DNA from: an uncultured Acidimicrobiaceae bacterium
GTDB taxonomy: Bacteria; Actinomycetota; Acidimicrobiia; Spongiisociales; ZC4RG35
NCBI GenBank assembly: GCA_964617995.1
Contig: CAZTXD010000007.1
Span: 1-49,939 of the forward strand
Length of the DNA stretch: 49,939 nt
Direction of reading: 5' to 3'
This document shows, one piece after another, positions 1-49,939 of this stretch. The notes beneath the pieces were generated by a model that was given only the letters and a program-made list of their open reading frames with translations, did no database searches and was not told the origin of the DNA. How positions within the stretch are numbered: position 1 is the stretch's first letter; every line of letters starts with the position of its first letter. The translations under genes were made by a program, and so were the position numbers.

Positions 1-727
1 CCACCATCTCGGCGATGTAGCCGCGCAGCCAGTGGGAGCGCTGCGTCGTCGCCCACACGGTCAGCTGATGTTGCGTCTCGCTGAAGTGGGCGGCGACACC
101 GCGTGTCTCGATCGGCGAGCCGACCGACCGACCGAAGGTCAGCCGTCTCTCGAGGCGATGAGGAGCTCGGGCGAGCACCTCTGCCGCATCACCCACCCCG
201 ACCCGGAACCGCGAGTGGATGTTGTCCCCGAGTTCCGGATGCAGAACCGGGGCGTCCTCCTCGAGGGCCGCCTCGGGGTCCGTTACTACCGGGAGCGAGT
301 CATACGACACCTCGATCACCTCAGCCGCATCCTCGGCCTGGTACCGGTTCTCGGCCACTACGACGGCAATCGGCTCTCCGACCCGGAAGACCCGCGACTC
401 GGGAAGCACCTCCGCCCGATGATCCTTGACGAGGAGGCCGACGGCGTCGGCCACGTGGGGGGGAGTGGTGATGGCGTGACGCGTGAACGGAGCCACCCGG
501 CCCCGCAGGTCGGCACCCGTCAGCACTGCGACTACTCCCGGGGCCTGTCTGGCCCGGGTCGTGTCGATGTCGACGATCCGGGCGTGGGCTTCGGTGGAGC
601 GTACGAGGGCGGCCTCGACCATCCCGTCCATGCGAAGGTCTGCGATAAATCGGGTCCGACCGGTCAGGAGTCCGGGATCCTCCCGCCGCGGGACGGACTG
701 GCCGACCAGTCCCTCCTCAACCACCAT
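1..727 (-). CDS. Xanthine dehydrogenase/CoxL-family molybdopterin-binding large subunit, second copy, truncated at window edge
   Basis: Missing from the ORF track (no stop inside the window). Manual minus-strand translation from ATG 727 gives MVVEEGLVGQSVPRREDPGLLTGRTRFIADLRMDGMVEAALVRSTEAHARI...RVFRVGEPIAVVVAENRYQAEDAAE...GSPIETRGV...TVWATTQRSHWLRGYIAEM. Overlaps the stop of the upstream large subunit by 11 bp. Confidence 0.9.
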   Translation of the reverse strand, partial: MVVEEGLVGQSVPRREDPGLLTGRTRFIADLRMDGMVEAALVRSTEAHARIVDIDTTRARQAPGVVAVLTGADLRGRVAPFTRHAITTPPHVADAVGLLVKDHRAEVLPESRVFRVGEPIAVVVAENRYQAEDAAEVIEVSYDSLPVVTDPEAALEEDAPVLHPELGDNIHSRFRVGVGDAAEVLARAPHRLERRLTFGRSVGSPIETRGVAAHFSETQHQLTVWATTQRSHWLRGYIAEMV

Positions 728-3068
728 CTGATGTCGCAGCCTGGATCGAGCGCCAGATCCTCGCCGGACTCATCGGCATCTCGGTGATCTCGATCTCCAG
801 CGGCCGCAGAGCATGGACGATGGCGTTGGCAATCGCCGCCGGTGGCGAAACGGCGGCCCCTTCCCCGGCGCCCTTGATGCCCAGCGGGTTGAGAGGGGAG
901 AGGTGCGTCTCGTGCTCGACCGTGATCGAGGGAACGTCGGCCGCGGTGGGGAGCAGGTAGTCCATGAAGCTGGGGTTGAGGAGCTGGCCACTCTCGTCGT
1001 ATACGACCTCCTCCAGGAGCGCGTTACCGATTCCGTGAGCTACGCCTCCGTGCTGCTGCCCATCGACCACCGTCGGGTTGAGGATCTGGCCGCAGTCGTC
1101 GACGACGTAGTACTCGAGTACCGACACCATGCCCGTCTCGGGGTCGACCTCCACGACCGCGACGTGGGTACCGGACGAATAGGTCACCGTGGGGGGCACG
1201 AAGTAGTCGGTCTCCTCCAGCCCGGGATCGATGCCCTCTGGGAGCCGGCTACCGGGTCCCGGAGAGGCGGCTTCGGCGATCTCCGCCAGCGACAGGGAGG
1301 TACCCGGAACCCCTCTGACCCTGACACGGCCCTCTTCCAGCGTCAGGTCCTCCCGGCTGACCTCGAGGAGGTGGGACGCGATCGCCAGAACCTTCTCTCG
1401 AACCCTGTTCGCAGCTCCGTGAACCGCCGAACCCGCCGTGACCGCCGAGCGGCTGGCGAAGGTGCCTCCACCGTGAGCGATCAGACCCGTGTCGCCCGCT
1501 CTCACGGTTATATCGTCCGGTGAGACCCCGAGCGCGTCCGCACACACCTGGGCCAGGACCGTCTCATGACTCTGGCCATGCGGGTTGCTTCCCGAGTGGA
1601 CCGTGACGTGGCCGCTCTCGTCGACCCGGACGGTGGCCCCCTCGTGGGGTCCCAAGCCGGATCCCTCCACATGGGCCGAGACGCCGATCCCGATCAGCCT
1701 GCCCTCCGTCCGGGCGCTTTCCTGGCGGTCTCGGAATCCGGCGTAGTCGGAGAGAGCGAGGGCCTTTTCCAACTGGGCGGGGTAGTCGCCCGAGTCGTAC
1801 ACGAGTCTGCCGCCGTCCCGGTACAGCATCCCCATGTCATACGGCATCAGCTCGCCGGGAATGAGATTCCTGCGCCGGACGTCGGCGGGATCCTCCTTCA
1901 GGTAGGCGGCGACCATGTCCACGATGCGGTCGATGACGAAGGTGGCCGACGTTCTGCCCGCCCCCCTGACGGGGGTGTTGTCGCGCTTGTTCGTGAGGAC
2001 GCAGATTCCCTCCACGTCGAAGTTGTCGATCTTGAACTCGTTGCGGAGGTGGGCGGCGGTGTTGTAGGAGAGGGTGATCACGAACGGGTTGTAGGCCCCC
2101 GCATCGACCAGGAAGCGATCCTTCAGCCCCAGGATCCTCCCATCGCCGTTGAATGCCACCTCGACGTCGTGATACTGGTCCCGGGTATGTCGGGCGTTTG
2201 CCAGGTTCTCCCGACGATCCTCGATCCAACGGATCGGGCGCCCCAGCTGAGTAGCCAGGAACGGGATGAAGATCTCCTCGTTGTAGATGCCACCACCGAA
2301 GCTCCCACCCATGTCCGGTGAGATCACCCGAATGTGGTCCTCCGGCAGGCCGAGCATCTCAGACAGGTAGCTGCGGAGCATGTGGGGCTTCTGCTGAGTT
2401 GCCCACATCACCATTTGATTCGTCGACCGGTCGAACTCGGCCACCACCCCCCTCGTTTCCATGGGCGAGCCGATCGAGCGACCGACGGTGATGCGGGTCG
2501 AAAGTGTGTGCTCGGCCTCCCGGAAGGCACGGGCGATGTCGCCGGCGCCGGTATGGAAGGAGCAGTGGATGTTGCCGGGGACGTCCGGATGGAGCTGCGG
2601 GGCGTCCTCTCGCATCGCCGTGAACGGATCCGTCAGCGCTTCGAGCGGCTCGTACTCCACCTCGATCAGCTCGAGAGCGTCCTCGGCCACGTAACGGCTC
2701 TCCGCCAGGACCACCGCCACCGGCTCCCCGACACGGAACACCTTCTGCTCCGCCAGCAGCTGGGCGCGATATGGCCGCACGACCAGATTGGTCTCGCGGG
2801 CGACGTGCTCGGGGATCGTCTTGTAGAACGTGCGAGTGATCGGACCCACCTTGCCTCTCAGGTCCGCTGCGGTCACCACCGACACGACCCCGTCCAGATC
2901 TCGTGCCCGCGAAGTGTCGAGACGGGTGATCACGCCATGGGCGATGGGGCTGCGGAGGATGGCGGCCTCCACCATCCCGCGGAGGTGGATGTCACCCACG
3001 TACTGACCGCGACCCGTGATCAGATGATGGTCCTCCTTGCGGGGCACCCTCTGGCCGACGTAACTCAT
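717..3068 (-). CDS. Xanthine dehydrogenase/CoxL-family molybdopterin-binding large subunit
   Basis: Starts [13 protein letters not shown] with ATGA overlap on the small subunit. Motifs GGSFGGG, PVRGAGR, GQSHET, GGTFASRS, VDDCG..NP..VDGQ.HGG, KGAGEG. Confidence 0.95.
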   Translation of the reverse strand: MSYVGQRVPRKEDHHLITGRGQYVGDIHLRGMVEAAILRSPIAHGVITRLDTSRARDLDGVVSVVTAADLRGKVGPITRTFYKTIPEHVARETNLVVRPYRAQLLAEQKVFRVGEPVAVVLAESRYVAEDALELIEVEYEPLEALTDPFTAMREDAPQLHPDVPGNIHCSFHTGAGDIARAFREAEHTLSTRITVGRSIGSPMETRGVVAEFDRSTNQMVMWATQQKPHMLRSYLSEMLGLPEDHIRVISPDMGGSFGGGIYNEEIFIPFLATQLGRPIRWIEDRRENLANARHTRDQYHDVEVAFNGDGRILGLKDRFLVDAGAYNPFVITLSYNTAAHLRNEFKIDNFDVEGICVLTNKRDNTPVRGAGRTSATFVIDRIVDMVAAYLKEDPADVRRRNLIPGELMPYDMGMLYRDGGRLVYDSGDYPAQLEKALALSDYAGFRDRQESARTEGRLIGIGVSAHVEGSGLGPHEGATVRVDESGHVTVHSGSNPHGQSHETVLAQVCADALGVSPDDITVRAGDTGLIAHGGGTFASRSAVTAGSAVHGAANRVREKVLAIASHLLEVSREDLTLEEGRVRVRGVPGTSLSLAEIAEAASPGPGSRLPEGIDPGLEETDYFVPPTVTYSSGTHVAVVEVDPETGMVSVLEYYVVDDCGQILNPTVVDGQQHGGVAHGIGNALLEEVVYDESGQLLNPSFMDYLLPTAADVPSITVEHETHLSPLNPLGIKGAGEGAAVSPPAAIANAIVHALRPLEIEITEMPMSPARIWRSIQAATSDGG

Positions 3069-3541
3069 GTCCGCTTCTCCGCCAGTTCCTGAACGGCGAG
3101 GACGATGTTGTGATAGCCGGTGCAGCGACACAGGTTGCCCGACAGGCGCTCCCTGATCTCCCTCTCATCGGGGGAGGGCCCCTCTTCCAGATATTCGACC
3201 ACACTCATGAGGAACCCGGGGGTGCAGAAACCGCACTGGAGGGCGTGATGGCGGGAGAACGCCTCCTGTACCGGATGCAGCGTTCCATCCGGCCCCTCCA
3301 ATCCCTCGACCGTTCTCAGCTCCTGCCCGTCCGCCTGCACGGCGAGCATCAAGCAGGAACGGACCGTGCGACCGTTGACCAGGATCGTGCAGGCGCCACA
3401 CACCCCGTGTTCACATCCCAGATGGGTACCTGTCAGACCGACCACGTCGCGGAGAAAGTCCGCCAGCGTCATCCGCGCCTCGACCGACCCTCGGATCTCC
3501 TCCCCGTTCACCACGAAGGAAACGGCCATCTCGCTCGTCAT
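3065..3541 (-). CDS. [2Fe-2S] small subunit of Mo-hydroxylase (CoxS-like)
   Basis: [19 protein letters not shown] and NLCRCTGY motifs. Confidence 0.96.
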
Positions 3542-4416
3542 CGCTCGGCTCCCGTCGATCGGGTTCGTGCAGCTTGCAGGGCTCGCAACGTCACCACCTT
3601 GGCCAGATGACGTTTGTACTCGGCGGGACCGTGCACGTCCTCCAGGGGGTCTACGACCGAGTCGATGGCCTCGGCGGCCGCTCGCAAGAGTTCGTCGGTC
3701 GGTTCCTGGCCGATCAGCATCTGCTCTGCCTCATCTCCCCGAACTGCCGTCATCCCGGCGGACATCACGCTGATGCGGGCGTCGGAGACGACACCCTCCT
3801 CCAGATGCAGGACGCTGCCCGCTCCCGCCATGGCGAAGTCCCCGTGGCGTCGGGACACCTCGACGAAGGCTGTTCCCGCGCTGGGAGGAGGCAGCTGCAT
3901 CTCCACTTCCACCAGGAGCTCATCCGGCGCCAGGGCGGTCGCCATGTAGGAGATGAACATCTCACTTGCGGAAACGGTGCGTTTCTCCGTTCGGCTGCGG
4001 AGGTGGAACTGGGCGTCGAACAAGAGGGCCAGCGCCGGCCACTCGGCGGCTGGGTCGGCGTGGGCCATGCTCCCACCGACCGTGCCCCGGTTCCTGATCG
4101 CCACATGACCGATCTGGGATACCGCTTCGTTGATGGCGGGACACCGGAGCTTCAGTTCTGCATGTGTTTCGAGGCTGCGGTGCGTTGCCAGCGCTCCCAT
4201 CGACAGCACGCCGTCGCCGCCGAGTTCGACGTGCTCCAGATCCCTGAGCCGTGTGATGTCGGTCAGATGCCGGGGCCGGGCCATTCGGAATGCGAGGAGT
4301 GGTATGAGGCTCTGGCCACCGGCGAGCACCTTGCTTTCGTCACCGATCTCGTGGAGTGTCTCCAGCGCCTCCTCGATCGTTTCGGGCCGGGCGTACTCGA
4401 ATGGTGGTGGCTTCAT
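3538..4416 (-). CDS. FAD-binding medium subunit of Mo-hydroxylase (CoxM-like)
   Basis: MKPPPFEY, LAGGQSL, IRNRGTVGGS.AHADPAAE, RRHGDFA. Confidence 0.96.
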   Translation of the reverse strand: MKPPPFEYARPETIEEALETLHEIGDESKVLAGGQSLIPLLAFRMARPRHLTDITRLRDLEHVELGGDGVLSMGALATHRSLETHAELKLRCPAINEAVSQIGHVAIRNRGTVGGSMAHADPAAEWPALALLFDAQFHLRSRTEKRTVSASEMFISYMATALAPDELLVEVEMQLPPPSAGTAFVEVSRRHGDFAMAGAGSVLHLEEGVVSDARISVMSAGMTAVRGDEAEQMLIGQEPTDELLRAAAEAIDSVVDPLEDVHGPAEYKRHLAKVVTLRALQAARTRSTGAER

Positions 4417-4528
4417 CCTGGCGTGCCTCTCTCATCGTGGAGTCTCCCTCTGTCACGTTCGGACGGGCGACTCCCGATCCCCGACGAACTCCGTCGCTGT
4501 CGAGTCCCCACCGACGCATGCGCCGTCC

Positions 4529-5329
4529 TCACGTGGGCGCTTTGTCGTCGTAGTAGCCCCACCGTTCCAGGACCGTGTCGACGAGTCGCCCTTCGATTTC
4601 GGTGATCCGGGGATCCTCGTATCGCCGCGGGCGGGGAAGGTCGATCGTGTGCTGGTCGAATATCTCTCCCGGCCCTGCCGTCATCAGGTAGATGTGATCC
4701 GACAGGTAGACGGCTTCACGAAGCGAGTGGGTGACGAAGACGATGGTGGCGCCGGTTCGCTCCCAGAGCTCGAGCAGTTCGCTCCTCAGGAACCTCCCTG
4801 TCACCTCGTCCAGGGTGCTGAACGGTTCGTCCATGAGGATGAACGCCGGTTGTACGGCCAGGGCTCGGGCGATGGCGACCCTGGCACGCTGGCCACCGGA
4901 GAGGTTCAGCGGCCAGGCGTTCTCGTACGACTCGAGGCGGAGCATCTTGAGATGCCGTCTGATCGTGTCATCCCATGTGTTCTCCGGGATGCCTGCTGCC
5001 TTGAGAGCGAGGGCGATATTCTGACTCACCGTCCGCCAGGGAAGGAGGCGGGCGTCCTGGAAGACATACCCACAGGGTGGGAGGTCGGAGGTGGCCCTTT
5101 GCCCGTCCTTGACGAACGTCTTGCCGTCGATGGCAACGGTTCCTCGCTGGGGGGTGAACAATCCTGAGAGAATGCTGAGGAGTGTGGACTTACCGCAGCC
5201 ACTCGGACCGACGATGCAGGCGAACTCTCCCTTGGTGACCTTGAGATCGACGGACCGGATAGCGGGTTGCGAGAGACCCCGGTACCAGAACGTCAAGTCC
5301 TCGATGTCGATGTAATCGAAGGCTGTCAT
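4529..5329 (-). CDS. NitT/TauT-family ABC transporter ATP-binding protein
   Basis: Walker A GPSGCGKS, YVFQDARLLPWRTV, LSGGQ, Walker B ILMDEPF, VTH switch. Start placed at ATG 5329. Confidence 0.93.
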   Translation of the reverse strand: MTAFDYIDIEDLTFWYRGLSQPAIRSVDLKVTKGEFACIVGPSGCGKSTLLSILSGLFTPQRGTVAIDGKTFVKDGQRATSDLPPCGYVFQDARLLPWRTVSQNIALALKAAGIPENTWDDTIRRHLKMLRLESYENAWPLNLSGGQRARVAIARALAVQPAFILMDEPFSTLDEVTGRFLRSELLELWERTGATIVFVTHSLREAVYLSDHIYLMTAGPGEIFDQHTIDLPRPRRYEDPRITEIEGRLVDTVLERWGYYDDKAPT

Positions 5330-5525
5330 CTCGATGAGCTTCCTACCACCCGCTCCGGCCAACAGCAGGGCCCGGGCAGTTCTATCCGTCGCTTCCGACA
5401 GGATCCGGGTCGTGATCGGTGGCGCCGGCCCCGGATACCCGTTGTCTCTCGATGACCGCGAATGGGATTGTCCGGTATCAGTGAATCCATTGGTACGAGA
5501 TTCCGTGGCTCCTCCGGCACGTGCC

Positions 5526-5538
5526 GTATATTATACGC
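5526..5538. promoter_or_regulatory. Candidate GntR operator (GTRTATTATRCRC, copy 1)
   Basis: GTATATTATACGC, overlapping the palindrome CGTATA-T-TATACG (5525-5537), in the divergent promoter region. 10/13 identical to the site at 10226. Confidence 0.5.
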
Positions 5539-5593
5539 AGATCTTGACCTACGGCATTGAAACGGCCGATTTCCGGATGGTCCGAGGAGAGAG

Positions 5594-6577
5594 ATGCGTA
5601 TAGATACCTTTGCCCATGCCCTTCCTCCCCGGTTCCGGGATACCGTATTGGACGAAGTCAACAATGGCCACGATCTCGTCAACTGGCATTCGTTGCGTCG
5701 ACTTTTCGATGTGGAGGAGCGCCTCGCATTGATGGATGAGTTGGGGATCGATATGCAGATCGTAACCACCCCGTCACCTCCGCTCGAGACCATGTTCCAA
5801 CCGGAGGTGGCCTGCCGGCTCGCCGAGCTCGCCAACCGGGAGATGGCCAGGTTGGTGGCCAAGCATCCTCGTCGACTGCTTGGCGTGGCGACGGTCCCCT
5901 TGGTCGATCCAGAGTGGGCTATCCAGGAGGTCCGTCACGCGGTCACAGAGCTCGGCCTTCTCGGTCCGTTGGTGTACACGCACGTGAACGGGCGGGCGCT
6001 GGATCAACCGAGCCTGGAGCCGTTCTGGCTCGAGATGGAGAGACTGGGTGCACCGGTGTGGCTCCACCCTGACAGGCCGAACACCCCGGGCGATTACGTG
6101 AACGAGGACGACTCCCGCTACGGGCTGTTCCTCGTCCTGGGCTGGCCGTACGAGACGTCGGTGGCCATGGCCCGCCTGGTCCTGAGTGGCGTGATCGGGA
6201 GGCACCCCAACCTCGACATCATCGTCCACCACGGGGGAGGGATGATCCCGTTCTTCCATCGGCGGATCGAGATGAACTATCAGGCCGGGCAACGGCGCGT
6301 TCCGATGCCGGAAGACGAGTCGGTCGATCTGGGTCGAGATCTGCGACGTTTCTACGTCGATACCGTGCTTCAGGGCGCTACATCGGCTCTCGCTACATCC
6401 GTAGATTTCTTCGGTTCTGACCGGGTCCTCTTCGCCACCGACATGCCGTTCGGTCCCGATGATGGGCTACAGTTCGCCCGGGGCTCGATCCAATCGATCG
6501 AACGGCTCCCGGAGTCTCAACGCGAGGTAATTCTCGGTGACAACGCAATCAAACTCCTTGGAATCGATCGGCTCTGA
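5594..6577 (+). CDS. Amidohydrolase_2 family protein (ACMSD/aromatic decarboxylase-like)
   Basis: IDTFAH, RLALMDELGIDMQ, ANREMA, WLHP, GWPYET, HHGGG.IPF, YVDT, LFATD.PF. Confidence 0.9.
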   Translation: MRIDTFAHALPPRFRDTVLDEVNNGHDLVNWHSLRRLFDVEERLALMDELGIDMQIVTTPSPPLETMFQPEVACRLAELANREMARLVAKHPRRLLGVATVPLVDPEWAIQEVRHAVTELGLLGPLVYTHVNGRALDQPSLEPFWLEMERLGAPVWLHPDRPNTPGDYVNEDDSRYGLFLVLGWPYETSVAMARLVLSGVIGRHPNLDIIVHHGGGMIPFFHRRIEMNYQAGQRRVPMPEDESVDLGRDLRRFYVDTVLQGATSALATSVDFFGSDRVLFATDMPFGPDDGLQFARGSIQSIERLPESQREVILGDNAIKLLGIDRL

Positions 6578-7262
6578 GTCCAGGGCGAAGACGCTGAGTC
6601 GAAAGACGGTTGCCCATCAGGTAGCGGCGGTTCTGCGTGACGAGATCCTCCGGGCCGAGCAGGCTCCGGGCGCCCGACTTCGACAGGAGGAGATCGCCAG
6701 CCGGTTGGGGGTGAGCACCACACCGGTGCGGGAGGCGTTTCGCATCCTGGAAGCAGAGGGTCTGGTCCGGCTGGATCCGGGCCGGGGCGTCCTGGTCTTC
6801 CGACCATCGATCGAGGAAGTACGCGAGACCTACGAGATCAGAGAGACCCTCGAGATGCTGGCAATTCGTCACGCCGTGGAGACCCTCACCGGGACGGAAA
6901 TCGAAGAATTGGAGGGGATCCTCGACCAGCTGGATCGCACGTCGGATCGTGACGAATGGATCCGCCTCAACAACCGCTACCACGACCAAATGTATTCATT
7001 TGCGTCGCGTCCCAAGCTCCGGTCGATCATCGTCTCGCTGCGCGACTCGATGGCCGGCTACATGCACAGCGCCATTCACAGGGCGATCGAGTCCGGTCGA
7101 GCTGCCCGCGAGCACCGCGCCATCCTGGAAGCATGCCGGAGCGGGGATGTGGTCCGGGCACAGGACGCGGTCCGCGTCCACCTCCATCACACGGTCGAGT
7201 TGGCCTTGGCGTTTCTCGAAGAGTCGAGGGTGAAGGAGGACGGCCGAGGCGGAGTGGCCTGA
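6537..7262 (+). CDS. GntR family (FCD) transcriptional regulator
   Basis: PGARL.QEEIA.RLGVS.TPVREA HTH and FCD-type N..YH and EH..IL motifs. Exact start uncertain (GTG 6537 or TTG 6558). Confidence 0.9.
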   Translation: MTTQSNSLESIGSESRAKTLSRKTVAHQVAAVLRDEILRAEQAPGARLRQEEIASRLGVSTTPVREAFRILEAEGLVRLDPGRGVLVFRPSIEEVRETYEIRETLEMLAIRHAVETLTGTEIEELEGILDQLDRTSDRDEWIRLNNRYHDQMYSFASRPKLRSIIVSLRDSMAGYMHSAIHRAIESGRAAREHRAILEACRSGDVVRAQDAVRVHLHHTVELALAFLEESRVKEDGRGGVA

Positions 7263-7378
7263 TTTCGCCGTAGTTTCACCAAATCGCCTGGTTCCTATGG
7301 CGTCGCTCTCGACGAATAACGGGCGCGCCATCTACGTCGCAGGCCTCGCGTCGATTGCGGTCGACCCGGGTACGAACC

Positions 7379-8194
7379 TCAGGCCCGCCAGGCAAAGATT
7401 CGTTCCTCCGACTTCCTGAAAACGTACTGATCGACCAGCACCATGATCAGCGTGAAGACGAGCGTCCACGCGACCACTTTGTCCGGTCGCAGGAGTCGGA
7501 AGAAGAAGCCCAGCTGACCACCCACGCCTTCCGAGGTCGTCAGTGCTTCCACGATCAGCACGATCTTCCAGGAGAAGGCGAAAGCGAATCGAATGGACGC
7601 GAATATGGGAGCAGCGATCTGAGGGAGAAGCAGGTCTCTCATCCACTCACGCCGGTTCCAGCGATAGACCTTTGTCATCTCCTCGAGACCCGGATCGATC
7701 GCACGGACACCTTGGTGAACGATGTTGACCACGAATGGCGTTACCGCGACCGTGAGGGCTACGAGTCGAGACGACTCCTGGACGCCGAGCAGGAGTATCG
7801 CAAAGAGGATTATCACCGGGCCCGGAAGCGCGAGACCGACCATCACCCAAGGCGACAGGAAGGCCTCGACGATCCTCGATCGACCCATCCAGATACCAAT
7901 TGCGACCCCCAGGAGAACAGAGATGATCCAAGCGAGTACCACTCGACGCATGCTGATGGCGATGTGGCCGTAGATTTCTCCTGATACGAAGGCGTCTACG
8001 AAGGAAGTCGTGACGCGCCAGGGGGTGGGAAGAAACGGCCTGAATACCGGCGTCAGCGGCCACCAGATGGCGATCGTGGCAACCACCGCAGCAAAATACG
8101 GCAACGTCTTCGAGAATAGGGTGTCGCTCTTCTGTGGGCTTGTGGGCGGTGCGGGTTCCGCCGTAACAACATCCCATCCGCCCTGCACCGTCAT
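7379..8194 (-). CDS. NitT/TauT ABC transporter permease
   Basis: Multiple TM segments, EAA-like loop GVRAIDPGLEEMTKVY, AFSWKIVLIVE. Confidence 0.9.
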   Translation of the reverse strand: MTVQGGWDVVTAEPAPPTSPQKSDTLFSKTLPYFAAVVATIAIWWPLTPVFRPFLPTPWRVTTSFVDAFVSGEIYGHIAISMRRVVLAWIISVLLGVAIGIWMGRSRIVEAFLSPWVMVGLALPGPVIILFAILLLGVQESSRLVALTVAVTPFVVNIVHQGVRAIDPGLEEMTKVYRWNRREWMRDLLLPQIAAPIFASIRFAFAFSWKIVLIVEALTTSEGVGGQLGFFFRLLRPDKVVAWTLVFTLIMVLVDQYVFRKSEERIFAWRA

Positions 8195-8271
8195 TGCCGC
8201 CCCCGCCACACTCTAGGTTTGCCATTTGAGGTCAACTCGTGGCTCGAAGCTGATTCCATGAACAGCACCAT

Positions 8272-9075
8272 CTACGTACTGCTCCGCGCCTCGCGCCAAC
8301 GGAAGACCCGTCGTTCCCAGGGGCGGAACAGACCAAACTCCACGCTGAACACGACGATCAGGAAGAACACCACCCAGACAACAAGCCTGTCGAGGGCGAA
8401 ATAGTCGTAGGCCCGGTTGTACTCGGATCCGATCCCAGCCTGCTGCGCAGAGAAGACCTCAGTGACTACGACGATCTTCCACGCGAGCGCATAGGCGTTG
8501 CGTAACGCCGCAAACAAGAATGGAGCCATCTCCGGTATCGAGACATGCCGCAGCCGTTGAGGGGTAGTCAGCCGGTACACACGCGACATGTCGTTCAGGT
8601 GCCTGTCGAGTGACTCGAAGCCTTCGTGGAGGCTCACGACGACGAAGGGGAAGATGACGGCGGCAACCGAGACATAGACCGAGACGTTCGACAGGCCGAA
8701 GACGGTCAAGCAAAAGAGAGCAAACGCCAGGGACGGCGTGCTGATGGTCACATAGACAGAGAGGCTGAAGAAGCGCCGCCACCAGTGGCTGGCTCGCCCT
8801 GCCATTGCGACAAGGAAAGCAAGGACGTAGCCGGCCGTGAGCCCCACCACGAGCCGTTGCACAGATAGGAGAATGTTCCGGTAGGTGGCAGGCTCGGCGA
8901 CCACGATTAGGCCCTCTTCCCACACCTCGAGGGGGGATGGGAGAAACCTCGTCAGAGGATGCAATAGGAACCATAGAGCAAGGAGGATCCCGACCCCGAC
9001 CGGGGGAAGACCGTACTGGAGCACCCGGTCGAGATGCCCACCCGGGGAAGGGAGTTGTTCTGATGCAACGGCCAT
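8272..9075 (-). CDS. NitT/TauT ABC transporter permease
   Basis: TM segments, EGFESLDRHLNDMSRVY, ALAWKIVVVTE. Paralogous to the neighbouring permease. Confidence 0.9.
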   Translation of the reverse strand: MAVASEQLPSPGGHLDRVLQYGLPPVGVGILLALWFLLHPLTRFLPSPLEVWEEGLIVVAEPATYRNILLSVQRLVVGLTAGYVLAFLVAMAGRASHWWRRFFSLSVYVTISTPSLAFALFCLTVFGLSNVSVYVSVAAVIFPFVVVSLHEGFESLDRHLNDMSRVYRLTTPQRLRHVSIPEMAPFLFAALRNAYALAWKIVVVTEVFSAQQAGIGSEYNRAYDYFALDRLVVWVVFFLIVVFSVEFGLFRPWERRVFRWREARSST

Positions 9076-9095
9076 GAGGTCTCAGCGAATTGTAA

Positions 9096-9126
9096 GAGAG
9101 GAGGCTGGGCAGGCCAGCCTCCTCTC
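9096..9126 (-). terminator. 13-bp perfect stem-loop between the binding-protein and permease genes (attenuator or mRNA stabiliser)
   Basis: GAGAGGAGGCTGG-gcagg-CCAGCCTCCTCTC. Confidence 0.7.
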
Positions 9127-9145
9127 CGCTTGTTTCTGGGAACGG

Positions 9146-10192
9146 TCAGTCTTCGATATTGCTGACAACTCCTCCGGGGTTCTCCGAGATCAGCACGTCC
9201 TGCTCGGCCGCGAGGTCAACCCACGCCTCGACCCCCTCCCGAACTTCGGGGCTCCAGTCGTTGGTGAACAGAGGGATCGCGGTGACCTGTTCGGCGATGA
9301 GCTCTAGGACCTCGGGGTCATCCTGACCCAACAGGGTTCGGTAAGGCTCCTCCGTGATCCGCGCCGGATCCTCCAAGATCCACTCGATAGCGTCGTCCCA
9401 TGATGCCTTCACAGCGCGAGCGAGATCGGGATTCGCGTCGAGCCACTCGTCCGAAGCTGCCATCTCTGAAAGATGCGAGATCGCGCCGCCGGGGAGCTCA
9501 ACGCCGGCGGTAGGTCCGAACATACAGCGCGCACCTACCTGGATCATTGCTCGGCTCTGGTGGGGTACGAAGTTGAAGATCGCTTCCACCTCGTCATCTT
9601 GGAGAAGCTCGACCAGCGCCGGAGGTCCTGTCGTCACCAGGTTGTAATCGTCGAGGAGGTTGAACCCATAGAGGGTATGCAACACGATCGTGAAGCTCGT
9701 CGTTGTTCCTGAGTCCACCCCGAAGTGTCCAACATCTAGACCTATGAGGTCTTCAGGACTCTCATACGGTGCGTCCTCCTTCACGAGGATGCAGTTGTTG
9801 TTGTTGAGGATCGGGTAGAACACCGACACATTCAGGCCCTCCGTGCGGGCGATCGCCGCCCCAATCGCGTCGTAGTCGAAAGCGACGTCGGACTCGCCTT
9901 GGAGGAAGAATGTCTCCGATGCGTCAGGATCGTTGTAGAAGAACTCACCTCGATAGCCATTGGCTTCGTCGAGCCCGTTTTCCTCCACGATCAGGGCCGC
10001 CACACCGGTGAGTCCTCCGCTGAGTGCAGAGATCCTCACCACGGGCAACTCGGCCGTAGTCGTTTCTGTAGGGGCTTCGGTGGTGGGTGCGTCATCCGAG
10101 GCTGTCGTCGGGGTCACTTCATCGCCACCACAAGCGACGACGAGGAATGCAACCACCATCATCATGCTCAGCCAAGCTCTACGTTCTCCCAT
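9146..10192 (-). CDS. ABC substrate-binding lipoprotein (NMT1/TauA-like)
   Basis: ATG 10192 after a GAAGGGAG RBS, lipobox VVAC, Thr/Ala/Pro-rich linker, SPEDLIG..VG...VDSGTT motif. Confidence 0.88.
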   Translation of the reverse strand: MGERRAWLSMMMVVAFLVVACGGDEVTPTTASDDAPTTEAPTETTTAELPVVRISALSGGLTGVAALIVEENGLDEANGYRGEFFYNDPDASETFFLQGESDVAFDYDAIGAAIARTEGLNVSVFYPILNNNNCILVKEDAPYESPEDLIGLDVGHFGVDSGTTTSFTIVLHTLYGFNLLDDYNLVTTGPPALVELLQDDEVEAIFNFVPHQSRAMIQVGARCMFGPTAGVELPGGAISHLSEMAASDEWLDANPDLARAVKASWDDAIEWILEDPARITEEPYRTLLGQDDPEVLELIAEQVTAIPLFTNDWSPEVREGVEAWVDLAAEQDVLISENPGGVVSNIED

Positions 10193-10225
10193 GGGAGCTC
10201 CCTTCTGCTCCTGTCGGCCGGTTCT

Positions 10226-10238
10226 GTGTATTATGCAC
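10226..10238. promoter_or_regulatory. Candidate GntR operator (copy 2), overlapping a CATAAT -10-like hexamer on the minus strand
   Basis: Imperfect palindrome GTGTATTATGCAC just upstream of the binding-protein gene. Confidence 0.5.
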
Positions 10239-10513
10239 GACCTGGCGAGCCAATGACGCCCCGAGTCGAGTTTTCTTGTCCGTTGTGACCGATCCGTCGG
10301 GGCCCATCGGACTCTTCCCGGCAGGTCGGGTCGGTGTCCTCCGAGTAGGAAGAGGGCTAGGTCGATCACGGTGCTGCAACGCAGAAGCTGCGCGTGGTGC
10401 TGCCGCATTTGGTGATGGTGGATTCGACGAGTGCGGTGAACTCCGTGTTCTGGCAGGCAGAGGTGTTCGAGCGCCGGACATCCCGATCGGGAGAGAGAGC
10501 CCTCTCAGTGCTG

Positions 10514-11518
10514 CTACACGGAAAAAAGGTCGAGAAGCCGTTGAGCCTGGTGCTTGGCGGCCGGGCGAAGCACGGTGACTTGGACCCCAACTTCCCGATA
10601 GCGGTCGACTTTCTCCCTCACCTCGTCGGGAGTGCCCGACGCCGTCATGCCTTCGACGTAGCTGTCCGGAACCGCTTCGACGAGGGCTTGCTTTCCTCCC
10701 CGCTCCCAGGCTTCTTCGAACTCGGGGATGTCCTCTTCGCGGATGTAGGGCTCGCCGACCCGCATCTTCGGTCCGGCGATGAAAGGAAGCTGGATCGGGT
10801 CGAACTTGGTGGCGACCTCCCAGCGGACCTGATCCAGCGCCGTTGCATGGTCGTCCTCGATGGAGCAGTTGACTATCTGTGCGACGATGAAGTCGCCCCA
10901 GTTGCGGCCTGCCTCTTCCAGGGACTCACGGACTATGGCGATGGCGTTGGCCGAGTACTCCGGCGAGCACACAGCGTTCAGCATCACACCGTCACCGATC
11001 TTGCCGGCGAGTCGCAATCCGGTGGTGCTGGTGGCGGGGATGAGGAATGGGATGTGATCCCGGACCGGCTCGAAACCGAGTTGGGCGTTGTCGAAGCTGA
11101 CGACATCACCGTGGTAGGAGGCGTTCTGGCCGCTGATGACCAGACGCATCGCCTCGACCCATTCACGGAGTGTCGTGGGAGGCGAGATCGGCTCCAGCCC
11201 ATAGCGGCTGGCGTGGGTGTTCGTGCATGCGCCGGGTGACAGGATCATTCGACCGCCCGTGATCTCGTCGAGCGAAGCGATGGTTTGGGCCATGACCAAC
11301 GGATTGCGGATCCGGACGGTCTGAGTTGCGCCGAGAGTCATTCGCTCCGTTGCCAAGCCGGCCGCGGTCAACGCAGAGACGGAATCCCGGTTGAGCTCGA
11401 TCGTCTCCGAGAAGAACCCCATCACGAACCCGCGTTCGTCCGCCTTCTTCATCCAGTCGGCGATCTCCCGAACGTTCATGTTCGGGTCATAGCCGGTGGC
11501 GAATCCGACTCCCTGCAT
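10514..11518 (-). CDS. LLM (luciferase-like) flavin/F420-dependent oxidoreductase
   Basis: AAGLATERMTLG, RNPLVMAQTIASLDEITGGRMIL, LRLAGKIGDGV, SGTPDEV. ATG 11518 after a GAGGTGG RBS. Confidence 0.9.
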   Translation of the reverse strand: MQGVGFATGYDPNMNVREIADWMKKADERGFVMGFFSETIELNRDSVSALTAAGLATERMTLGATQTVRIRNPLVMAQTIASLDEITGGRMILSPGACTNTHASRYGLEPISPPTTLREWVEAMRLVISGQNASYHGDVVSFDNAQLGFEPVRDHIPFLIPATSTTGLRLAGKIGDGVMLNAVCSPEYSANAIAIVRESLEEAGRNWGDFIVAQIVNCSIEDDHATALDQVRWEVATKFDPIQLPFIAGPKMRVGEPYIREEDIPEFEEAWERGGKQALVEAVPDSYVEGMTASGTPDEVREKVDRYREVGVQVTVLRPAAKHQAQRLLDLFSV

Positions 11519-11541
11519 CTTCCACCTCTCCACGTCCGTGA

Positions 11542-11559
11542 TATATCAACGTTAAGATA
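11542..11559. promoter_or_regulatory. MarR (UrtR/PecS/TamR-type) operator, copy 1
   Basis: TATATCAACGTTAAGATA, 14/18 palindromic, between the divergent LLM and marR genes. Confidence 0.75.
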
Positions 11560-11597
11560 ACAGGATGGGGGAGGATGTCAGATAGCATCGGGTAGGC

Positions 11598-12140
11598 GTG
11601 GAACATCTCGACTACGTTGATCAGCTGATCGCCCAGTGGCGACGTCAGCGGCCCGCCCTCGACGTCAGCACCATGGGTGTGATCGGTCGGATCTCACGTC
11701 TGTCCCGTCTGCTGGAGCGACGGATAGAGGAGGTGTTCGCCGCTCACGGACTGCAAGGAGGCCGCTTCGACGTACTCGCCGCTTTGGTGCGAGCGGGGGA
11801 GCCCCACCGTCTCACACCCACACAGCTGTACAACTCCCTGCTCGTCTCATCCGGGGCGATAACCAACCGGATCGATCGTTTGGTCGATGAGGGGCTCGTG
11901 ACCAGGGGCGCAAGCGTCAGTGATCGGCGGAGCATGCCGGTTCAGTTGACGGAAACCGGGCGTGATCTACTCGACGAGGCCCTCATCGCTCACCTCAAGA
12001 ATGAAGAGGAGCTGATCGCGGTGCTCGAGCCCCGTGAGCGCGAGCTGCTCGCCCAGATCCTCCGGGGTTGGCTCATCGCCCTCGGTGACCTGCACCATCC
12101 GGTCGACGCGGTCGACGACGCGGCCGGTCTCTCCGAATAG
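11598..12140 (+). CDS. MarR family regulator, UrtR/TamR subfamily
   Basis: N-terminal helix DQLIAQWRRQRPALD, FDVLAALVR, SSGAITNRIDRL, SDRRS: the W/D/R/R signature of urate-responsive MarRs. Confidence 0.92.
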   Translation: MEHLDYVDQLIAQWRRQRPALDVSTMGVIGRISRLSRLLERRIEEVFAAHGLQGGRFDVLAALVRAGEPHRLTPTQLYNSLLVSSGAITNRIDRLVDEGLVTRGASVSDRRSMPVQLTETGRDLLDEALIAHLKNEEELIAVLEPRERELLAQILRGWLIALGDLHHPVDAVDDAAGLSE

Positions 12141-12168
12141 CCCGGGTCGGGCGGTGTCGCTGGTGTGC

Positions 12169-12300
12169 CGAACCCCGGGTTGTAGACACCGCATGTGCGG
12201 GTCCACAGCCCACAGATCAGCCCGACGTCAGAGACCGGGGCGAACCCCGGGTTGTAGACCCCGCATATGTCGGCCTGGAACCCAGGGTTCCACATCCCGC
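12169..12300. repeat. Short intergenic direct repeats (29 bp x2 plus a degenerate third copy)
   Basis: CGAACCCCGGGTTGTAGACACCGCATGTG (12169-12197) and CGAACCCCGGGTTGTAGACCCCGCATATG (12241-12269). GAACCCAGGGTT at 12278. Confidence 0.8.
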
Positions 12301-12353
12301 CCCCTGACTCGCATCGACCGCATCACGGGCGGGTCGAACTCAGGGAGAGAGGT

Positions 12354-14021
12354 TCAGGTGACTGGGTCTCTCTCCAAGTTGCCCTGGTCGTCGACGTGGA
12401 CCCCGTAGTCGGATAGAGCGCGCCCGGCTGTGACGAGGCCCTCGGCCACGTCGGCCGCAACCGCGGCCGGGTCACGTTCAGTGGGGTCGTAGAAGCCACC
12501 TCCTCCGGGGAGTTCGAGGATGTACCTGGTTCCTGCGGGCAGCCGGTTGCTCAGTTTGGGGTTCCTGCTCTCTCCGACCGAGGTGGAGAACCCCCCGCGT
12601 CCCCCCTCCCGGCCGCCCATGTACCCCTCGGCCGGGAACCGGAGGCGATCCGACAGTGACGAAACGACGAACGCTTCACCTGTGCGGACTTCGACTTCGA
12701 TCCGCTGGCCCAATCCCCCGCGGTACTTCCCCGGTCCACCGGAATCCGGCCGGAGTTCCTTGTGCCGGAAGACCAGGGGTGAGGTCGTCTCTGTTATCTC
12801 TACCGGAGCGGTGGCTATGCCGCTGGGGAAGCTCGTCGTGGAAGGTCCGTCCTGATCGGGTCGTGCTCCCATGCCGCCGGAGGCGAAGAAGACCGTTACG
12901 AAGCGATTCTCTCCCGCTCCGCGTGTGGTCGTGAGCCACACGTTGCCGGCGCCTTCCGCGATGACCCGCTCGGGGATCACATCCGCCAGGGCACCGAGGA
13001 CGGCGTGAGGGAGGAAGTGCCCCACGATGTGGCGAGCCGCCACCGCTGCCGGGAACCGTGGATTGAGGATGCTGCCTTCCGGGGCGGTGACCGTCACCGG
13101 TTGAAAGCTCCCGTCGTTGTGAGGGACTTCCGGGGAGATGGCGCACTTGAGGGCGTAGGAGGTATAGGCGGCGGTGTAGTTCAACACGACGTTCATGCCG
13201 CGACTGACCTGAGGTGAACTGCCCGAGTAGTCGACCGTTATCTCATCGTCCGCAATCGTCACCTGACATGAGATCTTCACGGGCTCATCGATGCCATCGG
13301 TGTGGATCACCTTGTGATAGGTGCCGTCCGGGATCTCTCGGATCGCTGCCCGCGTCGCTTGCTCGGAGCGCCCCCGGATCTCGCGGCTCAGCTCTTCCAG
13401 GTCTTCCAGCTCGAACTCTTCCAGGTACTCCACCAGCCGGGTGGCCCCGACCTGGTTGCCGGCGACCTGGGCGTGTATGTCGCCGACCACTTCCCGTGGG
13501 GCACGTACGTTGGCCTTCACAATCTTGAAGAGCTCCTCATTGGGCTCGCCACCGTCGTAGAGCTTCGTGATCGGTATCGCCAGGCCCTCCTCGAACACCT
13601 CGTTTGCGTCTGCGGAAAGGCCCCGGCCGCCTATGTCGACTGCGTGACAGCAGTTGCCGAAGAACCCGATCAGCCTGGGACCGGAGAAAACGGGTGTGAC
13701 GACGGACAGGTCGTTGAGCTGGCCGGACGTCTGCCAGGGATCGTTGGTGATCAGCACGTCTCCCGGCTGAAGAGCGTGTCCCGGGTATGCCGCCAGGAAA
13801 TGGTGCATCGACGTGGCGAGCGAGTTGATGTGCCCCGGTGTCCCGGTGACGGCCTGAGCCAGCATCCGACCGTCGGTATCGAAGACGGCCGCCGACAGAT
13901 CACCGGACTCTCTCACGATCGGTGTGAACGAGGTGCGCTGGAGTGCCGCGGCCTGTTCGTTCGCAACTGTGATCAGCCGCGTCCACAGGATCTCGAGCGT
14001 GACAGGGTCGATCTCAGCCAT
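12354..14021 (-). CDS. Hydantoinase B / 5-oxoprolinase subunit B
   Basis: DPVTLEILW, RTSFTPIVRESGDLS, PGDVLITNDPW, HAVDIGG, EEGLAIP, DSGGPGKYRGGLG, PGGGG. Confidence 0.95.
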   Translation of the reverse strand: MAEIDPVTLEILWTRLITVANEQAAALQRTSFTPIVRESGDLSAAVFDTDGRMLAQAVTGTPGHINSLATSMHHFLAAYPGHALQPGDVLITNDPWQTSGQLNDLSVVTPVFSGPRLIGFFGNCCHAVDIGGRGLSADANEVFEEGLAIPITKLYDGGEPNEELFKIVKANVRAPREVVGDIHAQVAGNQVGATRLVEYLEEFELEDLEELSREIRGRSEQATRAAIREIPDGTYHKVIHTDGIDEPVKISCQVTIADDEITVDYSGSSPQVSRGMNVVLNYTAAYTSYALKCAISPEVPHNDGSFQPVTVTAPEGSILNPRFPAAVAARHIVGHFLPHAVLGALADVIPERVIAEGAGNVWLTTTRGAGENRFVTVFFASGGMGARPDQDGPSTTSFPSGIATAPVEITETTSPLVFRHKELRPDSGGPGKYRGGLGQRIEVEVRTGEAFVVSSLSDRLRFPAEGYMGGREGGRGGFSTSVGESRNPKLSNRLPAGTRYILELPGGGGFYDPTERDPAAVAADVAEGLVTAGRALSDYGVHVDDQGNLERDPVT

Positions 14022-16086
14022 CGATCCGCGCCTCCAGGTTTCCGACCTCGTCGACGATGACCGTCCCTCCGGGTCCGATCACGACCGTAGATTCCCGCTC
14101 CTCGACCACGCATGGGCCTTTGAGGATCGTCCCGGGTTCGAGACTGTATCTGTCGTAGACGTCTCCCGTGACCAACCCCTTCGTCTCGGCGAACCACATC
14201 TTCCGGGTTCCCTTGAGTGCCGTGTCCGAGGGGGTGTGCAAGCTGCTCACCTGGGGCCGGGGCGATTCGCCACTGACTCGTACCCGCCAGGTGAGGACCT
14301 CGGCTTCTACATCCGGCGGGCGGGAGCCGAAGAGCCGCAGGTACTCGGTCAGGAACCGTTGGTTCACCACCTCCCCGTCCAGTCCACTCGGTTCGGTCGC
14401 CAACTCGACCGTGATGCTGTCTCCCTGACCCTGGTATCGGATATCGGCGGCGATGAGAACCGCCATGCTCGCTGCGCTGCCGCCCGTGGCTTCGAGCTCG
14501 GATTTCCCGGCTTCGATCATCTCGCGGAGAGCGGCCCGGAGGTCGATCCAGTCGATGCCCGGGACAGTCGACGGAAGGCTGCGTGCGAACTCGAAAGCTG
14601 GTGGTGCAGTGAGCATCCCGAACGCGGAACCCACCCCGGCATGGGGAGGAAACACGATGTGGTCGATCCCGAGTGCCCTCGCCACGCCCCACGCGTGGAC
14701 CGGTCCGGCCCCTCCGGTCGCTACCAGGGTGAATGGCCGCAGGTCCTTGCCGCGCTCGATGGCGTGCATGCGAGCGGCGTTGGCCATGTTCTCGTTGACG
14801 ACCCGATGGATGGCAGCCGCCGTGTCGATGGTCGACAGTCCCAACCCGGCACCCAGCTCGGCTATCGCCTCCTCGGCCGAGACCATGTCCAGGCTCATCT
14901 GGCCCCCCAGGAAGAAGTCGGGATTGAGGTAGCCGAGGACCAGGTCTGCATCCGTTACCGTCGGTTGATCCCCCCCGAGTCCATAGCACGCTGGTCCCGG
15001 ATCGGATGCCGCGCTGTCCGGCCCCACCTTGGGAAGGCCGAAGGGTCCAACGCGGGCAATACTCCCTCCGCCTGCGCCGATCTCGAGGAGATCGACCACT
15101 GGAACGCGGATAGGCATCCCGCTTCCCTTGGTGAATCGGTAGACGCGGGCTGCTTCGTGCTCGCGGGCGATCAGCGGCGTACCATCCTCCACCAACCCCG
15201 CCTTGGCCGTGGTTCCGCCCATGTCGAAGGCGAGGACGTCCTGCGTTCCGCCTCTGGACCCAAAGAATGCCGCAGCCAGAACCCCGGCCGCCGGCCCCGA
15301 CTCGAGGAGTCTGATGGGGAACTTCCGGGCGGTATCAGTCGTGGCCAGGCCACCGGTCGAGAGCATTATGTGAAGCGGTGCCTCGATCCCGTCGTCCTGG
15401 AGATTCTTTTCCAGCTGCCGTAGGTACCTATCGAAGATGGGAAGCACATACGCGTTCGCCACGGTGGTCGAGGTTCGGTGATACTCGCCGACCTCCGGGG
15501 AGACATCGCTCGATAGCGTCACGGCGATCTCGGGCAATTCCCGTTTCAGTGCATCGGCGGCGGCTCGTTCGTGGTCGGGATGTCGATAGGCATGGAGAAA
15601 GCACACCGCCACCGCTTCCACGCCATCCTCCTGAAGAGACGGGATCAACGCCGAAACCTCGTCGAGGCGTATCGGCCTGTCCACCGTGCCGTCGGCGAGG
15701 ACCCGCTCGTCGATCCCGTATCGTCGACGTCTCGGCACCAAGGGCTCCGGCATCTGGATGAACAGGTCATACATGTCGTACCGCTGCTCCTTGCCGGAGG
15801 TGAGAACATCCCTGAACCCCTTGGTCGTGATCAGGGCTATGACGGCGCCTCTCCGCTCGATGAGGGAGTTCGTGACCAGTGTTGTTCCGTGAACGACCTC
15901 AGCCACCGACTCACGGCGCCAGCCGGAGAGCAGCTCTCTGATCCCGGTCGCTACTCCGTCTGACGGATCGGGGTAGGTAGTCAGCGTCTTCGCCGTGGCG
16001 ACGAGCAGGTCGTCCTGGTGGAGTACCAGGTCGGTGAACGTGCCGCCGATGTCGACGGCGACGCGCAGCGAATCCACATTCGTCAT
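14014..16086 (-). CDS. Hydantoinase A / 5-oxoprolinase subunit A (ATP-binding)
   Basis: DIGGTFTD, HGTTLVTN, ESGPAAG, DMGGTTAK, IGAGGGSIA, GPDSAASDPGPACY, TVTDAD. Confidence 0.96.
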   Translation of the reverse strand: MTNVDSLRVAVDIGGTFTDLVLHQDDLLVATAKTLTTYPDPSDGVATGIRELLSGWRRESVAEVVHGTTLVTNSLIERRGAVIALITTKGFRDVLTSGKEQRYDMYDLFIQMPEPLVPRRRRYGIDERVLADGTVDRPIRLDEVSALIPSLQEDGVEAVAVCFLHAYRHPDHERAAADALKRELPEIAVTLSSDVSPEVGEYHRTSTTVANAYVLPIFDRYLRQLEKNLQDDGIEAPLHIMLSTGGLATTDTARKFPIRLLESGPAAGVLAAAFFGSRGGTQDVLAFDMGGTTAKAGLVEDGTPLIAREHEAARVYRFTKGSGMPIRVPVVDLLEIGAGGGSIARVGPFGLPKVGPDSAASDPGPACYGLGGDQPTVTDADLVLGYLNPDFFLGGQMSLDMVSAEEAIAELGAGLGLSTIDTAAAIHRVVNENMANAARMHAIERGKDLRPFTLVATGGAGPVHAWGVARALGIDHIVFPPHAGVGSAFGMLTAPPAFEFARSLPSTVPGIDWIDLRAALREMIEAGKSELEATGGSAASMAVLIAADIRYQGQGDSITVELATEPSGLDGEVVNQRFLTEYLRLFGSRPPDVEAEVLTWRVRVSGESPRPQVSSLHTPSDTALKGTRKMWFAETKGLVTGDVYDRYSLEPGTILKGPCVVEERESTVVIGPGGTVIVDEVGNLEARIDG

Positions 16087-16106
16087 GGTTGTCCGGGTAA
16101 CGCTAG

Positions 16107-16124
16107 CATCTCAACGTCAAGATA
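16107..16124. promoter_or_regulatory. MarR (UrtR-type) operator, copy 2
   Basis: CATCTCAACGTCAAGATA, 15/18 identical to 11542-11559, in the hydantoinase A / SDR divergent gap. Confidence 0.75.
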
Positions 16125-16163
16125 CTTGTCGCGACAGCTCACGTCATATGGGACGGCCAGCGG

Positions 16164-16916
16164 ATGTGGGAAATTGACCTGTCGGGCGCCACGGCGCTCG
16201 TGACCGGAGCCAGCAGGGGTATAGGGCGAGCGATCGCTTTGGGACTGGCCCATGCCGGGGCGGACGTTGTTGGTGTGGCCCGATCGGAAGAGGCGCTGGC
16301 TGAGTTGTGCGCCGACATAGAGAGCGCCGGTTCGACGTGCTCACCGGTGGTCGCCGACCTGGCCGGCATCGATTCGATCGCGAAGGTGGCGGATGCCGGC
16401 TGGGGATGGAAACACGGTGTCGACATACTCGTGAATGCTGCCGGGTTGATCATCCGCCACGACCCACCCGACGTGACCCCGGAGGATTTCGACCGGGTGA
16501 TGGCCGTCAATGTGCGGGCTCCATTTCTCCTCACCCAGGAGGTCGGATGGCGGATGCGAGAGCGAGGCAATGGCTGCATCGTCAACGTCGCTTCCGTTGC
16601 CGGGGAAGAGGTGACGGGTGCCCCGCTGATGTATCAGGCGAGCAAGGCTGCACTGATCCATCTCACTCGTGGCTTCGCCGCCCGCCTGGCTCCTCAGGTT
16701 CGGGTGAATGCGGTCGGCCCCGGGTACATCCGCACGAGCCTGAACGAGGAGTGGCTGAGCCACGAGGACAACCTGCGCTGGGTCGAGGAGCGCACCGCTT
16801 CCCGGCGAGTGGGCGTGCCCGACGACGTCGTAGGAGCCGTGCTCTTCCTCGCCTCTCCGGCTGCCTCCTACATAAATGGTCAGCATCTGAGGATCGATGG
16901 AGGATGGGGCATCTAG
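16164..16916 (+). CDS. Short-chain dehydrogenase/reductase
   Basis: TGASRGIG, VNAAG, YQASK, VRVNAVGPG.I.T, DGG. Confidence 0.95.
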   Translation: MWEIDLSGATALVTGASRGIGRAIALGLAHAGADVVGVARSEEALAELCADIESAGSTCSPVVADLAGIDSIAKVADAGWGWKHGVDILVNAAGLIIRHDPPDVTPEDFDRVMAVNVRAPFLLTQEVGWRMRERGNGCIVNVASVAGEEVTGAPLMYQASKAALIHLTRGFAARLAPQVRVNAVGPGYIRTSLNEEWLSHEDNLRWVEERTASRRVGVPDDVVGAVLFLASPAASYINGQHLRIDGGWGI

Positions 16917-16919
16917 AGG

Positions 16920-17837
16920 ATGGGGATTCTTCTCGGCCTCGCCGCGGGATTCTGTTTCTCCGTTGCTTCGATCCTCGCTCGTTTCGGGATGCGTTCCCGG
17001 AGCCGGGACGACGGACTGTTCATGAGCATCCTCATGAACCTCCTCGTGCTGGGAGGCCTGACTTTCGTGATCAACTTGCCGGCATGGACTACCGAGGGCG
17101 TGGTCGCTTTGGCCGCCGGAGGGGTACTGGGAACGTTTGGGGGTAGGGCCACCAATCTCCGGGCCGTCCGCATCATCGGCCCCAGCCGGGCCAACGCCTT
17201 CCTCACCGGCGGCCCCCTGGTTGCCGCCATCGGGGGCTGGATCGTGCTCGACGAGCGGATCTCGCTGCTGGGCGGGTTCGGGGGCCTGCTTGTCCTGACC
17301 GGCCTTTATCGGATCGTGAGATCTCGCAGCACGGCGGTGGCGTTGAGCACGCCCGATGCCGCCACCGCAGACAACCCGGAGCCGCAACCCGGGCATGACC
17401 CCTCGGTCGGCTTCGCCCTGGCGATGACGGCGCCGGTCCTGTTCGGCCTGGCGTTCGTGGTGCGAAAGTGGGGCCTGGTGTTCTTCCCATCGGCGATCGG
17501 CGGAGCCTTCATCGGCGCGGCGGCGGGCATGTCGGTGCAGGTTCTGGGTGACACCGTGACAGGGCAGATCGGGCGTCGGATGCGTGAGAACCTGCGGGGA
17601 GTCCCCTGGTGGTTCGTGGGTGCCGGCGCCTTCACCAGTGCCGCTCTGATTGCTCAGTTCTTCGCTTTCGACTATCTCCCCGCCTGGGTGGTGAGTCTCC
17701 TGCAGGGAACCCAGGTTCTGTGGACTCTCCTCCTGGCGGCCATCGTGTTGAAGCGTGAGGAGCGAATCGACGCGAACCTCATAGGTTCGACCGTTCTCGT
17801 ATTCATCGGAGTGGCAGCGATCACGAGTCAGTATTGA
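16920..17837 (+). CDS. EamA/DMT family transporter
   Basis: About 10 TM segments in two repeats, each ending ...WIVLDERI / ...IVLKREERI. Confidence 0.85.
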   Translation: MGILLGLAAGFCFSVASILARFGMRSRSRDDGLFMSILMNLLVLGGLTFVINLPAWTTEGVVALAAGGVLGTFGGRATNLRAVRIIGPSRANAFLTGGPLVAAIGGWIVLDERISLLGGFGGLLVLTGLYRIVRSRSTAVALSTPDAATADNPEPQPGHDPSVGFALAMTAPVLFGLAFVVRKWGLVFFPSAIGGAFIGAAAGMSVQVLGDTVTGQIGRRMRENLRGVPWWFVGAGAFTSAALIAQFFAFDYLPAWVVSLLQGTQVLWTLLLAAIVLKREERIDANLIGSTVLVFIGVAAITSQY

Positions 17838-17847
17838 AGGAGCAGGG

Positions 17848-19011
17848 ATGAAGCCCGTGTCGACGTCGGTGGGCTCGTTGCAGCGTTCGGGGATCCGCGC
17901 AGTGATGGATATCGCCTTTCGCACCCCCGGCGTTCTGAGGCTCGAAGTGGGCGATCCGGACTTTCCCACCCCACCCCACATCGTCGAGGCTGCGGTCGCG
18001 GCGGCCCGGAGCGGCTACACCCATTACACGCCCAGTCGAGGCCTGGCCGAGGTGCGAGCGGTGATGGCCGACAAGATCTCCTCCTTCAACGGCATCGACG
18101 TGGGCGCGGAGGATGTAGTGGTGACCGCTGGCGGCGGTCACGCCCTGTTCTCGGTGTATCGAGGCTTGACAGATCCAGGGGATGCGGTTCTGGTACCCGA
18201 TCCCGGCTGGCCCAACTACAGGACGATTGCCGCCCTGTGTGAGTTGGAGGTCATCGGTTATCCGTTGATGCGCAATGAGGGGTTCACGCCCGACCTGGAA
18301 CGGGTAGATCGTCTCCTCTCTGAAACTCCGGGCATCAAGCTGATGGTGGTGAACAGTCCTGGCAACCCAACAGGGGCGGTCTGGCCGGAGGAGACGCTTG
18401 GGTCGATAGTGGATCTGTGCTCGAAACATGATGTCTACTTGGTGTCCGATGAGTGCTACGAGGCGATCATCTTCGAGGGTCGCCACGTGAGCCCGGCCAC
18501 ATTGGATAACAGCGGGCGAACGGTGAGCGTCTTCACAGTCTCCAAGACCTACGCCATGACCGGCTGGCGGGTGGGCTATATGACCGGGTCCACAGGAGTC
18601 GTCGATGTCGTAGGAAAGGTCGTCGAGAATTCGGTTTCCTGCGCCTCCGCCGTGTCCCAGAAAGCAGCGGAAGCGGCGATTGCCGGTGACCAGACCCCGG
18701 TTGAACGGATGGTGGCCGAGTATCGAAGTCGTCGAGACCGAGCATTGACGTGTCTCGAGGAGGCAGGCCTCCGGGCTATCACCCCCAGAGGTGCGTTCTA
18801 CGTCATCGTGGAAGTGCCTACCGACGACACCGTTGCGTTCGCGCAGGATCTGGTGGCTGCTGAGGGGGTCACGGTCGCCCCGGGAGAGGCATTCGGGCCA
18901 CAGGGCGAGGGGATGGTGCGGCTCTCACTTGCTAGCCACCCGGAGACCATCGAGGAAGGTATACGGAGACTGGGGCGGTTCGTCGAGCAGTCCTCCAGCG
19001 GAGGGCGATAG
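17848..19011 (+). CDS. PLP-dependent class I/II aminotransferase (AspC-like)
   Basis: VGDPDF, NSPGNPTG, SDECY, SKTYAMTGWRVG. Confidence 0.95.
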   Translation: MKPVSTSVGSLQRSGIRAVMDIAFRTPGVLRLEVGDPDFPTPPHIVEAAVAAARSGYTHYTPSRGLAEVRAVMADKISSFNGIDVGAEDVVVTAGGGHALFSVYRGLTDPGDAVLVPDPGWPNYRTIAALCELEVIGYPLMRNEGFTPDLERVDRLLSETPGIKLMVVNSPGNPTGAVWPEETLGSIVDLCSKHDVYLVSDECYEAIIFEGRHVSPATLDNSGRTVSVFTVSKTYAMTGWRVGYMTGSTGVVDVVGKVVENSVSCASAVSQKAAEAAIAGDQTPVERMVAEYRSRRDRALTCLEEAGLRAITPRGAFYVIVEVPTDDTVAFAQDLVAAEGVTVAPGEAFGPQGEGMVRLSLASHPETIEEGIRRLGRFVEQSSSGGR

Positions 19012-19061
19012 AGGAGCATTCTCCTGAGGATCTGGACGACTTGGACGTGAGCGGTGAGCAG

Positions 19062-19814
19062 ATGATCGAGAACCCGACCAAGCGGCGGCTATACGAAGGC
19101 GAAGTCGCGATCGGTTGTTTCGTGCGGTCACCGGACGCCAACCTTGCCGAGTACGTCGCCACGGGGGGATGGGATTTCCTCGTGTTCGATGGAGAGCACG
19201 GTTGGGTGACTCCGGCTCATGTAGCGAACCTCGCCCGAGCCTGTGAGAGACGGGGAGTTACACCGATCGTGCGCGTTCCCAGCAGAGATCCAGGGACTGT
19301 TCTGCGCTGTCTGGATGCGGGCGCGGCGGGCCTCCACTTTCCCTGGGTCAACTCCGGGAAGGAGGCGCAGGCCGCGGTCTCGGTCACCAAGTATGCACCG
19401 CTGGGAATAAGGGGGTTGGCCGGCAACAGGGCGACCGATTGGTCCGTTACACGGGAGGCAACTGCGCACGTCAACGAGGCGACACTGGTGGTGGTGCAGA
19501 TCGAGACTCGGGAGGCGGTCGACAACATCGAGGAGCTGTGTTCGGTCGAGGGCATCGACGTGCTCTTCATTGGTCCATCAGACTTGTCCCAGAGCCTCGG
19601 AGTGCCAGGTGAACTGGATCATCCTGTGGTCGTCGACACCGTCGAACAGGTAGCTGCAGCAGTGACCAAGTCCGACAAGGTTCTCGGTCTTTTTGCCGGC
19701 ACCTCCGAGGCGGCGTCCCGGGGGCTGGAACTCGGGGCACGCTACATCGCCACAGGGTTCGAACCCCTGCTGCGCAGGGTGATGACGTCATTCATTGACC
19801 AGGTTCGTCCCTGA
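19062..19814 (+). CDS. HpcH/HpaI 2-keto-acid aldolase
   Basis: DGEHG, RCLDAGA, YAPLGIRG, QIET, FIGPSDLS. Confidence 0.93.
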   Translation: MIENPTKRRLYEGEVAIGCFVRSPDANLAEYVATGGWDFLVFDGEHGWVTPAHVANLARACERRGVTPIVRVPSRDPGTVLRCLDAGAAGLHFPWVNSGKEAQAAVSVTKYAPLGIRGLAGNRATDWSVTREATAHVNEATLVVVQIETREAVDNIEELCSVEGIDVLFIGPSDLSQSLGVPGELDHPVVVDTVEQVAAAVTKSDKVLGLFAGTSEAASRGLELGARYIATGFEPLLRRVMTSFIDQVRP

Positions 19815-19986
19815 GTAATCGAGCCGAAGCTCGAAGCGACGGCCTACCGACGGCTCTGGTTCGCCAGGGAACCGAGAACAGGCATGGGGTCGATGCGATC
19901 CCATTTTCAGGGGGTCGGTTCGCCGAGGAGTGGGTAGTGGCCAACCGAGCGATGGTTACGACGGAATCCGGGCGCATCCCCATGCC

Positions 19987-20811
19987 TCATTGGTTGTCGA
20001 GGAAGTCGAGCGTCACCGCCGCGAATAGGGGGGAGCTGAAGATGTTGTAGTGGGTGAGGCCGGGGAGGACGGCGAGGGCGTGCCCTCCCGCCGGGCGGCC
20101 TTCGCCCATCCAGCCGCCGTCACGGAGGCCGCCGTCCAGCAGCTTGAACACCTCCACGTAGTGGCTGGGCGGGGCCATGTCGGCGTCGGCCGCGACGAGG
20201 AGCGTCGGCACCTGCAAACCCCGCACCTCTTCGGTGAAGTCGAAGTCCTCGCTCATGGCCTCGCCGATCTTGTCCAGCAGGCGCCCGAAGTCCTCGGGTC
20301 GGGGCGCCACCCGCTGGTAGAGCTCGTACATCGGGGTGTCGGTCATGAACTCGACCGCGGCCGAACTCACCTGGGCCTGCTGGGCGAGCATCTCGGCGGG
20401 AAGGGCGTCACGCCACATGTTCGCCGACGCCATGACCAGCCTGCCGACCTTCTCCGGGTGCCGCACGGCGGTATGGAAGGCGACGCCCCCTCCCAGGGAA
20501 TAGCCGACCACGTCGGGTCGGTTCAGCTCGAGATGGTCGATGAGGGCGGCGACGTCGTCGGCCATCAGCCGGGGGTCGATGGGGCGGTCGATGTCGGCGG
20601 TTCGTCCGTGTCCTTGCAGGTCGACGGTGATCACCCGGTGATTTTCGGCCAGCGTCGGGAGGATCGGCCCGAACATCTCGCCGGAACCAAGCCCGCCGTG
20701 CAACAGGATCATCGGCTTTCCGGCGCCGTGGATCTCGTAGTAGAGGTCCAGCCCGTTGATCCGGGCGTATTCGCCGCTGCCGGTCGTCTCCGCGCTCCAG
20801 TCGGTGGTCAC
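19987..20811 (-). CDS. Alpha/beta hydrolase
   Basis: GTG 20811 after a GAGGAGG RBS. LLHGGLG, DLQGHGRT, GYSLGG nucleophile elbow, LPGLTHY. Confidence 0.92.
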   Translation of the reverse strand: MTTDWSAETTGSGEYARINGLDLYYEIHGAGKPMILLHGGLGSGEMFGPILPTLAENHRVITVDLQGHGRTADIDRPIDPRLMADDVAALIDHLELNRPDVVGYSLGGGVAFHTAVRHPEKVGRLVMASANMWRDALPAEMLAQQAQVSSAAVEFMTDTPMYELYQRVAPRPEDFGRLLDKIGEAMSEDFDFTEEVRGLQVPTLLVAADADMAPPSHYVEVFKLLDGGLRDGGWMGEGRPAGGHALAVLPGLTHYNIFSSPLFAAVTLDFLDNQ

Positions 20812-20887
20812 GTTGCTCCTCCTCGGGTCGTGGCTGACATGCTGGCTCGGACGAGTCCGCCGTCCGAAATCAATCGGGCCATAAGGG

Positions 20888-20970
20888 GTTCTTTGGACGC
20901 GGGAGAACGGCCTGAGCGTTCTCTGGACGGTGGCGAACGGATTCCGTAGTGTCAGAAACGGATTCCGTAG
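20888..20970. repeat. Cluster of short repeats and palindromes
   Basis: AACGGATTCCGTAG at 20936 and 20957 (21-bp period, palindromic core ACGGA-T-TCCGT). GTTCT(T/C)TGGACG at 20888 and 20918. Hairpin GAGAACG-N7-CGTTCTC. Confidence 0.7.
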
Positions 20971-21055
20971 GTGCACAACCAAGGAACCCGGGGGCCGTTC
21001 CTCCACAACCAGAGAAGCCGGGGGCGGCCTTCGTCGGGTTCGCCTGGCCGGGGAT

Positions 21056-22276
21056 TCACGACGGTGTGGCGGCCCGTCGCCGTCTGGTGGTGCGGACCCG
21101 GACCCACACGGTGAGCACGGCACTGATCGCCAGCACGGCCGCCACCGTCGCCCACGCCACCGTATACGACTCGGTGGCGTCGACCAGCACCCCGGCTATG
21201 AGCGGTCCCACGGCGAACCCGGCGCTGTTGCCCAGCTGCATCACCCCCGAGGCCTTGCCCACGCCGCCGGCCCCTACCCGGTCGATGATGACGAGCCAGC
21301 CCACCGCATGCCAGGCCATCATGGAAAAGCCGGCGGCGATCACCCCCACCCAGAGCAACCACACCCCGACGGCCTCGGCCAGCGCTACCGCCACCGTCGC
21401 CGCCACCGAGATGACCGAGATCACGAGTAGGGCGGTGGACGGCCGGGCGAAACGCCCACCCGCGGCTCCCCAGACGATCCGGCCCGCGGCGCCGGTCAGT
21501 CCCAGGGCGGCGGCCAGGGCTCCTGCGACGGCGGCCGAGGCTCCCACCCGCTCCTGGGCGTACAGGGGGACGAAGGCGATGACCGCCGATAGAGCCAGAG
21601 CCATCCCCAGGCCGATCACAGTCAGCCAGATCACCGCCGTCTTGGCCTCGACGCTCTCGGCCGACACCCGCGTGGGAGGTGCCGTCCGACGGCTACCGGA
21701 GCCGGACAGGAGGAAGGGAGTGGCGATCAGCCCTGCCGCCGGGATGAGGGCGCTGACTCCCAGCGCCCACCGCCACCCCACCACCAGCGCCAGGGGAGGC
21801 AGGACCGCCCCGGCGATGAGCAGGCCGAGCGGAGGGCCGGCCTGTTTGAGGCCGACCACCAGCCCGCGGCGGGTGCGACCGATCTGGTCTGCTACCACCC
21901 GGTTGGTGACCGGGTTGCCTGCTGCGAGAGCCAGGCCACCCACCACGCTCCCGGCGAGGAGGACCACGAACGTGGGGGCGGCGGCCACCATCACCACCGC
22001 CAGGCCGCTCAGGCCGAACAGGGCGGCCATCACCCGGGTCGTGTGTCGGTCGGTCAACGCTCCCATCGCGGGGGAGAAGACGGCACCGGTCAAGGAGAAG
22101 GCGGTGAAAGCCGCTCCCAGCTGGGACCGGGACAGGCCGAACTCGTCGATCACGAAGCTGGACACCACCGACAGGGCACCCTGCAGGTAGGTGGCGATGG
22201 CCATAGCCGCCCCGAGCAGCGCCACGAGAGCCACCGCGCGGCGGCGACCGGTGAAGAGAGAGGGGGCGCGGCCCAT
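21056..22276 (-). CDS. MFS transporter
   Basis: About 12 TM segments, GALTDR motif A, RRGLVVGLKQAG. Confidence 0.9.
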   Translation of the reverse strand: MGRAPSLFTGRRRAVALVALLGAAMAIATYLQGALSVVSSFVIDEFGLSRSQLGAAFTAFSLTGAVFSPAMGALTDRHTTRVMAALFGLSGLAVVMVAAAPTFVVLLAGSVVGGLALAAGNPVTNRVVADQIGRTRRGLVVGLKQAGPPLGLLIAGAVLPPLALVVGWRWALGVSALIPAAGLIATPFLLSGSGSRRTAPPTRVSAESVEAKTAVIWLTVIGLGMALALSAVIAFVPLYAQERVGASAAVAGALAAALGLTGAAGRIVWGAAGGRFARPSTALLVISVISVAATVAVALAEAVGVWLLWVGVIAAGFSMMAWHAVGWLVIIDRVGAGGVGKASGVMQLGNSAGFAVGPLIAGVLVDATESYTVAWATVAAVLAISAVLTVWVRVRTTRRRRAATPS

Positions 22277-22373
22277 GGGTGGATGTTCGACCCGGTCCGG
22301 GGCGGCGCCAAACGCGACGGCCGGGTAAGGGTCGTCTCAGTTCGACGCGGTGGCGGTCGTCCCTGATCGAATC

Positions 22374-22395
22374 TGTCGGTGGCGGCTGATACAAA
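22374..22395 (+). promoter_or_regulatory. PafBC/RecA-NDp-type DNA-damage promoter motif
   Basis: TGTCGG-N10-TACAAA, ending 7 nt before ATG 22403 (leaderless geometry). The last base deviates from the consensus T. Confidence 0.65.
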
Positions 22396-22402
22396 CGGCC
22401 CC

Positions 22403-23749
22403 ATGGGTAAGAACAACCGGAGTCGCAGGGCCCGGAAGAGGCGACGGGAAGACGCCCGTCGGCGGGACCGGAAGCCACCCACTGACGCTGATGACCGTCG
22501 CAGAGAGACTCCTCCTCTCGGGCACGACCAGCAGCTGCTCGGCGCGGCCTATGCCCATCGCCGCGATGACGGCGATGTCCGCGACGTGTTCATCTCGGCG
22601 CTCCTGGAGCAGCCGCCAGTCCAGGTGGGCGGTGAAGTCGCCCGCCTTCTCCGGCGGATCGTGTCGAACATGTGGGAACGGGGCTGGCAGCCGGTCGACC
22701 TGACCCGCCTCGTCGCCAAGCGGCTCGGGCGCGGAGAGGCCGATCTGTTGCGGCGGGCCATCGCCGCGGAGGCAGTCGACTACCAACAGTGGGGCACGGC
22801 GGTGGCACCCGATTGGATGGCCCAACTGGAGGAGATCGGGGCGGCGCCGACGTCGAACCCATCCCGCCCCTGGCCGCTGCAGTGCTCTGCAGCCTGGAGC
22901 ACGGTGCTCATGTCGGCGGTCACCCTGATCGCTTTCGTCGATGGTCTCCCGGACCTGCCGCGTCTGGCGCCGCCACCGTCCCGATGGCCGGTCACCTCGG
23001 CGGCGAAGACTCGTCAGGCCACTCGTCTGGAGCCCGGTGTGCTGGCACGGATCCGGGCGCTGCTCGCCAAGGCCGAGTCGACCGAGTACGACGCCGAAGC
23101 CGAGGCGTTCACCGCCAAGGCCCAGGAGATGATGACCCGTCACCGCATCGACCGCACCAGCCTCAGCGCCGAGGAGGGACTCTCCAACGGAGGGGTGATA
23201 GGTCGGCGGGTGGGTGTCGACGATCCGTACGCCCGGGCGAAGGCGATGCTGGTGGCTGGCATCGCCCACGCCAACGCCTGCCGAGCCGTCTGGTCCAAGG
23301 AGTTCGGGTTTGCCACCATCCACGGCCATCCCGAGGACGTCGACGGCGTGGAGGAGCTGTACACGTCCCTTCTGGTGCAGGCCACATCCGCCCTGCAGCG
23401 GGAGGGATCCAAGCAGGATCGTTTCGGGCGGAGCCGCACCGCCCGCTTCCGTCGCTCCTTCCTGGTCGGTTTCGCCGTACGGATCGGCGAGAGGCTCGAA
23501 CAGGCCGACTACGAGACGGTCCGACGCGCGGAACGGGAGACCGGTGTCGCCATCGTGCCTCTGCTCGCCTCACGTGCGCGGGCGGCGGAGGAGGCGATGA
23601 ACGCGATACACGGCCGCATGCAGAGGATGTCCGTCTCGGTGTCCGACGGGGAGGGATATGCGGTGGGCACCCGGGTCGCCGACCAGGCCGACCTCACCCT
23701 GCGCTCGGACGGCGAGCTGGCGGGCTCGCCCTCCCATCGGCTCGGGTGA
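22403..23749 (+). CDS. DUF2786 domain-containing protein (Rv0184-like, with N-terminal extension)
   Basis: LARIRALLAKAEST...EAEAFTAKAQEMMTRHRID, LYTSLLVQA, FRRSFLVGFA.RIGERL. Confidence 0.9.
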   Translation: MGKNNRSRRARKRRREDARRRDRKPPTDADDRRRETPPLGHDQQLLGAAYAHRRDDGDVRDVFISALLEQPPVQVGGEVARLLRRIVSNMWERGWQPVDLTRLVAKRLGRGEADLLRRAIAAEAVDYQQWGTAVAPDWMAQLEEIGAAPTSNPSRPWPLQCSAAWSTVLMSAVTLIAFVDGLPDLPRLAPPPSRWPVTSAAKTRQATRLEPGVLARIRALLAKAESTEYDAEAEAFTAKAQEMMTRHRIDRTSLSAEEGLSNGGVIGRRVGVDDPYARAKAMLVAGIAHANACRAVWSKEFGFATIHGHPEDVDGVEELYTSLLVQATSALQREGSKQDRFGRSRTARFRRSFLVGFAVRIGERLEQADYETVRRAERETGVAIVPLLASRARAAEEAMNAIHGRMQRMSVSVSDGEGYAVGTRVADQADLTLRSDGELAGSPSHRLG

Positions 23750-23881
23750 AGCTTCCGTCGAGATGCCAGCTTCCTGACTCGGCGACCAGCTACGAACGTG
23801 CAGTCATCATCCGATACGAATGCTCGTTGCATTCTCGTCGGTCGCTCAGATCGTCTGAGCCCGGAGGTCCGACGAGCGGAA

Positions 23882-25045
23882 CTACTCCACCCGCCACACC
23901 CGCCACAGGGCAGCGGGATCCTCCAACGGGTTGCCGTGGACCAGGAAGAAGTCGGCCGGGCCTCTGGATGCGAGCCGGCCGGCGGTGGGTTCCCGCAGCA
24001 GCTCGCCTCCCATCCAGGTAGCAGCTCCTATGGCCCGCCACGGCTCCAGGCCGGCCTCGACGAGGCACTCCACCTCCCACGCCAGGTGATTGGCGCGCAG
24101 CGAGCCGCCACCGAAATCGGTGCCGGCGGCGATGCGCACTCCGGCGCGGGCGGCCAGGGCGAGGCTGTCGTAAGCCCGTTGGCGTCGTTCGGCCAGCGTG
24201 GCCGGGAAGTCGTCGGTGGTGAACCGCTCCACCGTGGTGGTGGACGAGAACGTCTCCCATGAGGACATCACTCCCAGCGTCGGCACCAGGAAGGTGCCCC
24301 GGCGGGACATCTCGGCGGCCAGCTCGTCGTCGAGGGTGGTGCCGTGCTCGATGCAGTCGACCCCGCCTTCCACCGCCGCCCTCGCTCCCGCCAGGCCGGT
24401 GGCGTGGGCTGTCACCGTGAGCCCGTATCGGGCGGCGGCCGCCACGGCCCGGGCCACCTCGTCGGCGGTCCAGGGGGAAGTTTCGGGTTCGGGTCCGTCC
24501 AGGTACAGCTTGATGAGGTCGGTGCCATCGGCGGCTTGCTTCTCGACGGCGGCGACCAGCGCATCGGCGTCCTCGGCCTCCATGTCGATGGTGGGAGGGA
24601 GGATGCCCGCCCTGGCGATCCAGGTCCCGGCCGCCCGCAGGTAGGGGCGGTCGGAACGACCGGCCCAGGTGTCACGAACCCGCAGAGCGAGAGCGGCTCC
24701 GTCCCGGGGTGGGGAGCCGACGTCCCGGAACCAGCGGATCCCCGCCCGTCTGGCGATCTCGCCGTTGTGCTCCGCCACCTCCAGCAGATCCTCGGTGGGG
24801 TCGTCGATGCGGGCGATCCAATGGGCGCCACCCGGGAGGACGGTGTGGCTGTGGGCGTCGACCATCCCCGGCACCACCGTCGCCCCGGCGGCGTCGACCA
24901 CGCGCACCGGACCCGTGCGCTGGGCGAACTCGTCGTCGTGGCCCATCCATGCGATACGGCGGTCTTCGACCAGGATCGACTGGTCCAACAACAGGTCGGG
25001 TCCCGTCCCGTCGGCGAGGGCGGCGTGGCGGTAGAGAGTGTCCAT
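23882..25045 (-). CDS. Amidohydrolase family protein (prolidase/imidazolonepropionase-like)
   Basis: PGMVDAHSH, DLIKLY, TAHA, CIEHG, AAGTDFG, ADFFLVHGNPL. Confidence 0.92.
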   Translation of the reverse strand: MDTLYRHAALADGTGPDLLLDQSILVEDRRIAWMGHDDEFAQRTGPVRVVDAAGATVVPGMVDAHSHTVLPGGAHWIARIDDPTEDLLEVAEHNGEIARRAGIRWFRDVGSPPRDGAALALRVRDTWAGRSDRPYLRAAGTWIARAGILPPTIDMEAEDADALVAAVEKQAADGTDLIKLYLDGPEPETSPWTADEVARAVAAAARYGLTVTAHATGLAGARAAVEGGVDCIEHGTTLDDELAAEMSRRGTFLVPTLGVMSSWETFSSTTTVERFTTDDFPATLAERRQRAYDSLALAARAGVRIAAGTDFGGGSLRANHLAWEVECLVEAGLEPWRAIGAATWMGGELLREPTAGRLASRGPADFFLVHGNPLEDPAALWRVWRVE

Positions 25046-25360
25046 CGTTTCAGCCTAAGGGAAGCTCCGGTCGACGGTTCACATCATGCGTGGTGGCAAG
25101 TATGGGGGTCGGAGGCGGCGGATCCACGGGCTGTACGACACGATCCACGCCCAGACCGGGGTTCACCTGGCCGCCTCGCTGGGCTCGGCGGTGACCGTGG
25201 CCCGCCTCGTCTTCATCGCCGCCCAGCCCGTCTGAGACCCCTTCCTTCGGCATCTCAGACGGGAGGACCGATGGATGTCGCCGGTCGGGCAGAAAGCGGG
25301 CAGTTCCCGATCTCATCGACACTGCGGCGGCAGATTCACCGCGGCCGGATCGGCGGAATC

Positions 25361-25382
25361 TGTCACACCCACCCCGTAGCTT
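25361..25382 (+). promoter_or_regulatory. PafBC/RecA-NDp-type promoter motif
   Basis: TGTCAC-N10-TAGCTT, preceded by GAATC as at 22369. Its first 10 nt are identical to the site at 49851. Confidence 0.65.
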
Positions 25383-25386
25383 GAAG

Positions 25387-25769
25387 GTCGGGTGCCCGGT
25401 GTGCCGGTGGGGCGAGCCGGGGCCGGTATGCCGGGCACCTCGACTGACGTGTAATGCCGGCTCGTAGGGAAGGGAGGTGGTGCTGTTCGGGATTTGTCCC
25501 GGCAACCCGCGTGATTTAGGTGTAGGCTCGGGGGTCCGGTGGGAAGTCACCGCTCGTGCGTGGAGCCCACGGGACTTGGGGCCTCGTGCTTCGGGTTGTG
25601 GGTGCCGAAAGGCACCCCGGAGAAGGGGGGCTTAAACGCTCTGCTTCTGTTCGGGGGCTCCGCGGACGAGCGGTGCGGTCGTCGAGCCCTGGTTCAGGGC
25701 GGGGGCCACCTGGTCACCGAGCTGTGAAGCAACATGTGGTCGGGACCCCGTCCTCAACGAGGGCTCGAC
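25387..25769 (+). ncRNA. Candidate large structured non-coding RNA
   Basis: Nested long stems with G-U pairs on the + strand, a GAAA tetraloop hairpin, no credible CDS, and a start immediately after a promoter motif (see findings). Confidence 0.6.
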
Positions 25770-27632
25770 TCAGTCCTGGTGGGTGAAGAACACCTCGATG
25801 TCGCGGCCGTGCAGGGGGGCGAACCGGGGCGGGTCCATGAGGGCGTATGGAGGGATGGTGGCCGCCAGCCGGCTCAGGTCGTCGGCGCAGTCGAGGCGCA
25901 ACGCCTCCCGGAGGACGCCCAGATGTGGCGCCTCGCTGTCGACGGGGGAGGGTTTCCAGTACTTGGTGTGGGTGAAAGCACGCCCCGCGGCCCTCCAGGA
26001 CGGGGGCAGTGGAACCTCGCGGTCGACGATCCAGTCGCCGAATCCCGCCACAGATCCACCCACGAAGTCACCGAAGACGCCGCCGCGCACGGGGAAGTAG
26101 AGGTTGGTCCAGCGGGTCACCGAGTAGGGGGCGGCATGATGGAAGAAGAGGAACGTGCCGGTGCGGCCATCCCGGTCCGTGTACGGGCTGTGCCGGAAGA
26201 AGGCGAGACCGTCGGCGTCGCCCCGTTCGTCCCTGATGGGCGGGCACTGCGCCAGCTCCCGGGAGTCGATCTGCTCGTGGAGGGGACGGTCGGTGGAAGC
26301 CAGTAGCAGCTCGGCGTGGGTGAGGGGGCTGCCCAAAGTCACCAGGTCCGTGATGAGCCACGGCTGGGTGGCGCGCCGGCACTCCTGCCAGGCGGCGTGT
26401 TGTCTGGCCTGGGCCCCCTCGGCCGAGCCCGAGAAGGTGTGGAGCTCCTGGGCCCGTTTTCGCTTGGCACGCCGGGGACCGAGGTGGGCGAGATGCATGT
26501 ATGCCCACAGATGGCTGACGATGTCGTAGGCGATGACGCTGCCCAGGCTGTGGCCCACGAGGACGATCCGCTGGTAGCGGTTGGAGAGATGGAGGTCGAG
26601 GAGGAGCCCGACCCCTTCGCTTCGGATCTTGTCCCGCACGTCCACGTTGGCCGGTGATGCGCTCAGGTAGCGGGCGGCGTCCCCCAGGTAGTGGATGAGG
26701 AAACCCGACCCGAGGAGGGAGACGACAGACGAGATCAGCGACAGGGTTCCCGCCAGGGCCTGGAGGTCCCCCGCCCGGGGAGCGACCAGCACCAGGATGG
26801 ACACGGCGAGGACGAGCACCGCTCCCACGACGACGTACCACACGGGGCGGATCTTCTCGGGGACGTCGCTCGGTTTGCGCACCAGCAGATCCACGAGCCA
26901 TTTGAGTACCTGTCCCCGAGTGGTGTCCCGGATGTGATGGGACCAGTAGAACTCGAAGAAGTCAGTCTTGGGGATGTCACCTTGCGCGGCCATCGACAGG
27001 CGCCGCAGCTCGTAGGTGGTGGAGACATGGTCGGGTTTGGAGCGCACCCTGCTGCCGGCTCCCATCACCCCTACCACGAACCGCCGGAGCGTGTCCCCGG
27101 GCACGGGTTCGCCGATGCCGTGGATCACGACCACCGCCTGAGCCGGCTTGCGGCGCTTCTCGATGGTGTCGGTCAGCGAGGAGAGACGGGACAGCGCGGC
27201 GGTCCAGCAGCTACGCCACTCCCCGATGTGCTTGGCGTGTATGTCGCTTTTCGTCCCGTGCTCGGAGATGGAGACGGTCGATCGTTCCTTCTTCGACCCC
27301 TTCGGTTCGACCGACACTGTGAGTGTGGTGGAGAGTCGCCGCCCGCCGGAGACGGTTTCGGTCCGGAAGGTGAACTCCCGGCCGGAGGCGGCTTCGAATG
27401 TGATCAGCCGATAGCGTCCCCCGACCATGTCCACGGCGCCGGAGGCGTCGGGCTGGCGGCCAAGGCGGCAGCCCGAGCCCAGCCACCTGTCCTGGGCTTC
27501 ATGATCGAAGAGGAGCTCTACCGCGTCGTCGACCCCGACCCGCAGGTCGACCGACTCGGAGAACAGCCGTCGTTTCTCGGAGTCGGCTGAGGGGGGGTCC
27601 GGATCGGCGCCGGCCGTTTGCGACTGGTCCAC
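25770..27632 (-). CDS. Membrane-associated lipase-like alpha/beta hydrolase with an N-terminal SRPBCC-like domain
   Basis: VVIHGIGE, two TM helices, GDAARYL, VGHSLGSVIAYD, LVTLGSPL, WTNLY, GDFVGG, HTKYW. The first ~155 aa follow an AHA1/START pattern (QDRWLG...STVSISEHG...WTAALSRL). Confidence 0.75.
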   Translation of the reverse strand: MDQSQTAGADPDPPSADSEKRRLFSESVDLRVGVDDAVELLFDHEAQDRWLGSGCRLGRQPDASGAVDMVGGRYRLITFEAASGREFTFRTETVSGGRRLSTTLTVSVEPKGSKKERSTVSISEHGTKSDIHAKHIGEWRSCWTAALSRLSSLTDTIEKRRKPAQAVVVIHGIGEPVPGDTLRRFVVGVMGAGSRVRSKPDHVSTTYELRRLSMAAQGDIPKTDFFEFYWSHHIRDTTRGQVLKWLVDLLVRKPSDVPEKIRPVWYVVVGAVLVLAVSILVLVAPRAGDLQALAGTLSLISSVVSLLGSGFLIHYLGDAARYLSASPANVDVRDKIRSEGVGLLLDLHLSNRYQRIVLVGHSLGSVIAYDIVSHLWAYMHLAHLGPRRAKRKRAQELHTFSGSAEGAQARQHAAWQECRRATQPWLITDLVTLGSPLTHAELLLASTDRPLHEQIDSRELAQCPPIRDERGDADGLAFFRHSPYTDRDGRTGTFLFFHHAAPYSVTRWTNLYFPVRGGVFGDFVGGSVAGFGDWIVDREVPLPPSWRAAGRAFTHTKYWKPSPVDSEAPHLGVLREALRLDCADDLSRLAATIPPYALMDPPRFAPLHGRDIEVFFTHQD

Positions 27633-27795
27633 GTTTCACATGCTGGCACAGCGGGGTCGGCCGTGTCCCCCTCGGTCGTCCCTACAACGGAGTGGGCGCC
27701 GTGCACCCGCCGTGACCATCGATCGGTGTAACGACTCCCGGCATCCCTCGAGTCCAACCGGCGTGCGTTTTCGCCTTCCCGAGTGGGACGTGCCG

Positions 27796-28209
27796 ATGCC
27801 GGAGCCGTTGGTGTTGTACTGGCGTGCATGGAACGAGCAGGATCTGGAACATGTACCACGGCATCTCGCCGGTGCGGTCACAGAGGACGTCGAGTGGAAT
27901 GATCCACGGGATTCATTCGTCGGCATCGCTGCCCTGGAAGCGGCCATTCGGCACCTTCGGACAAGCAAGCTGGGGTATCGCTTCGTCATCGCCTCGGAGA
28001 TCGATCACCATCACGGCCGACTCAGATATCGATGGGACATGATCCATCGAGGACGGACGTTGATGGAAGGTCTCGACATCGTCACGCTCGAGTCCTCGGC
28101 GGGACTGATCTGTCGAGTCGATGGGTTCTTCGGGCATCCCACACCGATCAACGACGACAAGAGCGGTGTGCCCGATGCCCTCCGCCGCTCTGCCGCCGTG
28201 GGCGGATAG
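27796..28209 (+). CDS. SnoaL/NTF2-like protein
   Basis: YWRAWNE...DVEWNDP...G...IDHHH..LRYRW...GLD...RVDGFFG. Confidence 0.85.
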   Translation: MPEPLVLYWRAWNEQDLEHVPRHLAGAVTEDVEWNDPRDSFVGIAALEAAIRHLRTSKLGYRFVIASEIDHHHGRLRYRWDMIHRGRTLMEGLDIVTLESSAGLICRVDGFFGHPTPINDDKSGVPDALRRSAAVGG

Positions 28210-28328
28210 GCGCCCCAGCCCTCGCGTATGACAGGGTTGCCGAAGCCCGAGACGCCGATGCCACCGAAATGGGTTCTACCGGGGTCCACGGCAGCGGTGG
28301 GCAGGGTCCTGCCCGTACGCTTGGCGCG

Positions 28329-29903
28329 GTGAATGTCCACCCCTCCGCTACGGAGGAGACGGTTCGGGTTGCCGAGGTCATCGCCGCGACGTGCTTGGCC
28401 ACGGACCTGGGCATGGGCTTTCCGTTCGAGCACGGTCTGCATGCGACGTTGATGGCGATGAGGCTCGCCGATCTGCTCGAGGTCGATCAGGAGACCGCCT
28501 CACAGACCTACCACTGCTCGCTTCTCATGTATTCGGGATGCACCACCGACGCCGACATCCTGGCGAAGATCGTCGGAGGCTCGGCTATCGAGAGCGCCCA
28601 ACCCACCCTGTACGGTTCCCCGGTACAGGTATTGACCGGCGTTGTCCGGTCGATACCGTCTCCGGACAGTTCGCCGTATCGGCGCGTATACGAGACGGCC
28701 ACGCAAATGCCCAAGCTCCTGCGGTTCGGCAGACCGCACATGAGCGCGGTCTGCGAGGTCGCGACGATGCTGGCGCAACGTCTGGGCCTCCCGGCATCCA
28801 TCCACCAGCTCTTCACCCTCATAACCGAGCGGTGGGACGGATACGGATTGCTGAGACGGGCTCGGGGGGAGGAGATCCCGCTCGCTCTGCGCATCGTTCA
28901 CGTCGCAAGGGACGCCGCCTACCAGCGTCTCATCGGCGGAGACGAGCACGCCGCGGACATCATTCGACAACGCGGAGGACATGCCTTCGATCCGGTCGTG
29001 GCCACCACGTTCGCCCAGAACGCCACGAAGATCATGGCGGCGGTCGACACCGACGGATCTGCATGGGAGGCGACTCTCTCCGCCGAGCCACGGCCGTGGC
29101 CGATCCTCGAAGGAGAGGCCATAGGGCATGCCCTTTCCGCGGTTGGGGACTTCGCCGACCTCATCTCACCGTCGCTGGCGGGTCATTCATCGGGTGTGGC
29201 GAGGCTGGCGGTCGCAGCCGCCGAGCTGTGCGACTTCAGTCGACCCGACATCGCCCTGGTGGGACGGGCTGCTCTTGTCCACGACGTCGGGCGAGTAGCG
29301 GTCCACCCGCGTGTCTGGCAGAAACCCGGACCGCTGACCGCCGACGAGTGGGAACAGGTCAGACTTCACGCCTACCACACCGAACGGGTCCTCAATCGGG
29401 CTCCGTTTCTCGCCGCGCTGGGCAGAGTTGCCTGCGCCCACCATGAGCGGCTGGACGGAAGCGGGTACCACCGGGCTGCGACCGCCGTCTCGTTGAGCCC
29501 AACCGCCCGACTCCTGGCCACCGCCGACGCCTTCTCGGCCATGATCGAGCCGCGGCCACATCGGAACGCCTTCAAAGCAGATGTAGCCGCGGAGATCCTA
29601 GGTGAGGAGGCCAACTCGGGGCGTCACGATCCCGATCTGCTGGCCGGCGTCCTGGAGGCTGCGGGACAAGCCGTCCCGCCCGTCGAGCGACCGGCAGGGC
29701 TTACCGAGCGGGAGGCCGAGGTGATTCGTCTTCTGGCTAGGGGTCTACAGACCAAGCAGGTGGCGCGAACCCTCGACATCTCGGCGAAGACCGCCGACTT
29801 CCACATCCAGAGCGCCTACCGCAAGATGGACGTCTCCACCCGAGCCGGGGCGATCCTGTTCGCCATGCAGCACGGTCTCGTCACCTGGGAGAACTCCCGA
29901 TAG
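28329..29903 (+). CDS. HD-GYP-like domain + LuxR HTH regulator
   Basis: ATDLGMGFPFEHGL, ERWDG, VHDVGR, HHERLDGSGY, C-terminal GLTEREAEV..LLARG...K.VA..L.IS.KT..H. Start uncertain (GTG 28329 or ATG 28269). Confidence 0.9.
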   Translation: MNVHPSATEETVRVAEVIAATCLATDLGMGFPFEHGLHATLMAMRLADLLEVDQETASQTYHCSLLMYSGCTTDADILAKIVGGSAIESAQPTLYGSPVQVLTGVVRSIPSPDSSPYRRVYETATQMPKLLRFGRPHMSAVCEVATMLAQRLGLPASIHQLFTLITERWDGYGLLRRARGEEIPLALRIVHVARDAAYQRLIGGDEHAADIIRQRGGHAFDPVVATTFAQNATKIMAAVDTDGSAWEATLSAEPRPWPILEGEAIGHALSAVGDFADLISPSLAGHSSGVARLAVAAAELCDFSRPDIALVGRAALVHDVGRVAVHPRVWQKPGPLTADEWEQVRLHAYHTERVLNRAPFLAALGRVACAHHERLDGSGYHRAATAVSLSPTARLLATADAFSAMIEPRPHRNAFKADVAAEILGEEANSGRHDPDLLAGVLEAAGQAVPPVERPAGLTEREAEVIRLLARGLQTKQVARTLDISAKTADFHIQSAYRKMDVSTRAGAILFAMQHGLVTWENSR

Positions 29904-30032
29904 GCAGTCGCCGGTCGCCCCCTTACCGTCCGAAAGACGCGAGCAGGAGAGCACCGAAATGGGTGATCGGCCAGCAGAGACTCTGATTGGCGGGGGCGAT
30001 CGAGGACATCAGCGAAAGGGGACGAGGGAATC

Positions 30033-30611
30033 GTGACTCTCGAAGACTGGATTCGCCTGTGGTTCATAGTGATATGGGGTCTGTCGATCATCGGCGGCCT
30101 CGCCGCGTTCATTCAATTTCGCGGTCGCCGAAACGCTGTCGAGAAGCAGGTCGGGCCGCTACCCACGCCGATGGGGATGATTCAAATCGCCGTCTTTCTG
30201 CTTCTGTTGACTCGCATCGGTGAAATCAGTGTCGACAGTTCGACGGGATGGCTCGTCTTTCGCGTGCTCGGGATAGTCCTGAGCATCTACAGCCTCGGAA
30301 TGCTGCTGTGGGCAGGGCGGACGCTCGGCCGCTTCGGCGCTCCTGGCCCCGCGGTGTTCCGCGACCACGAACTGATCACCTCCGGGCCGTATCGTCTGGT
30401 CCGCCATCCCGGCTACGCGGGTATCCAGGCAATCGTCCTGGGAGCAGCGCTGGGCACGCTCAACTGGCTCATACTCTCACTGTGGCCGGTGGCGGTGGTT
30501 GCCACCTACCTCAACAGCCGGGCGGAGGACACGCTCCTGCGGGAGAAGTTCGGGACAGCCTACGAGGAATACGCCATGCAGAAGAGGCGGTTCATCCCCG
30601 GGACCTGGTGA
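30033..30611 (+). CDS. Isoprenylcysteine carboxyl methyltransferase/PEMT family membrane protein
   Basis: HELITSGPYRLVRHPGY, RAEDTLLREKFG.AY.EY, RFIP. Confidence 0.92.
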   Translation: MTLEDWIRLWFIVIWGLSIIGGLAAFIQFRGRRNAVEKQVGPLPTPMGMIQIAVFLLLLTRIGEISVDSSTGWLVFRVLGIVLSIYSLGMLLWAGRTLGRFGAPGPAVFRDHELITSGPYRLVRHPGYAGIQAIVLGAALGTLNWLILSLWPVAVVATYLNSRAEDTLLREKFGTAYEEYAMQKRRFIPGTW

Positions 30612-30690
30612 CGAAGGCAACCGTGGGAGGTCCATCCTGTCGCTCGGGATGGGAGGACCAGGGATGGACACAGTCCGATGCATGGTGGTA

Positions 30691-30714
30691 ACGTTCAACT
30701 GAATGGTTGAACGT
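30691..30714. promoter_or_regulatory. ArsR autoregulatory operator
   Basis: Perfect inverted repeat ACGTTCAAC-N6-GTTGAACGT over the arsR start. Confidence 0.8.
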
Positions 30715-31032
30715 ATGCCGGGTGATCTCGACCGCACCTACGGAGCGTTGGCACACCCCACCCGCCGTGCTCTGCTCGACTTCCTCAGGGCCGGGCCGAT
30801 GCGGGTGACCGACATCGCCGAGCCCTTCACCGTCTCCCTGGCCGCGGTGTCCAAGCACGTCGCCGTCCTGGAGACGGCACAGTTGGTCACCAGGACGGTG
30901 CAGGGGAGGGACCACCTGCTCGACCTCCAGCCCGGGCCGCTCCTCGAAGCCCATGGTTGGATCGACACCTACCGGGACTTCTGGGAGGGGCGACTCGACG
31001 CCCTCGACGCCCACCTCACCGAGCGGCGATGA
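30703..31032 (+). CDS. ArsR/SmtB family regulator
   Basis: ALAHPTRR, SLAAVSKHVAVLE, W...YRDFWE.RLDAL. Confidence 0.92.
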   Translation: MVERMPGDLDRTYGALAHPTRRALLDFLRAGPMRVTDIAEPFTVSLAAVSKHVAVLETAQLVTRTVQGRDHLLDLQPGPLLEAHGWIDTYRDFWEGRLDALDAHLTERR

Positions 31033-31505
31033 CGAGACGCCGCTCGATCCCCCAAGAGCAGGTCCGGGTCGAGAGGCTTCTGTCCGCTCCGATCGAGGCG
31101 GTCTTCGCCGCCTGGACCGACGCCGGCTCGATGGCCGAATGGCTCTCCCCGGTGGGCCACGCCGAGGTCGAGACCGACCTCCGGGTATCGGGTCGGTTCC
31201 GGGTGGTGATGGCCGGGGGCGACACGCGGATCGAACACACCGGGCAGTACCTGGAGATCGACCCGCCCCGCCGGCTGTGCTTCACTTGGATCTCGCCTTA
31301 CACCGGGACCGAGCCGAGCGTGGTGACCGTCGACCTGAGTCCCGAGGGCGACGGGACCCGGTTGGTTCTCGTCCACGAGCGTCTGCCCGAGGACCAGGTC
31401 GCCTCCCACACCGGTGGGTGGGGGTCGATCCTCGACCGTCTGGCAGACACCCTGGCACCTGATCGGCTCCCGAGCAGGGAGTCAGCCGAAGGGGCGGGTT
31501 CGTGA
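31029..31505 (+). CDS. SRPBCC (AHA1-like) domain protein
   Basis: VFAAWTD, DLRV.GRF, G.YLEIDPPRRL.FTW, GWGSILDRL. ATGA-coupled to arsR. Confidence 0.9.
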   Translation: MTRRRSIPQEQVRVERLLSAPIEAVFAAWTDAGSMAEWLSPVGHAEVETDLRVSGRFRVVMAGGDTRIEHTGQYLEIDPPRRLCFTWISPYTGTEPSVVTVDLSPEGDGTRLVLVHERLPEDQVASHTGGWGSILDRLADTLAPDRLPSRESAEGAGS

Positions 31506-31791
31506 CCATCCGCAAGACGGCCCGGTTCACCGTGGCACCTGGAGAGCTGGACCGAGCGCTGGCCGCCATCGGCATCCACGTGGCCCACACCAGGGCCGGG
31601 CCCGGAACTACGGTCTACCAGTCCTGGCAGGCGACCGAGCGTCCCGCTGAGTTCCTCCATCTCATGGAGTTCCGGGATGCCGCCGCTCAGGAGGCACACC
31701 GGTCGAGCGACCCGGTGATGGCTCTCACCGAGACCCTGCACCCCTGGGCCTCGATCCGCCTCGCTTCGACGACTGGCTGCATATCACCTAG
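31502..31791 (+). pseudogene. Antibiotic biosynthesis monooxygenase (ABM)-like protein with an apparent 3' frameshift
   Basis: ABM pattern GPGT.VY...F.H.MEF.D..A..AH..S. Adding one C to the run at 31741-31744 gives ...LHPLGLDPPRFDDWLHIT* ending at TAG 31791. Confidence 0.6.
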
Positions 31792-31821
31792 ACCGACGAG
31801 GAGGTTGTCCTGCAGGTAGAC

Positions 31822-32265
31822 GTGCGCACCGAGATCCAGATCGATCGGCCCCGCGCCGAAGTAGCGGAGTACGCCACCGACCCGGACAATGCCACCACGT
31901 GGTACGCCAACATCGTGGCGGTCGAGTGGAGGTCGCCGAAACCGCTCCGGGTCGGGACGAACATCGCCTTCGTCGCCCGCTTCCTGGGACGGCGTCTGGC
32001 CTACATCTACGAGGTGAGGGAGCTGATCCCGGGGGAGCGACTGGTGATGAGCACCTCCGATGGGCCGTTCGGCATGGAGACCACCTACGAGTGGAAGGAC
32101 ACCCCGACGGGCGCGACCAGGATGACCCTGCGCAACCGGGGCACCCCCTCCGGCTTCGCCGGCATGGCGGCCCCGATGATGACCGGCGCCATGCGCCGCG
32201 CCAACCGTAAGGACCTGGCCCGGATCAAGGCCATCCTCGAGTCGGCCACCTCGGCCACCGATTGA
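31822..32265 (+). CDS. SRPBCC polyketide cyclase-like protein
   Basis: DPDNATTWYANI, FVARFLGRRL.Y.YEV, GPFGMETTY.W, RANRKDL. Confidence 0.9.
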   Translation: MRTEIQIDRPRAEVAEYATDPDNATTWYANIVAVEWRSPKPLRVGTNIAFVARFLGRRLAYIYEVRELIPGERLVMSTSDGPFGMETTYEWKDTPTGATRMTLRNRGTPSGFAGMAAPMMTGAMRRANRKDLARIKAILESATSATD

Positions 32266-32644
32266 AAACTGACGAGCCTCCTAGATGGTTCCGCCTTGGT
32301 GTGGCGTAGCCGGCGGCTCCTAAGGTTGGTGGGAGCGCCTCCTGCTCTCGTTCAGTGAGGACTCCAAGCGACGACTTCCGATCGGTGTATGTGGACGGCT
32401 ATCAGTCCGGGGTGCCTTGTTGAGCGGCAACGGCCGGGCGAGACTCGCCGCGGTGGAGACCATTGTGATCACACACGGCAAGCTGACCGCGTTTCTACTC
32501 GCATCCGTTCAAGAGGACCGCTCAGCCTCCTAGCGGGTCACCCATATCAACACTCCGACTCGTCGAAGCAGGAGCGTCGAGGATGCGGCCATCGTTCATG
32601 ACGTGGACGAAGCCGCGCAAAACCGCACGGGCTCGAGGTTGGGG

Positions 32645-33625
32645 TCAACGCAGGCGGGGCAGAACCTCATTGCCCAACAGATCGATGCTCGTGAACCACC
32701 GGTCGAAGCTGAGCCGCGTGTCGAAGACGAGGTGATCTACTCCCACCTCCTGGAAGCGCCGGGTCTGCTCGACCACCTGGTCCGGGGTCCCGGCGATGAG
32801 AGAACCTTCGATGTCGTCGGCCGTCTCGAAGCGGCCCGATGGCGGCTTGACCCACCACTTGCCGCGTTCGTTGGCCCAGCGGAGAAGGCCCTCGACGCTG
32901 GTGCCCGCCCACGCCTCTTCCTCGGTCTCGGCGATGGTCGTTGGGGGAACGACTCCCACCGAGGGCATCCGGCGGCCGTTTTCGGCCACGATCTTCTGCA
33001 TCGACTCGACCCTCTTCTCGATCGTCTTGAGGGTGATACGCCCCGGGATCCATCCGTCGCAGTACTCGGCCGCCCGGCGGGCAGAGGCCGGGGTCGCCCC
33101 TCCGTACCAGAAGGGGATCGGCCCGGCCGGCTTGGGGTAAAGGGTGACGCCGTCGAACTGGAAGTGATCGTCGGCATAGCTGACGTCGTCCTGGGCGAAG
33201 ACCAGCTCGGCGATGCGGGCGGTCGACTCCACCAGCTCCGGGCGGAAGATTCCACCCAGTCCGACGGCCTCGAATTCGTGGTCGAACGTGCCCGCCCCCC
33301 ACCCGGCGATGATGCGGGGACCCACCATGTGGGTCAACGACGCGAGGGTGAAGGCGGTGACGAGGGGGTGGCGGTAGGGGATCAGCGTCGCCGTACCCAA
33401 GGTGATGGTGTCGGTGACTGCCCCGATGGCCGTGAGGACGGTGAGCGGTTCGTAGAAGGCGGGGTTGGGGCTCTCGAACTCCCCGTGTGGCTCGAAGAGG
33501 AGATGGTCCCTGACCCACACCGAGTCGAAGCCGAGGTGTTCGGCTCTCCGCGCCCCGTCCAGGAGCATGTCTTTGTCGGCGTGCTCCCCGAAGTGCGGCA
33601 GCAGCAGCCCGAATTTCATCGCCAT
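32645..33625 (-). CDS. LLM flavin/F420-dependent oxidoreductase
   Basis: KFGLLLPHF, AEHLGFDSVWVRDH, LGTATLIPYRHP, WYGG, RRAAEYCDGW. Confidence 0.92.
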   Translation of the reverse strand: MAMKFGLLLPHFGEHADKDMLLDGARRAEHLGFDSVWVRDHLLFEPHGEFESPNPAFYEPLTVLTAIGAVTDTITLGTATLIPYRHPLVTAFTLASLTHMVGPRIIAGWGAGTFDHEFEAVGLGGIFRPELVESTARIAELVFAQDDVSYADDHFQFDGVTLYPKPAGPIPFWYGGATPASARRAAEYCDGWIPGRITLKTIEKRVESMQKIVAENGRRMPSVGVVPPTTIAETEEEAWAGTSVEGLLRWANERGKWWVKPPSGRFETADDIEGSLIAGTPDQVVEQTRRFQEVGVDHLVFDTRLSFDRWFTSIDLLGNEVLPRLR

Positions 33626-33628
33626 CGC

Positions 33629-35005
33629 TCAATTGTCCTTTCTGGCCGGTAGAGCCTGGCGGCCCTGCCCGGGCTTTCCAACGATTTCACCGTCGACCCA
33701 CGTGTCGACACCCCGCACCATCGTCCGCGCCACGGCCCCCTTGACCCGGCGGCCGTGGTAAGGCGTCCATCCGATCTTCGACAGGACCGAATCGTTGGTG
33801 ATGGTCCACTCCCGCTCCAGGTCCACCAGCACCACGTCGGCGTCCGAGCCGGGAAGGAGGGATCCCTTGGCGGGCAACTCGAAGATCCGGGCGGGGGTGA
33901 TCGAGACCAACTCGACCATCCGCTCCAGGGAGATCTTGCCCTGATGCCAGGCGTCGATCATGAGGGGGAGCTGATACTGGATCCCCGGCGTCCCGGTGTG
34001 GGCTGCCCAGGCGTCGGTCCAGCCCAGGTCCTTCTCCTCGCGGGTGTGAGGGGCATGATCGGAGGCGAGCATGTCGACCACGCCGGCTTCCATCGCCTCC
34101 CACAGGGCCTCCTGATGGTGCTCGGGTACCCAGTAGGAGAGGACGTAGGAGCCCTGCTTGTCGATGTCGCTCATGCGACCCAGGAAGACGGCCCAGTGGT
34201 TGACCTCACCGGACACGTCCACCCCCCGGGAGCGGGCATCGGCGAGCATCTCGATCTGGCGGACGGTTTGCACATGAACGATATGGAGCTTGCACCCGGT
34301 TGCCTCGGCCATGCGGATCAGCAGGGCGGTGGCCGTGTCCCAGATGATCCCGTCGTCGACGGCCAGAGTCTTGCCGTAGGCCTGGGGGCTGCGGTCGCCT
34401 CTGGCCCAGAATTCCTGTTCGACCACATCCATGATCCGCTGATCATGGGGATGGACCATCAGCCGCAGACCGGTGGCGGCCACCGCCTTCATCGCCCGAT
34501 ACAGGTCGCCGTGGTCGTGGATCCCGATGGCCGAGGGGTGGGGATAGGAGCGACCGGTGTCGACCACCATGTAGATCTTGTAGGCGGCGATCCCCAGGTC
34601 GGCCATGAGGGGGATCTCGTCGAGCACCTTCGCCGCCGGGTTGTGGTTGTAGTCGACGAGGCTCTTCGTCTCGTACATCTCGAGCACCGCTTCCAGGTCG
34701 CCCCTCGTCATGGTGGGCGGATCGAGGTTGGGCATGCCGAAGATGGTCGTGTAACCACCGGCAGCCGCTGCCTCGGTGGCGGTGGTGATGTCCTCTTTGT
34801 GGGTGTAGCCCGGTTCGCGGGTGTGGACGTGGACGTCCACGCCTCCGGGGATGGCCACCAGTCCTGAGGCGTCGACCGATTCGGCGTCGGCCGGGCCTGC
34901 GCCCGGGGCGACGAGCGCCGACACCCGTCCGTCGTCGATGACGATGTCGAGGGGCTGGAGGCGGCCTTCGACGAAGACCCGGGCTCCCGTGACGAGCCGC
35001 GTCAT
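33629..35005 (-). CDS. Dihydroorotase/allantoinase-like cyclic amidohydrolase
   Basis: DVHVHTREPG, AAAGG.TT..GMPN, YKIYM, HIVHV, ASDHAPH, KGSL.PG.DAD, SK.GWTPY. Confidence 0.92.
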   Translation of the reverse strand: MTRLVTGARVFVEGRLQPLDIVIDDGRVSALVAPGAGPADAESVDASGLVAIPGGVDVHVHTREPGYTHKEDITTATEAAAAGGYTTIFGMPNLDPPTMTRGDLEAVLEMYETKSLVDYNHNPAAKVLDEIPLMADLGIAAYKIYMVVDTGRSYPHPSAIGIHDHGDLYRAMKAVAATGLRLMVHPHDQRIMDVVEQEFWARGDRSPQAYGKTLAVDDGIIWDTATALLIRMAEATGCKLHIVHVQTVRQIEMLADARSRGVDVSGEVNHWAVFLGRMSDIDKQGSYVLSYWVPEHHQEALWEAMEAGVVDMLASDHAPHTREEKDLGWTDAWAAHTGTPGIQYQLPLMIDAWHQGKISLERMVELVSITPARIFELPAKGSLLPGSDADVVLVDLEREWTITNDSVLSKIGWTPYHGRRVKGAVARTMVRGVDTWVDGEIVGKPGQGRQALPARKDN

Positions 35006-35931
35006 GGCCGGTCCTCGATGATCATCGTGCTCTCCGGGGTGATCGCCTCGACCGCCCGAGAGCGCAGATGGGCGTCAAACCAGCCGATGATCTCGGTGAT
35101 CACGGCCTCGCCGTACTGGGCGTAGGCGGCGTAGTGGGTGGTGTGCCGCTGCATGATCAGCTTCTTGGGTTGGGCCGCTCGCTCGTAGAGGGCGACGGCG
35201 TGGTCGGTGGGCGTGACGGCATCGTCTTCGACGGCGATGACCAACAGGTTGCGGACACGGTCGGCGACATCCAGCGGCTTGTAGGCCATCACCGCCTCGG
35301 CCGCCCGCAGCGGCACCGAGGTGGGGATCCGGTCGTCGACGTCCTTCTTGACATTGCTCGCCTTCCGCTCCGGCGTGGGCACCATGATCTCTTCCCGGGG
35401 GTGGACCATCTCTCCCTCCCCCGAGGTGACTCTCTTGCGACGGTCGGCATCGAGGCGGTCCAGGAACTCGTACCACTCGTACTCCCGCCGCATGCGCCGC
35501 AGCCAATCCTCGCCGTCTGCTACCGGGACCTGGCTCACCGCGCACCGCACCCGGGGATCGTGCGCCGCCAGTAGGACGGCGTTGCCGCCTCCGGTCCCTC
35601 CCGAGCCGAACACGCCGATGCGGTCGCCGTCGATGTCGTCACGGGTCTGGAGGTAGGTCACGGCGTTGATGAGGTCCTCGAGCTGCATGGGCGGGGAAAG
35701 GGTGTTGCGATCCCCACCCGAGTCACCGAAGCCCCGGTAGTCGAAGATCAACACTGCGTATCCCCCTGCCGTCAGGGCCTCGTGATACGGCAGGTAAAGC
35801 CGGGCGTCCTTGAGGCCTAGCCACCCCGGACCCTGGACGATGGCCGGGAACGGTCCCTCGCCCGGTGGGCGGCGGAGGATCCCTGCCATGGGCTCGCCCT
35901 CCGAGTAGAACTGGACCTGGTCTTCACGCAT
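35002..35931 (-). CDS. Alpha/beta hydrolase-fold protein with an atypical nucleophile elbow
   Basis: FDYRGFGDSGG, IDGDRIGVFGSGGTGGG, EDDAVTP, TTHY. Confidence 0.88.
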   Translation of the reverse strand: MREDQVQFYSEGEPMAGILRRPPGEGPFPAIVQGPGWLGLKDARLYLPYHEALTAGGYAVLIFDYRGFGDSGGDRNTLSPPMQLEDLINAVTYLQTRDDIDGDRIGVFGSGGTGGGNAVLLAAHDPRVRCAVSQVPVADGEDWLRRMRREYEWYEFLDRLDADRRKRVTSGEGEMVHPREEIMVPTPERKASNVKKDVDDRIPTSVPLRAAEAVMAYKPLDVADRVRNLLVIAVEDDAVTPTDHAVALYERAAQPKKLIMQRHTTHYAAYAQYGEAVITEIIGWFDAHLRSRAVEAITPESTMIIEDRP

Positions 35932-38209
35932 CCGTTACCTCGGCTTTCTCGGACTGGTCTGGGAGGTTCAGGAGCTCCCACACCGCCTCCGGCGTGAGGG
36001 GGAGCCGCTCTGGCCAGCGCCCCGTCGCCCGACCCACCGCCGAGGCGACGGCCGCGCCGATCGGGTTGAGGGACCCCTCCCCACCGCCCTTGGCCCCGAA
36101 AGGCCCCACCCCATCGGCGCGCTCGACCACCACGCAGTCGATGAGGCGGGGCATGTCCCCCATCCGCGGCACCCGGTACTCCACCAGGTTCGGGTTGACG
36201 AGTTGCGGCCCGTCGTAGAGAAGCTGTTCGTAGAGAGCACCGCCCAGACCCTGGGTGGCCGCCCCCAGGTCCTGACCTTCCACCATGGCGGGGTTGATGG
36301 CATACCCGACGTCGCCCACGGTCACCAGATGCTCGACGGTGACGCGGCCTGTGTCGGAGTCGACCGACACGTCCACCCCGACCATCCCTATCTCCCAGAA
36401 GGGAGGCAGCTCCTCGAGCTCGCCGGTCCGTCTGACCACTCCGTGGCCCACCACCTCACCCTGTCGGCCGCCGAACCACTCTTGGACGACGACGTCGTAT
36501 CCGGCCTCGCCCGTCGGCCCCACCACCATGCCCTCAGCCGACTTGACCTCCTCGACCTGGCAGTCCATCACCTCGGCGCCCATCTCCTCGAGACGATGGA
36601 GGGCGTCGCGGCAGGCGCGCTGGACGGCCAGGCCGGTCAGGGTGGTGGTGCGGGAAGCTCCGGTCGTGCGCTCATAAGGGGTGCCGGAGGTATCGGACTG
36701 CACGACCTTTATGCGGTCGAGCCCGACCCCCAGCTCGGTGGCGGCGATCTGGGCCAGGGCGGTGCGGCTTCCCTGTCCCATCTCGGTCGATCCCGTGAGG
36801 AGGATCACCGAGCCGTCGGCCTGCAGGCGGACGATGACCGTCGACACCGGGAAGGCCCCGGCGTCGGATGCCGAACAGGCGAAGCCGAGGCCGCGCCCGG
36901 GGCCGGGCTCTCCCCCCCAACCCAGCTTGTCCAGGACGATCCCGAGGTCGGCGACGAGGTCGGCGTCCATGCCCCGTTTCCCGGGTAGGTGTCTTTCCCC
37001 GGGGTGGACCAGATTGATGCGTCGGAGATGGGCCGGGTCGACACCGAGCTGGTCTGCGGCCCGGTCCAGGTTGGTCTCTCCCGCCAGGGCGCCCTGAGGC
37101 GCTCCGAAGCCCCGGTACGACGACGAGGGCACGGTGTTGGTGTAGACCGCCCTCCCACGTGCCCTGAGGTTGGGGATCCGGTAGGGACCCATGCAGCGGT
37201 GGACCGCCTTGGTGAGTACCAGCGGTCCATTGTCGACGTAGGCGCCGGTGTTGAAGGTGAGATCGAAGTCCCGGGCGAGGATGCGTCCGTCGGCGTCGAA
37301 GGCCGACCTAACGCTGATGACGGCCGAGTCCGCCCGGGTGGTAAGGATGGATTGCTCGGCGTCGAGAGCGACCTTCACCGGCCGGCCGGTGGCCCAGGCT
37401 CCCACTGCGGCCAGCGGCTCGACCTTGGTGTACGACTTGGAGCCGTAGCCGCCCCCGATGAGGGGAGAACGCACCCGCACTCGATTCAGGGGAAGTGAGA
37501 AGATTCGGGCGAGGTCGTCCCGCACCTGGAAGGGATGCTGAGCGGTGGACACGACATCGAGGACGCCGTCGTCGAAGACGGCCACAGCGTTGTATGGCTC
37601 CATGGCGTAGGCGTAGAGCATGGGATACTCGACGCGACTCTCGACCACCAGGTGGGCGGAAGCGACCGCTGTGTCGACATCTCCCCATTCCAGTGCCGCT
37701 TCATGGGCGACATTGGAGCTCCTCGCCTCCGAGTGCGCCTCTGAGAAGGACCTGTCGCCCCTGTCGTAGCTCTCCTCGTGGAGGAGTGGCGCATCGTCGG
37801 CCAAGGCATCGTCGCAGCTGATAACCGCCGGCAGGTCCTGATAGCGGATCCTCACCAGCTCGCCGCCGTCGGCGGCGGCGTGAGGCGAGGTCCCTATCAC
37901 CAGGGCCACCGGCTCGCCGTAGAAGCGCACCTTGCCCAGGGCGAGGATCGGGTGGTCGGCCACGATGTGGCCGAAACGGGGGAACAGGCCCGCGAGGTCG
38001 TCTCCGGTGACGACGGCCATGACGCCCGGTGAGTTCAGGGCCTCTTCTGTGTCGATCCCTTCGAGGGTGGCATGGGCCCGGGTCGACCTGACAACATGCC
38101 CGTGCAGCATTCCCGCCATCGTGAAGTCGACCGCGTAGCGGGCCTCACCCGTGACCTTGTCCCGGGCGTCGACCCGGGTGGCGGATGTGCCCGCGCCGGT
38201 GCCGCTCAC
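35924..38209 (-). CDS. Xanthine dehydrogenase-family Mo-binding large subunit
   Basis: GTG 38209 (GTGA overlap). DKVTGEARY, IGGGYGSK, SYRGFG, EMGQG, TGASR, INP..VEGQ, GAKGGGEG. Confidence 0.94.
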   Translation of the reverse strand: MSGTGAGTSATRVDARDKVTGEARYAVDFTMAGMLHGHVVRSTRAHATLEGIDTEEALNSPGVMAVVTGDDLAGLFPRFGHIVADHPILALGKVRFYGEPVALVIGTSPHAAADGGELVRIRYQDLPAVISCDDALADDAPLLHEESYDRGDRSFSEAHSEARSSNVAHEAALEWGDVDTAVASAHLVVESRVEYPMLYAYAMEPYNAVAVFDDGVLDVVSTAQHPFQVRDDLARIFSLPLNRVRVRSPLIGGGYGSKSYTKVEPLAAVGAWATGRPVKVALDAEQSILTTRADSAVISVRSAFDADGRILARDFDLTFNTGAYVDNGPLVLTKAVHRCMGPYRIPNLRARGRAVYTNTVPSSSYRGFGAPQGALAGETNLDRAADQLGVDPAHLRRINLVHPGERHLPGKRGMDADLVADLGIVLDKLGWGGEPGPGRGLGFACSASDAGAFPVSTVIVRLQADGSVILLTGSTEMGQGSRTALAQIAATELGVGLDRIKVVQSDTSGTPYERTTGASRTTTLTGLAVQRACRDALHRLEEMGAEVMDCQVEEVKSAEGMVVGPTGEAGYDVVVQEWFGGRQGEVVGHGVVRRTGELEELPPFWEIGMVGVDVSVDSDTGRVTVEHLVTVGDVGYAINPAMVEGQDLGAATQGLGGALYEQLLYDGPQLVNPNLVEYRVPRMGDMPRLIDCVVVERADGVGPFGAKGGGEGSLNPIGAAVASAVGRATGRWPERLPLTPEAVWELLNLPDQSEKAEVTDA

Positions 38210-38688
38210 GATGTTGCCTCTCGCATGCGGTCGGCGGCGTCGAGGACCGCCTTCAGGATGGGTTGGTATCCGGTGCAACGGCAGATGTTGCCGTCCAACG
38301 CCTCGGCGACCTCCTCGGCACTGGGTTCGGGGGTCTCGTCGAGGAGGGCCTTGGACATCATCACGAACCCGGGTGTGCAATAGCCGCATTGGAGGGCGAA
38401 GTGGTCGACGAATGCTGCCTGGATGGGGTGGAGGTTCCCATCGGCGGCCAGACCCTCGATCGTCAAGACCTGGCGTTGGTCGATGTCGGCGGCCAGGTAG
38501 GTGCAGGCGCTCACCGGCAGGCCGTCGACGAGCACGGCGCAAACCCCGCACACCTGCATCTCACAGCTCACCTTGGTGCCGGTGAGCCCCAGCTCATCGC
38601 GGAGGAACTCAGCGAGGGTCGTACGAGCAGGGACGGTCCGGACATGCGTCCGTCGGTTGACCGTCGTCGTCACGGTGACCTGGCTCAA
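38206..38688 (-). CDS. [2Fe-2S] small subunit
   Basis: SCEMQVCGVC, QCGYCTPG, NICRCTGY. Confidence 0.95.
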   Translation of the reverse strand: MSQVTVTTTVNRRTHVRTVPARTTLAEFLRDELGLTGTKVSCEMQVCGVCAVLVDGLPVSACTYLAADIDQRQVLTIEGLAADGNLHPIQAAFVDHFALQCGYCTPGFVMMSKALLDETPEPSAEEVAEALDGNICRCTGYQPILKAVLDAADRMREATS

Positions 38689-39479
38689 CTGGTACCTCCG
38701 AGTCGCCTCAGCGCCTTGGTCACCATCACGGCGACGATGTGCCGCTTGTAGCGTTCGCCCCCCGTCAAGTCGGGTATGACCTCGACCCGGGAGGCGATCT
38801 CCTCGGGGGAGCCGTCGGCGGGGACCTCGAAGGTCTCAGGCCGGCCTCCGACGGCACCCACCACCACGCGGCGCGACCCCTCGGGCTCCTCGACGGCTGC
38901 GACGCCGACGGTCGGCCGTTCCATCGTCTGGAACTTGTCGTAGACGACCTTGCGACCCGCGACGAGAGGGATGGAGACGGTGGTGAGGAGCTCGTCGTCC
39001 TCGAGGTCGGCGGTGTACGGCCCCAGCACGAAGTCTGCCACCTTCACCCTTCGTTTCGAGCCGGTGGAGGTCAGCTCCACGTCGGCTTCGAGGGCGGTGA
39101 GCACAGCCGCGACGTCGGACTTGGGCTCGGCGAAGCAGAGGTTCCCTCCTATGGTGCCGACCGACCTCACCCGAACATTCCCCACCCGTTCGAGCACATC
39201 CGACAGCACGGGCAGAGAGGACCTCGCCTCGGGAGAACGGGCGACGGTCCGGTGGGTGGCGGCGCCTCCGATGGTCAGGATGTCATCGTGGATCGTCACG
39301 ACTCGGATGTTGGAGATCTGTTTGAGGTCGACGAGCGCCGCGGGGCGGATCAACCCTGCCCGCATGGCCAGCAACAGCTCGGTGCCGCCGGCATAGGGCC
39401 GGTAGTCGGAGGAGATGGCCTCCAGGGCGCTCTCCAGGTCGTGCGGCCGGACCAGGTCGAATGGAGGGAGCACGCTCAT
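38685..39479 (-). CDS. FAD-binding medium subunit
   Basis: ATG 39479. AGGTELL, VGNVRVRSVGTIGGNLCFAEP.SD. Confidence 0.92.
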   Translation of the reverse strand: MSVLPPFDLVRPHDLESALEAISSDYRPYAGGTELLLAMRAGLIRPAALVDLKQISNIRVVTIHDDILTIGGAATHRTVARSPEARSSLPVLSDVLERVGNVRVRSVGTIGGNLCFAEPKSDVAAVLTALEADVELTSTGSKRRVKVADFVLGPYTADLEDDELLTTVSIPLVAGRKVVYDKFQTMERPTVGVAAVEEPEGSRRVVVGAVGGRPETFEVPADGSPEEIASRVEVIPDLTGGERYKRHIVAVMVTKALRRLGGTS

Positions 39480-39928
39480 CCCAGGTCCCCGGCCGCAGCG
39501 GCGAAGAACTCGTCCAGCACCTTGTTGCCCTTGGTGCGGATCATCGATGCTCCCAGGGTCGCCACCCGGCCGGTCACCTCGTATCGCCCCTCCACCTCGA
39601 TGGTCGAGCCTGCGCCCTTCGGGGTGATCGTCATGGCGGCTTCCACCTGGATCCGCGAGGCCACCTGACGGTCCTCGCCGTCGGCGTTGAATGTGATTCG
39701 GCTCGGCTCTTCGACATCGGTGACGGCGATGGACAGGTCCGCCGACAGGCGGAATGGTCCCAGGCGGTCTGTGAGGACGGCGGAGTAACGACCGAGATGC
39801 TCGACTTCCTCGACGTTGTCGACGAGACCGACCCAGCTCGCCACTAGGTGGGGGTCGGTGAGCTTCTCCCAGGCGATCGGCGGTGGGACCGCGACGTGCA
39901 ACGATCGGGCGAACTGAACCACCGGCAT
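39476..39928 (-). CDS. CoxG-like SRPBCC protein
   Basis: W..L.DP..V, LGPF, V.GRVATLG..MI..K....L..FF. First gene of the Mo-hydroxylase operon. Confidence 0.85.
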   Translation of the reverse strand: MPVVQFARSLHVAVPPPIAWEKLTDPHLVASWVGLVDNVEEVEHLGRYSAVLTDRLGPFRLSADLSIAVTDVEEPSRITFNADGEDRQVASRIQVEAAMTITPKGAGSTIEVEGRYEVTGRVATLGASMIRTKGNKVLDEFFAAAAGDLG

Positions 39929-39986
39929 CAGGCACGCTGTCCTGACGCAGACGCGATTTGTGCCGGGGCCACCTGCTCAATCATCC

Positions 39987-40000
39987 GATTGGATCCTATT
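39987..40000. promoter_or_regulatory. GntR (VanR-like) operator, copy 1
   Basis: GATTGGATCCTATT, 12/14 match to the perfect palindrome at 40528. Confidence 0.7.
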
Positions 40001-40046
40001 TTCGAAAGCGGACGGTGTCGAATGGGTCGCAGATCGTGGGGGTCGA

Positions 40047-40466
40047 TCAGGGGAGTGTCCCGGGCGGTGTCGCCACCACCGCTTCGATCTCGACACGGGC
40101 ACGAGGGTCGGCCAACCCCGTCACGAAGGCCAGGGTGTTGGTGGGCGGGGAGCTGTCGGGGAACCATCGAGAGAAGATGGCCTCCCTTCCCTGGGCGAAA
40201 CCGGGCAAGTCGTAGCGGTCCACGAGGTAGGTCCTGAAGGCAACGATATCGGACGGAAGTGCCCCTAGATCTTCGACAATCGCCTCGATGGCCTGCAGGG
40301 CGCCCAAGGTCTGGCGGTAGGCGGTGCCGGGCATGGAGCCATCGGAGCCTCGGCCGGTCTGACCTGCGATCCAGGCGAGCCCGTGGTCGGGAGGGACGCG
40401 GGAGATGAGCGAGTAGGGACCGGTCGGGTCGGAGACACCGGCGATCTGGTCGCGACGGGACACCAT
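40047..40466 (-). CDS. Rid (YjgF/RidA) family protein
   Basis: PTGPYS, IAGQ, P.PTNT...V..L.....VEIEA. Start ATG 40466 or 40478. Confidence 0.88.
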   Translation of the reverse strand: MVSRRDQIAGVSDPTGPYSLISRVPPDHGLAWIAGQTGRGSDGSMPGTAYRQTLGALQAIEAIVEDLGALPSDIVAFRTYLVDRYDLPGFAQGREAIFSRWFPDSSPPTNTLAFVTGLADPRARVEIEAVVATPPGTLP

Positions 40467-40527
40467 TGCATGGAGCATAGGTGGCAAGGGTGGCGGAAAG
40501 AGCCCGGGGTCTGCTCCTGGGTGACAG

Positions 40528-40541
40528 GATTGGATCCAATC
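40528..40541. promoter_or_regulatory. GntR (VanR-like) operator, copy 2
   Basis: Perfect palindrome GATTGGATCCAATC in the rid/cupin divergent gap. Confidence 0.8.
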
Positions 40542-40575
40542 ACTATGCTCGCCAGACGCGACCGGGATCGACACT

Positions 40576-41616
40576 GTGACCGAAACACGGACCACCACTT
40601 CCCATTACGAGGTTCAGAAGAAGCGGCGCGGCGACGTGTTGGGGTACTGGAAGGATCATCAGCGGACCCTGGTGAAGGGCTCCGACGTCGAGCTGCAGGA
40701 AACGCCGCGGCGAATGAGGCGAGGGGTGATGGTCAGCGCCGACGGTGACGAGCCGAGCCTGGTCCTCGACGCCAACACCCACGCGATCGACCCGGGCGTC
40801 GTCTCGACGATCCATCGCCACTCCTGGGACGCCATGGCGTTCGTCGTCGATGGATCGGGGTGGACAGAGGTGGACGGACGGCGCCACGAATGGCGTCCTT
40901 GGGACACGATCTACCTCCCTGGCTGGGCGTGGCATCGTCACGGAAACGACGGAGACAAGACCGCAAGGCTCGTCTCGTTCAGCGTCCAGCCGATGGTCGA
41001 ACTGCTCGGACTGGCGGTGATGGAAGACGCCGGCGACACCGACGTCACCGAGCTGCCGTCCCGCCCCGTGACCACCGAGGTCGGCCTGGGCTCAGATCCC
41101 TACTCCAACCGGGCGCGCCGGCTGGCCGAGGCGGGTGTCGGATTCGGAGAGTCGCGGATCCTCACCGCCTACGACGACGTGAATTTCCGCGTGTCCCCAC
41201 GCGGAGCTCGCAGCGGGTTCCTGGTCGACCGCTCGATAGGGCATCGTACCCAGGGCCTGACAGCGGTCATGCACCAGCTCGCCCCGGGACTGTTCCAGTC
41301 CCGGCATCGCCACGGGGGGGAGGCCTGGCTGTATGGAGTGACCGGCCGCGGCTACAGCGTCATCGACGACGTCCGCTACGACTGGGGTCCCGGCGACCTG
41401 GTGGTCGTGGACCACTGGGCGTGGCATCAGCACTTCAACGCCTCCGACACCGAGATCGCCTCGCTGATCCGGGTGCACAACTTCGACACGCTGTACATGG
41501 GCATGAGCGCGCTGCTCGCTCCCATGAGCCTCTTCGAGGAGCTGCCCAAGCTCGACGCTCCCGATCTCAGCGGTGTCGAATGGCCCGACCCGCAGGCGGG
41601 AAGACCCGATGCCTGA
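40576..41616 (+). CDS. Bicupin, gentisate 1,2-dioxygenase-like ring-cleavage fold
   Basis: Two cupin sites: HRHSWDA...G.G.T.VDG...W.P.D...PGWAWHRH and HRHGGEA...G.GYS.ID...W.PGD....WAWHQH. Confidence 0.85.
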   Translation: MTETRTTTSHYEVQKKRRGDVLGYWKDHQRTLVKGSDVELQETPRRMRRGVMVSADGDEPSLVLDANTHAIDPGVVSTIHRHSWDAMAFVVDGSGWTEVDGRRHEWRPWDTIYLPGWAWHRHGNDGDKTARLVSFSVQPMVELLGLAVMEDAGDTDVTELPSRPVTTEVGLGSDPYSNRARRLAEAGVGFGESRILTAYDDVNFRVSPRGARSGFLVDRSIGHRTQGLTAVMHQLAPGLFQSRHRHGGEAWLYGVTGRGYSVIDDVRYDWGPGDLVVVDHWAWHQHFNASDTEIASLIRVHNFDTLYMGMSALLAPMSLFEELPKLDAPDLSGVEWPDPQAGRPDA

Positions 41617-42487
41617 GCAGCAGGAGTGGCGGGAGGACCGCTACGGCTTCCTCCGCTGGCTTGTCCTTCCTCAGGAGGGATGGCGGGACTGGTGGGACCG
41701 GATCTACGTCGACCCGGATCTGAAGGCCAGGCTGCGCGCCTACGCCGAGTTCTCGCTCCGTCACCGCGCCGACTTCTCACCGGTAGGCCTGCCCGTCCAC
41801 GGCATCGTGCTGCTCCACGGCCCTCCGGGCACGGGCAAGTCGTCTCTCGCCCGGGGACTGGCTCAGGTCGTGGCCGAGGGTTTCGCCGCCGAAGGCGAGC
41901 AGGTGATCTTCGCCGAGGTGGATCCCCACTCCCTTCCCAGCCAGATGCTCGGGGAGAGCCAGCGTAACGCCGCCAACCTGCTCGAGAAGTCGCTGCCAGA
42001 GCTGGCTGCCAAGGGATCTCCGGTCATCGTGGTGGTCGACGAGGTGAACAGCCTCGTCACCAGCCGCGACCTCGCCACCGGAGGTCGCGACCCCGTAGAC
42101 GTGATGCGGGCAACCGAGGCCGCCCTCAGGGGCATCGACTACCTCGCCTCCACTGTGCGGAACGTCCTGGTGATAGCCACCTCCAACTTCGAGACGGCGC
42201 TGGACGAGGCATTGCTCGACCGTCTCGACCTGGCCATGGAGGTGGGCCTGCCCGACGCCGAGACGATATCGGAGATCCTCGCCGACACGCTGGCGGAGTT
42301 GCCTGCCTCGTCGGTCAGCAGCGACGAGGTGCGGGATCTGGCCACGTCGCTGGTGGGCAGCAGCGGGAGGAACATCCGCAAGATCGTGCTGGAGGCTCTG
42401 GTGACGAGGGCCGACGATGCCTCATCGCCGCTCACCTATGCCGATCTCGAAGCCGTCGTCAAGAGACACGGCGAGGAACAGGCATGA
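41609..42487 (+). CDS. AAA+ ATPase, TRIP13/Pch2 (Cap6)-like
   Basis: LPVHGIVLLHGPPGTGKSSLARGLA, EVDPHSL.S, VVDEVNSL...R, DPVDVMRAT.A.L...D.LA, ATSNF, LDRLDL.MEV.LPD. Confidence 0.88.
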   Translation: MPEQQEWREDRYGFLRWLVLPQEGWRDWWDRIYVDPDLKARLRAYAEFSLRHRADFSPVGLPVHGIVLLHGPPGTGKSSLARGLAQVVAEGFAAEGEQVIFAEVDPHSLPSQMLGESQRNAANLLEKSLPELAAKGSPVIVVVDEVNSLVTSRDLATGGRDPVDVMRATEAALRGIDYLASTVRNVLVIATSNFETALDEALLDRLDLAMEVGLPDAETISEILADTLAELPASSVSSDEVRDLATSLVGSSGRNIRKIVLEALVTRADDASSPLTYADLEAVVKRHGEEQA

Positions 42488-43761
42488 CTGGGTCGGTGGA
42501 GGAGGTTCTCGCTCGCATCGACGAGTCGTACGAGGACCTCGCCGATCTCGCCTTGCGTCTCGGCAACACCTATGGCCCGGTGGGAAACGAGGAGCCCACC
42601 GCCCGCCAGGTCCATGATTGGTACCGCGAGGAAGGCCTCGACGCCGACTTCGTCCCGATGGTGGAAGGGCGCGCCAGTGTGGTAGGACGCCTCCGCGGCG
42701 ACGGGACCGGTAGGTCGCTGATCTTCAACGCCCACCTCGACACCGAGGCCTCGGGCCCCGACTACGACAGCCTGATGAACGTGCCCGACCCCAACAAGGT
42801 GGGGGCGAGGCGCGATGGGGACCGCATCTACGGTCACACGGTCCAAAACGATCGGGGCTGCATGGCCGTTCAGATGATCGCCGGTCGGGCCATCAGCGAG
42901 GTCGGGGTGCCGCTGAAGGGCGATCTCCTGTTGAAATCGGCCGCCGGAGAGACCGGAGCGGCTCCCGTCGACGAGTACCAGGGGATGCGCTACGAGTCGA
43001 AGGGGTTCGGTACCTCCTACCTCGTTCAGCACGGGTACGGGGCCGACTACGCCGTCATCGCCGAGACCACCGACTTCTCCGCCTCCTGGCACCAGTGCGG
43101 TGCCACCTACTTCAAGGTGACCTCCCGCGGTCGGAACATGTACACGCCCCGTCTGGAGAGGGGCTCGTCGCTGCAGGACCATCCCAACGCCATCGTCCGG
43201 GCGGCCGCCATCGTCGGCGCCATCGAAGAGTGGGCGATCGAGTTCGAGCGACGGCGCACCCGCGAGACCCCTTGCGGCACCATGGCCCCCAAGGCACAGG
43301 TGGGCGCCATGCGCGGCGGAATTCCCTGGCGGCCCAACCGCTCCTCCACCTACGCCGCACTCTACGTCGACGTTCGCACGCTCCCGGACGAGGACGTGCG
43401 GCCGATACACACCGAACTGACCGACGTCGTGCGTGGAGTCGATCCGGGAGCAGAGGTCGATGTCATCATGTCCAAGGCCGGCTACGCCGCCACCGACGAG
43501 GCCATCGAGCCACTGATCTCCACGATCCGACGGGCGCACGAGCAGGTGCGAGGCGTTCCCATGCCGGAGCGGGCGGAAACGGCGGTGGTATCGATGTGGC
43601 GGGACACGAACGTGTACAACCGGGTGGGGATCCCCGCCCTCACCTTCGGTCCCAGCCGGGGCAAGGCGGCCGTGCAGGGCACCGGCTATATGGAGCTCTC
43701 GAACATGATCGAGGGCGCCAAGATCTACGCCCTCACCGCTCTCGAGATATGTGGGCGGTGA
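42484..43761 (+). CDS. M20 (ArgE/DapE-like) amidohydrolase
   Basis: G.GTGRSLIFNAHLDT, IYG....NDRG, L.GDL, AVIAE, NAI, VDVR.LP, GIPALTFGP. Confidence 0.88.
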   Translation: MTGSVEEVLARIDESYEDLADLALRLGNTYGPVGNEEPTARQVHDWYREEGLDADFVPMVEGRASVVGRLRGDGTGRSLIFNAHLDTEASGPDYDSLMNVPDPNKVGARRDGDRIYGHTVQNDRGCMAVQMIAGRAISEVGVPLKGDLLLKSAAGETGAAPVDEYQGMRYESKGFGTSYLVQHGYGADYAVIAETTDFSASWHQCGATYFKVTSRGRNMYTPRLERGSSLQDHPNAIVRAAAIVGAIEEWAIEFERRRTRETPCGTMAPKAQVGAMRGGIPWRPNRSSTYAALYVDVRTLPDEDVRPIHTELTDVVRGVDPGAEVDVIMSKAGYAATDEAIEPLISTIRRAHEQVRGVPMPERAETAVVSMWRDTNVYNRVGIPALTFGPSRGKAAVQGTGYMELSNMIEGAKIYALTALEICGR

Positions 43762-43766
43762 TCTAG

Positions 43767-44993
43767 TTGACCACACGGCACGCTCCCGGCGAGCTCACCC
43801 CCAGGGACGCTCGCTTCAACGCGTGGCTGTCCTTCGTGGGAGCTGCGGTGGCCCTCACCGGCGTGCAGCTGATCGCTCCGTCGCTCCCCATCATGCGCGA
43901 CGCCCTCGGCCTGACCGACACCCAGCTGGCACTGGTCATGAGCGTCTACCTGTTACCGGCCGCGGTCGCCTCCATCCCCGTGGGTCTGCTGGCGGACCGG
44001 TTCGGGCGCCGCGTCATTCTGGGGAGCGCCCTGCTCCTCTTCGGGTTGGCGGGGCTGGCGCTCGTTTTCATCGACTCATACCCGGTGTTCCTGTCCGTGC
44101 GCTTCCTCCAGGGTCTCGCCTTTGCGGGGCTGCTTCCCCTCACCATGACGATCCTCGGCGACGCTTTCACAGGGTCACGACTCATCGGCGCCCAGGGTCA
44201 CCGATCGGTTGCGATGAGCATCGGGGATGGAGCTCTTCCCATCCTGGGAGGGCTGCTGGTAGTGGGAGGGTGGCAGCTCCCGTGGCTGGGTCAGGGGCTG
44301 GCGATCCCCCTTGGGGTTCTCGTGCTGTGGAGGCTGGTCGACGCTCCCGCCGTCAGAGCCAACAGCCGGGAGGGGCGTCTCCGTATCGGCGCGTTCCTGC
44401 GGCTGTTTCGCACCGGGTCGATCGTCGCCCTCCAGTACGCCGGCTTCCTCCGCATGTTCCTCAAGTTCGTGATCCTCACGTTCCTGCCGGTCTTCCTGGT
44501 GGACTTCCGTGAGCAGTCGGCGGCCTTCGCCGGCCTGGTGGTGGGCATCGCCGCCCTGGCCGGTACGGCCATAGCCGCGTCTTCGGGCCGGATCGCACGG
44601 CGGGGCAACCCCACACTGTGGATGATCGTTGGCGTCGCGGGAATGGGGTTGGCCCTGGTTTCCATGGTCCTCGTCCCTTGGGCAGGGGCGATCGTGGGGG
44701 CCGCCGTCGTATACGGGGCCAGCGATGGGCTGATGGGGGTGTTCACCAACTCATTCGTGACGGCAGCCACCAGCGCCGAGCAGAGAGCCAGCTTCGTCGC
44801 CGCCACCGGAGCGATCCGTAACTTTGCCAAGTTCATGGCGCCGGCCGCGTTCGCCGCTCTGACCATCGCCATACCGATGGTGCCCGCCTTCGTTCTGGTC
44901 GGAGTGCTGACGGTCGCATCGGTCGCGGTGATATCCCTGATCAGGCCGCTGGAGAGCCGTCTCGTCGATCGGGCGGCAGGGAGTGCGGGATGA
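43767..44993 (+). CDS. MFS transporter
   Basis: IAPSLP, GLLADRFGRR, RFLQG, about 12 TM segments. Confidence 0.92.
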   Translation: MTTRHAPGELTPRDARFNAWLSFVGAAVALTGVQLIAPSLPIMRDALGLTDTQLALVMSVYLLPAAVASIPVGLLADRFGRRVILGSALLLFGLAGLALVFIDSYPVFLSVRFLQGLAFAGLLPLTMTILGDAFTGSRLIGAQGHRSVAMSIGDGALPILGGLLVVGGWQLPWLGQGLAIPLGVLVLWRLVDAPAVRANSREGRLRIGAFLRLFRTGSIVALQYAGFLRMFLKFVILTFLPVFLVDFREQSAAFAGLVVGIAALAGTAIAASSGRIARRGNPTLWMIVGVAGMGLALVSMVLVPWAGAIVGAAVVYGASDGLMGVFTNSFVTAATSAEQRASFVAATGAIRNFAKFMAPAAFAALTIAIPMVPAFVLVGVLTVASVAVISLIRPLESRLVDRAAGSAG

Positions 44994-45724
44994 GCGTCCA
45001 ACCGGCCGGCCACGCCCACGGACAGGAACGTCCGGAGACGACACTCGAACAGTTGACGGCGGCCGCCCGGGAGACCTTCCGCACCGCCGAGGAGCGTGCC
45101 GTTGCCGTCATCCGTAACGCCATCTTCACCGGGATCTTCAAACCGGGGGAGCGTCTACCCCAGGATCGCCTCGCCCGCCTCCTCAACGTCAGCCGCCAAC
45201 CCATTCGCTCCGCCCTGCGCCAGGTCGAATCGGAGGGTCTGGTCGAGATGCATGCCCACAGGGGGGCGACGGTGAGGGTGCTGTCGCCCGAAGAGGTGGT
45301 GGATCTGTACGAGATGAGGATCCTCGTAGAGAGCTACGCCCTGAAAAAGACCGTGCGATCGATCGACGACGGCCAGCTCGCCGAGCTGTACCGCATGGCA
45401 GAGCGCCTGGAAGCAGCGCCCGACCACGAGACGTGGATGGTGGCCCGCCACGCCTTCTACGAGTACCTGTACTCGATCGGCAATACCCCCCGGGTCGTCA
45501 GCACCGTCATGCAGCTCCGGGCCGAGGTCAGCCGCTACACCGTGGGTCTGGGAGACCCTCGATCGCAGACCCACCTCGAGCTGCTCGATCGCATCAGCCT
45601 CGACGACCCCGATCTGGCGGCGTCATGGCTCGAGGCCCATCTACGTCATGTTGCCCGGACGCGTCGCCGTCAGGTGGAAGAGCTCGGATCGGGCGCCGAG
45701 GACTCTCCGGGCGGTCTCCCTTGA
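44990..45724 (+). CDS. GntR family (FCD) regulator
   Basis: PGERLPQ..LA..LNVSRQPIR.AL, HRGA.V, DLYEMR. Confidence 0.92.
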   Translation: MSVQPAGHAHGQERPETTLEQLTAAARETFRTAEERAVAVIRNAIFTGIFKPGERLPQDRLARLLNVSRQPIRSALRQVESEGLVEMHAHRGATVRVLSPEEVVDLYEMRILVESYALKKTVRSIDDGQLAELYRMAERLEAAPDHETWMVARHAFYEYLYSIGNTPRVVSTVMQLRAEVSRYTVGLGDPRSQTHLELLDRISLDDPDLAASWLEAHLRHVARTRRRQVEELGSGAEDSPGGLP

Positions 45725-45764
45725 GCTCTCCGGTCAGCACCGGCCCCGGAACGGGGAGGTAGCG

Positions 45765-47285
45765 GTGGAGATCTTCGACACGATGATGTCGGGGCTTTCG
45801 ATGCTCCTCGAGTGGCCCCTCCCGCTGTGGTTCGCCATCGGGATGATCAACGGGATGATCTTCGGGCTCCTGCCCGGCCTCAGCGGCTCGGTCGGCATCG
45901 CCTTGATGATCCCGCTCACGTTCGGCTTCAACACCGGTGAGGCGATGGCGTTGTTCGTGGCCGCCCTCGGCGGCCAGACCTTCTCGGGTTCGCTCACTGC
46001 CATCCTCTTGAACACCCCTGGAACGGCTCCCAACGCCGCCACCACCCTCGACGGCTACCCCCTGGCGCGCCTGGGGCGAGGAGGGTTCGCCATCGGTATC
46101 TCCGCGGCCGCGTCGGCGATGGGTTCGGTCATCGGGCTGGTCGTGCTGGTGGCTCTGCTCCCGTTCGTGCGGGAGATCATCCTGTCGTTCAGCTTCCCCG
46201 AGTTCACGATGCTGGCCGTGCTGGGCCTGGCGGCCATCGCCGCCGCATCGACGGGATCCCTGGCCAAGGGTCTCATCTCCGGCGGTATCGGGCTGATGCT
46301 CTCGTTCGTGGGCTTCTCGCCCATCGCCGGGGAGCTGCGCTACGTCTTCGGCATCACCCAGCTCTGGCAGGGCGTTGACCTTATCGCCGCCCTGATCGGT
46401 CTATTCGCCATCTCGGAGGTCATCCGACTCCTGGTGCGACAGGAGACCATATCGGTCGACCTCGGCGACGTGCGCTTTCCCAAGAAGGATGTGTGGGAGG
46501 GGGTCACCTTCGTGTTCCGGCATCCCTGGCTCCTGATCCGCAGCTCGGTGCTCGGCACCGGCATCGGTGCGGTCCCGGGAGTGGGCGGGACGGTCGCCTC
46601 TTTCCTGGCCTACTTCCAGGCCGTCCACAGCTCCAAGGACCCTGAGAACTTCGGCCGGGGGGATCCTCGGGGAGTCCTGGCTCCGGAGGCGGCCAACGAC
46701 GCCAAGGACGCGGGCTCTGCCCTTCCGTCCCTCGCCTTCGGTCTGCCGGGGAGCTCCGACTGGGCGATCATCCTCGGTGCTCTCGTCCTCCACGGTGTAA
46801 ACCCCGGGCCGAACCTCATCAGGGAATCGCCCGACGTTGTGTGGATCGCCCTCTGGGTGCTGTTCTTCGCCAGTTTCGCCGACTCGCTGATCGGCATCTT
46901 CGCGGCACCGTACCTCGTGAAGGTGACGCGGGTGCCGCCGTCGATCCTGGCGCCGATAGTGGCGACCCTCGCCCTGGTGGGGGCCTACGGCCTTCAGCGT
47001 CAGTTCGTCGACGTCATCTTCACGATCCTCTTCGGGGTCCTCGGCTACTACATGCGCCGCCACCATGTGCCCCTGGTTCCGCTCGTCCTCGGGCTTCTGT
47101 TGGGAGCGTCGGCCGAACGTGCCTTCTTCCAGTCGCTGCAGGTCTTCGATCAGGGCCTGTGGATATTCGTCACCCGCCCCATCTCACTGATCCTCGTGAT
47201 CCTGACCGTGCTGATCTTCGTCCTGCCGGTGATCACCACCCGCCGGCGTGCCCGCTCCATGGAGGCGATGAATGCGTCCGGGTGA
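45765..47285 (+). CDS. tctA: Tripartite tricarboxylate transporter large permease
   Basis: GTG 45765 after GGAGGT. GLLPGL, ILLNTPG, TTLDGYPL, GLFAISE, GAVPGVG, APEAAN, GLPG. Confidence 0.93.
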   Translation: MEIFDTMMSGLSMLLEWPLPLWFAIGMINGMIFGLLPGLSGSVGIALMIPLTFGFNTGEAMALFVAALGGQTFSGSLTAILLNTPGTAPNAATTLDGYPLARLGRGGFAIGISAAASAMGSVIGLVVLVALLPFVREIILSFSFPEFTMLAVLGLAAIAAASTGSLAKGLISGGIGLMLSFVGFSPIAGELRYVFGITQLWQGVDLIAALIGLFAISEVIRLLVRQETISVDLGDVRFPKKDVWEGVTFVFRHPWLLIRSSVLGTGIGAVPGVGGTVASFLAYFQAVHSSKDPENFGRGDPRGVLAPEAANDAKDAGSALPSLAFGLPGSSDWAIILGALVLHGVNPGPNLIRESPDVVWIALWVLFFASFADSLIGIFAAPYLVKVTRVPPSILAPIVATLALVGAYGLQRQFVDVIFTILFGVLGYYMRRHHVPLVPLVLGLLLGASAERAFFQSLQVFDQGLWIFVTRPISLILVILTVLIFVLPVITTRRRARSMEAMNASG

Positions 47286-47820
47286 ACGGAACCTCATGCT
47301 CATCTTCCTGGCGCTGGCTCTGGGTGGTGCTCTTTTCTCACTCGATTTCGACCTTCCGGAGGCACGGCTGTTCCCGCTGATCACCGGGGTCATCACCTCG
47401 GTCCTGATAGTCGCCTACTTCGTCGTGATGTCGATTCCGGCCCTCAAGGAGCCATTGAACGCCTACCTCGAAGACGACATCTTCATGAAGATCAGCGCAG
47501 CCGCCGACGGTATCGGGGAGGCGGAAGCGGAGGAGGCCGCAGCGATCTCGCATCCCCGCAGCGAGGTGCCGGACCCAGTCCGTCGCCGTCGGGAACTCAT
47601 CCTCTTCGCCTACCTCGGGGGTTTCGGCCTCCTGGCGTGGATCGTCGGCCTGGCCATCGCCTCGCCGATCTTCCTGTTCGCGGTGATCTACGGCTACTCA
47701 CGCGACTCGCTCAAGAGAGCCGTCTTCGTCACTGTGGCCACGACCCTCTTCCTCCACGTCATGTTCGTCGAGGTGCTGAGGCTCCGACCCCATTTCGGTC
47801 TGCTGAGGAACCTGTTTTGA
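47272..47820 (+). CDS. tctB: Tripartite tricarboxylate transporter small subunit
   Basis: 4-5 TM segments, ARLFP motif, lies between tctA and tctC. Confidence 0.8.
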   Translation: MRPGERNLMLIFLALALGGALFSLDFDLPEARLFPLITGVITSVLIVAYFVVMSIPALKEPLNAYLEDDIFMKISAAADGIGEAEAEEAAAISHPRSEVPDPVRRRRELILFAYLGGFGLLAWIVGLAIASPIFLFAVIYGYSRDSLKRAVFVTVATTLFLHVMFVEVLRLRPHFGLLRNLF

Positions 47821-47890
47821 ACACCAGCGAGTTCACCCGCAAGAGAAAGGAAGGTGAGTCCGTGAGGACCACCCACAGGAAGGAGACGAT

Positions 47891-48898
47891 ATGAGAGAAA
47901 GACGAAGGCGCAGACCGGGCGTCATTGCCGTTGCGATGGTCCTGGTCCTCGGGCTGGTTGTCGCCGCATGCGGAGATGCTGGGGACGACTATCCCTCGGA
48001 GAACTTCACATGGGTTGTTCCGTACAGCCCGGGTGGAGGATTCGACACCTACTCGCGCGGATTCGCCGAGGTCATGGCCGCCACCCAACTCCCCGAAGGG
48101 GTCAACGTGAGTGTGGAGAACATCACTCCGATCGCGGAAGCCCTCAGCAGGGTCTACAACTCCGACTCGCATTACGAGCTGGCGATCCTGCCGATGCCGG
48201 CAGCCGCCGCCCAGGAGATCCAGTTCCCCGACATCGCCCAATGGGAGACCGACAACTTCACGATTCTCGGATCGATGGAGGAGAACGCCTACGTCGTCTA
48301 CGCGGCGGCCGACGGCCCGTACCAGTCCTATGAGGACCTGGACGGCGTCGCCGACCTCAGGGCTCTGACCGTGGAGCGAGGCTCGTCATCCGGGCTCGCA
48401 ACCGCGGTGGCGATCCGCTCACTTGGACTCGACGCCGACCTGACGTTTGGGGCTGAAGGTTCCCAGGAGGTGGGCACCGCCCTGTTGCGGGGCGACGTGG
48501 ACTTCATCGTCTACGGCACGAGCGACATGATCGGGTTCATAGAGTCCGGTGACATGATCCCCCTGCTCTTCCTGGGCGCTGAGGATCAGCGACCTGAGGG
48601 ATACGACTGGCTCACCGACGTTCCCAGTGTCGCCGACATCGGTTACCCGGAGTTGGTAGGCGCGGTTACGGAGATGAGAGTCATCGTTGGCCCGGCGAAC
48701 CTCCCCGACGATGTGGTCGAGGAGCTCGAGCAGATCGTCAGCGACACGCTGTTCGGTGAGGAGTTCGCGGCGTGGGCCGAGGAGGCCGACCGTCCGATCG
48801 TCCCCAGGGACGCAGCGTCGACCCGCGATGCGAGGCAGAACCAAATCGAAACGATGCAAGAGCTCGTTCCCCGACGGGCGGAGGATGGCCTGATCTAG
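47891..48898 (+). CDS. tctC: Tripartite tricarboxylate transporter substrate-binding lipoprotein (Bug/TctC)
   Basis: Lipobox VAAC, YPSE...VVPYSPGGGFD..SR, V.VEN, ALLRGDVD, DVPS....GY. Confidence 0.9.
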   Translation: MRERRRRRPGVIAVAMVLVLGLVVAACGDAGDDYPSENFTWVVPYSPGGGFDTYSRGFAEVMAATQLPEGVNVSVENITPIAEALSRVYNSDSHYELAILPMPAAAAQEIQFPDIAQWETDNFTILGSMEENAYVVYAAADGPYQSYEDLDGVADLRALTVERGSSSGLATAVAIRSLGLDADLTFGAEGSQEVGTALLRGDVDFIVYGTSDMIGFIESGDMIPLLFLGAEDQRPEGYDWLTDVPSVADIGYPELVGAVTEMRVIVGPANLPDDVVEELEQIVSDTLFGEEFAAWAEEADRPIVPRDAASTRDARQNQIETMQELVPRRAEDGLI

Positions 48899-48997
48899 CT
48901 GCCTCCCGTGGGGCGGCCTGTCGCCGTGGCCCGCGGTCACGGCGACTGGCCGCCCAACGCAGCCGGAGACGCCAGATGGAAATCGATGGAGGTGGAT

Positions 48998-49657
48998 GTG
49001 CCTGAGCCGTCCTGGCGGGAGGTGATGTCCACCGAGGACGAGGCCGTCCTCGCCGGGTATGCGCGGCCCCGCCGCGCTTTCTCGGGGACGGCACCGACAC
49101 TCGTCGTGATCGACGTGACCGAGTCTTTCTTCGGGCCCGACCTGCCAGTTCTGGAGGCGCAGAAAACGACCCGACAAGCGTGCGGCAGCCGGGCCTGGCG
49201 GACCCTTCCCTGGACGACGCGGATCCTAGGGCACTTCCGCCAGCATTCATTGCCGGTCGTGTTTACCGTCCCGGACGCCAACCAGTCGTGGGCGGGAGCC
49301 GCAACACGAGGAGCCGTGAGCGCTTCCCAGGCCACGACGCTGATGATCGAACCTGAGCCCGGGGAGACGGTTATCGCCAAGGCCAAGGCCAGCGCCTTCT
49401 TCGGCACCTCCCTCATCAGCGGGCTGCTGAGTCGACGCTGCGACTCGGTGGTGTTGGCGGGAGGGACCACTTCGGGCTGTGTGAGGGCCACAGCCGTGGA
49501 CGCCACCTCCTACGGATTCGACGTGTTGGTTCCTGAGGAGGCCTGTTTCGATCGGGCCGCTTTGAGTCACGCCGTCGCCCTCCGCGAGATCGAAGCCAAG
49601 TACGGCCGTGTCCTTCCCGCCGAGGAGGTCATCAGGCTCGTCTCGTATCACTCCTGA
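48998..49657 (+). CDS. Isochorismatase-family cysteine amidase (maleamate amidohydrolase/N-carbamoylsarcosine amidase-like)
   Basis: LVVID, K.KASAFFGT, GTTSGCVRATAVDA, EACFDR...H..AL.....KYG. Start GTG 48998 or ATG 48986. Confidence 0.9.
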   Translation: MPEPSWREVMSTEDEAVLAGYARPRRAFSGTAPTLVVIDVTESFFGPDLPVLEAQKTTRQACGSRAWRTLPWTTRILGHFRQHSLPVVFTVPDANQSWAGAATRGAVSASQATTLMIEPEPGETVIAKAKASAFFGTSLISGLLSRRCDSVVLAGGTTSGCVRATAVDATSYGFDVLVPEEACFDRAALSHAVALREIEAKYGRVLPAEEVIRLVSYHS

Positions 49658-49850
49658 CGCGGATTCGGACGTCGCCGCCTCGGATGTTGGCGTTCGGGAG
49701 GTGCTGTCCCTATCGAGTCTCCCACTGGATGCCATCGTCGAAGCTGGCCGATCCCTTGGGTGCGATACCGTCTTGTCCGAACCTCAGCCACGAGCAGGAC
49801 TTCACCCGCAGTTCTTGTGGTCGATCGGTTCCTCTCGGTCGCGCGCTCGG

Positions 49851-49872
49851 TGTCACACCCCGGTCGTAGATT
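49851..49872 (+). promoter_or_regulatory. PafBC/RecA-NDp-type promoter motif
   Basis: TGTCAC-N10-TAGATT upstream of an RBS (AGGAGGG) and ATG 49902. Confidence 0.65.
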
Positions 49873-49901
49873 TCGGCTGCACCACGACAGGAGGGAACCC
49901 G

Positions 49902-49939
49902 ATGAAACTGTTCGTCGCCACCGAAGCAACCGATGAAAC
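49902..49939 (+). CDS. Hypothetical protein, 5' fragment (MKLFVATEATDE...)
   Basis: Good RBS, ATG, open to the window end. Too short to assign. Confidence 0.5.
   Translation, partial: MKLFVATEATDE

Follow-up and report, generated by a model that had tools for sequence, protein, structure and literature searches.

The locus lies in the genome of an uncultured Acidimicrobiia lineage, an assembly of 3.79 Mb in 260 contigs with a GC content of 66%. This genome is labeled G000 and the locus is on its contig C7; other G-numbers refer to the genomes of relatives and C-numbers to contigs. The window is the whole 49,939-nt stretch of DNA that was analysed, and all coordinates refer to it. A 724-nt gap between an amidohydrolase gene and a convergent 620-aa ORF contains the locus. 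The features in and around the gap are as follows.

23882-25045, minus strand: amidohydrolase gene
25086-25235, plus strand: small ORF with high GC3, within the same 724-nt gap as the locus
25361-25382, plus strand: predicted promoter of the RecA-NDp/PafBC type, TGTCACAC-N8-TAGCTT
25391-25439, plus strand: conserved, putatively 5'-terminal hairpin with an 18-bp stem, 4 G-U pairs and a G-rich loop
25440-25477, plus strand: leader spacer ending in the Shine-Dalgarno-like GGGAAGGGAGG (25467-25477)
25478-25545, plus strand: linker with a small hairpin (25488-25501) and the start of an unconserved 52-aa ORF (25477-25635)
25546-25679, both strands: domain D3, an outer stem of 21-24 bp around a three-way junction, with a GAAA-tetraloop hairpin at 25600-25617
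25680-25769, both strands: domain D4, a 90-nt hairpin whose 27-nt arms are 85% complementary, adjoining the convergent stop codon
25770-27632, minus strand: convergent 620-aa ORF, an accessory gene with a GHSLGS serine-hydrolase-like motif and hydrophobic stretches (from the translation, by eye)

The neighbourhood has an accessory character, with a DUF2786/DUF7168 gene in addition to the sporadic 620-aa gene. Of 200 family genomes, 7 encode homologs of the latter, which are 33-43% identical to it, and nothing similar to 25387-25769 lies downstream of the closest ones checked (in G121 and G162). The unpublished genomes G032 and G039 enter the counts of relatives alone and carry none of the conclusions. 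A further hairpin found by the repeat finder, 25227-25263, spans the stop codon of the small ORF. Three studies of soil, rhizosphere and groundwater metagenomes yielded contigs with near-identical copies of the region, while a search for RNA runs containing the locus returned none; since the same sequence appears in independent soil and groundwater assemblies, the region is not an assembly artefact.

The initial annotation listed six stems within 25387-25769, and all are present according to the sequence, the repeat finder and the predicted folds, one of them imperfectly. The first is a continuous 18-bp stem (25391-25408/25422-25439) with four G-U pairs, and its extension by GTCG (25387-25390) and CGAC (25441-25444) exists across one bulge. 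The second is the CGGGA-TTTG-TCCCG hairpin at 25488-25501. The third, 25526-25542/25706-25722, can pair, but it contains two mismatches and two wobbles, is absent from the minimum free energy (MFE) fold and competes with the sixth. The fourth, 25548-25568/25655-25675, pairs over 21 bp with a single G.G mismatch and a single G-U pair (24-nt arms of 88% complementarity in the repeat finder), and it encloses GGGTGCC-GAAA-GGCACCC at 25600-25617. The fifth is GCCCTG/CAGGGC at 25686-25700. The sixth, 25681-25690/25760-25769, is a perfect 10-bp pairing that forms the base of the 90-nt hairpin and ends one base before the TCA (25770-25772) that is the minus-strand stop codon.

The whole region folds on the plus strand with an MFE of -225.5 kcal/mol (z -7.50, none of 100 shuffles as good) and on the minus strand with -167.3 kcal/mol (z -5.85). 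When 662 window-strands of the same 50 kb were regressed on GC, the plus strand of the region was the top folding outlier, with a residual z of -4.8 against -3.0 for the next independent region; the minus strand was ordinary in this comparison (residual z +0.8). The excess is unevenly distributed. Domain D1 (25390-25445) has a z of -4.2 on the plus strand and -1.8 on the minus strand. The linker D2 (25446-25545), which holds the hairpin at 25488-25501, is without excess structure (+0.8 and +0.3). D3 reaches -89.7 kcal/mol and z -7.5 on the plus strand and -64.5 kcal/mol and z -6.6 on the minus strand, and D4 has z values of -5.5 and -4.7. The proposal that the G-U pairs work on the plus strand only applies to the first hairpin and to an inner arm of D3 with five G-U pairs, but not to D3 and D4 as wholes; these are near-palindromes that fold on either strand.

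Four same-locus strain variants fall within 25387-25769, at 25454, at 25465, as an A inserted after 25469, and at 25629. The first three are in the linker just 5' of the Shine-Dalgarno-like stretch. The fourth, a G>A change, is the sole stem variant and converts a G-U into an A-U pair in an arm of D3. Position 25375, in the promoter spacer, also varies across strains. The clustering in the linker has a P of about 0.06 by our own estimate from very few events, and the variant density in the region is about that of the flanks, the numbers being small and too few for covariation. The placement of the variants is a hint of constraint.

RecA-NDp promoters have an upstream TGTC-type box, an 8-nt spacer and a TAnnnT -10 hexamer, and transcription starts about 7 nt after the -10. 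All three elements are present at 25361-25382, which reads TGTCACAC-CCACCCCG-TAGCTT. The strict form of the motif occurs eight times in the 3.79-Mb genome, against about 0.7 expected from base composition (our own calculation), and a looser form 58 times. Four of the eight strict copies precede a Ku gene (PF02735, E 1e-51), a DUF222 gene, a phage-type integrase gene and a ComF-like gene. In the Ku, DUF222 and ComF-like ORFs the start codon is 6 nt after the -10, and the integrase has a 129-nt leader. Four WYL ORFs, two of them in tandem on C63, are candidates for PafB/PafC-like regulators in this genome. These data bear out the initial description of a damage-type promoter: the motif marks a genuine regulon in this genome, and 25361-25382 is, as judged from its motif, a member of this RecA-NDp/PafBC-like regulon. 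The geometry of the leaderless copies places its predicted transcription start at 25389/25390, in agreement with the position proposed before. In PMC6789036, PMC2897130 and PMC5087735, RecA-NDp is the promoter through which Actinobacteria respond to DNA damage independently of LexA and under the control of PafBC. The present case shares with those promoters the two-box motif and leaderless targets that include DNA-repair genes such as Ku, and its genome has candidate WYL-domain regulator genes. It differs in that the host is an uncultured Acidimicrobiia lineage rather than Mycobacterium or Streptomyces, in that the box is TGTCACAC, as set against the mycobacterial consensus, and in that no gene is downstream of the 25361-25382 copy, for which damage induction and dependence on PafBC are predictions.

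A second copy of the segment 25361-25391, identical at 31 of 31 positions, is present on contig C174 of the same genome. It is followed by neither the hairpin nor a CDS, faces the 3' end of a convergent PIN/VapC-like ORF about 160 nt away, and the RNA downstream of it has no excess structure (z -0.6).

The hairpin at 25391-25439 begins 8 nt after the -10 hexamer, 0-2 nt from the predicted transcription start. It is also the part of the region that is conserved. In a BLASTN search of the whole region against 60 relatives only 25355-25439 was conserved, in G009, G023 and G002; twelve other matches of 23-48 nt (E 5e-4 to 7e-3) are read as due to chance or to the promoter alone. Over all searches, homologs are confined to 25355-25476. 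An exact-pattern scan found the hairpin in six genome records, and the public records that carry it are MAGs assigned to Acidimicrobiia or Actinomycetota. The pattern returned 32 metagenome loci. Two of them (L041 and L043) are true promoter-linked hairpins, and in the remaining 30 the pattern had picked up coding sequence or unrelated GC-rich palindromes; viral contigs gave no match. A covariance model of the hairpin that omits the promoter (R1) gives the locus itself (25384-25446) a score of 70.4 bits. Among 151 family genomes it has 12 matches, which fall in 10 genomes and represent 5 of 38 genera. In an order-wide sample it was found in 2 of 19 genomes of this family (f1) and in none of 131 genomes from eleven other families. 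By these searches, the promoter and hairpin form a cassette that appears confined to one Acidimicrobiia family.

The promoter motif, whose background rate is 3.9e-5 per position, is upstream of all 13 distinct hairpin copies, and the distance from the -10 to the stem is 6-8 nt in twelve of them and 13 nt in one (7 nt in L043, by eye). The module as found consists of a 16-bp stem GGUGCCCGGUGUGCCG/CGGUAYGCCGGGCACC and a G-rich loop near a -10 of the RecA-NDp type. Loop length varies between 15 and 28 nt, and the loops are G-rich throughout. In the alignment of the 13 sequences 97.6% of the cells are paired. Two pairs show compensatory change, 9-66 (GC/AU) and 10-65 (UA/CG); U17-G58 is replaced by C-G in some copies, G18 has either U or C opposite it, and all copies keep the G20-U55 wobble. 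The covariation score was reached by none of 500 shuffles. Eight copies were found with a pattern that fixes 26 stem positions and five with the structure-carrying model, so that invariance at the fixed positions is by construction in the pattern-found copies. Covariation is modest for the first hairpin. We infer from the variable spacing and the conserved wobbles that the element acts as a plus-strand RNA hairpin and not as a dimeric DNA operator. From these comparisons, 25391-25439 is a conserved, promoter-coupled element at the predicted 5' end.

The initial annotation held that the region is not a 5' leader. Elsewhere, the hairpin heads protein genes in nearly all other loci, with the CDS starting about 11-216 nt downstream. 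The genes are of varied type and, in the cases listed next, start 11-155 nt after the hairpin. Three genomes have a 597-aa histidine kinase (HisKA and HATPase_c) at this place and two have an MBL-fold hydrolase; G023 has a 212-aa protein that matches no Pfam family, and contig C11 of G213 has a PEP_hydrolase-like protein, 155 nt downstream. A PEMT-like protein and a 374-aa protein follow the hairpin at other loci. In G002 a Shine-Dalgarno sequence and an ATG follow at about 170 nt, where the contig ends, and on contig C73 of G209 the sole ORF is a doubtful candidate, with a GC3 of 0.73. By the standard that the initial annotation itself set, homologs followed by coding sequences make the module a leader or the remnant of one, contrary to the earlier view. 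The orthologue of the kinase in G000 itself (58% identity, on C82) is without the promoter-hairpin module, which argues that different genes have acquired and lost the cassette.

The other part of that view, that no plus-strand CDS follows here, is upheld. GC3 is flat across 25240-25600, the three ORFs of the region have no Pfam match, a 70-aa frame has no relatives among 1.84 billion representatives, and the 52-aa ORF has no homolog among proteins of 28-91 aa. Nor is there a credible protein-coding gene within about 200 nt of the hairpin, before the convergent gene. Searches for a gene relic gave nothing above noise when the region was compared by blastx with the proteins that follow the module elsewhere; tblastn of its frames against G000 returned the frames themselves and no paralog, and the 212-aa protein of G023 has no homolog in G000. 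The leader itself is kept. The stretch GGGAAGGGAGG is directly 5' of the GTG codons at 25477/25480, and the post-hairpin leader weakly resembles those of G023 and of C11 in G213, the local alignments being beaten by 2 of 500 shuffles in one case and 14 of 500 in the other, counts that are uncorrected over eight comparisons. BLASTN against the latter gives 72.8% identity over 136 nt, mostly in the promoter and hairpin. The leader at this locus is orphaned, with its spacer and Shine-Dalgarno-like sequence retained and the coding sequence absent, and a CDS was presumably once present behind it.

Domains D3 and D4 are each single copy in G000. BLASTN of 25436-25790 against 200 family genomes gave two matches of 33-36 nt (E about 4e-4), read as chance, and 25470-25775 had no match in 400 order genomes. 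A structure model of 25546-25679 built from the single sequence (R2) had no match in 150 genomes. Plasmid and phage collections contain no match to the region, and viral contigs contain none to the D3-arm pattern; the 10+10-nt pattern of D4 has three matches in viral contigs, which are chance matches with unrelated interiors. Compensatory changes across the whole 380 nt are thus not seen, homologs being limited to 25355-25476; the remaining ~290 nt, which have no homolog in these searches, provide no covariation signal. This result fits the absence of function as well as a young, species-specific function, the collection holding no other genome of the same genus. The suggestion that the region might be the orphaned RNA of a mobile element survives in one half: the leader is orphaned, but the plasmid, phage and viral searches found no mobile element. 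A MITE- or REP-like repeat was also considered and rejected on the single copy and the lack of a flank duplication, although the 260-contig assembly may under-represent repeats.

The distal domains lie against the convergent stop codon and can fold on either strand, features expected of a terminator. The 90 nt after that stop form the third strongest post-stop fold among the 34 ORFs of the window, and comparable post-stop hairpins are present at other window genes. As in bidirectional terminators between convergent genes, long GC-rich hairpins stand right after the stop and form on both strands. Unlike in intrinsic terminators, no U-tract follows D3 or D4 on either strand, and the inner domain is a branched structure of 134 nt; the region therefore lacks a canonical intrinsic terminator, and a terminator scan found one trivial site only, 25627-25642. 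U-tract-poor terminators do occur in high-GC Actinobacteria. D4 is probably a terminator or 3'-end structure of the 620-aa gene, possibly bidirectional.

Comparison with known RNAs agrees with the initial annotation, in that no Rfam 15 family matches anywhere in the window at the gathering thresholds. With E up to 10, three noise matches occur in 25000-25900, the best being MIR168 with 18.5 bits against a cut-off of 66. ARAGORN finds neither a tRNA nor a tmRNA, as stated before. The region shares its size range and high predicted structure with Ms1, 6S, raiA, HEARO, Y RNA and group I/II introns, and differs from them in having no match at the Rfam gathering thresholds. The hairpin has a closer parallel. 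The review PMC7509114 includes a recA leader among the 5' stem-loops that protect bacterial mRNAs from RNase attack. With the ompA-type and Acinetobacter baumannii recA stem-loops the hairpin shares its stability, its place at a predicted 5' end and a stress-type transcript. It differs in that its stem sequence and two of its G-U wobbles hardly vary between genera, and in that it travels with a specific promoter. This near-invariance and the promoter coupling suggest recognition of a specific sequence beyond 5' protection.

The explanation that we favour, at about even confidence, is that 25387-25769 is a mosaic in which an orphaned damage-inducible leader runs into terminator-like palindromes. 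A single conserved structured ncRNA of 380 nt, as first proposed, is not what the comparisons reveal: only the promoter, the first hairpin and perhaps the Shine-Dalgarno-like stretch are conserved. Transcription from 25361-25382 would start at about 25389/25390 and run straight into the hairpin, as part of a cassette that heads the mRNAs of varied protein genes in this family. The hairpin would most likely shield the damage-induced transcript from 5'-end-dependent decay or bind a regulon-specific factor, roles assigned by analogy. Transcription would then cross about 70 nt of unstructured sequence and enter D3 and D4, which are most likely the terminator or 3'-end structures of the 620-aa gene and may be a roadblock to the orphan transcript. 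A firing promoter would yield a non-coding run-off RNA of about 290-380 nt, any function of its own being hypothetical. Several observations sit poorly with this mosaic. For a simple terminator, the stability of D3 (-89.7 kcal/mol) and its architecture, in which a three-way junction is combined with a GAAA tetraloop, go far beyond what is required; its wobble-rich inner arm forms on the plus strand only; and the U-tracts are missing on both strands. Three of the four strain variants are in the linker and the fourth keeps its pairing, a possible sign of constraint. Finally, the stabiliser role is an analogy and leaves the near-invariant stem sequence unexplained.

A rival reading is that the locus encodes a genuine, species-specific, damage-inducible structured ncRNA of ~380 nt, a captured promoter-hairpin cassette joined to a three-way-junction core and acting in trans or binding a protein. 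This is tentative and rather unlikely. The region is the top folding outlier of the window on the plus strand only (z -7.5), has a GNRA tetraloop, long helices and a wobble-rich plus-strand arm, and combines a credible inducible promoter with a lack of coding potential; the strain variants avoid or preserve its stems, and, according to PMC6789036, the PafBC response had no small RNA linked to it. Such an RNA would have to accommodate a middle 100 nt that is unstructured, and distal domains that also fold on the minus strand (z -6.6 and -4.7) at the site where the terminator of the convergent gene is expected. Moreover, 25440-25769 is without a homolog in family and order genomes, plasmids and phages and so has no covariation support, and at almost every other locus the conserved part serves as a leader.

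The C174 copy is relevant to a distinctly unlikely alternative, in which a damage-induced antisense or interference promoter sends polymerase into the 3' end of the 620-aa gene and lowers its expression, with the palindromes modulating read-through. That copy also lacks a CDS and also faces a convergent 3' end, so that the geometry holds for two of the eight strict promoters. Two cases may, however, be coincidence; the RNA downstream of the C174 copy is without excess structure, and at the locus itself two very stable hairpins before the target gene would tend to block read-through.

It is very improbable that the distal palindromes are DNA-level elements without RNA function, such as a mobile-element relic or an inverted repeat for recombination or replication. 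They are near-perfect inverted repeats on both strands in an accessory-gene neighbourhood, and the genome is rich in another, 54-bp, family of palindromic repeats. Against this, they have no sequence relation to the 54-bp family, are single copy in G000, show no target-site duplication in the flanks (by eye), and match no plasmid, phage or viral contig apart from the three chance matches to the D4 pattern. A small protein after the leader, either the 52-aa ORF behind GGGAAGGGAGG or a 62-aa ORF (25539-25727), can be set aside as highly improbable: the Shine-Dalgarno-like sequence just 5' of the GTG codons and the GC3 of 0.81 in the 62-aa ORF speak for it, but the ORFs pass through long stems, have no Pfam match, no paralog in G000 and, for the 70-aa frame and the 52-aa ORF, no relatives, and the GC3 of the 52-aa ORF is about 0.63 (our own count) against 0.8-0.9 for genes of this genome.

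With the mosaic of an orphaned leader and terminator-like palindromes as the preferred reading, the most useful result is its conserved part, an uncatalogued 5' hairpin with no Rfam match that is coupled to a promoter of the RecA-NDp/PafBC type. A bolder interpretation, which we regard as unlikely, is that the hairpin is a regulon-specific RNA signal and that the cassette has been co-opted here for a functional, damage-inducible RNA of ~380 nt. This signal could possibly act on the Sm-like WYL domain of a PafBC-type activator, as a ligand or in feedback, or be the site of a dedicated RNA-binding protein. If true, this would be the first ncRNA in the LexA-independent damage response of actinobacteria. 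Should the distal domains prove to be real RNA, they would add a damage-inducible ncRNA in a little-studied lineage. In the orphan copy, nature provides the promoter and leader with no gene attached, and this copy could be used to probe the role of the hairpin. The conserved module suggests that promoter-plus-leader cassettes move between genes, and that some Actinomycetota add post-transcriptional control, such as transcript stabilisation or factor binding, to their LexA-independent damage regulon.

The module, a damage-type promoter followed by a conserved 5' hairpin, is present in the relative G213 (contig C11; positions 1455-1720 of the extracted locus, L081). There the SD-like GGGAAGGGAG of the window copy recurs after the module, but no start codon comes next. 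By eye, a short segment past GGGAAGGGAG is similar to the 3' end of the gene for a 212-aa protein headed by the module in another relative, G023. The locus reads as if a gene of the G023 type had been mostly deleted. A PEP_hydrolase gene starts 155 nt past the hairpin.

The promoter cassette of the window (25361-25391) has a second copy in the source genome, G000, identical at 31/31 nt (C174:5377-5407, - strand; 1501-1531 of locus L002). This copy lacks both the hairpin and a CDS. About 160 nt from it is a PIN/VapC-like ORF whose 3' end it faces. No excess structure was found in the RNA downstream of the copy (z -0.6).

The stretch 25086-25263 of the window holds a small ORF of 49 aa with high GC3 (25086-25235), and an 11-bp perfect hairpin (25227-25263) spans its stop codon. 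Copies of its C-terminal half (25144-25236), ~80-88% identical, occur on other soil contigs, which suggests that the ORF is a fragment of some longer gene or its paralogue.

About 100 near-perfect palindromes of a single family, each ~54 bp, are spread across the G000 genome. They have arms of 24-31 bp, a 4-nt loop and the core CCGTTTTCGCGCATCGAATGCGCGCYATRGCGCGCATTCGATGCGCGAAAACGG. Example copies are:

C22:22934-22999
C3:4078-4143
C6:1-56
C39:26854-26907

The family looks REP/MITE-like. Its copies often sit right at the ends of contigs, and the palindromes are probably the cause of assembly breaks in G000.

The last stretch of the window (49851-49939) carries a second promoter of the strict damage type, TGTCACAC-N8-TAGATT, with an SD and ATG downstream; the gene continues past the contig end. 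Another strict copy precedes a phage-type integrase gene (C118:4270-5442 of G000), whose 129-nt leader also opens with a GC-rich hairpin. This arrangement hints that a mobile element has been wired into the damage regulon.

Follow-up and report, generated by a model that had tools for sequence, protein, structure and literature searches.

A TRIP13/Pch2-clade ATPase encoded next to a dioxygenase-like bicupin in a bacterial catabolic operon, a candidate HORMA-independent remodeller

We analyzed a AAA+ ATPase gene and its surroundings in the window, i.e. the whole stretch of 49,939 nucleotides from an uncultured Acidimicrobiaceae bacterium. The ATPase is a member of the bacterial TRIP13/Pch2/Cap6 branch. 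We consider it fairly probable that it acts as a HORMA-independent, Cap6-type remodeller and that its client is the bicupin encoded directly upstream. In the available text of two papers (Ye et al. 10.1101/694695; Tromer et al. 10.1101/514885) TRIP13/Pch2 proteins are described only as HORMA remodellers, with eukaryotic roles in the spindle checkpoint, meiosis and repair, and the prokaryotic ones are described from HORMA/CD-NTase operons only. Our literature search, which covered the main texts of openly accessible papers, found no relevant paper that links TRIP13/Pch2 or AAA+ proteins to a cupin, a bicupin dioxygenase or an activase. What is new is that TRIP13-clade ATPases of considerable diversity, from more than one phylum, are without HORMA and strictly coupled to a dioxygenase-like bicupin with a HORMA-like N-terminal tail. 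These cupin-linked ATPases are a concrete, testable case of another client class for the TRIP13 family, and the pair bears on the origin of immune and eukaryotic HORMA-TRIP13 modules.

The features of the locus are as follows.

35924..39928, minus strand: divergent catabolic cluster, Mo-hydroxylase large, 2Fe-2S and FAD subunits and a CoxG-like protein
40576..41616, plus strand: gentisate/salicylate-1,2-dioxygenase-like bicupin, 346 aa (two Cupin_2 domains, fold, conserved adjacency)
40576..40632, plus strand: N-terminal tail and start of helix 1 of the bicupin (V/M-TETRTTTSHYEVQKKRR), proposed tag for engagement by the ATPase pore
41609..42487, plus strand: TRIP13/Pch2/Cap6-clade AAA+ ATPase (P0001), 292 aa (profile, motifs, fold, trees)
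42484..43761, plus strand: diverged deacylase-like protein of the ArgE/DapE (M20) type, 425 aa, with translational coupling by ATGA
43767..45724, plus strand: genes of an MFS transporter and a GntR/FCD regulator, co-directional and further downstream (operon context)

Assignment of the ATPase to the TRIP13/Pch2 family

The ORF of the ATPase was stop-free on translation. The protein consists of one AAA module, with the AAA core starting at about residue 35, and unlike eukaryotic TRIP13 it lacks the N-terminal, adapter-binding domain of about 100 aa. We identified Walker A (GPPGTGKS), Walker B (VVVDE), sensor 1 (ATSN), a single Arg finger (LDRLD) and sensor 2 (SGRNIRK). In an alignment of 29 family members, with identity down to 52%, GPPGTGKS, DE, TSN, DR.D and SGR..RK showed no variation, and the motif set aligned with CBASS-type and eukaryote-type sequences, the latter including DR.D and SGR.LRK. 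A single Arg finger together with a sensor 2 Arg is common to 2-HORMA Pch2 and eukaryotic TRIP13, according to the available text of Ye et al. (10.1101/694695, Fig. S8F legend). This classic-clade AAA+ motif set, shared with CBASS Cap6, is present in the window ATPase. Pore loop 1 (PSQMLG) contains no aromatic residue, a point that speaks against our reading of the bicupin as client, and resembles that of the CBASS relatives (H.L.S..LG.SQ), which lack one as well, whereas eukaryotic TRIP13 has Trp/Phe in this loop. The 3' end of the bicupin ORF (stop at 41616) overlaps the ATPase gene by 8 bp, and the overlap of the ATPase stop with the start of the M20-like gene is ATGA (42484-42487). The initial annotation had described a 292-aa single-AAA ATPase with intact motifs and both overlaps, and the translation, the 29-member alignment and the ORF coordinates bore this out.

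The PADLOC TRIP13 model PDLC00915 matched the ATPase with 256.7 bits (E 7.6e-77, profile positions 12-291 of 302), and the runner-up PADLOC family, IetA, reached 74.8 bits. The remaining AAA+ proteins of the same genome scored at most 62 bits against the TRIP13 model. Among single-domain entries of the PDB the best match was TRIP13/PCH-2, at 101 bits when the sequence alone was searched and at 146-150 bits when the profile of the family was used. Further, we used the AlphaFold2 model of the ATPase (pLDDT 89.5) in a Foldseek search, in which ranks 1-12 (6p8v, 4xgu, 6f0x, 5vq9, 5vqa, 5wc2, 6lk0) were taken by E. coli MS115-1 Trip13, C. elegans PCH-2 and human TRIP13 and by no others (TM about 0.76-0.82 relative to the query for the eukaryotic proteins). 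General AAA+ folds came close behind, with E-values about 1,000-fold weaker. The ATPase was 38-42% identical, over approximately 90% of its length, to the ATPases of five annotated plasmid AAA-HORMA-HORMA-CD-NTase-effector operons; like it, these type III CBASS Cap6/Trip13 proteins, encoded with two HORMA genes, are single modules of about 300 aa.

The MoxR-type models AAA_5, AAA_3 and bpMoxR gave 22.2, 14.1 and 15.7 bits (cut-offs 22, 27 and 27, respectively), with matches confined to the surroundings of the P-loop or to part of the module, and the classic AAA model gave 69 bits. A CoxD/MoxR identity was ruled out by these 14-22 bits against 257 bits for TRIP13. It had been proposed earlier, from the motifs, that the protein belongs with TRIP13/Pch2/Cap6 rather than CoxD/MoxR, and HMM search, fold and trees agree. 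Cupin-linked genes obtained 247-325 bits with the PADLOC TRIP13 profile, so a lone TRIP13 match is no proof of CBASS.

Search for HORMA and CD-NTase genes

No HORMA or CD-NTase gene was detected in the 50-kb window, as had been noted before, and this now extends to the whole 3.79-Mb assembly (90.8% complete). The Pfam models PF18138 and PF18173 (bacHORMA_1, bacHORMA_2) and PF18144 (SMODS) found no match in it, nor in five further module-bearing genomes. PF18173 reached 247 bits on a CBASS genome used as positive control, and PF18138 was run without one. Custom HMMs for HORMAa, HORMAb and CD-NTase detected neither genes nor remnants in the six-frame translation of the assembly (best E 0.52; held-out controls 86-383 bits). 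A HORMA client in the same operon or genome, expected of the TRIP13 family, eukaryotic TRIP13 included, was thus not found with PF18138, PF18173 or the custom models. In type III CBASS the ATPase is adjoined by a CD-NTase and an effector. The neighbours here are the bicupin, the M20-like deacylase, the MFS transporter and the GntR regulator. The name "orphan", which the ATPase had been given, is apt for the missing HORMA partner but not otherwise: a database homologue search returned more than 1,000 relatives (approximately 100 representative clusters at E <= 1e-30), and there is a conserved bicupin partner.

The bicupin encoded directly upstream

Each cupin half of the bicupin carries an HRH...H motif, and neither half showed any variation in HRH and WH.H. 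The top fold matches were salicylate and gentisate 1,2-dioxygenases (18-22% identity, TM about 0.5-0.6). The protein therefore has the two HxH...H barrels and the fold of a gentisate dioxygenase-like enzyme, but lies far under the NCBIfam equivalog cut-offs (76 bits against 442 for gentisate 1,2-dioxygenase TIGR02272, 84 bits against 650 for the 5-aminosalicylate dioxygenase model). As candidate substrates we regard hydroxylated N-heteroaromatic or aromatic acids that the Mo-hydroxylase encoded nearby would produce.

We observed that the bicupin directly adjoins the ATPase in 17/17 non-CBASS loci having a bicupin homologue as adjacent gene (the window, L009-L011, L022-L027, L131-L133, L112, L037, L038 and L040). 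The scan of genome contigs with the single ATPase protein gave only 5 loci, and the metagenome scan with an alignment, in which matches to the Walker A pattern prevailed, gave 7 useful loci out of 75. The adjacency spans two phyla and metagenomes, with ATPase identity down to 43-47%; the two genes are convergent in L112 and the gene order differs in L133. The context of the pair was catabolic throughout (transporters, GntR regulator, hydrolases, Mo-hydroxylase), unlike that of CBASS Cap6. Such recurrence ruled out a one-off placement and upheld the earlier reading of the ATPase as an integral member of a catabolic operon.

We regard it as unlikely that the bicupin is a ligand-sensing switch which takes the role of HORMA and is reset by the ATPase, the pair then controlling the pathway, or else some signalling or defence response that has so far escaped recognition. 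The metal/ligand motifs kept in both cupin halves would suit such a switch, as would the distance from the dioxygenase equivalogs, and TRIP13-family ATPases are known to reset conformational switches (available text of Ye et al. 10.1101/694695). However, the context was catabolic at all loci, neither effector-like nor mobile-element genes were seen adjoining the pair, and HRH...H motifs in a gentisate/salicylate-dioxygenase-like fold fit catalysis.

We further compared the occurrence of both genes. The ATPase was present in 7 of 401 genomes of its own class. A close bicupin (E <= 1e-163) was found in exactly these 7, and the strongest bicupin match after those had E 1e-16. Of 381 genomes of a second phylum, 6 had a TRIP13-like gene, and 4 of these, but no other genome, contained a bicupin of at least 58% identity. 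No case of the ATPase or the bicupin alone at ortholog level was found in the 401 and 381 genomes. In thirteen ATPase/bicupin pairs from the homologue lists the longest contig had an identical length for both members, a circumstantial sign noted by eye that we did not count. Any pair of genes in an operon that is inherited as a tight unit would be expected to show such adjacency and co-occurrence as well, and related genomes do not amount to independent observations.

The N-terminal tail of the bicupin

The N-terminus of the window bicupin (MTETRTTTSHY) has Thr at every second position and is predicted to be disordered and followed by a helix; in the predicted structure residues 1-9 are unstructured and residues 10-28 form the helix. 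The motif [ST]H[YWF]x[VI]Q..RR was present within about 10 residues of the start in 119 of 120 family bicupins, and the eight residues before it were 64% Ser/Thr (12% overall). Further, we counted [ST]x[ST]x[ST] in the first 20 residues. It was found in 109/120 bicupins and in 8/8 HORMAb proteins, and elsewhere in 0/8 HORMAa, 0/8 CD-NTases, 1/120 and 4/149 ATPases and 3% of random windows. Here HORMAa is the HORMA gene that comes first in a sampled CBASS operon and HORMAb the one that comes second; the N-termini were read from the loci. The proposed client of the window ATPase thus resembles HORMAb, found with CBASS Cap6, in its N-terminal tail. In the available text of Ye et al. (10.1101/694695), Pch2 pore loops engage a HORMA N-terminal tail that has Ser/Thr at every second position and precedes helix alpha-A.

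The four closest bicupin relatives without the AAA gene (L140-L143, 36-37% identity), which serve as a negative control provided by nature, kept THYD[IV]Q, but they start with MRERERE and show no Ser/Thr alternation (MREREREIQTHY). No match to the TRIP13-like gene was found in the genomes of these four bicupins. Among the sampled bicupins the occurrence of the Thr-alternating tail follows that of the ATPase.

The His of NP.D.HRAT is kept in CBASS ATPases and in the other cupin-linked clades, whereas M, I or A takes its place in the window clade; therefore the chemistry of tail recognition cannot be identical to that of the CBASS relatives. In solved gentisate and salicylate dioxygenases, N-terminal arms are said to join in subunit contacts, so the tail of the bicupin could serve assembly alone. 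At a paralogue locus in another genome (L028 of G106) the ATPase gene is preceded by that of a 167-aa monocupin without a Thr tail, and thus the tail model does not fit every cupin-linked ATPase. Taken as sequences, the tails suggest that the recognition element may be the tail, in a transferable form, rather than the fold of the client.

Proposed action of the ATPase on the bicupin

Binding of the bicupin, its threading and an effect on its activity are what we infer. Briefly, the ATPase would assemble as a hexamer, and its pore loops would take hold of the bicupin by its exposed Thr-alternating N-terminal tail, as Pch2/TRIP13 does with the Ser/Thr-alternating tail of HORMA. A few ATP-driven steps might then tug at helix 1, so that the bicupin is unfolded in part or re-set. 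The purpose we hold most likely is that a ring-cleaving Fe(II) dioxygenase regains its activity or has it switched; this could mean release of a dead-end or oxidised state, or changed assembly of the bicupin. Active bicupins of this subfamily may then require a dedicated ATP-dependent helper for expression. A prediction of the 1:1 ATPase-bicupin complex scored 0.00, with the controls not folded, and we counted it neither way.

Rubisco activase and other AAA+ activases are hexamers that are encoded beside, or act on, one metabolic enzyme, pull on a terminal tail and reset an inhibited active site. They belong to AAA+ clades different from that of the window ATPase. By analogy, Rubisco activase appears to be the closest functional parallel, and the window ATPase may have an activase role.

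Other enzymes of the operon

The M20-like protein had no Pfam match at E<=0.001; there was a weak M20_dimer match (E 0.0056), and NCBIfam TIGR01910 gave 104 bits, below the model cut-off. Its gene is translationally coupled to the ATPase here and follows it in 8 of 10 window-clade loci. Mo-hydroxylase subunits and CoxG were located within 10 kb in most window-clade loci and in L131, and the window had been read earlier as lacking coxD/E and xdhC. Such neighbours could mean that the ATPase works for a different enzyme of this operon, in maturation or cofactor insertion of the Mo-hydroxylase in the manner of CoxD or as a chaperone of the M20-like protein, and that the position of the bicupin reflects operon architecture only. 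To this we give at most the same small chance as to the ligand-sensing switch. No M20-like gene follows the ATPase in L009 or L022 and none was found in L112, and a search of the 12-kb contig of L112 and the 9.5-kb stretch of L037 turned up no homologue of the Mo-hydroxylase; this ruled out either enzyme as an obligate partner. Moreover, the feature that tracks the ATPase, the Thr tail, sits on the bicupin, and MoxR-type models score below their cut-offs or at them. The locus resembles those of CoxD/MoxR maturation factors in having a AAA+ gene together with a CoxLMS-like Mo-hydroxylase and CoxG, but it differs in the lack of a VWA partner and in the absence of the Mo-hydroxylase from some loci. 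Of the three clients named in the initial annotation (the bicupin, the M20 enzyme and the Mo-enzyme), only the bicupin is adjacent in all 17 loci; likewise, the recurrence with cupin and M20 rather than CBASS that was to be checked held for the cupin, while the M20-like gene was not universal. In L112 an aldehyde dehydrogenase takes the place of the Mo-hydroxylase.

Absence of any functional coupling, with the ATPase as a decayed CBASS leftover or a general-purpose AAA+ protein inherited with the operon by chance, is highly improbable: related genomes do have operons in common by descent, but the catalytic motifs are invariant down to 52% identity, the adjacency outlasts rearrangement (L112, L133) and ATPase divergence to 43-47% identity across phyla, neither gene was found alone at ortholog level in the 401 and 381 genomes, and the assembly yielded no HORMA/CD-NTase remnants.

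Phylogenetic position of cupin-linked and CBASS ATPases

We compared the cupin-linked ATPases with those of CBASS on trees. The trees were quick searches with SH-aLRT as the only support. Trees 1-3 were built from rows with at least 250 profile positions covered, and from tree 3 a further 24 distant or long-branch rows were removed. The large tree contained 89 rows (PMSF), and 33 tree rows had no context label. The split between the TRIP13-like superclade and Cdc48-like domains was supported with 99-100, and the window ATPase was placed inside the bacterial branch with the CBASS rows (support 98-99 in two trees, 91 in the third), as their sister or nested with them.

CBASS-context ATPases formed one clade (9/9 rows), and 20/20 cupin-linked rows, the window ATPase included, fell outside it. 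With the Cdc48-like root the cupin-linked ATPases were a grade below the CBASS clade. In the AU test (41 known-context rows, LG+G4, unknown-context representatives left out) a single clade of all cupin-linked rows was not rejected (p = 0.115). Because of the grade topology and of this test, evolution from CBASS to the cupin-linked form could, as far as the sequences indicate, run in reverse, or both could be sister lineages. The earlier idea of an immune-type remodeller repurposed for metabolism is not what these placements favour.

It is conceivable, though we hold it doubtful, that linkage to the bicupin preceded the CBASS form. The ATPase would then have been a dioxygenase activase first, acting via the Thr-alternating N-terminal tail, CBASS would later have taken the ATPase and the tail code onto HORMA, and the eukaryotic HORMA-TRIP13 pairing would derive from an enzyme-repair module. 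In that case TRIP13-family ATPases would recognise a portable N-terminal tag and not the HORMA fold as such. Eukaryote-type TRIP13 sequences formed a clade of their own.

The ATPase gene and its operon

We identified the ATPase gene as an open frame that overlaps its neighbours on both sides:

40576-41616, + strand: bicupin ORF, upstream of the ATPase, overlapping the ATPase start by 8 bp
41609-42487, + strand: ATPase ORF, 292 codons, open frame
42484-43761, + strand: M20-like gene, downstream of the ATPase, its start overlapping the ATPase stop as ATGA

The ATPase carries Walker A (GPPGTGKS), Walker B (VVVDE), sensor 1 (ATSN), one Arg finger (LDRLD) and sensor 2 (SGRNIRK). These five motifs did not vary among 29 aligned relatives with identity down to 52%. 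The frame, the first four motifs and both overlaps were all found as the initial annotation had described them.

The upstream protein contains two Cupin_2 domains and distantly resembles gentisate and 5-aminosalicylate 1,2-dioxygenases, far under the NCBIfam cut-offs. The protein encoded downstream is a diverged M20 deacylase of the ArgE/DapE type with a weak M20_dimer match (E 0.0056); Pfam Peptidase_M20 failed to match it and there was no Pfam match at E ≤ 0.001. It was matched by NCBIfam ArgE/DapE models alone, all under cut-off (104 bits for TIGR01910), and its gene accompanies the module in most loci, not all.

The neighbourhood encodes a three-subunit Mo-hydroxylase, CoxG, RidA, an alpha/beta hydrolase, an MFS transporter and a GntR regulator. 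Tct transporter subunits and an isochorismatase-like protein are also near, with labels read from the sequence and no profile scan. The part of the window from 30000 to 49939 also holds a luciferase-like monooxygenase and a dihydroorotase-like amidohydrolase, and several neighbourhood labels are sequence readings. These surroundings (30000-49939) indicate a catabolic pathway for an N-heteroaromatic or aromatic acid.

The ATPase belongs to the TRIP13 clade

Pfam detected the classic AAA module in the ATPase (PF00004, 69 bits) and nothing more specific. A MoxR-type reading was rejected, as MoxR-type models scored at or under their cut-offs. The PADLOC TRIP13 profile PDLC00915 matched over the full length with 256.7 bits (E 7.6e-77); the runner-up family, IetA, reached 74.8 bits, and all other AAA+ genes of the window's genome (G000) scored 62 bits or less on PDLC00915. 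Among solved structures, human TRIP13 and C. elegans PCH-2 were the best single-domain match, at 101 bits for the single sequence and 146-150 bits once the family profile was used. Cdc48/p97 ranked higher in this search because the scores of its two domains are summed. For the AlphaFold2 model of the ATPase (pLDDT 89.5), the 12 best Foldseek matches were E. coli MS115-1 Trip13, PCH-2 and human TRIP13.

Plasmid relatives found by tblastn were 38-42% identical across approximately 90% of the ATPase. All five bacterial plasmid matches that we opened were the first gene of an annotated CBASS-type operon, consisting of an AAA ATPase, two proteins of about 160 aa (one annotated HORMA), a 'CBASS oligonucleotide cyclase' and an effector. 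In the passages of Ye et al. (10.1101/694695) on Pch2 classes, a single Arg finger with a sensor 2 Arg is common to Pch2 of two-HORMA operons and eukaryotic TRIP13, while Pch2 of one-HORMA operons is without this set. The ATPase carries the two-HORMA/eukaryotic set. It is a catalytically intact member of the TRIP13 clade, and on the likeness first proposed, profiles, structure-sequence match, fold and plasmid relatives agree.

More than 1,000 relatives were present in databases. Most of those at 52-83% identity came from Acidimicrobiia-type metagenome bins; some, from one source, bear the name 'pachytene checkpoint protein 2'. The ATPases of these metabolic operons score 247-325 bits on PDLC00915, a defence-system profile, so a TRIP13 match alone is no evidence of CBASS. 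Five database proteins (P0122, P0123, P0127, P0138, P0224) were rejected as TRIP13-like, since their modules, taken singly, scored no more than 45-97 bits against the family profile. They are 1,600-2,350 aa long with 5-7 tandem AAA modules and owe their high rank to a summed score.

The bicupin is the constant neighbour

The bicupin-ATPase order was kept in the window clade, in four species-representative genome contigs and six same-class genomes, while ATPase identity dropped to 54%. Three more genomes of a second phylum (labelled Chloroflexi for another of its loci, L010) showed the same order with ATPase identity of 45-47%, and the order of surrounding genes differs from the window. In three metagenome contigs the bicupin lay immediately 5' of the ATPase (approximately 43% identity). 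In one genome of another class the two genes were adjacent but convergent, beside an aldehyde dehydrogenase. In total, 17 loci had a bicupin beside the ATPase, which rules out a one-off placement. Across two phyla and under several gene orders, the ATPase goes strictly with a single bicupin subfamily.

The initial annotation had proposed to check for recurrence with cupin and M20 genes. The cupin part held; the M20-like gene follows the ATPase in most window-clade loci and is missing there in two, L009 and L022. This bears on the alternative that the ATPase serves the Mo-hydroxylase or the M20-like enzyme instead. Both are encoded near it in the window; at the convergent locus neither was found on the 12-kb contig.

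Among 401 sampled genomes of the same class, 7 have the ATPase, and these 7 alone have a close bicupin (E ≤ 1e-163); the best of the remaining bicupin matches reached E 1e-16. Among 381 genomes of the second phylum, TRIP13 profile matches occurred in 6: four bicupin-linked loci, one complete CBASS operon (L130) and one without context assignment (genome G1000). Bicupins of at least 58% identity were confined to the same four of the 381 genomes. In the window's own phylum, 3 of 401 sampled genomes had profile matches. The genomes were sampled and several are incomplete. Relatives are not independent samples; therefore we give counts and no statistics. Genomes G538 and G1000, flagged as unpublished, supplied only one control locus and one unlabelled tree row, and no claim depends on them.

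One genome, G106, holds both the bicupin-ATPase-M20 module (L023) and a second TRIP13-like paralogue (L028; contig C97, 6859-8296). This paralogue (40% identity) directly follows a 167-aa monocupin without the Thr tail described below. It lies in another catabolic cluster, with a second Mo-hydroxylase, and a ThDP enzyme and an NAD-dependent dehydrogenase following.

HORMA and cyclase genes

Pfam bacHORMA_1, bacHORMA_2 and SMODS had no match in G000 (3.79 Mb, 90.8% complete) or in five other module-bearing genomes. As a positive control, bacHORMA_2 scored 247 bits directly after the ATPase in the CBASS-bearing genome G821; the bacHORMA_1 searches ran without one. We also built HMMs for HORMAa and HORMAb (the first and second HORMA gene of each sampled CBASS operon) and the cyclase, from eight sequences each of fetched CBASS loci. 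They gave nothing in the six-frame translation of G000 (best E 0.52), and held-out loci scored 86-383 bits. The ATPase, taken for an orphan at first, thus has no HORMA partner detectable in G000 by either route.

The bicupin carries a HORMA-like N-terminal tail

The N-terminus of ATPase-adjacent bicupins hardly varies. It reads M-T-E-T-R-T-T-T-S-H-Y-E-V-Q-K-K-R-R in the window clade and T-x-T-x-T-x-V-T-H-Y/W in other clades (for example MKTTTHTQVTHYEIQ, MATHTTTQVSHYHVQ, MVTRTRTNVTHWEVQ). Among the best 120 database relatives (57-87% identity), 119 contained [ST]H[YWF]x[VI]Q..RR, mostly beginning 8-11 residues from the annotated start; the sole exception was a truncated fragment. Ser/Thr made up 64% (614/952) of the eight residues preceding this motif, compared with 12% across whole bicupins. 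In the AlphaFold2 model of the bicupin (pLDDT 86.2), residues 1-9 are unstructured and a long helix starts at residue 10 (mean pLDDT of residues 1-10: 57).

In Ye et al. (10.1101/694695), the N-terminus of the client of bacterial Pch2 is arranged in the same way. It is extended, with Ser/Thr at every second position, ahead of helix alpha-A; pore loops 1 and 2 hold it with two-residue periodicity, and its deletion abolishes Pch2 action. HORMAb proteins of eight CBASS operons (bacHORMA_2-type in G821) begin with MSTSTSTTTYTRTHTATH..., ...TQTRTHTATHTATHL... or MTTVAAYSYTHSVTYV....

Occurrence of a [ST]x[ST]x[ST] run within the first 20 residues
HORMAb: 8/8
Bicupin family: 109/120
HORMAa: 0/8
CD-NTases: 0/8
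ATPases, best database relatives: 1/120
ATPase representatives, exhaustive search: 4/149
Random 20-residue windows from the genome's long frames: 601/20,000 (3%)

The nearest bicupin relatives in genomes without a TRIP13-like gene (36-37% identity; four loci, L140-L143, in four genomes) retain the helix start THYD[IV]QM[DE]RR. Their tail, M-R-E-R-E-R-E-[IV]-[QA], has no Ser/Thr alternation. Three other bicupins, from loci that hold the ATPase but not adjacent to it, are also without the Thr tail. The tail therefore tracks the ATPase and not the bicupin fold: the ATPase-linked bicupin has an exposed, HORMA-like N-tail with alternating Thr, and AAA-less relatives do not. The L140-L143 loci, from the second phylum, encode an alternating Arg/Glu tail (MREREREIQTHY) exactly where the Thr tail would stand, a pattern that would suit re-coding of the tail rather than its loss.

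We also compared the His of NP.D.HRAT, which follows Walker B and by alignment is a putative pore loop 2 residue. It was kept in 10/10 HORMA-linked ATPases and, beyond the window clade, in 7 cupin-linked loci, and replaced by M, I or A in 10/10 window-clade loci. Window-clade bicupin tails read ..TTSHY instead of ..QVTHY. This covariation is weak because it reflects one lineage-level event.

Proposed function

It is moderately probable that the bicupin is the client of the ATPase, engaged through its tail. The ATPase hexamer would thread the Thr-alternating N-tail, partly unfold helix 1 of the bicupin and so remodel the enzyme.

The closest folds to the bicupin were salicylate and gentisate 1,2-dioxygenases (18-22% identity), and each half has a full HRH...WH.H that shows no variation across 46 sequences. 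Characterised gentisate dioxygenases are known to bind iron in the N-terminal half only. The C-terminal tail EWPDPxAGRP of the bicupin is also conserved. Because of the dioxygenase-like fold with HRH...H in both halves, we favour, tentatively, a role in which the ATPase activates or re-sets a ring-cleaving Fe(II) dioxygenase. Less probable alternatives are service to the Mo-hydroxylase or the M20-like enzyme, a bicupin that acts as a HORMA-like sensing switch, and a complete lack of coupling between the two proteins.

In the parts of Ye et al. (10.1101/694695) and Tromer et al. (10.1101/514885) concerning prokaryotic Trip13, it is described only in HORMA or nucleotide-signalling operons. Our full-text literature search, covering the main texts of largely open-access papers, gave no relevant paper on a connection between cupin or bicupin dioxygenases and TRIP13, Pch2 or an AAA+ ATPase. 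What is new here is a known ATPase family with a new biological setting and, presumably, a new client class.

Phylogeny

Trees were built from AAA modules of all fetched loci and of the 150 top representatives from an exhaustive search, which gave 97 clusters at E ≤ 1e-30; fragments were excluded. We used LG+G4 and LG+C20 PMSF models, Cdc48-like domains as the outgroup, quick searches and SH-aLRT support only. The TRIP13-like superclade was split from the outgroup with support of 99-100 and contained the window protein, in line with its first assignment. Eukaryote-type sequences, recognised by TRIP13_N and lid domains, formed a separate clade, and the window protein was placed in the bacterial branch together with CBASS ATPases.

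In the 89-row tree, which includes 33 rows without known genomic context, 9/9 CBASS-context rows shared a single clade of 29 rows (support 95). None of the 20 cupin-linked rows lay in that clade; they made up three groups. The first is the window clade, with 12 rows and support of 99; the second holds the second-phylum loci and the monocupin paralogue; the third, a clade of 10 rows (support 98), is the sister group of the CBASS clade. With Cdc48-like rooting, the CBASS clade stands above a grade of cupin-linked lineages. A single grouping of all cupin-linked rows was not rejected (delta lnL 10, AU p = 0.115; 41 rows of known context). The direction suggested in the initial annotation, an immune-type remodeller repurposed as an enzyme activase or chaperone, is unsupported by these results.

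An archaeal-type TRIP13-like subclade was also observed, comprising L033 (a Haloarcula halophila plasmid locus) and rows P0171, P0202, P0243 and P0260, with C-terminal extensions (512-592 aa). The L033 locus has HORMAb-like matches downstream, in agreement with the haloarchaeal HORMA-Trip13 operons mentioned in a passage of Tromer et al. (10.1101/514885).
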